From assembly GCA_964016885.1 (NCBI GenBank), contig OZ024740.1, forward strand, positions 411,246,001 to 411,310,000: 64,000 nucleotides of DNA, read 5' to 3'. The translations under genes and the position numbers were made by a program. Positions 1 to 64,000 of this stretch are shown in pieces. This DNA is from Eledone cirrhosa. Lineage: Eukaryota. The notes beneath the pieces are model-generated. The model ran no database searches and was not told the origin of the DNA. It saw nothing but the letters and a program-made list of their open reading frames with translations. Numbering within the stretch: position 1 is the first letter of the stretch; each line of letters opens with the position of its first letter.

Positions 1-740
1 GGTGAGGCTGACCCTGTACCCATCTTTCTTTACCATTTGTTTGGCATTTTCTAAATCCTCCTGAGTTACCGTAAATGCTTCGAACTGTTTTGCTACTCTG
101 GCGAAACTGAGGGTGGTTTTTATAATGTCATTGTTGTTGTTGTTGCTATCGTTATTTGTGTTAATATAAATTTTAGTTTCAGTTGTGGTGGTGGTGACGT
201 CAGTCGTCTTTGGTGGGGAAGTGTCCATTTTGCTTGATTTCATTTCGACATCATGAGTTAATTTATTTTTTCTTCTTTTGTTTCTGTTGTCGCGGTGGTG
301 GTGGGGGTGGTGGTTGTCGCGGTGGTGGTGTTGGTGGAGGCTTTAACACCTGCAGTCATTGGTAAAGGCGGGAAATGAATGTCTGCCTGAGACAAATTTA
401 AAATATTGCTACTGCTTATATTTTTTTTTAGTGTTGGCAAACGTAGTAACATTTACAATGGTGGTGTCGGTGTGAGGTGTTAATTTGTGAGAAAGGCTTT
501 CAGCTGCTTGGTGCAGAGGTGAATTAGCCATTTTTTTTCAAAGAAATTTTTTGATAATAATAAAAGTTTAAATTTTTCGGCACAAGGCCCCAATCTTTTT
601 GGGTGTCCTTTTCGGAAAACAATGTATGTGCGCTTATAAACAGTTAACAATTAAATTTTCCATAAATGACAATTTTTAACAAACGGAAATAACAAACCTT
701 TGCGGAGCTCACGATGATACGATTTACTACGTAGGTCGCC
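1..740 (-). mobile_element. 5' end of a Tx1-clade LINE (family C): 5' UTR and degraded ORF1 start (ATG at 531); runs off the window
   Basis: Minus-strand translation near 1-110 gives SFARVAKQFEAFTVTQEDLENAKQMVRK, homologous to Tx1-A ORF1 SFAGIAKNLETILITNEELEEAKKMVSK. It has the same A-run+ATGGCT start, and its 5' end abuts (ATT)n. Confidence 0.75.

Positions 741-815
<75 letters not shown>
741..815. repeat. (AAT)n between head-to-head Tx1-C (-) and Dong A1 (+)
   Basis: Direct reading. Confidence 0.98.
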
Positions 816-3193
816 TGTTCGACAACAACCAGAAGATGCTGTTTGGACAGCTTGAGGGGAAAGAAAGAGGCAACGACTTGATCCCTGGGGCGGAGCAAAC
901 TAAAACATTCTGGAGAGGAATATGGGAGCAGGATGTTAGACACAATGCCCAGGCAGGGTCGATTGACACAGTACAGAGGGAGATCGGTGAGCAGGCACAA
1001 CAACAAACTGATTTGAGTATCACAGTTGAAACTCTTAAGGGGCAGGCAAAAAAACTAACCAACTGGAAATCACCAGGCCCAGATGGTGTGCAGGGGTATT
1101 GGATTAAACATTTAACATCCCTCCACCCGAAGCTGACGGCCATGTTCAATGACTGCTTGGTGTCGGGTGAGGTGCCAGAGTGGTTGACAAAAGGTACCAC
1201 AGTTCTGATAATGAAAGACCGAATCAAGGGTAATGATGTTACCAACTATAGACCTATCACATGCCTGTCCGTAATGTGGAAACTGTTGACGAGCATTGTG
1301 TCTGAGGAAATCTACCATCACCTCCACACAAACAACTTGTTACCGGACGAACAGAAAGGATGCCGAAAGAAGTCACGTGGTACAAAGGACCAGTTACTTA
1401 TTGATAAGATGGTAATGGGGAATTGCAGGAGGAGACACACTGATCTTGCCATGGGATGGATAGACTACAGAAAGGCATTTGACATGGTGCCTCATTCCTG
1501 GATCACCAAAAGCCTGGAGATCTTCAGGGTGGCAGATAACATCAGACAGTTGCTACGCAGGAGTATGGGGTCCTGGGAGACAGAGTTGACATCAACTGGA
1601 GTATCCTTGGGAAACGTGAAGATCAAGAGAGGTATCTTCCAGGGAGATAGCCTGTCCCCTCTGTTGTTTGTCCTTGCCCTGATGCCCTTGACCATTATGC
1701 TGCGAAAAGTGAGAGCAGGATACAAGTTGGGAAGGGGAGAGCTTACCATCAATCACCTCCTCTTCATGGACGATCTTAAGCTCTTCGGGAAAAGTGAGAA
1801 GGAGTTGGATGTGCTTGTTGACACTGTCCGTATTTTCAGCATTGATATATGTATGCAGTTTGGTATTGGTAAATGTGGAGTCATTGTGAGGAAGAGGGGT
1901 AGGTTGAGCAGAAGTAACGGGATCCAGATACCAACAGGTGAGATAATAAAGGAAATTGACTCTGAGGAAGGATACAAGTATTTGGGCGTTCTGGAGGCTG
2001 ATGGCATAAAGAACAAAAAAATGAAGGAATTGTTAAGAACTGAATACATTCGGAGCGTGTTGAAGTCACATCTGAACAGCAGAAATGCCATAAGCGTAGT
2101 AAATTTCCGAGCTGTGTCTATTATTAGGTACAGTGCGGGAATTCTGAGATGGAATGTTGCTGAACAAAAAGAAATGGATAGGAAGACTAGGAAGCTATTG
2201 ACTATCTACAACATGTTCCACAAGAGGAGTGATGTCGATAGACTCTACCTAAGGAGATCTGAGGGTGGAAGAGGTCTTATCAGCATAGAGGACTGTGTTC
2301 AGATGGAGAAAAACAACCTATACAAATACGTGACCTATAGTAAGGAGCCAATGCTCAGAACTGTACTGAAGGAGGGGACAGTAGGCCAGGGGATGTCCAA
2401 GGAGTAAATAACATCAAGGAGGAAGAGCAGCCTTAAGGGAAAATCCCTTCATAGTACCTTCTTTGAGAAAACTGAATTTAGAGATCCACAGACATGGAAC
2501 TGGTTGAGAAGAGGAGACCTCAAAAAGGCTACAGAAGGAATGCTAATGGCTGCGCAGGAGCAGGCCCTCAAAACGAAGTGGTTGAAGCACCATATCTACA
2601 AGGAAGAGGCTAGCCCACTGTGCAGGATCTGTGGAGAGAGAGAGGAGACTGTGGCTCACATTGTGTCCGAGTGTAAACACCTAGCCCAGACCCACTATAA
2701 GGGCTGGAGACACGATGTGATGGGCAGGGTGATCCACTGGCACCTGTGCAAAGTAAACAATTTACCACATTCTGAGAAATGGTATGAGCATAGGCCAGAG
2801 GCGGTGATGGAGAACAATCAGGTGAAGGTGCTGTGGGATTTTAGGATACAGACGGACAAAAAACTGGAACACAATAGACCTGACCTGGTGGTTGTGGACA
2901 AAGAAAAAAGATCGTGTCTGATTGTGGATGTGGCCTGCCCGTTCGACACGAGAGTGCAAGAGAAGGAGAGGGAGAAAATTAACCGATACCAGGACCTAAA
3001 GTGGGAGGTGAAAAGAATTTGGAACTGCCATGAAGTCAAAGTGATCCCGATTGTCATAGGCGCACTGGGGACTATCTCCAAAAGTTTCCAGGGATGGTTA
3101 AAGAAAATCGGCCCCTTCACGCTTTTTGGAACGCTTCAAAAGGCATGCTTGCTTGGAACAGCAAGAACCCTCCGATACGTCCTGAATATCTGA
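816..3193 (+). pseudogene. Dong A1 RT-zinc knuckle-RLE ORF, premature TAA at 2405-2407
   Basis: ORFs 815..2407 and 2504..3193 share a frame and are split by GAA>TAA. Confidence 0.9.
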
Positions 3194-3267
3194 GGCTGCA
3201 GGTAGTGGCTTGATATTCAATCCAACGGACTTTCCAGTTAACCAACATCAATGACTGAGATTAAAGG
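816..3267 (+). mobile_element. R4/Dong-clade non-LTR retrotransposon, family A copy 1, 5'-truncated
   Basis: RT motifs (YRPITCL, IDYRKAFD, GIFQGDSLSP, LFMDD), CCHC CRIC-x8-H-x4-C, RHD, and RLE RPD...D..CP...EK..RY; 74-nt 3' UTR, then (AAT)n. Confidence 0.93.
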
Positions 3268-3407
<140 letters not shown>

Positions 3408-4278
3408 ATATTTGTTACCACTTCACTGCCCAAATATTTCTATAAAATAATTCTAAGATTGTCTGGTCTGTCATAAATCAGGTATGTCCCTAAATGAACT
3501 GTTTCGGCAATACTACCTCTGCCTCATGAAAATATGTGATATTAAATTGCTGCCTTTTCAATTTTGTGAAACATATCTGAATTGGTGCCTCATAACTTAG
3601 TTTACTTGCCATTTCTTACTTTAGATTTGAACAAGCTAGCAATATGTATTTCCCACGCAACATATGTTAATCAACTGTAACGTTTCAACAAACTATCGCA
3701 TTCACTGATCAATTCCCAACACACATAGTAAACACCCACCTAGCAAATATCTAATATTTTTGCATAGACGAACATTCGATGAACGTGTTATTGAATTATT
3801 TAACTCACTATCAAATGATTAATCATATCTTGATATTCTTTCCTATATATTTAGGTATATATTGTGACGTTGCTGGCCTTCATTAACCGTTCAAATAATC
3901 AGAAAAATGATAGCCAGCGGTTCTATTCAAGAAGCTTCATAAGCCACCTCGAAGGGACGACAGTAAAAAACTTCGCGTACCGTTCATTGAAATCAAAGTA
4001 AAGCAAATGTTACGAAATATGAAACTTTTGTCATTTCTGTGGAGACAGACGGTAGTTGGCATATTCAGCCATTTCCGGAAAGCATGAAGTCGTAAATATC
4101 ATAAATCGATAAAAAGCTCCGGAGAATAAAGGAAAGTTTACGTGAACTAGATAGCTAAAACGAAGCAGATAATCAGACAAAAACACATCTCACAGAAAAA
4201 TTACTCCAGCTAAATCTTCGGCAGCTAGAAATGTTAACGTAGAATACATTCACCACTTCTCTCTTTCTCTCGATATGC

Positions 4279-4282
<4 letters not shown>

Positions 4283-4321
<39 letters not shown>

Positions 4322-4640
4322 TGTGTCTGTGTGTGTGTGAGTGTGTGTGTGGGGTGGGGTTTGTAAAATTGCGCATGCACACACTCACACACATACATAT
4401 ATATACATATATGTATATATGTATATATATATCTGTGTGTGAGTGTGTGCATGCGTAATTTTACAAACACACACGCACATGTATATATACATATATATAC
4501 ATATATGTATATATATGTATATATATATACATATATGTATATATATGTATATATACATGTGTGTGTGTGTGTTTGTAAAATTACGCATGCACACACTCAC
4601 ATTTTTCATTTATATATATGTATATATATATATATATATA
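4283..4640. repeat. (TA)n/(TG)n tract with three alternating-orientation copies of a ~30-bp unit
   Basis: GTTTGTAAAATTRCGCATGCACACACTCAC at ~4359 (+), ~4439 (-) and ~4571 (+). Confidence 0.85.
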
Positions 4641-4649
4641 AACAATAGT

Positions 4650-5200
4650 AATAAATGGAAAATAGCACTATACCATCATATTTATTTTATTATACATATT
4701 TCAAGGATACTACATTTTAGTATGCTTTCATCAGATAAAATACAATATTTGATGTATAAGATAGTGACATACCCAAAGTATAAACCTCCAACGTCACCTT
4801 ACAATCTGTATATGAAATAGAATCTCATCAACAAAGCATATAACTGATTGTTTATATATGCACGGCGACTAATGGTAATATTTTCAACCTGCTCTGACGG
4901 TATATATATTTATTGATGACAATATATTAACAAACATTTCTCTGAGGAGCCTATGCGGGTGAAACATTATGTAAGATTTATATAAAGAACTTGTTTTAAC
5001 GGCTAGTAACTCCTTCATTCATTCATTTGCTTATACCTGCTCTGCTTGAACAATCTACTAAATATTAAATCTTCCCTAATATTTAACTCTGCTAACCCAA
5101 GCATTGAGCACATTTCATTTCGGCTATTGGCATTTAGTAATCCGTATCGCACTTCTCTGTATCTCTCTATTTCCTCCTCTCCTACGATACATATTTTCTA
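4650..5200 (+). mobile_element. Degraded Penelope-like element 3' remnant
   Basis: Eroded K..KYKP...PYNLY segment resembling the GIY-YIG C-terminal PCNLC motif, followed by a hammerhead motif. Confidence 0.45.
4937..4976 (+). ncRNA. Minimal type I hammerhead ribozyme motif
   Basis: TCT-CTGAGGA-GCCT atgc GGGT-GAAAC attat GTA-AGA: core, stem II, short stem III and 3-bp stem I. Confidence 0.7.
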
Positions 5201-5227
5201 TTATATATATATATATACACACACACG

Positions 5228-5302
<75 letters not shown>

Positions 5303-5409
5303 TCTTTGACAAATATATCAATATGCCCAGACACGCAGATATGGCAGTGTGGTTTTAGCCTTGGTATGACAGTGTGGTTTTAACTCAATGTAGGATAACT
5401 AGTATACTA

Positions 5410-6185
5410 CAGCCGTTATATTTATAGGAAGAACCAAAGAGTGCTTAGAAATACATCGTTTTATTTGCTAACAGTGTTTCATCCATACCCCATGGCAGGA
5501 ATCATCAGAGCCTATAAACAAGAGGATATCAATAGTTGCATGCTCCACCGAGCCGTGTCACCAGAACAAGGTTAAAGGACCAGCAGGTGGGTCCCGAGCC
5601 ACCGCTATATGGAAAAAGACAGAATACATGATGCACATAATGTCATAAAATGTCTTTAAAAATTACATCAAAAATTAAAAATTAAAAATTACACCAAACA
5701 TTTATCACTTAAATGGTGCAATAGATGATAAAGAGGTTGGGAGAGGCTAGCAAGGGATGAGTGAAGGTATTACTCAGCATGGTCAGAAACAATTAAAAAA
5801 ATAATAAAAAAGTACAAAAATACAGAGATAACAAAATAGATAAATATAAAAATATACAACAATAAAGGAACATAAAGCCCGACCGCCCCCCCCCCCATAC
5901 AAATATAAAACAAAGCAAAGCATAGATACATCAAAGCACAAGCAGTGCAAAACAGGGTGTACAGGCAGATTAAGAGAATTTGCAAGCATGAGTCTGTGAG
6001 TAGAATAGTTGGTTAGCAGTGGTGCAGTCTTACATGTATTATAGTCCATATGAGGGATGGTGTACTCCAATTATATCGCCTTGTAACCGGTAGATTCTCC
6101 TTATCATATCAGCACCCTACTCTATGGATGAAACATTGTTAGCCAATAAAACAATGTATTTCTAAGCACTCTTTGGTTATTACTA

Positions 6186-6190
<5 letters not shown>
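5410..6190 (-). mobile_element. Penelope-like pLTR remnant with inverted partial terminal copy
   Basis: ~5430-5487 is the reverse complement of ~6123-6180; it contains the hammerhead. Confidence 0.55.
5467..5510 (-). ncRNA. Minimal type I hammerhead ribozyme motif
   Basis: Minus strand GCT-CTGATGA-TTCC tgccatgggtat GGAT-GAAAC act GTT-AGC. Confidence 0.7.
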
Positions 6191-6246
<56 letters not shown>

Positions 6247-6356
6247 TATGTATATATATATATATATATATATCAAAGGAATAGTGGTAAGGAACCATAT
6301 GGACCATAACGCACCAGAATACGCAATACTTAGGGTAGTAGAGTGGGAAATAGGAA

Positions 6357-7650
6357 AAAGTATGACCTCGACGGCAGAGCTCAAGCCGTTTCGACGGCTA
6401 TTTCTGGACTAAATTAGAATTTTTAGTCCGGTGAATAAATAGCCGAACTTGTCAAGGGGGTACTTCCTTATATTGGAAGATTGTAGTTGTGAAGAGTATT
6501 GGTTAGAATTTGTTGTAAACACAAATATGTCTATCATGGCATTTGGTGGGAGGTAGGGGTGGTTGAACTTTCCTGTAGAACAATAGGGAGTGAGTGGAGC
6601 GGTCAAGCGTTGAAAGTGATATGTATACAGCACATTCTAAGGATAGTGTATGAAGTGGAGGTCTTACTGTCCAAAGCTAACTATTACACGGGAGGACGCC
6701 GTCCGTGTAACTTATGCTCGGAGGAAACATTACAAATGCTGTTTTCGAAGGACCAACTCCTAAACAAGAAAAGCGAACTGGTAACCGCATGCAAATACAG
6801 ATTGCGTAGGACTTACATCGCCCTCAAACCCCATAACGACACGGGTGGGTAGACAAGGGCTGATACCCCCCCCCCCCCCCCATCACTTGCCGAATAAGTT
6901 AGAGGAAACCCCAGCTTACATAGTTAGATGTATCTCTTTTCTTTTCCTCTTTGTCTTCTTCCCCCCTGTCTCATCCTATCACTTCTTTTCACCCCCTATT
7001 TTCTTCCTCGTCTGCCTTTCCCCCTTCGCCTACCCCGATGCAGCCCATCGGGCCTCTGTAGCATCAGTTTCCCCACCCCTGTAATTTTAAGATAGAAATG
7101 GCCGAATACGTTTTACTAACTACTTATAGCAGACGTGTTAAACCCCTTTAATTTTGTATCAGTTTTGTTACTACTCAATTTCTACAAGTGTTTTATATTC
7201 TCAACTTATTAACCTATAATTGTAAGATAGCATTGTGATTTTTCTATTCATTTCTCACTATCTAATTTTATATATTTTTTTATTTATTTCTATTATCTTT
7301 TATTGTCTCCTACTCTCATTCGATTTATCTATTCTATAACCTCCCTCCTCCACTTCATACACTATCCTTAGAATTTGCTGTATACATTTCACTTTCAACG
7401 CATGACCGCTCCACTCACTCCCTATTGTTCTACAGGCAGGTTCAGCCACCCTACCTCCCACCAAATGCCATGATAGACTTATTTGTGTTTACAACAAATT
7501 CTAACCAATACTCTTCACAACTACAATCTTCCAATATAAGGAAGTACCCTCTTGACAAGTTCGGCTATATATTCACCAGGCTAAAAATTCTATGTTATTC
7601 CAGAAATAACCGTCGAAACGGCTTGAGCTCTGCCGTCGGGGTCATACTTT
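6357..7650 (+). mobile_element. 5'-truncated Penelope-like element with ~305-bp inverted arms (6357-6661 / 7347-7650)
   Basis: The left arm is followed directly by SKANYYTGGRRPCNLCSEE...LLNKKSELVTACKYR (GIY-YIG C-terminus); an inverted 3'-UTR copy upstream is the typical PLE layout. Confidence 0.8.
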
Positions 7651-7769
7651 GATATATATATATATATATATATGACCAAATGTTAATAATGTTCATTGAT
7701 TACTCAATGAATATAGTTTTACAATAGATTAAAAGCACTCATTAGAGAAGTTTTTGGAGTTATTAATAT

Positions 7770-7893
7770 TATTCAAGATATAAATATTACTCTAACTTTA
7801 ATAGACACACAGTTAAACTTTCTTACTCAACAACCATGAATATTGCTCAAAATATTGCAAAAATTAATAGCAAAATTCTTAATTCAAACCAAC

Positions 7894-7895
<2 letters not shown>
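7770..7895 (+). pseudogene. Penelope-like ORF fragment ending at the (AAT)n run
   Basis: KYYSNFNRHTVKLSYSTTMNIAQNIAKINSKIL matches KYSKCFNRNTIKISYSTTPNLAHNITASNLAKL of the PLE at 63.1-63.6 kb. Confidence 0.7.

Positions 7896-7896
<1 letters not shown>

Positions 7897-7957
<61 letters not shown>
7897..7957. repeat. (AAT)n upstream of Dong A2
   Basis: Direct reading. Confidence 0.97.
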
Positions 7958-7958
<1 letters not shown>

Positions 7959-10900
7959 TAAGTTTTGAATTTTTAACATATTTAAATCATTTGTGAAATA
8001 ATAACTCTTAGTACAAATGCTACGTAAAGCACCCGGCTTGAGCCCCCAAAAATTCGGACCCAAAATATATTGTTATAAGGCTCAAATATTCAAATATTCA
8101 ACTTTGTATTGTACACTGTATATCCAAAAAAAAAAAAAAATGGCTATAAATGGAAGAAGAAGAACCCCCCCCCCCCCTCCTCTCCTCTGGCTACACTATA
8201 TAGGACAGCTAAACTTACCACCACCAGAAACTAGATACACCACCCACCCCATCATCTGTGTACACTAAACACAACAGCCAGATAACGACATTTTCACCTT
8301 CACCGCCACCGCTCAATACGGCCATCATTACCACCACTATCCCATCACCGCCGCCACCACCCCTTGACTCCATCACTGCTGCCACCGCTACAGCACCATC
8401 ACTACAGTAATACGGTCGCATCACCGCCACCACTGCCTCGGTATCGACATCACCACCACCACTGTCTCAGTATCGCTACCGCCGCCAGTCTCCCACTTCT
8501 CCCTGCTGGCTGCTACTTCCACATTATAGAATTCCTACTACTAACAAAGAGGAAGGCATCAAAATATATAGATAGACTCAAAAGAAAAAAGAAAAAACAA
8601 ACAACAAAACCAAAGCAGCACAGCAACAACAGCAAAAACGAGAAAAACAAACAGAGAAAAACAAAAACAAAAAAAGAAACCCCAAAAACGTAAAGAAAAT
8701 AAGAATGAAGAGAGAAGCAGGCGGACGGACAGAGAAGAGGGGGGAAAAAGTAAAACTTAAAAAACAAAAACTAAGTCAGACATTCGAATACTACATTACA
8801 ATGAAACTTATGCTTATTCATTTTTGGGGCCCTTTCTGCCCGTGTGTTTGTTTGTTTATGTGTGTTCGTATACAGCGTGGTGATAATGCCACACAAGGGC
8901 CAAGTGGGATGGCGGATCCACAGATGGCTATGTAAACATACATTCGCCAATCCTCGATAGGAGTGTTTAAATATCGAACATAAACAATTCGAATAACGGT
9001 GAAATGGAGACTAGAACGTCATGTGACAGACTCTCACCCAACAGGTGCCCCCTGGCTCAGCAGCAGGAACCTGACTGTCAACCAAATACTGCTGATGTTG
9101 GAGGAAGAAGAAGAAGGAAAGGGGCCAGAACCAACTGGACGAAAGAATTGAATAGAACTGTTATGCAATGCTACCTGAAAAGTAACCCCAAGGAGAGGGG
9201 CTACAGGAGACGGATGCATAACATCTGGAACGAGATTGGTTTATTTAAATTAGATGAACAAAAATTGGCCGGGCAGGCTCGGGTAATAAGAACTAATGGG
9301 TGGATAAGTGAGCTGGAACTGGAGGAACTGAGCAGAGAGATTAGCTTGGAGATGGAGGGTGGAGTATGCCAGGCAAACGAGCCAGTGGGAAATGAAGGTG
9401 AGGAGGTCCTGAGAACGGAGGAACCACCCGAAGCAGACAATGATCTGAATACTGAGATAAATAATACCTGGAACAGAGATACGGCAACTGAGGAGATGAA
9501 TGCTGACGGGCTAGGACAAGATTCGGTTGACATCCTAAATTTAGTGGTAGATGAATTGAACAATGATAGTGGGAGACCTATGAACCTAAGATTTGTAGAC
9601 AGGAAAAAGTTAAAAGAAACAACAGCTAAGGTAAACAAAGTCATCCCGTACCTTGAGGCGAGGAGCCTTCACCAGTGCAACAATATCCTCAAAGTAACAG
9701 CAAATACGGTGAGGAAACTACTTGGTATAAAAGCGAGAGGATTCAACAGACAAGAAAGAGCAGAGCCTTGGTGGAAGAAGCGACTGAGTGGTCAAATTAG
9801 GGAAATGAGATATGACATTGGAAAGCTTGAGTCACTACTGACTGGGACACTGAAAAACATAGGGACTAAAAATAGACTGGAAATAAAGAACAAAACTAGG
9901 AGGAAAAAGCTAGATATTATCATAGAGGAACTGAAGCAACGCATTGTAGCAAAGAGTGCAAAAATTAGGCGATACGAGAACAGAGTCAGTCAGTATAAAC
10001 AGAACCGCATGTTCGACAACAACCAGAAGAGGCTGTTTGGACAGCTTGAGGGGAAAGAAAGATGCAACGACTTGATCCCTGAGGCGGAACAAACTAAAAC
10101 ATTCTGGAGAGGAATATGGGAGCAGGATGTTAGACATAATGACCAGGCAGGGTGGATTGAGACAGTACAGAGGGAGATCGGTGAGCAGGCACACCAACAA
10201 ACTGATTTGAGTATCACAGTTGAAACTCTTAAGGGGCAGGCAAAAAAACTAACCAACTGGAAATCACCAGGCCCAGATGGTGTGCAGGGGTATGGGATTA
10301 AAAATATAAAATCCCTCCACCCGAAATTGACAACCATGTTCAATGACTGCTTGATGTCAGGTGAGGTACCAGAGTGGTTGACAAAAGGTACCACAGTTCT
10401 GATAATGAAAGACCGAATCAAGGGTAATGATGTTACCAACTATAGACCTATCACATGTCTGTCCGTAATGTGGAAACTGTTGACGAGCATAGTGTCTGAG
10501 GAAATCTACCATCACCTCCACACAAACAACTTGTTACCGGACGAACAGAAAGGATGCCGAAAGAAGTCACGTGGTACAAAGGACCAGTTATTTATTGATA
10601 AGATGGTAATGGGGAATTGCAGGAGGAGACACACTGATCTTGCCATGGGATGGATAGACTACAGAAAGGCATTTGACATGGTGCCTCACTCTTGGATCAC
10701 CAAAAGCCTGGAGATCTTCAAGGTGGCAGATAACATCAGACAGTTGTTGGGCAAGAGTATGAGGTCCTGGGAAACAGAGTTGACATCAACTGGAGAATCC
10801 TTGGGAAGCAGAAAGATCATGAGAGGTATCTTCCAGGGAGAGTCTGTCCCCTCTGTTGTTTGTCCTTGCCCTGATGCCCCTGACCAGTGTACTGCGAAAA

Positions 10901-12386
10901 GTGAGAGCAGGATACGTGTTGGGAAAGGGAGGGCTTACCATCAATCACCTCCTCTTCATGGACGATCTTAAGCTCTTCGGGAAGAGTGAGAAGGAGTTGG
11001 ATGTGCTTGTTGACACTGTCCGTATTTTCAGCAGTGATATATGTATGCAGTTTGGTATTAGTAAGTGTGGAGTCATTGTGATGAGGAGAGGTAGGTTGAG
11101 CAGAAGTAACGGAATCCAGATACCAACAGGTGAGATGATAAAGGAAATTGACTCTGAGGAAGGATACAAGTATTTGGGCGTTCTGGAGGCTGATGGCATA
11201 AAGAACAAAAAAATGAAGGAATTGTTAAGAACTGTGTCTATTATTAGGTACAGTGCGGGAATTCTGAGATGGAATGTTGCTGAACAAAAAGAAATGGATA
11301 GGAAGACTAGGAAGCTATTGACTATCTACAACATGTTCCACAAGAGGAGTGATGTCGATAGACTCTACCTAAGGAGATCTGAAGGTGGAAGAGGTCTTAT
11401 CAGCATAGAGGACTGTGTTCAGATGGAGAAAAACAACCTACACAAATACGTGACTGATAGTAAGGAGCCAATGCTCAGAACTGTACCGAAGGAGGGGACA
11501 ATAGGCCAGGGGATGTCCAAGGAGTAAATAAAATCAAGGAGAAAGAGCAGCCTTCAGGAAAAATCCCTTCATAGTACCTTCTTTGAGAAAACTGAATTTA
11601 GAGATCCACAGACATGGAACTGGCTGAGAAGAGGAGACCTTAAAAAGGGTACAGAAGGAATGTTAATGGCTGCACAGGAGCAGGCCCTCAAAACGAAGTG
11701 GTTGAACCACCATATTTACAAGGAGGAGGCTAGCCCACTGTGTAGGATCTGTGGAGAGAGAGAGGAGACTGTGGCTCACATTGTATCCGAGTGTAAACAC
11801 CCAGCCCAGACCCACTATAAGGGCTGGAGAGATGATGTGATGGTCAGGGTGATCCACTGGCACCTATGCAAAGTAAACAATTTACCACATTCTGAGAAGT
11901 GGCATGAGCATAAGCCAGAGGCGGTGATGGAGAACGATTAGGTGAAGGTGCTCTGGGATTTTAGGATACAGACGGACAAGAAACTGGAACACAATAGACC
12001 TGACCTGGTGGTTGTGGACAAAGAAAAAAGATCGTGTCTGATTGTGGATGTGGCCTGCCCATTCGACACGAGAGTGCAAGAGAAGGAGAGGGAGAAAATT
12101 AACCGATACCAGGACTTAAAGTGGGAGGTAAAAAGGATTTGGAACTGCCATGAAGTCAAAGTGATCCCGATCGTCATAGGCGCACTGGGGACTATCTCCA
12201 AACGTTTCCAGGGATTGTTAAAGAAAATCGGCCCCTTCACGCTTTTTGGAACGCTTCAAAAGGCATGCTTGCTGGGAACACCAAGAACCCTCCGTTACGT
12301 CCTGAATATCTGAGGCTGCAGGTAGTGGCTTGATATTCATTCCAACGGAATTTCCAGTTAACTAACATCAATGATTGAGATTCAAG

Positions 12387-12387
<1 letters not shown>
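7958..12387 (+). mobile_element. Dong family A copy 2, near full length, with ~1-kb 5' leader
   Basis: Leader is homologous to 20570-21430; single long ORF with N-terminal W..N..VMQCY..S.P..RGY region, RT, CCHC and RLE; (AAT)n on both sides. Confidence 0.9.
9004..12313 (+). pseudogene. Dong A2 ORF (frameshift ~10840, 81-nt deletion ~11233, stops at 11525 and 11939)
   Basis: ORF pieces 9004..10971, 10856..11527, 11660..11941 and 11942..12313. Confidence 0.9.

Positions 12388-12468
<81 letters not shown>
12388..12468. repeat. (AAT)n between A2 and A3
   Basis: Direct reading. Confidence 0.98.
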
Positions 12469-12469
<1 letters not shown>

Positions 12470-14957
12470 GAGTCAGTCAGTATAAACAGAACCGCATGTT
12501 CGACAACAACCAGAAGATGCTGTTTGGACAGCTTGAGGGGAAAGAAAGAGGCAACGACTTGATCCCTGGGGCGGAACAAGCTAAAACATTCTGGAGAGGA
12601 ATATGGGAGCAGGATGTTAGACACAATGACCAGGCAGGGTGGATTGAGACAGTACAGAGGGAGATCGGTGAGCAGGCACAACAACAGACTGATTTGAGTA
12701 TCACAGTTGAAACTCTTAAGGGGCAAGCCAAAAAACTAACCAACTGGAAATCACCAGGCCCAGATGGTGTGCAGGGGTATTGGATTAAACATTTAACATC
12801 CCTCCACCCGAAGCTGACGGCCATGTTCAATGACTGCTTGGTGTCGGGTGAGGTGCCAGAGTGGTTGACAAAAGGTACCACAGTTCTGATAATGAAAGAC
12901 CGAATCAAGGGTAATGATGTTACCAACTATAGACCTATCACATGTCTGCCGGTAATGTGGAAACTGTTGACGAGCATTGTGTCTGAGGAAATCTGCCATC
13001 ACCTCCACACAAACAACTTGTTGCCGGACGAACAGAAAGGATGCCGAAAGAAGTCACGTGGTACAAAGGACCAGTTGCTTATTGATAAGATGGTAATGGG
13101 GAATTGCAGGAGGAGACACACTGATCTTGCCATGGGATGGATAGACTACAGAAAGGCATTTGACATGGTGCCTCATTCCTGGATCACCAAAAGCCTGGAG
13201 ATCTTCAGGGTGGCAGATAACATCAGACAGTTGCTGGGCAGGAGTATGGGGTCCTGGGAGACAGAGTTGACATCAACTGGAGTATCCTTGGGAAGCGTGA
13301 AGATCAAGAGAGGTATCTTCCAGGGAGATAGCCTGTCCCCTCTGTGTTTGTCCTTGCCCTGATGCCCTTGACCATTATGCTGCGAAAAGTGAGAGCAGGA
13401 TACAAGTTGGGAAGGGGAGAGCTTACCATCAATCACCTCCTCTTCATGGACGATCTTAAGCTCTTCGGGAAAAGTGAGAAGGAGTTGGATGTGCTTGTTG
13501 ACACTGTCCGTATTTTCAGCAGTGATATATGTATGCAGTTTGGTATTGGTAAATGTGGAGTCATTATGATGAGGAGGGGTAGGTTGAGCAGAAGTAACGG
13601 GATCCAGATACCAACAGGTGAGATGATAAAGGAAATTGACTCTGAGGAAGGATACAAGTATTTGGGCGTTCTGGAGGCTGATGGCATAAAGAACAAAAAA
13701 ATGAAGGAATTGTTAAGAACTGAATACATTCGGAGAGTAAGGAGTGTATTGAAGTCACATCTGAACAGCAGAAATGCCATAAGCGCAGTAAATTCCCGAG
13801 CTGTGTCTATTATTAGGTACAGTGCGGGAATTCTGAGATGGAATGTTGCTGAACAAAAAGAAATGGATAGGAAGACTAGGAAGCTATTGACTATCTACAA
13901 CATGTTCCACAAGAGGAGTGATGTCGATAGACTCTACCTAAGGAGATCTGAGGGTGGAAGAGGTCTTATCAGCATAGAGGACTGTGTTCAGATGGAGAAA
14001 AACAACCTATACAAATACGTGACCTATAGTAAGGAGCCAATGCTCAGAGCTGTACTGAAGGAGGGGACAGTAGGCCAGGGGATATCCAAGGAGGAAATAA
14101 CATCAAGGAGGAAGAGCAGCCTTAAGGGAAAATCCCTTCATAGTACCTTCTTTGAGAAAACTGAATTTAGAGATCCACAGACATGGAACTGGTTGAGAAG
14201 AGGAGACCTCAAAAACGCTACAGAAGGAATGCTAATGGCTGCGCAGGAGCAGGCCCTCAAAACGAAGTGGTTGAAGCACCATATCTACAGGGAGGAGGCT
14301 AGCCCACTGTGCAGGATCTGTGGAGAGAGAGAGGAGACTGTGGCCCACATTGTGTCCGAGTGTAAACACCTAGCCCAGACCCACTATAAGGGCTGGAGAC
14401 ACGATGTGATGGGCAGGGTGATCCACTGGCACCTGTGCAAAGTAAACAATCTACCACATTCTGAGAAATGGTATGAGCATAGGCCAGAGGCGGTGATGGA
14501 GAACAGTCAGGTGAAGGTGCTGTGGGATTTTAGGATACAGACGGACAAAAAACTGGAACACAATAGACCTGACCTGGTGGTTGTGGACAAAGAAAAAAAG
14601 ATCGTGTCTGATTGTGGATGTGGCCTGCCCGTTTGACACGAGAGTGCAAGAGAAGGAGAGGGAGAAAATTAACCGATACCAGGACCTAAAGTGGGAGGTG
14701 AAAAGGATTTGGAACTGCCATGAAGTCAAAGTGATCCCGATTGTCATAGGCGCACTGGGGACTATCTCCAAAGGTTTCCAGGGATGGTTAAAGAAAATCG
14801 GCCCCTTCACGCTTTTTGGAACGCTTCAAAAGGCATGCTTGCTTGGAACGGCAAGAACCCTCCGATACGTCCTGAATATCTGAGGCTGCAGGTAGTGGCT
14901 TGATATTCAATCCAATGGACTTTCCAGTTAACCAACATCAATGACTGAGATTCAAGG
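12469..14957 (+). mobile_element. Dong A copy 3, 5'-truncated, two frameshifts
   Basis: ORFs 12496..13362, 13344..14636 and 14581..14883; (AAT)n at 14958-15003. Confidence 0.93.
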
Positions 14958-15003
<46 letters not shown>

Positions 15004-15006
15004 TAT

Positions 15007-18000
15007 CCAATCCTCGATAAGAGTGTTTAAATATCGAACATAAACAGTTCGAATAACGGTGAAATGGAGACTAGAACGTCATGTGACAGACTCTCACCCA
15101 ACAGGTGCCCCTTGGCTCAGCAGCAGGAACCTGACTGTCAACCAAATACTGCTGATGTTGCAGGAAGGAGAAGAAGGAAAGGGGCCAGAACCAACTGGAC
15201 GAAAGAATTGAATAGAAATGTTATGCAATGTTACCTGAAAAGTAACCCCAAGGAGAGGGGCTACAGGAGACGGATGCATAACATCTGGAACGAGATTGGT
15301 TTATTTAAATAAGATGAACAAAAATTGGCCGGGCAGGCTCGGGTAATAAGAACTAATCGATGGATAAGCGAGCTGGAACTGGAGGAACTGAGCAGAGAGA
15401 ATGGCTTGGAGATGGCGGGTGTAGTATGCCAGACAAGCGAGCCAGTGGGAAATGAAGGTGAAGAGGTCGAGAGAACGGAGAAACCACCCGAAGCAGACAA
15501 TGATCTGAATACTGAGATAAATAATACCTGGAACAGAGATACGGCCACTGAGGAGATGAATGCTGACGGGCTAGGACAAGATTCGGTTGACATCCTAAAT
15601 TTAGTGGTAGATGAATTGTACAATGATAGTGGGAGACCTATGAACCTAAGATTTGTAGACAGGAAAAAGTTAAAAGAAACAACAGCTAAGGTAAACAAAG
15701 TCATCCCATACCTTGAGGCGAGGAGCCTTCACCAGTGCAACAATATCCTCAAAGCAACAGCAAATACGGTGAGGAAACTACTTGGTATAAAAGCGAGAGG
15801 AAACAACAGACAAGAAAGAGCAGAGCCGTGGTGGAAGAAGCGACTGAGTGGGCAAATTAGGGAAATGAGATATGACATTGGAAAGCTTGAGTCACTACTG
15901 ACTGGGACACTGAAAAACATAGGCACTAAAAATAGACTGGAAATAAAATACAAAACTAGGAGTAAAAAGCTAAATATTATCATAGAGGAACTGAAGCAAC
16001 GCATTGTAGCAAAGAGTGCAAAAATCAGGCGATACGAGAACAGAGTCAGTCAGTATAAACAGAACCGCATGTTCGACAACAACCAGAAGATGCTGTTTGG
16101 ACAGCTTGAGGGGAAAGAAAGAGGCAACGACTTGATCCCTGGGGCGGAGCAAACTAAAACATTCTGGAGAGGAATATGGGAGCAGGATGTTAGACACAAT
16201 GCCCAGGCAGGGTGGATTGAGACAGTACAGAGGGAGATCGGTGAGCAGGCACAACAACAAACTGATTTGAGTATCACAGTTGAAACTCTTAAGGGGCAGG
16301 CAAAAAAACTAACCAACTGGAAATCACCAGGCCCAGATGGTGTGCAGGGGTATTGGATTAAACATTTAACATCCCTCCACCCGAAGCTGACGGCCATGTT
16401 CAATGACTGCTTGGTGTCGGGTGAGGTGCCAGAGTGGTTGACAAAAGGTACCACAGTTCTGATAATGAAAGACCGAATCAAGGGTAATGATGTTACCAAC
16501 TATAGACCTATCACATGTCTGTCCGTAATGTGGAAACTGTTGACGAGCATTGTGTCTGAGGAAATCTACCATCACCTCCACACAAACAACTTGTTACCGG
16601 ACGAACAGAAAGGATGCCGAAAGAAGTCACGTGGTACAAAGGACCAGTTACTTATTGATAAGATGGTAATGGGGAATTGCAGGAAGAGACACACTGATCT
16701 TGCCATGGGATGGATAGACTACAGAAAGGCATTTGACATGGTGCCTCATTCCTGGATCACCAAAAGCCTGGAGATCTTCAGGGTGGCAGATAACATCAGA
16801 CAGTTGCTAGGCAGGAGTATGGGGTCCTGGGAGACAGAGTTGACATCAACTGGAGTATCCCTGCGAAGCGTGAAGATCAAGAGAGGTATCTTCCAGGGAG
16901 ATAGCCTGTCCCCTCTGTTGTTTGTCCTTGCCCTGATGCCCTTGAGCATTATGCTGCGAGAAGTGAGAGCAGGATACAAGTTGGGAAGGGGAGAGCTTAC
17001 CATCAATCACCTCCTCTTCATGGACGATCTTAAGCTCTTCGGGAAAAGTGAGAAGGAGTTGGATGTGCTTGTTGACACTGTCCGTATTTTCAGCATTGAT
17101 ATATGTATGCAGTTTGGTATTGGTAAATGTGGAGTCATTGTGAGGAAGAGGGGTAGGTTGAGCAGAAGTAACGGGATCCAGATACCAACAGGTTAGATGA
17201 TAAAGGAAATTGACTCTGAGGAAGGATACAAGTATTTGGGCGTTCTGGAGGCTGATGGCATAAAGAACAAAAACATAAAGGAATTGTTAAGAACTGAATA
17301 CATTCGGAGAGTAAGGAGCGTATTGAAGTCACATCTGAACAGCAGAAATGCCAAAAGCGCAGTAAATTCCCGAGCTGTGTCTATTATTAGGTACAGTATG
17401 GGAATTCTGAGATGGAATGTTGCTGAACAAAAAGAAATGGATAGGAAGACTAGGAAGCTATTGACTATCTACAACATGTTCCACAAGAGGAGTGATGTCG
17501 ATAGACTCTACCTAAGGAGATCTGAGGGTGGAAGAGGTCTTATCAGCATAGAGGACTGTGTTCAGATGGAGAAAAACAACCTATACAAATACGTGACCTA
17601 TAGTAAGGAGCCAATGCTCAGAACTGTACTGAAGGAGGGGACAGTAGGCCAGGGGATGTCCAAGGAGGAAATAACATCAAGGAGGAAGAGCAGCCTTAAG
17701 GGAAAATCCCTTCATAGTACCTTCTTTGAGAAAACTGAATTTAGAGATCCACAGACATGGAACTGGTTGAGAAGAGGAGACCTCAAAAAGGCTACAGAAG
17801 GAATGCTAATGGCTGCGCAGGAGCAGGCCCTCAAAACGAAGTGGTTGAAGCACCATATCTACAAGGATGAGGCTAGCCCACTGTGCAGGATCTGTGGAGA
17901 GAGAGAGGAGACTGTGGCTCACATTGTGTCCGAGTGTAAACACCTAGCCCAGACCCACTATAAGGGCTGGAGACACGATGTGATGGGCAGGGTGATCCAC

Positions 18001-18530
18001 TGGCACCTGTGCAAAGTAAACAATTTACCACATTCTGAGAAATGGTATGAGCATAGGCCAGAGGCGGTGATGGAGAACAATCAGGTGAAGGTGCTGTGGG
18101 ATTTTAGGATACAGACGGACAAAAAACTGGAACACAATAGACCTGACCTGGTGGTTGTGGACAAAGAAAAAAGAACGTGTCTGATTGTGGATGTGGCCTG
18201 CCCGTTCGACACGAGAGTGCAAGAGAAGGAGAGGGAGAAAATTAACCGATACCAGGACCTAAAGTGGGAGGTGAAAAGGATTTGGAACTGCCATGAAGTC
18301 AAAGTGATCCCGATTGTCATAGGCGCACTGGGGACTATCTCCAAAAGTTTCCAGGGATGGTTAAAGAAAATCGGCCCCTTCACGCTTTTTGGAACGCTTC
18401 AAAAGGCATGCTTGCTTGGAACAGCAAGAACCCTCCGATACGTCCTGAATATCTGAGGCTGGAGGTAGTGGCTTGATATTCAACCCAACGGACTTTCCAG
18501 TTAACCAACATCAATGACTGAGATTCAAGG
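15007..18530 (+). mobile_element. Dong A copy 4, complete ORF span 15064-18456 with two in-frame stops; leader missing
   Basis: ORFs 15064..15312, 15325..17196 and 17197..18456 in one frame; tail (AAC)/(AAT)n at 18531-18638. Confidence 0.93.
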
Positions 18531-18545
18531 AATAACAACAACAAC

Positions 18546-18638
<93 letters not shown>

Positions 18639-18639
<1 letters not shown>

Positions 18640-20503
18640 GTGAAACAAAATCACTGGAAGCTGGAGAAGTTAATATCAATTGTGGAATTTTTCAGGGTGA
18701 CTCTTTATCACCGCTTTTATTCTGCATCGCACTTATACCATTAAGTAAAATGCTCAATGAAACAAAACATGGATGTAAAGTCTATGACAAAACCATTAAT
18801 CACCTGTTCTACATGGATGACCTGAAACTATTCGCAAAAAATGATGAACAATTGCAAGGGCTATTATCCAGTGTGAAGCAGTTCAGTGATGACATTAAAA
18901 TGGAGTTTGGACTAGAAAAATGCGCCAAAGCAACGTTCACCAGAGGAAAGCTGCTGAAGAGTTCAGACATTAATCTTGATCGGGGGAACGTGATAAGAGA
19001 ACTTGATCAAGAAAAAACTTACAAATATCTAGGTGTTTGTGAAGGAGACGGAATCAAGCACTCGACAATGAGGGAAAGGATAAGGAAGGAATGTTACCGC
19101 AGATAAGAGCAATGCTAAGAACGGAATTGAATGCAAGGAATAGGATCGATGCCATAAACACGCTTGCCATACCAGTAGTAACCTACAGTTACAATGTCAT
19201 CATTTGGTCAAGCACAGAGATCCGTAGGCTCGAGACAAAAATTCGAAAATTCTTATTCATGCACAGAATGCATCACCCTAAGGCAGATATAGATAGAATA
19301 TATCTCCCTAGGAAAGAAGGAGGACGTGGGTTAATCCAGTTAGACATTGCGTTGAAAGCTGCAACAATTGGATTATCTACATATCTTAGGGAATCACATG
19401 ATTGGATGATCAAACTCGTTTTGAAACACGAAAGCATCAAAAGATCATATTCCATTACAAAAGATGCACAAAGATACAGTAATGGACTACAAATTTCAGA
19501 AGTCCCATTTACTGCTGAAATGGAAAACACAGAAAAAGCAAAGCAGGTAAAAGTAACTGCAAAGAAAGAACTGCTACAGAAACTGGCTAAGAAATGGCAA
19601 GAAAAGCCTCTGTATGGAAAATACCCAGAGCGAGCTAACAATCCTGATGTTGACAAAACGTTAACCCATCAGTGGTTTACATCCTCTGGACTGAAATCGG
19701 AGACTGAAGGACTGATTATATCGGCACAAGATCAGTGTCTGCCAACAAAAAATTACCAAGCCAACATAATAAAAAAAGGGTGCAGCCCATTATGCCGTGT
19801 ATGCAAAAAACAACCAGAGACCATTGACCATATAATTTCAATGTGCAGTCCTATAGCTCCAACCGAATACCTAAACAGGCATGACAGAGCTGCACAATAC
19901 ATACATTGGATAATGTGTAAGCATTTTGACCTGCCCCATCAAAAGAATTGGTGGGAGCATCAACCACCTCCCATACTTGAAAAAGATCACATCTCAATCT
20001 TGTGGAACTTTAGCATCCAAACAGACCGAAAAATAGATGCAAACAGACCTGATATAATATTGAAAGACTTTCAAAAGAGGGTATGCCTGCTAATTGATAT
20101 GTCTGTTCCAATAGACAAGAATGTATCTATAAAAACATTTGAAAAATTGAGCAAGTATAAGGACCTGGAGATAGAAATTGGAAAAATGTGGAAATTGAGA
20201 ACTAAAACAATACCAGTGGTTGTAGGCGCTCTGGGAATGATACCTAAGGGGTCTAATGATTACATATCACAAATCCCAGGAAACCCGTGTATAGGAGAAA
20301 TACAAAAGATAGTACTAATGGGAACTGCCCATATACTAAGGAAGATTCTGTCAATATAAGTACATCACAAGTCTAAACACTAAAGATGCATGTGTGAATA
20401 CGTATGTTCTTTCTTGAACATGGCGGACCTCGTTGTCTCTTGAGGTTACTGGTTGTGACTTGGTGATAACTCGTATGAACATAAAGCAAGATAAATGCAA
20501 CTG
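18639..20503 (+). mobile_element. Second R4/Dong family (B), 5'-truncated
   Basis: GIFQGDS, HLFYMDD, CRVC-x8-H-x4-C, RHD, RPDIIL...DMSVP...EKLSKY; diverged from family A; (AAT)n tail at 20504-20530. Confidence 0.92.
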
Positions 20504-20530
20504 TAATAATAATAATAATAATAATAATAA

Positions 20531-23500
20531 ACGCACATGGTGGATATATATCGTTATAGAATCGCTCCCGTAAGTTTTTGATTTTTACTTCTTTAAAACA
20601 ACTGTGATAGAATAATTCTTGTTACAAATGAACAATAAGATTACAGTTTTTACGCTCAGCAAGCCATAATGCATCACTTTACAGCATAGGGCCCCAATAT
20701 TTAATATTTAATTTTGGATCAGAAATGTTATAGTCGAAAAAGAGGAAAATGGCAAAATGCCTAAATAGCTAAATGGCTAAGTGGACAGACAGAAAAATAA
20801 TTTCACCACCAACACCACCACTACCACGCCAAAAACTCTAGTCTAGTTACCTCAACTTCTATTTCAACTTCAACTTCAACACCATCACTACAGTACTACG
20901 ATCACATCACCACCACCACTGCCTCATTATCGCTACCGCCGCTATTCTCTCCCACTACCTCCTGCTAAGTACTACTAGCACAACACCACCACCACCACCA
21001 CTGCCTCATTATCACTACCGCCGCTATTCTCTCCCACTACCTCCTGCTAAGACATGCATCGTAGTGTCCCCACTAAAAGAGGAAAGCATAAAAAGATATA
21101 AATAGACTGATCTGATGACCCGGTCAAAATCAAAAAATCAAATATCAAAATCAAAGCAGCACAGCAACAACGAAAAACGTAAAGAAAAGAAAAATGAAAA
21201 GAAAAACAAATAGACAGACAGAGAGGGAAAAGAAAAACTAAGTCAGACATTCAAACATTACATTACAATGAAATTTATGCTTATTCTCTTTTTTTTTTTT
21301 ACCTATTTGATTGTTTGTTTATTTATGTTCGTCTACAGCGTGATAGTGCCACACAAAAATCACTGGGAGTGATGAAATCACCGGTGGTTATGTAACCATA
21401 CATTCGCCAATCCTCGATAAGAGTGTTTAAATGTCGAACCTAAACAGTTCGAATAACGGTGAAGTGGAGACTGGAATGTCATGTGACAGACGCTTACCCA
21501 ACAGGTGCTCCCTGGCTCAGCAACAGGGACATGGCTGTCAATCAAATACTGCTGGTATCGGAGGAAGAAGAAGAAGGAAAGGGACCAGAACCAACTGGAC
21601 GAAAGAATTGAATAGAACTGTTATGCAATGTTACCTGAAGAGTAACCCAAGGAGAAAGGCTATAGGAAACGGATGCATAACATCTGGAACGAGATTGGTC
21701 TATTTAAATTAGATGAAAAAAAATTGGCCGGGCACGCTCGGGTAATAAGAACTAATTGGTGGATAAGCGAGCTGGAACTGGAGGAACTGAGCAGAGAGAT
21801 TAGGTTGGAAATGGACAGTGGAGTATGCCAGGCAAACAAGCAAGTACGAAATGAAGGTGAAGAGGTTGAGAGAACGGAGGAACCATCCGACGCATACAAT
21901 GATCTGAATGCTGAAATAAATAATACCTGCAACAAAGATACAGCCATTGATGAGATGAATGCTGACGGGCTAGGACAAGATTTGATTGATATCCTAAACT
22001 CAGTGGTAGATGAATTGAACAATGATAGTGGGAAACCTATGAACCTAAGATTTGTAGACAGGAAAAAGTTAAAAGAAACAACAGCTAAGGTAAACAAAGT
22101 CATCCCATACCTTTAGGCGAGGAGCCTTCACCAGTGCAACAATATCCTCAAAGCAACAGCAAATGCGGTGAGGAAATTACTTGGCATAAAAGCGAGAGGA
22201 AACAACAAAGAAGAAAGATCAGAGCCTTGGTGGAAGAAACGACGTAATGGTCAAATCAGGAAAATGAGAAATGACATTGGAAAGCTTGAGTCCCTACTGA
22301 ATGGGACACTAAAAAACATACACACTAAAAATAGACTGGAAATAAAGTACAAAACTAGGAGTAAAAAGCTAAATATTATCATAGATGAACTGAAGCAACT
22401 CATTGTAGCAAAGAGTGCAAAATTAGGCGATACGAGAGCAGAGTCAGTCAGTATAGACAGAACCGCATCTTTGACAACAACCAGAAGATGCTGTTTGGAC
22501 AGCTTGAAGGGAAAGAAAGAGGCAACGACTTGATCCCTGAGGCGGAACAAACTAAGACCTTCTGGAGAGGAATATGGGAGCAGGATGTTAAACATAATGA
22601 CTTGAGACAGTACAAAAGGAGATTAGTGAACAGGCACAGCAACAAACTGATTTGAGTATCACAGTTGAAACTCTTAAGGGGCAGGACAAAAAACTAACCA
22701 ACTGGAAATCACCAGGCCCAGATGGTGTGCAGGGGTATTGGATTAAAAATATAACATCCCTCCACCCGAAACTGACAACCATGTTCAATGACTGCTTGAT
22801 GTCAGGTGAGGTACAAGAGTGGTTGACAAAAGGTACCACAGTTCTGGTAATGAAAGACCGAATCAAGAGTAATGATGTTACCAACTATAGACCTATCACA
22901 TGTCTATCCGTAATGTGGAAACTGTTGACAAGCATTATGTCTGAGGAAATCTACCATCGCATACACACAAACAACTTGTTACCGGACGAACAGAAAGGAT
23001 GCCGAAAGAGGTCCCGTGGTACAAAGGACCAGTTACTTATTGATAAGATAGTAATGAGGAATTGCAAGAGGAGACACACTGGTCTTGCCATGGGATGGAT
23101 AGACTACAAAAAGGCATTTGACATGGTGCCTCATTCTTGGATCACCAAAAGCCTAGAGATATTCAAGGTGGCAGATAACATCAGACAGTTGTTGGGCAAA
23201 AGTATGAAGTCCTGGAAAACAGAGATAACATCAGCTAGACAATCCTTGGGAGGCGTGAAGATCAAGAGAGGTATCTTCCAGGGAGATAGTCTGTCCCCTC
23301 TGTTGTTTGTCGTTGCCCTTATGCCCTTTGACCATTATACTGCGAAAAGTGAGAGCAGGATACAAGTTGGGAAAGGGAGAGCTTACCATCAATCACCTCC
23401 TCTTCATGGACGATCTTAAGCTCTTCGGGAAGAGTGAGAAGGATTGGGTGTGCTTGTTGACACTGTCCGTATTTTCAGCAATGATATATGTATGCAATTT

Positions 23501-24917
23501 GGTATTAGTAAGTGTGGAGTCCTTGTGATGAAGAGGGGTAAATTGAGCAGAAGCAACAGAATCCAGGTACCAACAGGTGAGATGATAAAATAAATTGACA
23601 CTGAAGAAGGATACTAGTATTTGGGTGATCTGGAGGCTGATGACATCAAGAACAAAACAATGAAGGAATTGATAAGATCTGAATACATTCGGAGAGTAAG
23701 GAGAGTATTAAAGTCACATCTGAACAGTAGGAATGCCATAAGTGCAGTACATTCCCGAGCTGTGTCTATTATTAGGTACAGTGCCGGAATTCTGAGATGG
23801 AATGTTGTTGTACAAAAAGAAATGGATAGGAAGACTAGGAAGCTATTGACTATCTACAACATGTTCCACAAGAGGAGTGATGGCGATAGACTCTACTTAA
23901 GGAGATCTGAAGGTGGAAGAGGTCTTATCAGCATAGAGGACTGTGTTCAGATGGAGAAAAACAACCTACACAAATACATGACTGATAGTAAGGAGCCAAT
24001 GCTCAGAACGGTACTGAAGGAGAGGACAATAGACCAGGGGATGTCCAAGGAGGAAATAACAACAAGGGGAAGGAGCAGCCCTCAGGAAAAATCCCTTCAT
24101 AGTACCTTCTTTGAGAAAACTGAATTCAGAGATCCACAGACATGGAACTGGTTGAAAAGAGGAGACCTTGAAAAGGGTACAGAAGGAATGTTAATGGCTG
24201 CGCAAGAGCAGGCCCTCAAAACGAAGTGGTTGAAACACCATATTTACAAGGAGAAGGCTAGCCCACTGTGCAGGATCTGTGGAAAGAGAGAGAGGAGACC
24301 GTGGCTCACCTTGTATCCGAGTGTAAACACCTAGCACAGACTCACTATAAGGGCTGGAGACATGATGTGATGGGCAGGGTGAACCACTGGCACCTATGCA
24401 AAGTAAACAATTTACCACATTTTGAGAAGTGGTATGAGCATAAGCCAGAGTCGGTTATAGAAAATGATCAGGTGAAGGTGCTGTGGGATTTTAGGATACA
24501 GACGGATAAGAAACTGGAACACAATAGACCTGACCTTGTGGTTTTGGACAAAGATAAAAGATCGTGCTGATTGTGGATGTGGCCTGCCCATTCGACACGA
24601 GAGTGCAAGAGAAGGAGAGGGAGAAAATTAACCGATACTTAAAGTGGGAGGTAAAAAGGATTTGGAACTGTCATGAAGTCAAAGTGGTTCCGATTGTCAT
24701 AGGCGCACTAGGTACTATCTGAAAAAGTTTCCAGGGATGGTTAAAGAAAATTGACCCCGCCACGCTTTTTGGAACGCTTCAAAAGGAGGCATGCTTGCTG
24801 GGAACTGCAAGAACCCTCCGATACGTCCTGAATATCTGAGGCTGCAGGTAGTGGCTTGATATTCATTTCAACAAACTTTCCAGTTAATTAACATCAATGA
24901 ATGAGACTAAAAGAACG
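20531..24917 (+). mobile_element. Dong A copy 5, full length including leader, older and degraded (ORF span 21431-24839)
   Basis: Colinear with A2 from leader to 3' UTR; many frameshifts; tail at 24918-24964. Confidence 0.9.
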
Positions 24918-24965
<48 letters not shown>

Positions 24966-25207
24966 TTTTCTTTATTAACCACAAGGGTTCACATAAAGTA
25001 GACATTAAGGACAGTACAGGACAATACAGGACGGTACAAATGAGCATTTCTGCGTGTAAAAAAACAGAGGTTGAAATAAAATAACAAAGAAAAATTCCCC
25101 AATAGGGGGGAGACTTCCAAGGGACATTTGTGGAGAAAGCCCATTAAAAGACCACAGTGGCCCTGACCACCAGGGCAAGTGCCCTCTCCCAGTTTTCCAC
25201 CTTTAAT

Positions 25208-28200
25208 TTACAGACACATACTCAGAGAAGGCCCATTCATTCGGGCCATACTTGCTTCTCTCACCCATCTTTCAACAAAATGCTGGGAAGAGAGCACTTC
25301 CCTTTCTACCCTGATTTTCCTTTTCAAATGAAATTTGAAAAAGTTAATCAGGGCATCAGCGAAGAGGTAAGTGCTCGTCTTCAGCCCTTTCAAACGTGTC
25401 CACCATACTATCTCTTTCGCCATGGCCACCAGACAGATAAAAACTGCCTGCCCTTCCAGGCTAAAGGAAGGGGGCGGGGCAATCCTCACGATGGACTCAG
25501 CTGATAGCTGGATAGGTCCTACACGTGACAGCAGGTGTTCGACATAAACCCACAAGTCAGCAATGCTCGGACACTGGACGAGTGCGTGCAGGACGGTTTC
25601 GTCGCCCTGTGCGCATCTCGGACATGCCCGGCTGACGGCACCTCCATGCCTGTAGAGTTCATCCCGAACTGGCAAAGCTCCACGGTAGCACTGCCAGGCC
25701 AGGGATTTCTGGAAGTTGTCCATAGGCCCCGGCCCGAAAGTCCTTCCGAAGAGATTGGCTAGTTGATTTTCGTCGACGCCTAGAGTTTCTCCAAGTACGT
25801 CGTCGCTCTTCCCCTCCACTAATCCCCTATAGAACGCCAAGGTGGAGTTTCCACCGATCACATTGCCCGATTGGTCGAGGGCTGTGAGCGCCTGAAGACA
25901 TTCCAGTGTCCAAGCGCTCCCTCTCGGTCTTCGCTTGACCCAAGGAGACGAGCTGGGGAAAAACGTGTCTCGCAAACGGCGACCACACCTGATCACCGTC
26001 GAGGAAGAGGTGGAGATGTCGTAGCCTGAGCGCGTGTCTGCGCATCATCAGCCACGGTATGCCCAGCCCTCCACGTAGCGGGTGTTGACAGCAGATGGAC
26101 CGCCTGACCATCGGAGCGCGTCCCTTCCACAAGAAGCGAAAGAGCAAATGCTCCATCGCAGTCAGGCGGGGCTTAGGACAAGGTACGACGGTCAGGCGGT
26201 AGTAGATGACGGATGCGATGTACGCATTCGCCACCTCCGCTCGACCTTTCAGGGATAGCTTCCTCTCAGCCCATTTCTGGGTGAGAGAAGCCACCCTGCT
26301 CGTCACCTCGTCCCAGTTTTTGTCCGTCTGGAGGTCTGGACCGAACCAGACCCCTAGCAATTTAACCGGTCCGTCCGTCCAGCGCCCGACGACGCTGTTG
26401 GACGGCATGGACCTGCCTCTCCAGGTGCCGAGCTGCAGGCCCACTGACTTTTCCTGGTTGATCATTGCTCCTGTCACCGCTTCGTATTCTCTTAGTGTAG
26501 TGCCGATCGCCTCGATGTGTTTGACGTTCGACACCACTACGGTGACATCGACGGCATATGCTGACACGGATCTTCCGCATCCTAGTTCGCGCAGGACCCC
26601 CCTCAACGTCTCCAGTTTGTGCAGTAATGGCTCGAGAGTCAATACGTACAATAGGGACGAGAGGGGACATCCTTGGCGAACCGAGCGCATGATGTTGAAC
26701 GGTTCCGAAAGGTGACCGTTCACTCTCACTACAGAGCAGATGTCGCTGTACATGGCAGCGATCCAGCCTCTGAAGACGGGCCCAAAACCAGCCGCCCTCA
26801 GGACTGCCGCTAGGTAACGATCGTCGACCCTATCGAAGGCTTTCGACTGATCTAAATTGATCAAAGACCCACCGGTGCCAGGTTCCCTAGCTACCCTCTC
26901 TACGATGTATCGCATGAGGTGGAGGTTGTCGTGGATGGATCTGTCGGGAATGGCGCATGTCTGTGCCTCTCCCACCAGACCACCAACGACAAGCGCCAAC
27001 CTCTTTGCTAGCACCTTGGCCAAAATCTTGAACTCTGTGTTTAGCAGAGTTATGGGCCTAAAATTATCTATGTTATCCCCCTTGTTCGGATCCTTTCTCA
27101 GCAGTGCCACCGCTCCTCGGCTCACAGAGCTGGGAATTCTCCCGTTCTGTTGCCAGTTGCAGTAGACGTCCGCCAAGAGGCCTCCGAACAAGTTTGGCAT
27201 TTGTACGTAAAGTTCATAGGGCAGACCATCCAAACCAGGCGATTTACCCCTTGTTCAATTAGTCATTGCATCCCGTACTTCAGCGGTTATTATCGGCTTT
27301 TCGCAACACTCCGCCTCAGTGGCCGAAAGCCGCGGCAGTCCGTCGAGGTAGACACTAAAGTCCATCCCTCGATCCGGCCCGCCACTGCCCCCGAACAGTT
27401 GAGCGAAGTGTCGCTGAAAAGCTTCACACATTTACCCGGGGTCGAGTAGCATGCGCCCGTCGTGGTCCACCAAAGACCGGATCGTGGCTTTGTTGCCACG
27501 ACGCGCCTCCGCCACTCGGGCCCATTGAACGGCTTTCGTCCCCTCGTGTCTGAGAGCACGCACCCTAGCTCTGACAACGCAGCCTTCGTGCTTTGCATTG
27601 AAGAATTGGTCAATGGCCAATTTCGCCGCAAGCACGTCGGTCGCAATTCCTTTGCTAAGCGCCTCGTCTAATTTTCTAACTAGTTCTCCCTCTGCTCTAT
27701 TTTTCTCTATTGCTAAAGCCTTACTAAACCTAATCGATTCTATTTTTTCAGAGCGAACCACCACTTGTTGTAGCCGGGTCCTCGTCTATGAAGCCTATCT
27801 AAGTCAAGCATACAGATCACGAATTTGTGGTCCGTGTAGCTGACTATCTTGAATTGTGTACAGCTTATGCTAGACCTATCTATTTCCCTACAAAATACTC
27901 TATCTAGATATGATCTGGATGACCCCATGCGATTTGTCCAAGTCCACATTGGCACATTCGGGAAATCCAATCGGTACCTGTCAGACAGTTCAAAACGCCT
28001 GAGCAGGTTGGTGAGGCTCTTGCACACTCGACCCCTATCCGCTAATCCCACACAGTCGCAGCGTGCATCTAAGATCCCGTTCCAGTCGCCCACTAACACT
28101 AAAGAGCGGGCGTTCCAAAAAAGGTCTCCAGACGCCGGAAGAAATCAGGCCGCCCTGCTCCTGTCGGGGCATAGACGGCCACTAGCCTGAAAGCTTGCCC

Positions 28201-28506
28201 GTCTCCGCTGGTCACGTCCAGCACCACCAACTTACCCTCTGGGTCCAGGAAGATGGCCCGTATGGCGAGATACAAACCTCTCCGAAAAAGCACAGCAACT
28301 CCTTCCCCCGATCCAGGACGGCTGGGAGATGCGTACACATCGTAGCCGCCGAAGATCGGTGCGAAGACCCGTGCTTCGGAGATTCTGGTCTCGCTGATGG
28401 CCACTACATCTATGTTTAGTGACCTGAGGTCGTTGAGCAGGTGACCCTGCTTCCATGACGACCCCAAGCCACGCGCATTTATGCTGCCTATTCTGAGTGA
28501 GGTCAT
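25208..28506 (-). pseudogene. Tx1-A1 ORF2 APE-RT, disrupted
   Basis: SINARG/ISET/VYAP/GDWN/YLDR/TDH (APE); FRPITLLN, DQSKAFD, RQGCPLS (RT); CPRC...ETVLHALVQC. Confidence 0.9.
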
Positions 28507-28541
28507 GTTTAAAATAGAGTGGTAAAGATGGGAAAGACCAC

Positions 28542-30646
28542 TTACCGTACTTTTGGTAGAGGAGAGATGGTTTTTACATCCCTTTTCACTTGATCGTCTG
28601 GTGAAGGGACCGTTGAATCGTCCCTTCGGCTGGTCGTCGGCTCTTCTATGAGTATGTCCGAATATACTCTTCGATTGATAGTTCCTCCTAGGTCTCTGAA
28701 ATCACCAACTGTGTGGGGGAATTTCGTTTAAATGTTTGTGTATTGTTTCTCTGCTGTTTTTAGCAGTCTTATGTTAGTTGGCGTTTTGATTGGTGCTGGT
28801 ATTATGTAGTCCTGTTGTGAAATGTCTGTGTGTTTAATTATGTAAGTCATTAGTTTCTTGTTGTGTGTATTTATTGCCGTGCATTTGTTTTTCTGGGGGT
28901 GGGGTGTGGTTCTGCTATTTTCTTGTCGTTGTTGCTGGGTGTGTGTGTTTTGTTGTTGTGTTTTCGATGTTGGTGCTTGTGGTGGTGGTGTTGAAGGTGT
29001 TGTTGGCGGTGGGGTTGTCGCCGGTGGTGATGGTGGTGCTAGAGTGGGTGGTGATGGTGTTGGTGGTGTTGCTGCTGTGAGTCTCTTTGCAGTAGACTTT
29101 ACCCTTTTTTCATTTCTTTCCTCATTTTCAAAGGCGACGATGCGCTGCTTCTGCGTTTGTGCCTTCTTACGACCTTTTGCCATCCCTCTCCCACCTCACA
29201 CTCCATGTCTGATTCTGTGAGGTCGGGGAGGGGTACCAGCTCCACTCTTTCACTTGTTGTTGTTGGTGATGTTTGCACTGGAGTCGCTGTTGCCGCTGCA
29301 TTTGGTATTGCTGTTTTTGTTGTTAATACTTCCACTGCTGCTGCTGTTTTTGATTTCCGTGGCGTGGGTATGGGTGCCACGGACCTATCGTTCCTGGTTG
29401 CCGCTTGTCCTGTTGCTGGTAGCCGTGGACCCGGTTTCGGAAGGAGAGGGGTTTTCTCCTTTCTCAGGGTCTTCTCGTTGCAGAAGTCCCTGAGGTGAGT
29501 CTTCGATCCACAGCGAAAGCATTTCGGGCGTTTGCCCTCAACACTTATGGGCAGTTGAGTGCCGTTATCGAAGTCTATCACATCTGGGATAGCTTCGATG
29601 CACTCCTGGTTGGTTTGGATTAACATCTCAATGGAGGTGCCGACCCAATCTTCTCTTACTTTTTTCTGTACTTGCAGTACAGTTGTTTTGTCCTCGATTC
29701 CGACGAGGACAGACGCGGCCAGCCAAGAAGGGGCCATCCCGGGGTGGACGTGGGTCAGTTTGACCCTCACAATTTTTTCCCCGCAGTAGGATGGCACCAA
29801 CACCATTTCCTCGCTCCTTAGGGTCACTAAGGATTGAGCCTTTGCCTCTTGGGGTGTGGCAAAAAGTACGTCTACGGTGGCATATTTCTTGCCTCGTGTG
29901 ATGTGCATTTTCCGGTGCCACACAGACCCCAAGGCTTTTTGTATTTGAGCCTCTGTGGCTCTTTCAACCCTACAGTATTTTGTACTTACTGTACGGTACG
30001 TGACCGTACATTGCTGTTGGGTTTCGAAAAATGTTTCCGGTGCCTTGCAGATTGCTCGGTGTCCAGTTTTGCTCACCATCTTCTTCGCTTCCTCTAATTC
30101 CTCATTTGTTATGAGGATGGTTTCCAGGTTCTTCGCGATACCTGCAAACGAGATTGGTTTTTCTTTGCTGCTGTTGTTGTTGTTGTTGTCGTCAGAGCTG
30201 CTGTTACTTTTGTTGTTGCTGCAGGTACTACGACTACTGCCGCCGCCGCTGTTGCTGTGGTTGTTGTTGTTGTTGCTGCTGCTAATGCTGTTGTTGTTTA
30301 TGCTGCTGCTGATGCTGTTGCGGCTGCTACTGTTGTTTTCATTGTCACTGTTACTGTTGTTATTACGGCTGCTTCTGCTATTATTGCTGACGTCAGATGA
30401 ATGAAATGGGTTTTCGTATTTCCCGCACACCTGTTTCGTCGTTGTCGTCGTAGTCGTGGAGAAATCTTGCACGCTTTGCGCGAGTCTTTTCTGTTCTGTC
30501 GTCGCTTGCGAAAGAGAAGGGAGGGAGAGAGACACATTTAAAGAAGGGAGGGAGAGAGACAATCTTCTCTCTGCTGTAGTGACGATTGAGTAAGAAGAAG
30601 ACGGAATGAGTGGGAGTGACCCATGAAAATTCTTTTTCGTAGCCAT
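28542..30646 (-). pseudogene. Tx1-A1 ORF1 (Asn/Ser-rich N-terminus, zinc knuckle, Thr/Pro-rich tail), frameshifted
   Basis: ORFs 29099..30679 and 28728..29183; CFRCGSKTHLRDFC. Confidence 0.85.
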
Positions 30647-30861
30647 GTTGTTTTTTTGTTTAAAATAAATATTGGGCACAAAACCCCAATAAGCAGTTAT
30701 TTAACCCCGAAGGGCCAAATAACGGACAGAAAGATCCCTCTCACGAGGAGGAGGGTGTTTTTGTCTACAAGTTGGTTAAAGTTTTAAACAATTTACAATT
30801 GTTATAGCGGTCAAAATTTACAATATCTTACAGAGCCGAGCCTCCGTCAACCATAGCATTC

Positions 30862-30903
<42 letters not shown>
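30862..30903. repeat. (AAT)n between the Tx1-A1 head and the Dong A6 head
   Basis: Direct reading. Confidence 0.97.
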
Positions 30904-31088
30904 CACTGAAGAAGGATACAAATATTTAGGTGTTCTGGAGGCAGAGGGCATCAAGAACAAAAAAATGAAGGAATTGATAAGATCTGAGTACATTAAGAGA
31001 GTAAGGAGCGTATTAAAATCACATCTGAACTGCAGGAATGTCATAAGTGCAGTGAATTCCCGAGCTGTGTCTATTTTTAGGTATAGTG

Positions 31089-31265
31089 GATTGGCAGTAT
31101 CGGTAGAGGGTCGGACGCCATGCTTTCCAGCATAGTTACGTCCCTTTACTATCTGAGTTCAAATCCCGCCGAGGTTGACTTTGCCTTTCATCCTTACGGG
31201 GTCGATAAAATAAAGTACCAGTAATGCACTGGGAAATTTCTGGCCTTGTGCCTAAAGTAGAAACA
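31089..31265 (+). mobile_element. tRNA-derived SINE copy 1 inside Dong A6, 16-bp TSD
   Basis: A-box-like TGGCAGTATCGG; B-box GAGTTCAAATCC; TSD ATTTTTAGGTATAGTG (31073-88) / ATTATTAGGTACAGTG (31266-81). Confidence 0.88.
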
Positions 31266-31357
31266 ATTATTAGGTACAGTGCGGGAATTCTGAAATGGAA
31301 TGTTGCTGATGAAAAAGAAATGGATAGGAAGACTAGGAATCTATTATTATTATTATT

Positions 31358-31545
31358 AGGGCGGTGAATTGGCAGTATCGGTAGAGGGTGAGACACCATG
31401 CTTTGACGCATAGAGTTACGGCCCTTGCCATTCTGAGTTCAAATCCCGCTGAGGTTAACTTTGCCTTTCATCCTTACGGGGTTGATAAAATAAAGTACCA
31501 GTAATGTACTGGGTAATTGCTGGCCTTGTGCCAATAGTAGAAACA
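31358..31545 (+). mobile_element. tRNA-derived SINE copy 2, flanked by (ATT)n
   Basis: GGGCGGTGAATTGGCAGTATCGG...GAGTTCAAATCCCG...CTTTCATCCTTACGGGGTTGATAAA...GGCCTTGTGCCA. Confidence 0.88.
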
Positions 31546-31563
31546 ATTATTATTATTATTATT

Positions 31564-34500
31564 GGTCTAAGCGGACGTATTTTGCTCGCTCACAGTAAGT
31601 CGCTTTATTTGCTTGTTTAAATTATTTGTTGTTAAATATTTCTTGTTGTGTAAGGGATATAAGCCCTTAGACTTTGCCCCGTGAAGGGGAAAGTATAATA
31701 TTTGGGCCTTTTGGCCCAAATATTTGAACTTATTTTTACATGTTAAAAAATTTACGAAGAAAAAAAAACATGGCTGATCCACGCCCCAGCGATATGTCGG
31801 CTGTCATGCGACAACGACGTAGAAGTTGAGAGAGCGCTACAGCGAAATTAACACACATTGATAACACAAACACCACCACAAACAAGGTAAACAAAGACAC
31901 CAATAAGAACTCTAATTTGAAAAAAAATGACAGTAACAGCGACAACGAAAATGCAGATTACAAAAAAAAAAAATAACAAATACAACAACAATATCAACAC
32001 CACTAACATGAAAACAAATAGCGACAACACCAACAGCAACAATACCAACTGCACCGAGAACAACGGTGGCAGCAAAGACAACAATGTTAACAGCGACAGT
32101 GCTAACAACAACACCAACAATAACAACGTCAACAACACCCCCAACGAAAACAAGACCACTTTCGCTGCGGCAGCAGCAGAAATGAGGCCATGCTTCAACA
32201 TGGACCTCTCAAACAAAGATGAAAAGTTGGCCCAGGCATGGAAGCTCATCAAGCAAGAGCAAACTTGGGCCAACTTAACTGTCCCGGTAGAAGCTATTGA
32301 GGCAGTGGAGCACAAAACGGTGCATTATAGATGCATCTCAGCACAAACCAAAAGGGCAGCGTTAATCCCACAAGAAGATGTCGAAGTCGCGCTGAGGTGC
32401 ATCAGAGAAGACACCCAGTACATAGAGAGGGGCAGACAGTACGGCACCATTTCGGTGTTGTTCAAGTCAGAAGCCCTCGCGATGAAACAAGCCATGACTC
32501 CTTGCAAAACCAGCAAGGTCATAATGTACCCCTCCCACATGGGAAAAAGAACGGCCCGTCTCCGCATTCCCAGAATCCCACCAGGACTTGACATGTGGTG
32601 GCTTATAGGATGTGTGATTGTGGAGGGGACGGATACAGTCCCTATAGAAGTGACCAGAACGGCCAGAGAGGACTGGTCCGGGGTTGACCTGGAGATCCTT
32701 CTCCAGATCAGGCCCGAGAATGTGAAGACAATCCCAGACCACATCCGCCTTCAGAATGGGACTGTCATTCACATTATGACCGAAGGCAAAAGGCCGCAGT
32801 GTTTTGTTTGTGGGGAAAAAACCCATTTGCGAGCCTTCTGCCCTCAAATGCTGAAAGAGGCAAGGGGTCGAAAAGCTCCACTGCTGCCGACGCCGGGGCG
32901 AGGACCTCAACCAACACCTAAACCGCAAAACCACCAACAACAACACCAATAGAAAGACCACCACCAACATTGACCACGCAGGAGGGAAACGAGGAAAGCT
33001 GTCAAATTCCCCCTCACCCCAAAATTACACACACACCAATAAAACCTTAAACATACATACAGACACACTTTCAGAAACAGACCCCTCATCTACCAGTAGT
33101 GAAAATGAGGGAAATACAAAATGCCCCAAAATACAAAAAAGAAAACACAAAAAGAAAAAAAAAACTCAACAAAGCACAAAAGCACCCACAATAAAAAACG
33201 CAGACACCAACCACGCAAACATCTCTCCAATAACACCAACATCAACACGACCATCACCATCACCAGAATCCCCCAAACGCAAACAACCGAAACAGAGGCA
33301 AGAACAAATATACACACAAACATCTGAAACCAGACATCGCACTCACAACAAACACAGATACAACCGAAACAACACCACCAAAACCATCACCACCACAACC
33401 ACGCAAACAAATAAAATTACACCAACAAAACATACAAAACTTCGTGCTCGTCAGGAGCGCCAACAGGGAACTGATGGCCCTCGTAGCACGAAGTGAAAAT
33501 ATACAAAAAGAGGGGTAAATGTTTAAATCGAGAACATTTCGCGTGCCGGAAGATTTGGTTCTGGTGCGAATGTCGCTCGACATATTCAAAGAAATACGAG
33601 AGAGCTTTCCTCGGAACGTGGGAACACCGAACGTAAAACCCACTTCAAGACTTTTAAAGGAGTTCCCAAAAGAAACCCCACTAACTATGGAGGTCGAACA
33701 ACCCGACCTTCACAAGAGCCCGGAAGGTAAGTAAACCTGCATCTCTCTCTGTTTAACCTGCCAACATGGCCGTATTAAGAGTAGGATGTTTAAATGTTCG
33801 AGGCCTGGGATCGTCCTGGAAGCAGGGTCACCTTCTCAACGACCTCAGATCTATAGAAATGGATGTAATTGCAGTCAGTGAGACCAGGATTTCCGACTTG
33901 CGCGCACTAGCCCCCATTTTCGACGACTATCAGATCTTTGCATCTATTAGCCAGCCGGGAATGAGAGGCGGAGTGGCAGTGCTGTTCAGGAAAGGCCTGG
34001 ATCTCGAGGTAAGGTCGATCTTCCGAGACCCGGACGGGAAGTTGGTGGTCCTGGACGTGATCAATAATGAAGGTGGTGCCTTTAGACTGGTGGCCGTCTA
34101 TGCTCCTACTGGGGCAGGACGGCCGGACTTCTTTAGACGCCTGGAAGTCTTTCTGCGTACGTTTCGCCCTTTACTGTTAGCGGGGGACTGGAACGGCATC
34201 TTAGACGCACGCTGGGACTGTGTGGGAGTATCCGATAGGAGCGGGGGGTGCAAAAGCCTCAAGAACCTGATCAGCCAGTTCCAACTGTCTGACAGGTACC
34301 GACTAGATTTCCCTAATGCGCCAGTGTGGACCTGGGCTAACCGCATAGGGTCATCTAGATCGTATATAGACAGCATATTCATTAGGAAAATAGACAGAAA
34401 TAGTGTAAGCCGTCCACGTTTTGAAACGGTCGCCTATTCAGCTCACAAGTTTGTGATCTGTATGGTCAACCTAGATAAGACGCGTAGGTTAGGACCTGGT

Positions 34501-37235
34501 TACTGGAAGCTAAACATGTTATTTCCGGCACGCAAGGCTTACAGGGACCAGGTCAACAATTTAGTTAAGGAAAGTTTGACAGGGAGAGTCGTCAACAATA
34601 GATGGTGGGGGGCTCTCAAAAGAGAGATTAGAGTAATGTCGATAGAGTTTAGCAAAGAAGTAGCATTAGAGAAAAATAGAAGGGAGGGAGAGTTGGTAGA
34701 TAAGTTAGACGAGGCTATTGGTAGTGGCATTGCAACTGATGTGCTAGCGGCAAGAATGGCATTAGACCATTTCTTCAATGCGAAACACGAAGGTTGCATT
34801 GTCAGAGCTAAGGCGCGTGCTCTGAGAAACGGGGGAACCAAAGCTGTTCGATGGGCCCACGTAGCAGAGGCGCGGCGTGGTAATAAAACCACGATTTGGT
34901 CTTTGACGGACCGAGACCGGCTCGAGCTGACCGATTCCAAGAGGATGTGTGAGGCCTTTCGCCAACATTTTGCTCGGATGTTCGGGGGAAGTGGCGGGTC
35001 AGAGATGGTGGTGGACTTCAGTCCCTACCTCGATGGCTTGCCGCAACTCTCGACGGCTGACGCTGGGCGCTGCGAAAAGCCAATTACTTCAGCCAAGATT
35101 CAGGATGCCCTTATAGGCTGCATGAGGCGCAAGTCACCCGGTTTGGATGGTCTGCCCTACGAGCTTTACGTAAATATGCCAGACTTGTTCTCCACATACT
35201 CGAAGCGCTCTACTGCAACTGGCAGTAAAACGGGAGTATTCCCAGTTCAGTGAGCCGGGGCGTAGTGACGCTGATAAGGAAAGACGAGAACAAGAGGGAC
35301 ACATTAGACAATTTCAGGCCCATAACTCTGCTGAACGCAGAGTTTAAGATTTTGGCCAGGGTGTTAGCGAAGGTTGGCGCTTGTCATCGGGGATTTGGTT
35401 GGGGAGGCGAAAACTTGCGCAATCTCAACCAGGTTCATACACGACAACCTCCACCTAATGCGATACATCATAGAGAGGGTAGGGCGTAAACCTGGCTTCG
35501 GTGAGGCTCTGATCAATTTAGATCAATCGAAAGCATTTGATAGGGTCGACCATCGGTACATGTAGGCTGTCCTGAAGGCGGCTGGATTCGGCCATGTCTT
35601 CAGAAGCTGGATCGCTGCAATGTACAGCGGCACCTGCTCGATGGTCAAAATTAATGGCCACCTCTCGGAACCGTTTCAGGTCTCCCGATCGGTCCGCCAA
35701 GGGAGCCCTCTCTCCTCCCTTCTGTACGTATTGACTCTCGAGCCTTTACTGCGGAAGCTGGAGCTGTTGCAGGGCATCCCGCTCGAACCGGGACGCGGAA
35801 AGGCTGTGTCGGCTTATGCGGACGACATAACCTTGATGGTGTCGGACACCTCAGATATCGAGGTGGTCGGCAACTTATTGGACGAATATGAAAGGTTGAC
35901 GGGAGCAAAACTTAACCCGGAAAAGTCAGTGGGCTTGCAACTCGGCACCTGGAGAGGCAAGTCCATGCCGTCCAACAGCGTCGTTAGGAGCTGGACGGAC
36001 GGACCGGTAAAGTTGCTAGGGGTTTGGTTCGGGCTAGACCTCCAGGTGGATAAGAATTGGGACGAGGTGACGGGCAGGGTAGTCAGTCTCACCCAGAATG
36101 AAGCTATCACTGAAAGGTCGGGCGGAGGTGGCGAACGGGTACATCGCATCCGTCATCTAATTCCGTCTGACTGTCGTCCCTTGCCCCCGTTCAAGCCTTG
36201 CCATCTTGGAGCGGCTCCTCTTCAAATTCTTGTGGAGGGGTCAAGAAGAGACCGAGACTGGGTGACTGGCATCTGGAATGTTGCCAGGCACTCACTGCCC
36301 TCTACCAGGCGGGCAATGCGGTCAGTGTAACTTCCACTCTCGAGTTCTATAGAGGATTAGCGGTGGGAAAGTGCGGCGACGCACTCGGAGAGGCTCTGTG
36401 AGTCAACCAGGTCGAACTAACCAGTCTGTACCGGAGGACTTTCGAGCCGGAGACGATGGATAATTTCCAAAAATCCCTCGCTTGGCAGTGCTACCGGGGG
36501 GCACTACCGGTTCGAGATAAACTCTACAGGCACGGAAGTGCTGTCAGACGGACCTGCCCGAGATGCGCGCAGAGCGACGAAACCGTTCTGCACGCACTCG
36601 TCCAGTGTCCGTGCATTACTGACTTGTGCAGTTATGTTGAACAGCTGTTGTCGCGTGTAGAACGGATCCGGCTATCGGCCGAGTCCATAGTGAAGATCGA
36701 CCCACCGCCTTCTTTTGGCCAGGAAGGGCCGGCAATTTTCCTCTGTCTGGTGGCAGTAGCGAAAGCGGTTGTATGGTGGACGAGGTTGAAAGGACTGAAG
36801 ACAGACACTTTTCTCTTCGGCCAATCCCTCATCAACTTTTTCAAGTTTCACTTGGAAAGGAAGGTGCGGGTGGAGAGAGAAGTGCTGCCCCCCCCCCCCC
36901 CCCCCCCAGTACATTTGCTGAAAGGTGGGTGAATGTGGCGAGAATGGCCCGTGTGGGTGGGCCGAATCTGGTCATGCGGCTGTAGGTAGGTAAATTTGAA
37001 GAGGAGATGGGTGCCCTTCCAGGGTTCTCTCGAAGCGTCGGGTCGTTCAGGACTGGTGGGGTACCTGAGCGAACCCTAGGTGGTCATCCCCCCTATTGGG
37101 GAATGTTTTCTTGTTGTATTTTGTTATTGTTACTTTGTTTATTCATATTGTTTACTCGATTTTTCTGTAAAGCCCCACTGTCCCAGTCTTTTGTATTGTC
37201 CCCTATATGTCGGCCCTTGTGGCCAATAAATGAAA

Positions 37236-37237
<2 letters not shown>
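31564..37237 (+). mobile_element. Tx1-clade LINE family B, full length, degraded (ORF1 31770-33734; ORF2 33766-36985)
   Basis: ORF1 CFVCGEKTHLRAFC; ORF2 APE, WKLN, RT YADD and CPRC..H..C; (ATT)n on both sides. Confidence 0.9.
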
Positions 37238-37267
<30 letters not shown>

Positions 37268-40200
37268 GAATGCTATGGTTGACGGAGGCTCGGCTCTGTA
37301 ATATATTGTACATTTTGACCGCTATAACAATTGTAAATTGTTTAAAACTGTAACCAACTTGTAGACAAAAACACCCTCCTCCTCGTGAGAGGGGTCTTTC
37401 TGCCCGTTATTTGGCCCTTCGGGGTTAAATAACCGCTTATTGGGGTTTTGTGCCCAATATTTATTTCAAACAAAAAAAAACAACATGGCTACGAAAAAGA
37501 ATTTTCATAGGTCACTCCCACTCATTCCGTCTTCTTCTTCCTCAATCGTCACTACAGCAGAGAGAAGATCGTCTCTCTCCCTCCCTTCGCTTTCGCAAAC
37601 AACGACATAAAAGAAAAATCTCGTGCAAAGCGTACAAGATTTTTCACGACGACGACGACAACGACGAAACAGGTGTGCGGGAAATACGAAAACCCATTTC
37701 ATTCGTCTGACGTCAGGAATAATAGCAGTCGCAGCCGTAATAACAACAGCAACAGTGACAAGTAAAACAACAGTAGCAGCCGCAACAGCATCAGCAGCAG
37801 CATAAACAACAACAGCATTAGCAGCAGCAACAACAACAACAACCACAGCAACAGCGGCGGCGGCAGTAGTCGTAGTACCTGCCGCAACAACAAAAGTAAC
37901 AGCAGCTCTGACGACAACAACAACAACAACAGCAGCAAAGAAAAACCAATCTCGTTTGCAGGCTTCGCAAAGAACCTGGAAACCATCCTCATAACAAATG
38001 AGGAATTACAGGAAGCGAAGAAGATGGTGAGAAAAACTGGACACCGAGCAATCTGCAAGGCAGCCGAAAAATGTTTCGAAACCCAACAGCACTGTACGGT
38101 CACGTACCGTACAGTAAGTACAAAATCCCGTAGGGTTGAAAGAGCCACAGAGGCTCAAATACAACAAGCTTTGGGGTCTGTGTGGCAGCGGAAAACGCAC
38201 ATCACCCGAGGCAAAAAATATGCCACCGTAGACGTACAGGAAGCAAAGGCTCAATCCTTAGTGACCCTAAGGAGCGAGGATATGGTGTTGGTGCCCCCCT
38301 ACTGCGGGGAAAAAATTGTGAGGGTCAAACTGACCCCCCCCCCCCAGGATGGCCCCTTCTTGGCTGGCCGCGTCTGTCCTCGTCGGAATCGAGGAGAAAA
38401 CAACTGTACTGCAAGTACAGAAAAAAGTAAGAGAAGATTGGGTCGGCACCTCTATTGAGATGTTAATCCAAACCAACCAGGAGTGCATCGAAGCTATCCC
38501 GGATGTGATAGACTTCGATAACGGCACTCAACTGCCCATAAGTGTTGAGGGCAAACGCCCGAAATGCTTTCGCTGTGGATCGAAGACTCACCTCAGGGCC
38601 TTCTGCAACGAGAAGACCCTGAGAAAGGAGAAAACCCCCCTCCTTCCGAAACCGGCTCCACGGCTACCAGCAACAGGACAAGCGGCAACCAGGAACGATA
38701 GGTCCGTGGCACCCATACCCACGCCACGGAAATCAAAAACAGCAGCAGCAGTGGAAGTATTAACAACAACAACAGCAATACCAAATGCAGCGGCAACAGA
38801 GACACCAGTGCAAACATCACCAAAAACAACAAGTGAAAGAGTGGAGCTGGTACCCCTCCACGACCTCACAGAATCAGACATGGAGTGTGAGGTGGGAGAG
38901 GGATGGCAAAAGGTCGTAAGAAGGCACAAACACAGAAGCAGCGCATCGTCGCCTTCGAAAAGGGAGGAAAGAAATGAAAAAAGGGTAAAGTCTACTGCAA
39001 AGAGACTCACAGCAGCAACACCACCAACACCATCACCACCCACACTAGCACCACCATCACCACCGGCGACAACCCCACCGCCAACAACAACAACAACTTC
39101 AACACCACCACCACAAGCACCAACATCGCAAACACAACAACAAAATACACACACCCAGCAACAACGACAAAAAAAAAGCAGAACCACACCCCACCCCCAG
39201 AAAAAAAATGCACGGCAATAAATACACACAACAAGAAACTAATGACTTACATAATTGAACACACAGACATTTCACAACAGGACTACATAATACCAGCACC
39301 AATCAAAACGCCAACTAACATAAGACTGCTAAAAATAGCACAGAAACAATACACAAACATTAAAACGAAATTCCCCAACGCAGTTGGTGATTTCAGCGAC
39401 CTAGGAGGAACCATTAATCGAAGAGTATATTCAGACATTCTCTTAGAAGAGCCGACGACCAGCCGAAGGGACAATTCAACGGTCCCTTCACCAGACGATC
39501 AATTGAAAAGGGATGTAAAAACCATCTCTCCTCTACCAAAAGTACGGTAAGTGGTCTTTCCCATCTTTTCCACTCTATTTTAAACATGACCTCACTCAGA
39601 ATAGGCAGCATAAATGCGCGTGGCTTGGGATCGTCATGGAAGCAGGGTTACCTGCTCAACGACCTCAGGTCACTAAACATAGATGTAGTGGCCATCAGCG
39701 AGACCAGAATCTCCGAAGCACGGGTCTTCTCACCGATCTTCGGCGGCTACGATGTGTACGCATCTCCCAGCCGTCCTGGATCGGGGGAAGGAGTTGCTGT
39801 GCTTTTTCGAAGAGGTTTGTATCTCGCCATACGGGCCATCTTCCTGGACCCAGAGGGTAAGTTGGTGATGCTGGACGTAACCAGCGGAGACGGGCAAGCT
39901 TTCAGGCTAGTGGCCGTCTATGCCCCGACAGGAGCAGGGCGGCCTGATTTCTTCCGGCGTCTGGAGACCTTTCTTGGAACGTCCCACTCTTTAGTGTTAG
40001 TAGGCGACTGGAACGGGATCTTAGATGCACGCTGGGACTGTGTGGGATTAGCGGATAGGGAAGGAGGGTGCAAGAGCCTCACCAACCTGCTCAGGCGTTT
40101 TGAACTGTCTGACAGGTACCGATTGGATTTCCCGAATGTGCCAATGTGGACTTGGACAAACCGCATAGGGTCATCCAGATCATATCTAGATAGAGTATTT

Positions 40201-42880
40201 TGTAGGGAAATAGATAGGTCTGGCATAGGCTGTCCACAATTCAAGATAGTCAGCTACACGGACCACAAATTCGTGATTTGTGTGCTTGACTTAGATAGGC
40301 TTCATAGACGAGGACCCAGCTACTGGAAGCTAAACGCGTCCTTACCAGCGCGCAAGGCCTACAGAGACCGGATTAGCGAACTAGTTAAGCGGGCGTTGAC
40401 GGGGGCCATCGTCAACATGTGGTGATTTTCTCTGAAAAGAGCGATTAGAATAGAATCCATTAGGTTTAGTAAGGCTTTAGCAATAGAGAAAAAGAGAGTA
40501 GAGGGAGAACTAGTTAGAAAATTAGACGAGACGCTTAGCAAAGGCATTGCGGCCGACGTACTTGCGGCGAAATTGGCCCTTGACCAATTCTTCAATGCAA
40601 AGCACGAAGGCTGCGTTGTCAGAGCTCGGGTGCGTGCTCTCAGACACGAGGGGACGAAAGCCGTTCAATGGGCCCGAGTGGCGGAGGCGCGTCATGGCAA
40701 CAAAGCCACGATCCGGTCTTTGGTGGACCACGACGGGCGCATGCTACTCGATCCCGGGCAAATGTGTGAAGCTTTTCAGCGACACTTCACTCAGCTGTTC
40801 GGGGGCAGCAGTGGGCCGGATCGAGGGATGGACTTTAGTGTCTACCTCGACGGACTGCCGCGGCTCTCGGCCACTGAGGCGGAGTGTTGCGAAAAGCCGA
40901 TAACAGCCGCTGAAGTAAGGGAGGCAATGACTGGCTGCACAAGGGGTAAATCACCTGGTTTGGATGGTCTGCTCTATGAAATTTACGTACAGATGCCAGA
41001 CTTGTTCGGAGGCCTCTTGGCGGACGTCTACTGCAACTGGCAACAGAACGGGAGAATTCCCAGTTCTGTGAGCCGAGGAGCGGTGGCACTGCTGAGAAAG
41101 GATCCGAACAAGGGGGATAACATAGATAATTTCAGGCCCATAACTCTGCTAAACTCAGAGTTCAAGATTTTGGCCAAGGTGCTAGCAAAGAGGTTGGCGC
41201 TTGTCGTTGGTGGTCTGGTGGGAGAGGCGCAGACATGCGCCATTCCCGACAGATCCATCCACGACAACCTCCACCTCATGCGATACATCGTAGAGAGGGT
41301 AGCTAGGGAACCTGGCACGGATGGGTCCTTGATCAATTTAGATCAGTCGAAAGCGTTCGATAGGGTCGACCATCGTTACTTAGCGGCAGTCCTGAGGGCG
41401 GCTGGCTTTGGTCCCGTCTTCAGAGGTTGGATCGCTGCCACTAAGAGAATACGAAGCGGTGACAGGAGCAATGATGAACCAGGAAAAGTCAGTGGGCCTG
41501 CAGCTCGGCACCTGGAGAGGCAGGTCCATGCCGTCCAACAGCGTCGTCGGACGCTGGACGGAGGGACCGATTAAATTGCTAGGGGTCTAGTTCGGTCCGG
41601 ACCTCCAGACGGACAAAAACTCGGACGAGGTGACGAGCAGGGTGGCTTCTCTCACCCAGAAATGGGCGGAGAGGAAGCTATCCCTGAAAGGTCGAGCGGA
41701 GTTGGCTAACGCGTACATCGCATCTGTCATCTGCTACCGCCTGACCGTCGTACCTTGTCCTAAGCCTCTCCTGACTGCGCTGGAGCGTTTGCTCTTTCGC
41801 TTTTTGTGGAAGGGACGCACTCCGATGGTCAGGCGCTCCTACTGTTGTCAACACCCGCTACGTGGAGGGCTGGGCATGCCGTGGCTGATGATCCGCAGGC
41901 ACGCGCTTAGGCTACATCTCCACCTCTTCCTCGACGGTGATCAGGTGTGGTCGCCGTTTGCTAAACACGTATTTCCTGGGTCAAGCGAAGACCGAGTGGG
42001 AGCGCTTGGAGACTGGAATGTCTTCAGGCACTCACAAACCTCGACCAATCGGGCAATGTGATCGGTGGAAACTCCACCTTGGCGTTCTATAGAGGATTAG
42101 TGGAGGGGAAGAGCGACGACGTACTTGGAGAAATTCTAGGCGTCGACGAAAATCAACTAGCCAATCTCTTCGGAAGGACTTTCGGGCCGTGGCCTATGTA
42201 CAACTTCCAGAAATCCCTGGCCTGGCAGTGCTACCGAGGAGCCTTGCCAGTTCGGGATAAACTCTACAGGCATGGAGGTGCCGTCAGCCGGGCATGTCCG
42301 AGATGCGCGCAGGGCGACGAAACCGGCTATCATCTGAGTCCATCGTGAGGATTGCCCCGCCCTCCTCCTTTAGCCGGGAAGGGCAGGCAGTTTTTTATCT
42401 TTCTGGTGGCCATGGCGAAAGAGATAGTATGGTGGACACGTTTGAAAGGGCTGAAGACGAGCACTTACCTCTTCGGTGATGCCCTGATTGAATTTTTCAA
42501 ATTGTATTTGAAAAGGAAAATCAGAGTAGAGAGGGAAGTGCTCTCTTCCCAGCATTTTGTTGAAAGATGGGTGAGAGAAGCAAGAATGGCCCGTGTGAAT
42601 GGGCCTACTCTGAGTATATATCTGTAAATTAAAGGTGGAAAACTGGGAGAGGGCACTTGCCTTGGTGGTCAGGGTCACTGTGACCTTTTACTGGGCTTTC
42701 TCCACAAATGTCCCTCCGAAGTCTCTCCCCTATTGGGGTAGTGTTCATTGATACTTTTTGTTACATTCTCTGTATTTGTTTTTTACACGCAGAAATGCCC
42801 ATTTGTACCGTACTGTATTGTCCTGCACTGTCCTTAATGTCTACTTTATGTAAACCCTTGTGGTTAATAAAGAAATCACC
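37268..42880 (+). mobile_element. Tx1-A copy 2, full length (ORF1 37485-39550; ORF2 39586-42627; RT core deleted at ~41440)
   Basis: Colinear with A1 and A3; (ATT)n at 37238-37267 and 42881-42898. Confidence 0.9.
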
Positions 42881-42898
42881 ATTATTATTATTATTATT

Positions 42899-45800
42899 GA
42901 ATGCCATGGTTGACGGAGGCTCGGCTCTGTAAGGTATAGTAATTTTTAACCGTTAAAACAATTGTAAATTGTTTAAAACTTGAACCAAATTGTTGATAAA
43001 GACACCCTCCTCCTCGTGAGAGGGGTCTTTCTGTCCGTTATTTGGCCCTTCGGGGTTAAATAACCGGTTATTGGGGTTTTGTACCCAATATTCATTTTAA
43101 ACAAAAAAACATGGCTACGAAAAAGAAAGTTCATACGTCACTCCCACTCATTCCGTCTTCTTCTTCCTCAATCATCACTACAGCAGAGAGAAGATTGTCT
43201 CTCTCCCTCCCTTCTTTAAATGTGTCTCTCTCCCTCCCTTCTCTTTCGCAAGTGACGAAAGAAAAGAAAAGTCTCGTGCAAAGCGTGCAAGGTTTCTCCA
43301 CGACAACGACGACAGCGACGAAACAGGTGTGCGGGAAATAAGAAAACCCAGTTCATTCGTCTGACGTCAGGAATAATAGCAGTAGCAGCCGTAATAACAA
43401 CAACAACAGTGACAATGTAAACAACAGTAGCAGCCGCAACAGCATCACCAGCAGCATAAACAACAACAACATTAGCAGCAACACCAACAACAACCACAGC
43501 AACAGCGGCGGAGGCAGTAGTCGTTATACCTGCAGCAACAACAAAAGTACCAGCAGCTCTGACGACAACAACAACAATAGCAGCAAAGAAAACCAATCTC
43601 ATTTGCAGGCATTGCGAAAAACTTGGAAACAATCCTCATAACAAATGAGGAATTAGAGGAAGCGAAGAAGATGGTGACAAAGAATGGACACCGACCAATC
43701 TGCAAGGCAGCGGAAAATTTTTTCGAAACCCAACAGCACTGTACGGTCACGTACCGTACAGTAAGTACAAAATCCCGTAGGGTGGAAAGAGCCACAGAGG
43801 CTCAGATACAAAAAGCCTTGGGGTCTGTGTGGCAGCGGAAAACCCACATCACCCGAGGTAAAAAATATGCCACCGTAGACGTACTTTTTGCCACACCCCA
43901 GGAGGCAAAGGCCCAATCAGTAGTGACCCTAAGGAGCGAGGAAATGGTGTTGGTGCCCTCCTACTGCGGGCAAAAAATTGTGATGGTCAAACTTACCCAC
44001 GTCCCCCCCGGAATGGCCCCTTCTTGGCTGGCCGCGTCTGTCCTCGTCGGAATCGAGGACAAAACAACTGTACTGCAAGTACAGAAAAAAGTAAGAGAAG
44101 ATTGGGTCGGCACCTCCATTGAGATGCTAATCCAAACCAACCAGGAGTGCATCGAAGCTATCCCGGATGTGATAGACTTCGATAACGGCACTCAACTGCC
44201 CATAAGTGTTGAGGGCAAACGCCCGAAATGCTTTCGCTGTGGATCGAAGACTCACCTCAGGGACTTCTGCAACGAGAAGACCCTGAGAAAGGAGAAAACC
44301 CCCCTCCTTCCGAATCCGGCTCCACGGCTACCAGCAACAGGACAAGCGGCAACCAGGAACGATAGGTCCGTGGCACCCATACCCACTCCACGGAAATCAA
44401 AAACAGCAGCAGCAGTGGAAATATTAACAACAATAACAGCAATACCAAATGCAGCTGCAACAGAGACTCCAGTGCAAACATCACCAACAACAACAAGTGA
44501 AAGAGTGGAGCTGGTACCCCTCCCCGACCTCACAGAATCAGACATGGAGTGTGAGGTGGGAGAGGGATGGCAAAAGGTCGTAAGAAGGCACAAACGCAGA
44601 AGCAGCGCATCGTCGCCTTTGAAAAGGGAGGAAAGAAATGAGAAAAGGGTAAAGTCTACTGCAAATAGACCCACAGCAGCAACACCACCAACACCATCAC
44701 CACCCACACTAGCACCACCATCACCACCGGCGACAACCCCACCGCCAACAACACCTTCAACACCACCACCACAAGCACCAACATCGCAAACACAACAACA
44801 AAACACACACACCCAGCAACAACGACAAGAAAATAGCAGAACCACACCCCACCCCCAGAAAAACAAATGCACGGCAATAAATACACACAACAAGAAACTA
44901 ATGACTTACATAATTGAACACACAGACATTTCACAACAGGACTACATAATACCAGCACCAATCAAAACGCCAACTAACATAAGACTGCTAAAAATAGCAC
45001 AGAAACAATACACAAACATTAAAACGAAATTCCCCAACGCAGTTGGTGATTTCAGGGACCTAGGAGGAACCATCAATCGAAGAGTATATTCAGACATTCT
45101 CTTAGAAGAGCCCACGACCAGCCGAAGGGACGATTCAACGGTCCCTTCACCAGGCAATCAAGTGAAAAGGGATGTAAAAACCATCTCTCCTCTACCAAAA
45201 GTACGGTAAGTGGTCTTTCCCATCTTTTCCACTCTATTTTAAACATGACCTCACTCAGAATAGGCAGCATAAATGCGCGTGGCTTGGGGTCGTCATGGAA
45301 GCAGGGTCACCTGCTCAACGACCTCAGGTCACTAAACATAGATGTAGTGGCCATCAGCGAGACCAGAATCTCCGAAGCACGGGCCTTCGCACCGATCTTA
45401 GGCGGCTACGATGTGTACGCATCTCCCAGCCGTCCTGGATCGGGTGGAGGTGATGCTGTGCTTTTTCGGAGAGGTTTGGATCTCGCCATACGGGCCATCT
45501 TCCTGGACCCAGAGGGTAAGTTGGTGGTGCTGGACGTGACCAGCGGAGACGGGCAAGCTTTCAGGCTAGTGGCCGTCTATGCCCCGACAGGAGCAGGGCG
45601 GCCTGATTTCTTCCGGCGTCTGGAGACTTTTCTTGGAACGTCCCGCTCTTTAGTGTTAGTGGGCGACTGGAACGGGATCTTAGATGCACGCTGGGACTGT
45701 GTGGGATTAGCGGATAGGGGTGGAGGGTGCAAGAGCCTCACCAACCTGCTCAGGCGTTTTGAACTGTCTGACAGGTACCGATTGGATTTCCCGAATGTGC

Positions 45801-48800
45801 CAACGTGGACTTGGACAAATCGCATAGGGTCATCCAGATCATATCTAGATAGAGTATTTTGTAGGGAAATAGATAGGTCTAGCATAGGCTGTCCACAATT
45901 CAAGATAGTCAGCTACACGGACCACAAATTCTTGATCCGTGTGCTTGACTTAGATAGGCTTCATAGACGAGGACCCGGCTACTGGAAGCTAAACGCGTCC
46001 TTACCAGCGCGCAAGGCCTACAGAGACCGGATTAGCGAACTAGTTAAGCGGGCGTTGACGGGGGCCATCGTCAACAACAAGTGGTGGTTTGCTCTGAAAA
46101 GAGCGATTAGAATAGAATAGATTAGGTTTAGAAAGGCTTTAGCAATAGAGAAAAATAGAACAGAGGGAGAACTAGTTAGAAAATTAGACGAGGCGCTTAG
46201 CAAAGGCATTGCGACCGACGTGCTTGCGGCGAAATTGGCCCTTGACCAATTCTTCAATGCAAAGCACGAAGGCTGCGTTGTCAGAGCAAGGGTGCGTGCT
46301 CTCAGACACGAGGGGACGAAAGGCGTTCAATGGGCCCGAGTGGCGGAGGCGCGTCGTGGCAACAAAGCCACAATCCGGTCTTTGGTGGACCACGACGGGC
46401 GCATGCTACTCGATCCCGGGCAAATGTATGAAGCTTTTCAGCGACACTTCGCTCAGCTGTTCGGGGGCAGCGGTGGGCCGGGTAGAGGGATGGACTTTAG
46501 TGTCTACCTCGACGGACTGCCGCGGCTCTCGGCCACTGAGGCGAAGTGTTGCGAAAAGCCGATAACAGCCGCTGAAGTAAGGGAGGCAATGACTGGCTGC
46601 ACAAGGGGTAAATCGCCTGGTTTGGATGGTCTGCCTTATGAACTTTACGTACAGATGCCAGACTTGTTCGGAGGCCTCTTGGCGGACGTCTACTGCAACT
46701 GGCAACAGAACGGGAGAATTCCCAGTTCTGTGAGCCGAGGAGCGGTGGCACTGCTGAGAAAGGACCCGAACAAGGGGGATAACATAGATAATTTCCGGCC
46801 CATAACTCTGCTAAACACAGAGTTCAAGATTTTGGCCAAGGTGCTAGGAAAGAGGTTGGCGCTTGTCGTTGGTGGTCTGGTGGGAGAGGCACAGACATGC
46901 GCCATTCCCGACAGATCCATCCACGACAACCTCCACCTCATGCGATACATCATAGAGAGGGTAGCTAAGGAACCTGGCACGGGTGGGTCCTTGATCAATT
47001 TAGATCAGTCGAAAGCTTTCGATAGGGTCGACCATCGTTACCTAGCGGCAGTCCTGAGGGCGGCTGGCTTTGGGCCCGTCTTCAGAGGCTGGATCGCTGC
47101 CATGCACAGCGACATCTGCTCTGTGGTGAGAGTGAACGGTCACCTGTCGGAACCGTTCAACATCATGCGCTCGGTCAGCTAAGGATGTCCCCTCTCGTCC
47201 CTCTTGTACGTATTGACTCTCGAGCCATTACTGCACAAACTGGAGACGTTGAGGGGAGTCCCGCGCGAACTAGGATGCGGAAGATCCGTGTCAGCATATG
47301 CGGACGATGTCACCGTAGTGGTGTCGAACGCCAAACACATCGAGGCGATCGGCACTACACTAAGAGAATACGAAGCGGTGACAGGAGCAATGATCAACCA
47401 GGAAAAGTCAGTGGGCCTGCAGCTCGGCACCTGGAGAGGCAGGTCCATGCCGTCCAACAGCGTCGTCGGGCGCTGGACGGACGGACCGGTTAAATTGCTA
47501 GGGGTCTGGTTCGGTCCGGACCTCCAGACGGACAAAACCTGGGACGAGGTGACGAGCAGGGTGGCTTCTCTCACCCAGAAATGGGCGGAGAGGAAGCTAT
47601 CCCTGAAAGGTCGAGCGGAGGTGGCGAATGCGTACATCGCATCCGTCATCTACTACCGCCTGACCGTCGTACCTTGTCCTAAGCCCCGCGCCTGACTGCG
47701 CTGGAGCGTTTGCTCTTTCGCTTCTTGTGGAAGGGACGCGCTCCGATGGTCAGGCGGTCCATCTGCTGTCAACACCCGCTACGTGGAGGGCTGGGGTTGC
47801 CGTGGCTGATGATGCGCAGACACGCGCTCAGGCTACGATACCTCCACCTCTTCCTCGTCGGTGATCAGGTGTGGTCGCCGTTTGCAAGACACGTTTTTCC
47901 CCAGCTCGTCTCCTTGACGGAGCTGCAGTCCTGGGTCAAGCGAAGACCGAGAGGGAGCGCTTGGAGACTGGAATGTCTTCAGGCGCTCACAGACCTCGAC
48001 CAATCGGGCAATGTGATCGGTGGAAACTCCACCTTGGCGTTCTATAGGGGATTAGTGGAGGGGAAGAGCGACGACGTACTTGGAGAAACTCTAGGCGTCG
48101 ACGAAAATCAACTAGCCAATCTCTTCGGAAGGACTTTCGGGCCGGGGCCTATGGACAACTTCCAGAAATCCCTGGCCTGGCAGTGCTACCGAGGAGCTTT
48201 GCCAGTTCGGGATAAACTCTACAGGTATGGAGGTGCCGTCAGCCGGGCATGTCCGAGATGCGCGCAGGGCGACGAAACCGTCCTGCACGCACTCGTCCAG
48301 TGTCCGAGCATTGCTGACTTGTGGGTTTATGTCGAACACCTGCTGTCACGTGTAGGACGGATCCAGCTATCAGCTGAGTCCATCGTGAGGATTGCCCCGC
48401 CCTCTTCCTTTAGCCGGGAAGGGCAGGCAGTTTTTATCTGTCTGGTGGCCATGGCGAAAGAGATAGTATGGTGGACACGTTTGAAAGGGCTGAAGACGAG
48501 CACTTACCTCTTCCTGAAAAGGAAAATCAGGGTAGAGAGGGAAGTGCTCTCTTCCCAGCATTTTGTTGAAAGATGGGTGAGAGAAGCAAGTATGGCCCGA
48601 ATGAATGGGCCTTCTCTGAGTATGTGTCTGTAAATTAAAGGTGGAAAACTGGGAGAGGGCACATGCCCTGGTGGTCAGGGCCATTGTGGTCTTTTAATGG
48701 GCTTTCTCCACAAATGTCCCTCGGAAGTCTCCCCCCTATTGGGGAATTTTTCTTTGTTATTTTATTTCATCCTCTGTTTTTTTACACGCAGAAATGCCCA

Positions 48801-48875
48801 TTTGTACCGTCCTGTATTGTCCTGTACTGTCCTTAATGTCTACTTTATGTAAACCCTTGTGGTTAATAAAGAAAA

Positions 48876-48876
<1 letters not shown>
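42899..48876 (+). mobile_element. Tx1-A copy 3, full length (ORF1 43111-45209; ORF2 45245-48633, disrupted)
   Basis: APE, WKLN, YADD and CCHC; tail (ATT)n at 48877-48927. Confidence 0.92.
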
Positions 48877-48927
<51 letters not shown>

Positions 48928-48930
<3 letters not shown>

Positions 48931-48988
48931 AAATAAAGTACCAGTAATGAACTGGGTTATTGCTGGCCTTGTGCCTAAAGTAGAAACA
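48928..48988 (+). mobile_element. 5'-truncated SINE copy 3 with (ATT)n tail to 49024
   Basis: ATAAAATAAAGTACCAGT...GGCCTTGTGCCTAAAGTAGAAACA matches the 3' half of SINE1/2. Confidence 0.85.
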
Positions 48989-49024
<36 letters not shown>

Positions 49025-50078
49025 GACTATCTACAACATGTTCCACAAGAGGATTGATGTCGATAGACTCTACTAAAAGAGATATGAATGTGGAATAGGT
49101 CTTATCAGCATAGAGGACTGTGTTCAGATGTAGAAAAACAACCTGCACAAATACGTGACCGACAGTAGGGAGCCAATGCTCAGAATTGTACTGAAGGAGA
49201 GAACAATAGGCCAGGGGATGTCAAAGGAGGAAATAACAACAAGGAGGAAGAGCAACCTTCATGAACAATCCCTTCATAGTACCTTCTTTGAGAAAACTGA
49301 ATTCAGAGATCCACAGACATGGAACTGGTTAAATAGAGGAGACCTTTAAAAGGCTACAGAAGGAATGCTAATGGCTGCGCAAGAGCAGGCCCTCTAAATG
49401 AAGTGGGTGAAACACCATATTTACAAGGAAGAGGCTAACCCACTGTGTAGGATCTGTGGAGAGAGAGAGAGGAGATTGTGGCTCACATTGTATCCGAGTG
49501 TAAACACCTAGCCCAGACTCATTATAAAGGCTGGAGACATGATGTGACGGGCAGGGTGATCCACTGGCATCTATGCAAAGTAAACAATTTACCACTTACT
49601 GAGAAGTGGTATGAGCATAAGCCAGAGTCGGTGATAGAAATCGATATGGTGAAGGTGCTGTGGGATTTTAGGATACAGACGGATAAGAAACTGGAACACA
49701 ATAGGCCTGACCTGGTGGTTTTGGACAAGGAAAATAGATCGTGCCTGACTGTAGATTCGACACGAGAGTGCAAGAAAAGGAGAGGGAGAAAATTAACCGA
49801 TACCAGGACTTAAAGTGGGAGCTAAAAGGGATTTGGAACTGCCATGAAGTCAGAGTCGTCCCGATTGTCATAGAGGCACTAGGTACTATCTCAAAAAGTT
49901 TCCAGGGATGCCTGAAGAAAATTGGCCCCGCCCCGCTTTTTGGAACACTTCAAAAGTAATGCTTGCTGGGAACAGCAAGAACCCTCCGATACGTCCTGAA
50001 TATGTGAGGCTGCAGGTAGCGGCTTGATATTCATTTCAACAAACTTTCCAGTTAAATCATGACTGAGACTCAAAGAAC

Positions 50079-50164
<86 letters not shown>

Positions 50165-50168
50165 TAAT

Positions 50169-50501
50169 GATTTCTTTATTAACCACAAGGGTTTACATAA
50201 AGTAGACATTAAGGACAGTACAGGACAATACAGAGCGGTACAAATGGGCATTTCTGCGAGTAAAAAAAAACAAGAAACAGAGGATGTAATAATAGAACAA
50301 TGAAAAAATTCCCCAATAGTGGGGAGACTTCCGAGGGACTTTGGTGAAGAAAGCCCATTAAAAAGCCACCGCTTCGTATTTTCTTAGTGTAGTGCCGATC
50401 GCCTCGATGTATTTAGCGTTCGACACCACTACGGTGACATCGTCCGCATATGCTGACACGGATCTTCCGCATCCTAGTTCGCGCGGGACCCCCTCAACGT
50501 C
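50169..50501 (-). mobile_element. Tx1-A copy 4: 3' UTR joined to a 130-bp RT fragment (internally deleted and truncated)
   Basis: 50169-50369 matches 24965-25155; 50370-50501 matches ~26479-26610. Confidence 0.85.
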
Positions 50502-50699
50502 TTTTGATTATAGATCAAGTCAAGTGCTATTTTCTTTTTAGTTGTTATTCAGCATCATGTATTTACATCAACAACTATGTTTAGATCTGACGTTATTTAA
50601 TGGAGATTTCTTTGTTAGCTAATTTAAGACCCCTCGAACAATCCATCCCTGAAAAATGAGCCATCTATGTTCCCTAGGCCGAATACCACAGTTATATGT

Positions 50700-51300
50700 T
50701 GTGTTGGAAGAAAACTGGCTTTGTTGCTTCCACGAGGTGTCGCAGTGAAGCAGAGATATTGTAGGTACTGTTGGAAATTATAATTGAACAAAGTAGAAAC
50801 AAATTTATCAATCAAACAATGTATTGCATAAATGGGATTGTAGATGCCTTATAAAACGAAATCTTAATATTCTAGGTGGAATAATAGGTAACAGGTTGGT
50901 GTAGACATTACATATGCCTCGCATATATAATACAAATGTAAGTAAACATCTATGGCGAAATAATAAAGGAGTTATCGAAAGTTGAACAGCTACAAATGTC
51001 CAAATTATATCAGAAAATGGAGCATACTGTTCAATTACAACCACATATTGTGCCACCTGTCGCAACTGCAAAGATGGTCGAATAATGAAAACTGATGTCA
51101 GCACAAGAAGGGGACTAGTAGTATCACCACCAAAGCCTGTTGGGAAGAAAAGACGCAAAGGAATCATGGAAATGATTGGCCGCTCGTTGAAGCAGACCAG
51201 TTTTGTTGAGTGAAAGCAGAAGATATGCAACATATGTGATGTGGACTTCTCTCAACGGCTCGATGATGTACTCACTGTCGGACGACTAAACAAAGTAATA
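50700..51300 (+). mobile_element. Possible highly degraded piggyBac-like transposase remnant
   Basis: Only eroded motif-like pieces (VDI...S.I, KRRK, CNIC); no ORF or TIR confirmed. Confidence 0.2.
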
Positions 51301-52221
51301 TGTGAGCTGTGCATAATAGTGCTATTTTCTGTATCTTCCGTATATATGCACTTCATGTTGTTTTGGTTACTTGTGTATGCTTTTTTAGAGTAGTTCCAAA
51401 TTACCAATTAATATGGAGGGAATTTCCTTTTTCATTTTACAGACTCCTGCCTCAAGCCCATACTCATGCGTTTTCTTCTTCCTGCCTTTTCCAAACCAAC
51501 TAAAGGGGCCTATTCTGTCCGGAGATTGCTTCCTCAACACACTACACCATCCTGTATCTCTTATTACCCATGTGTTCAACCTTCAGTGTATTTACCAACA
51601 ACCATGTCCAGATCTTCCTGTCCAGAATGTTAGCCTACATTTTCTACTCAGCTGTTGTCTTTCCAACAGAAGCCGACTTGCAACAGTTGAGATGCTGTAA
51701 AGACCATGGGCACAACCCGTTCATCCAGATAAAGCATATGCAATCTTGTTATAGCTATTTTAAGAAATGTTATTACTTTAGTCGCAGCATTTCGTTTGGT
51801 AACATATATCTATTTAAGAGACGTCTTTTACTAGTGGTCTTTGCAAGTCTCCTGTTTATGTGCATTGGCTAAAAAGTGTGTGACAATAGAGTTTTCTCCA
51901 TATATTCTGCGATATTTTCTGGTGTGTATTTGGACCATCTTTTCTATTCTCGTATTTCAAAATATTGGTTTGAACGCTCCAACTCTATCAGGCTGAGGTA
52001 ACAGAAACAAAGCTGTGTTACGTTTTATATTATGGTTCGTTATATAATTTTCCGATGTTCTCGCTTAAGGCTTTTACCACAACAAAATACAATTATACGA
52101 ATTTCTCATATGCATTTTTTCTTCTTATTTTTCTCGTCTTTGATTTATTTAATTTCTGAGATAGCTGAAATTTAAAAAAATCTTATATGAAATTATTTGA
52201 TTATATTATTTATTCTATTGA

Positions 52222-52405
52222 GTGTGATGGATTGGCAGTATCGTTAGAGTCGCACAATATGCTTCGCGGCATAGAGTTCAAATTCCGCCTAGGTTAGCTT
52301 TGCCTTTCATCGTTATGGAGTTGATAAAAGAAAGTGCACAGTGGTTGATTAATCGATTTTCCCCTTCCCCCAAAATTGCTGACCTTGTGCTTAAATCAGA
52401 AACCA
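52222..52405 (+). mobile_element. Older copy of the same SINE family
   Basis: ATTGGCAGTATCGTTAGA...GAGTTCAAATTCCG...CTTTCATC...GACCTTGTGC...GAAACC. Confidence 0.8.
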
Positions 52406-53439
52406 TTTTAATTTCTTTCTAAGATTGCTTTGATATCAAATCCTAGGGAGTCTTTTCAGTAACAGTTTTCCATTTACATTGCTTAATTTGGGTTTGTCCA
52501 CATAGAAAAGAGCGTTTGACTGCCCCCCGTTAACGTATCCGGATCCAATGTTAATAAGCATGTTTATGAAAAGTGTTAAGGTATTTGGAACATTCCCATG
52601 CCATTACCATACCACTACAGGGATGGAATTAGCGTTTACGATACCTTCTTTGTTGTTTCTGCAGAGCTGTTTCCATTTATTCAGAATATGTTTCATATAC
52701 ATGTATATTATTGGTGCTAACATACTAAAGGCAAATAATTCCAGAATACATGAATGGAGAACAATGTCAAATGGCTTCTGGTCATAAATCCATGCTATGA
52801 ACAGTGCCATAATTCGGTTACCGGATTTGTTGTACGACAATTGATTTATACAATCACTTGAACTTTTGCATTATCCCTTTTTCTTGTTCTTAAAGTTAGT
52901 GTTTTTCTTTAGATATTAAGGTAGTTTTCGCTTTTAACATTCTAAGCAAATGCTGTTAAGGTCTATACATATTTACAGTTTTTGTTTTCTATGTTATTGA
53001 GCATTAATATGTCTCATCCAGTGAACAATTCAAATTGTTTCTGGCAGCTTTAGCATGTCGTGGAATGGTTTTTACCAATAATTTGTGTACTTGTTAAATA
53101 TTTCAGCCTGTATTTTTTATCATTTCTCTTAGTACCTTGTAGCATCTGGGTAATTTCTTGAGATAATGTAGCCTTCTATGTTTATTCAGTTGCTGAAATC
53201 ATTATTTTGTACAGTTTTCTTCTGATTTCCCGTTTTGAATTAAAGTCGACCTCTTTGATGGGATCAAACAATCATATTACGCGTTCTTCGATAAAAGTTC
53301 AATACATCGGCTTTCAAAATCCACCAGACCACAGTTATATCGTAAAAACAAATAAATATTGGTTTTCACATCAAATTTGTATTGTGTTTCTTGAGGTTTT
53401 TAGTGTTGTTATTGATTTTGTTGTTTTTGTTCTTTTATA

Positions 53440-53607
53440 GTTGTAGTTGTTGTTGTTGTTGTTGCTCTTCTTCTTCTTCTTCTTCTTCTTCTTCTTCTTC
53501 TTCTTCTTCTTCTTCTTCTTCTTCTTCTTCTTCTTCTTCTTCTTCTTCTTCTTCTTCTTCTTCTTCTTCTTCTTCTTCTTCTTCTTCTTCTTCTTCTTCT
53601 TCTTCTT
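53440..53607. repeat. (GTT)n then (CTT)n microsatellite
   Basis: Direct reading. Confidence 0.97.
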
Positions 53608-53821
53608 TGTTTCTAAGGAGTGATGTATGATACAGAGGATATGACTACTATGCACTCTATTCTACAAACGATGGTGATTAATCACAGACACAATACACAA
53701 AGTGAACCCCCTTACGCACAAACACAAACACATATCCAATGTACACTTATCACAAAATTTCACCATCCCACTGAGAGCTGACAAAATTTAGCTGACAAAA
53801 TTTAGAACCACTGGTCTACAC

Positions 53822-54437
53822 CAGCGGTTCCCAAACTTTTTCGATCATGAATTAAACTAGTAGTTGCGGAAGGTTGTGTTGTATGTTCAGCAATTTCTGT
53901 ATCTTCTATAGAAGATTTTGTTTCTGTATTTCTTGTAATTTCAGTTCCTTTACGAATTTCTTGTTTTTTTAACCATCGATCAATTGAACGGCTTTGAAAA
54001 TAAAAATGTTAATAAAACTCAAAAATAAACTCATTGACAAGGAGCAAACGTTTATTGATACAGGATACAGCACGTGCTCATTTTGTGAGACTTGGTACCT
54101 ATGTTACGTTTAAGAGAGAACTTAAATATTCAAATGAGATATTCAAATACGTAGGTTTATTGAAAAAAGTTATAAATCTGATTATAATTCTGAGTATTAC
54201 ACGGTGCTCACAGTACACCCTTAATAATGGAATACTACAACCCAACTGAACGATTTGGCTGAGAGCTCCGCAGTGTAACACTCTTTGCATGTTTATATGG
54301 AGAGTATATACCGATCATACACGTTACAACTTGTTAGCCTTTATTTTTATAGTAAACTTCAACTTGCGCCTTACGGAATCCCTGGCCTTGCTTCACGGAA
54401 CCCTAGGGTTCCGCTGAACCCACTTTAGGAACCACTG
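53822..54437. mobile_element. Non-autonomous hAT (Charlie-like) MITE, 616 bp
   Basis: TIRs CAGCGGTTCCCAAA / TTTAGGAACCACTG; exact 8-bp TSD GTCTACAC at 53814-21 and 54438-45. Confidence 0.88.
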
Positions 54438-54486
54438 GTCTACACCAATCGGTACGTTAATATCACTTTATTCTGTATTTGAAACT

Positions 54487-54600
54487 GTATGTATGTATGT
54501 ATGTATGTATGTATGTATGTATGTATGTATGTATGTATGTATGTATGTATGTATGTATGTATGTATGTATGTATGCATGTATGTATGCATGTATGTATGT
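54487..54600. repeat. (TATG)n
   Basis: Direct reading. Confidence 0.97.
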
Positions 54601-56752
54601 CTTCTTCTCTGGTGACACCGCTTCGCAGCAAGGATGGCAAAGAACTTCTTCGTGACTCACAAGGAATTCTACGAAGGTGGCGAGAGCACTTTGATGGTCT
54701 TTTGAATCAGCCGCCTGTCGTCAATGAAGATTTCCTCAATCTCATTCCAGAAAGTCCTGTGAAAGTAGCTCTCGCAGAACCTCAAAAGCTTGTGGAGGTT
54801 GCAGTGGCTATTTCGAAGCTGAACAGTGGAAGATCTCCAGGTATGGATGGCATACATGCTGAGCTCCTACAATATGGTGGTGAGAGACTCCTGCAACATC
54901 TTCACTCTTTGTTTGGCAGGATATGGGCTAATGAATCCGTACCTGAGGACAGGAGAGATGCAGTAATGGTGGTCTTGTACAAGGGAAAGGGTAACAGGAA
55001 CGATTGTGGGAACTACAGATGTATATCATTGCTTTCTGTCGTAGGGAAAGTTTTATGTAGGGTGATTCTGGACCGTCTGCTGACACACATTGCAGATTGT
55101 GTTCTTCCTGAAAGTCAATCTGGTTTTCGTGCTGGACGCGGCACTACTGATATGATCTTTTCAGCTAGACAGCTCCAAGAGAAGTGCATGGAACAAGGCT
55201 TGGATCTGTATCAGGTTTTTGTCGATCTGACAAAAGCTTTCGATACTGTCAACAGAGATGCATTATGGAAGGTTCTCCAGAAACTTGGTTGCCCTGATAA
55301 GTTCCTTGCTTTAGTTAGGTCTTTCCATGACGACATGAAGGCTTGGGTTAATGTCGGGGTTAACATGTCGGAGCCTATCTCAGTAAAAAATGGAGTGAAA
55401 CAGGGGGATATTCCAGCACCCACCCTGTTTGCCATATACTTTGCAATGGTTTTCTGTATTGCATTCAGGAATTGCGAGCATGGTGTTTACATCCGATATC
55501 GAACCTCAGGCAGCATATTTAACATCAGGCGCTTTGCTGCGAAGACAAAAGTATTTACATCAATCATAAGAGACCTCTTGTATGCAGATGATTGCGATCT
55601 TGTAGCGCACACAGAGAGTGATATGCAGCACATTTTGAATGCATTTTCTCAAGCTTGCACTACCCTAGGTTTGACTGTCAGTCTCAAGAAAACCGTCGTC
55701 ATGTACCAACCTGCCCCTGGTAAGCAGTACACTGAACCAAACATCTATGTGTATGGCAAACGACTTGGAGTGGTTGATCAGTTTGTCTACCTGGGAAGCA
55801 CTGTCAATCGATACAGCAACCTTGACAGTGAAATCTCACTTAGGATTAGGAAAGCAAGTGATGCTTTCGGAAAGCTAGAAAGGCGACTCTGGGGTCGGCG
55901 AGACATATGCAGGAGGACAAAAGTAAATGTGTACAGGGCATGTGTGCTCTCTTGTCTTCTTTATACCTGCGAGACCTGGGTCACATATCGACACCACCTT
56001 AAGCAATTGGAGCGTTTCCAACAGATGTGTCTCAGACGGATCCATGGCGTTCCCTGGAGGGACCACATCAGTGATGTCGAGATTTTGAAAGCTCTATGTG
56101 TGACAGTATAGAAGCTCTCGTGCTTAAGCAACGACTCCGTTGGAGTGGTCACCTTGCCAGGATGAAGGATTCTAGAATACCAAAACAACTCTTTTATGGA
56201 GAGTTGGTTAAAGGAAAACGACCGCCACATAAACCAAAAAAGAGGTATAAGGATTCCTTGAAAGCCTCTCTGGAAGACGCTAACATCTCTGCTGATACAT
56301 GGGAGAATATTGCTGCTGATCGTAATTAATGGAGAAAGACTGTATATGAGGGAAAATTTGCTTTTGAGGCATCTCGAATCGCATACGAGAAAGTAAAGCG
56401 GGATGTGAGGAAGGGCATTGCTGTTGCACTTCCAGACGGTGAGGGTCCTCCTATTGTGCTGACATGCAGCGTATGTGCAAGACTCTGCCTAAGCAAAGCT
56501 GGACTCGAAAGTCATCTTCGCAGTCATAAAGTAAGACCAGTGGTTGACTACCAGGCTGCTGTTGGAGATGCTACTCATCATGCTTGCCAAACATGTGGTA
56601 GATAATGTAAATCAGCAGGAGGGCTCAAGCGACATGCAAAAGTACACGAACTCCAACCAAAGCCGACTATTCCCAGTGAATGTTTTGGATGCCGACTCTG
56701 TGCAAGACATTTTAGATCATTGGCTGGGCTAAAAAGCCACATTCGATCGTAG
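54601..56752 (+). pseudogene. RTE RT plus three C2H2-type fingers, frameshifted
   Basis: ORFs 54489..56111, 56096..56329 and 56405..56605 with continuation. Confidence 0.85.
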
Positions 56753-57607
56753 CGCTGTTAGTTGCTATCGTGTGTGTGTGTGTGTGTAGATATGCTTATG
56801 TGTGTGCGTGTGTGTGTATATGTATATGTATATGTATATTATTATTGTTGTTGTCGTTATTATTATTGTTGTTATTATTATTATTATTATTAATGTATGT
56901 GTGTGTGTGTATGTGTGTGTGAGTATGTGTGTGTGTGTGTATATATATATGTATGTTGTTATTTAGGTATTACTTCTCTGTTTTTAGCCTAAGAAAATAT
57001 CTATATGCGTGTGTAATTAATACATGCATACATTTATTTTTTAAAAATTAATTGAGTTCTTAACACGCAGGATTGATAATGTTTTTGAAAAAACTAATTA
57101 ACCCACGTGTATATTATTTTACTTTTCTTGTGACTCGCGATTGCCTCCCTTTTCCGCTTCGTGACGCTATGATATTTCCTCAGTCTAAAGACTGCTGGAA
57201 TTTCAAATTTGGCGGTCATTTGATGCGTGAAGGAATGACTTAGCGGACACGAAAAATAACTGCGGTAAGAAATTTTTTCTTATATCAAAGTTTAATGGGC
57301 ATCCATTGATGATTTATAAGTGCCCCCCTACATATATTCTTACAGAAAAATATGTTAGGCTTCTACATAAACTGGAAACATTCTCCCAATTTGTAGAACA
57401 CTTATAATGAAACAATTGTTTGGAAAGAGAGATATATTTTAATTTTAATTATATCTCATATAAAATAATACAACTGACTTTCCACAAAATACATATAGTT
57501 AGCACCCCAAACACAAAATTGGGATTATACTTACGTATATCCTAATGTTTGTTGAGTGAGATGGTTACCAGTCAGAGTTTAGCTTAAAGCTTTCTCTGTT
57601 ATTGTAT

Positions 57608-57644
<37 letters not shown>

Positions 57645-57758
57645 TTTTTTTATTTATTTATTTTTTATTTATTATTTTTTTTTTCTTTATTTATTTATTT
57701 TTTTTTTTTCTTTCTCCTCGTGCAATGGCCATACTCGATAACGAGGGGGCAGCCATCA
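54601..57758 (+). mobile_element. RTE-clade LINE, 5'-truncated, with long microsatellite-filled 3' UTR and (TGTA)n tail
   Basis: RT NYRCISLL, PESQSGFR, VDLTKAFD, GVKQG, LYADD, LRWSGH..RM...RIPK; 3' end CTCGATAACGAG...CCATCA, then TGTA repeats (3' boundary inferred). Confidence 0.8.
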
Positions 57759-58789
57759 TGTATGTGTGTATGTATGTATGTGTGTGTGTATGTGTGTGTG
57801 TATGTATTCGCGTGTACGAGCATATCTGAGATAGTCTAAGTCTATTACTTCTATAAGAAGCGAGTCACCAGATGTTCTAATGTATTATATAATGTCAAGA
57901 GGACTGTTTGTAAAAGACTACTGCAGCGCTCGCAGTCACCCATCAAATACATGCGACATTTCGGCGATAACATTTAGGTGTCTTTCATTTATTGTTCACG
58001 CGTATAATAGAAACGGACACCATGTGATGTAACCACACTGTTAGTCCCCCTAAAACCGTTAGATATATTGCTTTATTACAGCAATAACTATATGGATATA
58101 ATGCAGTCGCGTAGAGTGTTCTTTCACCCGACATCCAGGCACTCTACCATTTTAAAATTTAATCGCAAAATTAATGAGCAAGAAAAAATAATACATAAAG
58201 AACTACAATTTAATAAAATTAAATAAGTAATAAAGATTTAAAAAAAATCTAAGTTACATAATAAACCAGCAATAGGTAGAAAACTTTGCCATAAGGCAAC
58301 TATTTTTAAAGTAGCAGAATATGATCTGAGGTAAATTCCGCAATTATTTCTAGCAGGTGAAACAACCATATTTAAACCCCATAACATGCTCATCGAAGGT
58401 GCTAGCGCGTGATTTGAAGTAAAAATATTTGGATGCTATTTTAGTTGACCGAAGAAGATCGTAAGGATTTCTTCATTAGACAATTGTTTCGTAACTTGTT
58501 CTTGCTATGTTTTAATTTAAGTTCAGCTCTGATCTAACTGTCATATGCTTACAAATGCTCCATCCATGTCAATCACACCTTGTTTTAGGTTTGCTGTATT
58601 TCCTACAAAATTATAAAATGAGCTCGCTATATAGATTTCAGATTAAAATTCAAGAGATTTGACTGTTGCGTCCAACAGCTTTAGTGACTATATTGTTTTA
58701 AGCTTTCAATATGCCTTTCATATACAGTTGCTGCTTTCAGAATTGTGAAGGTAAATTTAAGTTTATCCCTATTTCGAAGAAAATGATTC

Positions 58790-61737
<2,948 letters not shown>

Positions 61738-62054
61738 TGATTGACAGGTGGAGAATGAAAAGAACCAAATACAGAACGGTCATGAGTGGCCAAAAATATT
61801 GATGACGTGTTCAATTCTTGACCACTCATAGAATGACAACAACAGGAACAAAGATGCCGAGTGAAGGCCGCTGGTGTAAATGGACATTTGGAAAGTATGC
61901 TTCGTTGAATCGAAATGTATCTGAGGATCTTGCGATTTCAGAGTCAGGTTCGATCATTACATCGATCGTGCCTCGAGTTGGTCGCCAGAGAAACGATTGT
62001 AATATGTCTAATACATTTTATTCTCCGTTTCTTAACTGATATATATATATATAT

Positions 62055-62109
<55 letters not shown>

Positions 62110-62110
<1 letters not shown>

Positions 62111-63640
62111 TTATTAAAATAACAGATTAAAGTTTAAGCAAAGAATCGCTGCTTTCACCCTTAACGGGATCTTCTGAAACTAACAAAGTCAATCTGTAAA
62201 CGCAGAACTGGATATTTCATAAAACGTTGCAACCGGAGGAAGACAGGAAGACGATACTTTGGTTCGTGGAAACGTTCGCTGGCAAAGAACGGGAAAAAAC
62301 GAATAAAACGTCATTAATAGGAGCGGTGAAAAACATTTACGCGCAAAGACAGAACCACGTTTATGGTATAAAAAAGATCGTAGACTAATGTTCTCTTAGG
62401 TGGTGCATAGAGACGTTCTCTGGCAATGAACGAAAAAACGAAGATAATACGTCATATGTGGAGCGTGGAGAACAATAGCACGCAAAGACAAAACCACGTA
62501 AATGGTATGATAGAAGTCGTAGACAATACAGAAGTAATAGAAATAAATAAATACATACACGCAAACAAAAACGTACATACACAAGCATACTCAAAACCTT
62601 ACCATAGGTATACAAAACCACGCACATATAAATGTGTGTGTGTGTGTATGCCTGTATACAAATAAATAAATAATTATATAAACGTATATAAATAAATAAA
62701 TACGTATATAACAAGCGCACACACATACCTACATATAAATACACGAATGTTCGGAGACGTAAGTCAACTAAAACAAGAAGTACACATATACACACACCCA
62801 CCATACGTACGAACCTACATAATCACACAGACGCAAAAACTACCGTATACACATAGCCAAACCCTATGTACCAGAATATATAAAATTATACGCCATAACA
62901 ATCAAATATACGTACGAGAAGGTATACGTACCTTCACAAAACATACGGGTAGTATATACTTACCTATGCAAATAAGTAAAGGAATAAACAAAACATATAC
63001 TTGGCTCCCACATCAAGACGTAAAATATCCACGTATAGATCGTACTATACGTTAGGGTATAACGGGGGGCTGTAATACAAGAAAGTTTTGTGCAATTTAT
63101 GATTACAAGCCGAAATTGCCTAAAGATTTTTTGTTTAAGATGTGGTCTGTGGCATAGAGTATTTCCAGGGCCTCAGCGGCGCAGAGGTCACATGGTCTTT
63201 TATTTCCGTTATACGATCTAGCCCTAGCTAGGATCTCCCAGTGTAACTTATATTGGGTGTGGTTGTCTTTTAGACTCCAGATATAAGCTGAAAGTGACGT
63301 CATATTCCTTCTTAGAGGGTAACGAAAAGAATGGGTATGCATGTAAAGACGCTGTTTGAAACTATTGGCGGTTATCCCTATGTAGCCCCTACGGGACGTG
63401 GGTGTTACAACCTTACATTTGTAGACAATGTTACTAGAGAGGCATTTCCCGGATAGGGGGCAATCAGCCCGATTCTTACAATTACAGTTAGTACTAACTA
63501 CAGGGCTGCACGTGTTCCTACGGCTAGGTAGTTTAGCTAAATTTGAAGCTGTGATGTTATGTGCAAGGTTAGGAGTCGTAGAGTAAGAAATTTTAATAGT
63601 ATTTCTATTAAAACATTTACTATATTTATGTGTAGGGGGA
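62110..63640 (-). mobile_element. Penelope-like element 3' part: Cys-rich linker, GIY-YIG endonuclease and 3' region with a degenerate hammerhead (62150-62178)
   Basis: CNC.....CPL.GKC, IVYKC...YIG, PCDLC..E...ILNKKS; minus-strand CAGAAGA-TCCC gttaa GGGT-GAAA. Confidence 0.85.
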
Positions 63641-63659
63641 AAAATATATACATATATAT

Positions 63660-63785
63660 AGACCGGGTAACATTCCCGAGATCCATGGACGAGTTCTCTC
63701 CAACGGTCTCTCTCCTTCATTATCGCCGCCATGTCCTGCGACTCCCAGACAGTGTCTGTCCTTAGGGCATCAATATATATGTCAA
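63660..63785 (-). mobile_element. 3' fragment of an RTE/RTE-X-like LINE
   Basis: YIDALRTDT...MKERDRWRELV C-terminal motif. Confidence 0.55.
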
Positions 63786-63820
63786 CCTCGGTGTGCCTCT
63801 TCTAGTGTGTCCGTGTAGAG

Positions 63821-64000
63821 TAGGGTTTCCAAACCTGGGCGATATCGCCCACAGGTGGGCGATTTCAACTATTGGGTTAGTGATGAACGAATCTTTAGGA
63901 AATGGTGGGCGATCTAAAATTTTGGTGGGCGACAAAGTATTTTCGGTAATTAAGTATGTTATTGATCATATAATGGCCGGTATGGTTTAATCACAGAGCT
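63821..64000 (+). mobile_element. Probable left end of a hAT-like element
   Basis: TAGGGTTTCCAAACC resembles a CAGGG(G/T)TTCCCAA TIR; subterminal GGGCGA repeats; the other end lies outside the window. Confidence 0.4.

Follow-up and report, generated by a model that had tools for sequence, protein, structure and literature searches.

Dong of Bombyx mori, DongAg and DongBg are described as LINEs specific for TAA microsatellites, with a single ORF that encodes a reverse transcriptase (RT), a CCHC motif and a restriction-like endonuclease (PMC3812793). In Octopus vulgaris, Dong-R4 elements are numerous and have been active in recent times (PMC13282606, Table 1). Among Tx1 LINEs, Kibi, Koshi and crocodilian Tx1 elements have two ORFs and enter (TC)n, (TTC)n and (TTCC)n/(TTTC)n, respectively, in one polarity (PMC4494074). 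Microsatellites may in turn be born from retrotransposon tails, a retrotransposition event making a repeat that later elements interrupt, and L1 is known to make pure-tail (poly(A)) insertions (PMC3812793).

The locus described here lies in a 64-kb stretch of Eledone cirrhosa DNA (the window). Its Dong/R4-like LINEs appear to share the single-ORF organisation and the microsatellite target of Dong, DongAg and DongBg, but in contrast to those elements, as far as they are described in PMC3812793, one copy hosts a second system that has the same repeat as its target, read on the opposite strand. The second system consists of Tx1-like LINEs which, as in Kibi, Koshi and the crocodilian elements, have two ORFs and insert into a microsatellite in one polarity; their target, however, is (ATT)n, which is absent among the Tx1 targets named in PMC4494074, their host is an octopod, and families that differ by about 25% retain a common 3' hairpin. 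No description of ATT-specific Tx1 elements was found in the literature searched. As in the tail-born microsatellites of PMC3812793, a retrotransposition event seems to have made the repeat that later elements interrupted, but in contrast to the L1 poly(A) births treated there ATT is repeated here, and the elements that make the new run would have it as their specific target.

A nested stack within a Dong/R4-like element

The stack comprises 17,679 bp between two halves of one Dong/R4-like LINE copy (A6), split between CTATT and GAC. All its elements have plus orientation and are spaced by (ATT)5-17: three Tx1-like LINEs, one SINE and the 61-bp end of another. The features of the locus are as follows.

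24963..30861, minus strand: Tx1-A1, in the AAT array
30904..31345, plus strand: A6 5' half, Dong/R4-like LINE, 5'-truncated (RT-thumb region), split by SINE1, ends in CTATT
31073..31088, plus strand: 16-bp target-site duplication of SINE1, left copy, read directly; 2 mismatches to the right copy (31266-31281)
31089..31265, plus strand: SINE1, slightly 5'-truncated, at the first CTATT site of A6
31343..31357, plus strand: (ATT)5 at the left edge of the stack; not followed by a GAC... duplication
31358..31545, plus strand: SINE2, full length; A-box-like motif 31370-31381, B-box-like motif 31437-31445, 3' hairpin 31521-31533
31546..31563, plus strand: (ATT)6
31564..37237, plus strand: Tx1-B; ORF1 with CCHC knuckle, ORF2 with APE, RT and zinc finger
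37238..37267, plus strand: (ATT)10
37268..42880, plus strand: Tx1-A2, ends full-length; internal deletions, including 257 bp and 85 bp
42881..42898, plus strand: (ATT)6
42899..48876, plus strand: Tx1-A3, least decayed in the stack; ORF1 43111-45209, ORF2 45245-48633, 3' hairpin 48852-48864
48877..48927, plus strand: (ATT)17
48928..48988, plus strand: SINE3, 3' 61 bp only
48989..49024, plus strand: (ATT)12, right border of the stack
49025..50078, plus strand: A6 3' half; CCHC, RHD, restriction-like endonuclease region and 3' UTR; 5 stops
50079..50168, plus strand: (AAT)30, tail of A6
50169..50502, minus strand: Tx1-A4, 3' 200 bp plus a 137-bp internal RT piece, in the AAT tail of A6

The 5' half of A6 ends in GGAATCTATT (31345) and the 3' half restarts with GACTATCTAC at 49025, exactly where an earlier note, made from the letters alone, had placed the break and the restart. 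The uninterrupted site, GGAAGCTATTGACTATCTAC, is found in all five other Dong-A copies of the window, with zero bases lost or gained. Feature mapping likewise bore out the order given in that note, namely SINE2, Tx1-B, Tx1-A2, Tx1-A3 and a truncated SINE3, all in plus orientation and separated by (ATT)n. Since the sister copies give the state before insertion to the base, the locus records how a 4-6-nt site can become a specific microsatellite target, with a later growth of 17.7 kb. The 5' half of A6 carries a further interruption, SINE1 (31089-31265), which the note had omitted.

The Dong-like copies have an RVT_1 domain and CCHC and RHD motifs, with the APE family absent from the pieces scanned, and among solved structures R2 proteins are nearest to them (E 2e-25 vs 3e-14 for L1). 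A PD..D..K motif is visible by eye, although it was missed by the pattern search, and the Pfam nuclease match is weak (E 0.28). Each of the seven Dong-like copies in the window has an (AAT)n end on the plus strand, and they stand head to tail. Taken together, the predicted single ORF with RT, CCHC and restriction-like endonuclease, the lack of APE, and the AAT tails and target correspond to the features of Dong/R4 (RLE) LINEs; from their architecture and target, A6 and its relatives are probably Dong/R4. A derivation of Dong 5' regions from Tx1 5' ends was considered and dropped, the matches being 14-28 bp long and of low complexity.

In the Tx1-like LINEs the domains Exo_endo_phos, RVT_1 and zf-RVT were found, along with a single CCHC knuckle in the ORF1 of each of A2, A3 and B. 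Human L1 ORF2p is the closest solved structure to their RT (E 1e-22, vs 5e-12 for R2) in a comparison made up of the 10 best matches, all L1 or R2 proteins, with RTE, CR1 and I outside it; no Tx1-named entry occurs among the 120 homologues listed. The CCHC of ORF1, the APE-RT-zinc finger order of ORF2, the L1-nearer RT and the target preference mark these elements as probable members of the Tx1 clade. Deletions at short homologies are frequent in the stack elements, and Tx1-B (3' hairpin at 37212-37224) is decayed, with 4 stops and several frameshifts.

Both halves of A6 cluster with copy A5, apart from the young copies (support 99/98 and 100/99), with terminal branches of 0.063 and 0.067 and like amounts of private change (15/239 vs 55/1027 columns, p=0.53), which disposes of the suspicion that they belong to different subfamilies. 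The 78-bp middle piece of A6, taken alone, has the derived state in common with A5 at 0 of 3 sites. It is hardly credible that two unrelated Dong pieces were joined here or that the region is misassembled. Such an error would fit the shortness of the A6 5' half (245 bp) and the lack of a locus-spanning read or contig among the matches listed in the sequencing runs compared, but it is at odds with base-exact contiguity, with halves that agree in subfamily and branch length, and with inserts that each have private lesions of their own and ordinary ends.

The LINE inserts have diverged less than their host. Private change amounts to 140/5449 in Tx1-A2 and 106/5449 in Tx1-A3 vs 58/1038 in A6, and the LINE inserts as a group stand at 1.9-2.9% vs about 5.4% for A6, all of these private divergences setting upper limits, as they are not measured from the master copies. 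For Tx1-B the comparison is with four contigs of another organism (50/1723 nt, 2.9%); four further contigs covering its ORF2/3' region, in sequencing run X1, are 4-10% distant. Stop codons agree when the LINE inserts are pooled (8/3200 vs 5/405 in A6, p=0.010), although the stop density of Tx1-B alone is not significantly below that of A6 (p=0.13). SINE copies are 6.6-11.4% apart, and the age order covers the three LINEs alone; for these, inserts older than A6 are contradicted. A6 is one element, and it is older than the three LINE inserts.

Birth of the ATT run

The reading that we favour, with a probability of roughly two in three, is that five retroelements entered (ATT)n one by one, that the run was seeded by copying of ATT alone and renewed at each insertion, and that Tx1-like enzymes drove both the LINEs and the SINEs. 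The junctions speak to the seed. When SINE1 inserted into this A6 copy, 16 bp of downstream target were duplicated, a length that is based on this one insertion, whereas no 8-mer of the downstream target recurs anywhere in the stack. At least 15 bp of ATT already lie 5' of each of the five elements, and the four surplus ATT units 5' of SINE2 can have come neither from a duplication nor from the target. Since each of the five has ATT on its 5' side and lacks a target duplication, the run seems older than all of them, unless the first one carried ATT at its own 5' end. The earlier note had held that the first insertion created an (ATT)n run where the Dong consensus has only TATT. The run is indeed new, the inserts came after A6 and the target was probably renewed each time; what fails is the founder, none of the five elements having the junctions of an ordinary one. 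No surviving element looks like such a founder, and an ATT-only or read-through insertion is the more likely seed.

We propose the following course of events. A Tx1-like APE endonuclease would nick the bottom strand at AAT/A, and the (AUU)n end of the RNA would pair with the target and prime reverse transcription. At the seeding step, the weakest of the scheme, cDNA with terminal AAT repeats would pair with the single upstream ATT; this cDNA might come from a tail-only copy or from a tandem-SINE read-through transcript cut short within its spacer, and the product would be CT(ATT)nGAC, lacking the duplication of about 16 bp that is otherwise made. Later elements would then enter the run, where an ATT duplication of about 16 bp plus any tail would leave a run on each side, so that the number of targets would rise by one per insertion, as the run lengths suggest (the shortest in the stack are 15, 18 and 18 bp). 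Tx1-like ORF2 would mobilise the SINE through a common 3' hairpin.

The sequence at both sites hit in A6 is TCTATT, and the ATT is the start of the SINE1 duplication as well as of the left run of the stack. CTATT occurs twice in the 3.5-kb Dong copy A4, at exactly the two sites hit in A6, a coincidence noticed post hoc and in which the T of one site is a private change. Elsewhere, SINE copies have ATT- or T-rich 5' flanks in three of the four sequencing runs compared, and head-to-tail SINE joints are present, among the matches listed, in 133 contigs of X17, 82 of X2, 1 of X1 and 49 reads of X21.

The run might instead have arisen without retrotransposition, by slippage during replication or through a minor duplication at the lone ATT, the five elements arriving later. 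It would yield CT(ATT)nGAC directly, and de novo birth from proto-repeats is among the routes recognised in PMC3812793. It is nevertheless unlikely here: the site holds one ATT unit, the adjoining two-unit site of A6 took a SINE and did not expand, and 5/5 sister copies are unexpanded at the split site. We regard as quite unlikely an origin from a first, conventional insertion with a 16-bp duplication that was afterwards lost, save for the run, by a deletion reaching from the ATT of its left duplication to its own tail. SINE1 is just such a conventional insertion at CTATT in A6, and the short-homology deletions common in these elements offer a means of removal, but an additional and traceless event is required.

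No locus-specific empty or intermediate allele occurs among the matches listed for 4 of 23 runs (30904-37700, left-hand junctions), in a comparison whose Dong and SINE parts are swamped by coverage from other copies; the 23 runs were screened by word content, with a best word share of 0.49 and none at half. By eye, no recognisable target duplication was seen for Tx1-A4 as founder of the entire array or for an old SINE at 52222.

Orientation and growth of the stack

In this one window, every Tx1-like copy whose 3' end can be seen (A1-A4 and B, five in all) borders an ATT run in sense polarity. Tx1-A1 and Tx1-A4, of the same family as Tx1-A2 and Tx1-A3 of the stack, lie on the minus strand in adjoining AAT runs; throughout the window, (ATT)n-tailed elements are plus in ATT runs and minus in AAT runs, and Dong copies are plus in AAT runs. 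The earlier proposal that the opposite polarity of the new run attracted the later elements does not hold up, the ATT/AAT duplex being the same target either way, as the positions of Tx1-A1 and Tx1-A4 illustrate. Polarity sets orientation only: the strand follows from tail pairing and does not cause attraction. Nor is a special attraction of any kind needed, because an urn model gives five or more hits a probability of 0.18-0.40, which makes five hits in a self-renewing target unremarkable. Dong copies are missing from the stack (0/5, vs 6/8 in the adjoining AAT array, p=0.02), an absence that a model with all runs equal does not predict.

These results bear on the literal form of the earlier proposal, in which a surviving element founded the run at TATT in the ordinary way, its tail became the run and the reversed polarity drew in the rest. 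SINE2 is leftmost in the stack, decay drops from left to right in the order B, A2, A3 (chance 1 in 6), and Tx1-driven SINEU insertions may show duplication, truncation or no change at the target (Kojima 2015, PMC4494074). This course of events is improbable all the same, given the four surplus ATT units, the presence of Tx1-A in adjoining AAT runs and the urn probabilities.

Template jumping between RNAs is a route by which several units can be inserted in one step. That most or all of the stack arose in this way, or by tandem duplication of Tx1-A, would suit units that all stand head to tail on one strand, but a single strand is expected anyway from tail pairing. Tx1-A3 differs from Tx1-A2 by 4.6% and is nearer Tx1-A1 (3.7%), and decay is unequal, with 47 non-synonymous changes in A2 vs 22 in A3 at 2191 sites (p=0.003). 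We consider a one-step origin very improbable, and the tandem duplication of Tx1-A2/A3 was dropped on these divergences. Under the favoured reading, of successive insertions into a self-renewing run, the pile itself follows the known rules of microsatellite-targeting retrotransposition.

A SINE and its candidate Tx1 partner

The SINE carries an A-box-like motif (2 mismatches allowed) and a B-box motif; ARAGORN and Rfam gave no tRNA match, and neither Rfam at the gathering threshold nor ARAGORN returned any match in the whole window. Over the SINE body, U2 gave a weak match (21 bits vs a cut-off of 46, E 0.058), which was dismissed as chance. SINE coverage is far deeper than that of Tx1-B in 4/4 sequencing runs compared, which is not a copy number.

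One and the same hairpin, with a CUUGU loop and C-G as its closing pair, stands 15-16 nt ahead of the tail in the SINE and in both Tx1-like families. The stems are compensatory: 30/32 cells are paired, against 12-56% in slid controls, and 3/4 pairs are changed on both sides, for a 4-bp stem that was spotted by eye (post hoc) in three independent families. End-anchored similarity of the SINE to Tx1 gives z of 2.4-4.1 (9/9 pairs with p<0.02), vs -1.6 to 1.7 for Dong or RTE ends (12/12 with p>0.05). Hairpin stability is not above that of shuffled sequences (z -0.65 to 0.79), and in a position-free search unrelated 35-mers elsewhere in the window score up to 30 vs 15-24 for Tx1 ends. On sequence evidence, the common 3' hairpin suggests that the SINE is Tx1-driven, and it is likely that the short elements borrow the enzyme of the long ones; a common 3' sequence and a compensatory stem-loop, as in a stringent SINE/LINE pair, appear to be present.

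Crocodilian SINEU and Tx1-Mar are the nearest parallel, a Tx1-mobilised SINE being inferred there too, from the common target, and with sequential tandem insertions that sandwich the duplication; in contrast to the putatively tRNA-like SINE studied here, which has hairpin and tail as in its LINE, SINEU has snRNA heads, and the account in PMC4494074 gives no LINE with the SINEU-1 3' end. A conserved loop on a variable, compensating stem in LINE and SINE is also seen in maize ZmSINE2/LINE1-1_ZM and Chlamydomonas SINEX-3/L1-1_CR (PMC3472496, PMC3747384), although the stretch in common here is much shorter than in these plant and algal L1-clade pairs, about 25 nt (PMC3472496). L1-clade tails occur in only 3 of 58 surveyed SINE/LINE pairs, all from plants or algae, and Table 1 of that survey contains no Tx1 element and no mollusc (PMC3472496). 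No description of a Tx1-tailed SINE in cephalopods was found in the literature searched.

In the O. vulgaris genome SINEs make up 11.6% and are mostly unclassified among the recent insertions (PMC13282606). The common 3' hairpin points to a LINE that may be the partner of a very abundant octopod SINE. We advance only tentatively the wider picture, in which this SINE would be the stringent partner of an (ATT)n-specific Tx1 through the CUUGU hairpin, tail-only insertions of the pair would found new ATT microsatellites at sites of 4-6 nt and, together with Dong, which reads the repeat on the opposite strand, the pair would form a two-clade, self-amplifying economy that gives rise to octopod TE hotspots, the present locus preserving the birth of one target. 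If this is true, one mechanism would tie together SINE expansion, the abundance of ATT/AAT repeats and TE hotspots in octopods.

The retroelement pile and its families

Positions 7896-50502 form a near-continuous pile of retroelements, parted by AAT or ATT runs. The seven Dong-like LINEs (copies A1-A6 and a second family, B) all lie on the plus strand with AAT runs as 3' ends, and have a reverse transcriptase (RT), a CCHC finger and an RHD motif; R2 proteins are their nearest solved structures. Tx1-like elements (copies A1-A4 and a second family, Tx1-B) carry an ORF1 with CCHC and an APE-RT-zinc-finger ORF2, to which L1 ORF2p is the nearest solved structure and an Argonauta hians protein (76% identity, half of the query covered) the nearest named among the matches listed. 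Both names, Dong and Tx1, were assigned by architecture and target. The window is animal DNA, likely octopod.

Features of the pile and its flanks
1-740, minus: 5' end of an unclassified element, in an AAT run
6357-6661 and 7347-7650: 305-bp inverted repeat pair (94%), with a relic inside that we take to be GIY-YIG-like
18639-20503, plus: second Dong-like family B, ending in an AAT run
30904-31345 and 49025-50078, plus: halves of Dong copy A6
50169-50502, minus: Tx1-A4, 3' 200 bp immediately abutting an internal RT piece of 137 bp
52222-52405: older SINE copy, longer middle segment, without a clean ATT tail
54600-56770: further LINE (RT match) between (TGTA)n and (GT)n tracts, presumably RTE-like
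58850-60170: decayed helicase-like coding relic, presumably Helitron-like
61301-61510: near-perfect palindrome, ~210 bp

Dong copies A2 (7958-8946) and A5 (20531-21406) are homologous over ~1 kb at their 5' ends, with 71-86% identity vs ~90% in the ORF. An A-rich run before ATGGC, ~170-220 nt into this region, resembles Tx1-like leaders, but the sequences are not truly homologous to those leaders. The element at 1-740 has an ATT/G junction and an A-run ATGGC leader, as in Tx1-like elements. A premature stop is common to Dong A1 and A2 (~2405, ~11525), though A1 otherwise groups with A3/A4, gene conversion or recurrence being possible readings; a GA run with 2 bp inserted is common to A5 and A6.

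In Tx1-A and Tx1-B a perfect splice-donor-like motif, GGTAAGT (~33735-33741, ~39555-39561, ~45212-45218), overlaps the ORF1 stop ~40 nt upstream of the ORF2 ATG, and GTAAG is additionally found early in several 5' leaders. Three different ORF2 deletions (17 bp in A1, 31 bp in A2, ~180 bp in B), spanning two families and each with short direct homology, end at nearly one point (~47930 in A3), possibly a fragile or template-switch site. The Tx1-A copies (24963-48876) are mosaic, with A3 the outlier over the first 1 kb and A2 over the last 1.5 kb, suggesting recombination among masters, or conversion. AATAAA stands 5-7 nt before the ATT run at Tx1-A and Tx1-B 3' ends (~37223-37228, ~48863-48868); no Tx1-A/B copy has a poly(A) tail, and the signal is absent from the SINE. 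The RT piece of Tx1-A4 comes from ~1.3 kb upstream, and this copy closes the array against unique DNA.

The split Dong copy and the age of its inserts

All five other Dong-A copies read an uninterrupted GGAAGCTATTGACTATCTAC, while A6 breaks at GGAATCTATT (31345) and resumes at GACTATCTAC (49025) with zero bases lost. The intervening stack of 17,679 bp reads (ATT)5, SINE2, (ATT)6, Tx1-B, (ATT)10, Tx1-A2, (ATT)6, Tx1-A3, (ATT)17, a 61-bp SINE 3' end (SINE3) and (ATT)12. The earlier note had described break, resumption and contents correctly. Missing from its account was SINE1 (31089-31265), which interrupts the A6 5' half too, with a 16-bp target duplication (2 mismatches). The nesting in A6 is real and well resolved, and of a known kind of mechanism.

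The halves do not belong to different subfamilies. In separate trees each groups with A5 against the young copies (support 99/98 and 100/99; the 5'-half tree excludes A2, which has an 81-bp deletion there), on terminal branches of 0.063 and 0.067, and private change is 15/239 columns in the 5' half vs 55/1027 in the 3' half (p=0.53). At sites separating A5 from A3/A4, the 5' half sides with A5 at 9 and with the young copies at 9, the 3' half at 46 and 27 (p=0.42 between halves). All nine A5-shared states of the 5' half fall within its first 167 bp, and the 78-bp piece adjoining the stack shares 0/3 sites with A5.

Nor are the LINE inserts older than A6, which has 58/1038 private changes (5.6%) vs 140/5449 (2.6%) in Tx1-A2 and 106/5449 (1.9%) in Tx1-A3 (p below 2e-6). 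Premature stops number 5 in 405 codons of A6, and 2/1008, 2/1128 and 4/1064 in Tx1-A2, Tx1-A3 and Tx1-B (pooled p=0.010; Tx1-B alone p=0.13). The Tx1-B ORF1 region differs from four contigs of another organism at 50 of 1723 nt (2.9%), its ORF2 and 3' end from four other contigs by 4-10%. On a scale of 0.09 = 25 My (PMC13282606), A6 would be very roughly 15 My old and the LINE inserts 3-8 My, both upper bounds at a borrowed rate. The SINEs are 6.6-11.4% apart and give no insertion order. Tx1-A2 and Tx1-A3 are independent insertions, because A3 is nearer A1 (3.7%) than A2 (4.6%) and non-synonymous private change differs (47 vs 22 of 2191 sites, p=0.003).

In none of the public sequencing runs did as many as half of the sampled sequence words occur (best 0.49). 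In 4/23 runs, compared with 30904-37700 (the left part of the locus), no locus-specific empty or partial allele was among the matches listed, and hence the order of events is not directly observed; the longer-middle SINE variant was also common in the runs compared.

Seeding and polarity of the ATT run

The earlier note proposed that the first insertion made an ATT run, which then attracted the rest by its opposite polarity. A run is indeed lacking at the target in 5/5 sisters, but none of the five elements is identifiable as founder. The SINE1 duplication begins at ATT and extends 16 bp downstream, so at the stack site the left side of an ordinary founder would show ATTGACTATC...; no downstream-target 8-mer is repeated in the stack, the sole fuzzy matches lying inside Tx1 RT genes. 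Each stack element is preceded by an ATT stretch no shorter than 15 bp, and the shortest three of the runs (15, 18 and 18 bp) match a ~16-bp duplication of pure repeat. On the simplest reading, CT(ATT)nGAC predated all five elements, or the first arrival carried 5' ATT.

Exactly the observed left junction would result if a cDNA with an AAT-repeat 3' end annealed to the lone ATT upstream; such a cDNA could derive from a tail-only copy or a read-through transcript of tandem SINEs. Pure poly(A) insertions are known for L1 (PMC3812793), and SINE3 exemplifies severe truncation at this locus. Tandem SINEs are common, with SINE-end/SINE-start joints in 133 contigs of sequencing run X17, 82 of X2, 1 of X1 and 49 reads of X21; overhanging sequence on the SINE's 5' side was ATT/T-rich in three runs, at an agreement of only 0.44-0.46. 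Possible alternatives are that the run arose by slippage, was left by a deleted founder, or followed a founder insertion without duplication, as occurs for SINEU (PMC4494074). We infer seeding by an AAT-ended cDNA of one of these two kinds as a plausible story. The 3,528-bp Dong copy A4 contains two CTATT sites, the very two struck in A6, where each reads TCTATT, a post hoc coincidence that hints at nick preference.

The polarity claim fared less well. ATT is on the sense strand in 8/8 Tx1-like and SINE copies of the pile, six on the plus strand (SINE1-3, Tx1-B, Tx1-A2, Tx1-A3) and two, Tx1-A1 and Tx1-A4, on the minus strand in AAT runs; the reversed run therefore sets strand, not insertion rate. 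Under an urn model adding one new target per insertion, at least 5 of 11-12 later insertions fall in the lineage with P = 0.18-0.40. Reversed polarity was not causal. Dong copies make up 0/5 in the stack vs 6/8 in the neighbouring AAT array (p=0.02), unlike equal use; perhaps Dong requires runs of greater length, or had lower activity at the time.

A 3' hairpin common to SINE and Tx1-like ends

Aligned by their tails, the SINEs and both Tx1-like families have in common CCTTGTG, placed 15-16 nt upstream of the ATT run (17-18 nt in A2). All six of these ends, when folded, give a hairpin with a CUUGU loop closed by C-G, on stems of AACC/GGUU (Tx1-A), GGCC/GGCC (Tx1-B) and UGGC/GCCA or GGC/GCC (SINE); the old SINE at 52222 folded into no such hairpin. 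Across eight sequences 30/32 cells are paired, with both-sided changes in three of four pairs, vs 12-56% paired in slid controls. Weighing against the hairpin, it was picked by eye, comes from three independent families only and has a stability no greater than that of shuffles. In end-anchored comparisons, SINE ends scored z of 2.4-4.1 against Tx1 ends (9/9 p<0.02) and -1.6 to 1.7 against those of Dong and RTE (12/12 p>0.05); a position-free search, which counts against the match, ranked unrelated 35-mers above the Tx1 ends.

Microsatellite targets on record include TAA for Dong, TC for Kibi and TTC for Koshi (PMC3812793), crocodilian Tx1 targets TTCC/TTTC, and Tx1-driven SINEU inserts sequentially in tandem (PMC4494074). 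In octopus, Dong-R4, L1-Tx1 and SINEs occur in large numbers and have been active recently (PMC13282606; PMC8967140). Of 58 shared-tail SINE/LINE pairs in one survey, three only have L1-clade tails (PMC3472496; PMC3747384), the pair table names neither Tx1 nor a mollusc (PMC3747384), and the partner LINEs of MetaSINEs are given as unknown (PMC4824008). Our literature search, with Repbase, supplements and several original papers outside it, found no ATT-specific Tx1 or Tx1-tailed SINE in cephalopods; such elements may already be curated in Repbase or supplements. Judging from hairpin, common target and common polarity, we consider it probable (roughly two chances in three) that Tx1-like elements mobilise the SINE; no testable lead from the locus is more interesting than the SINE-Tx1 hairpin.
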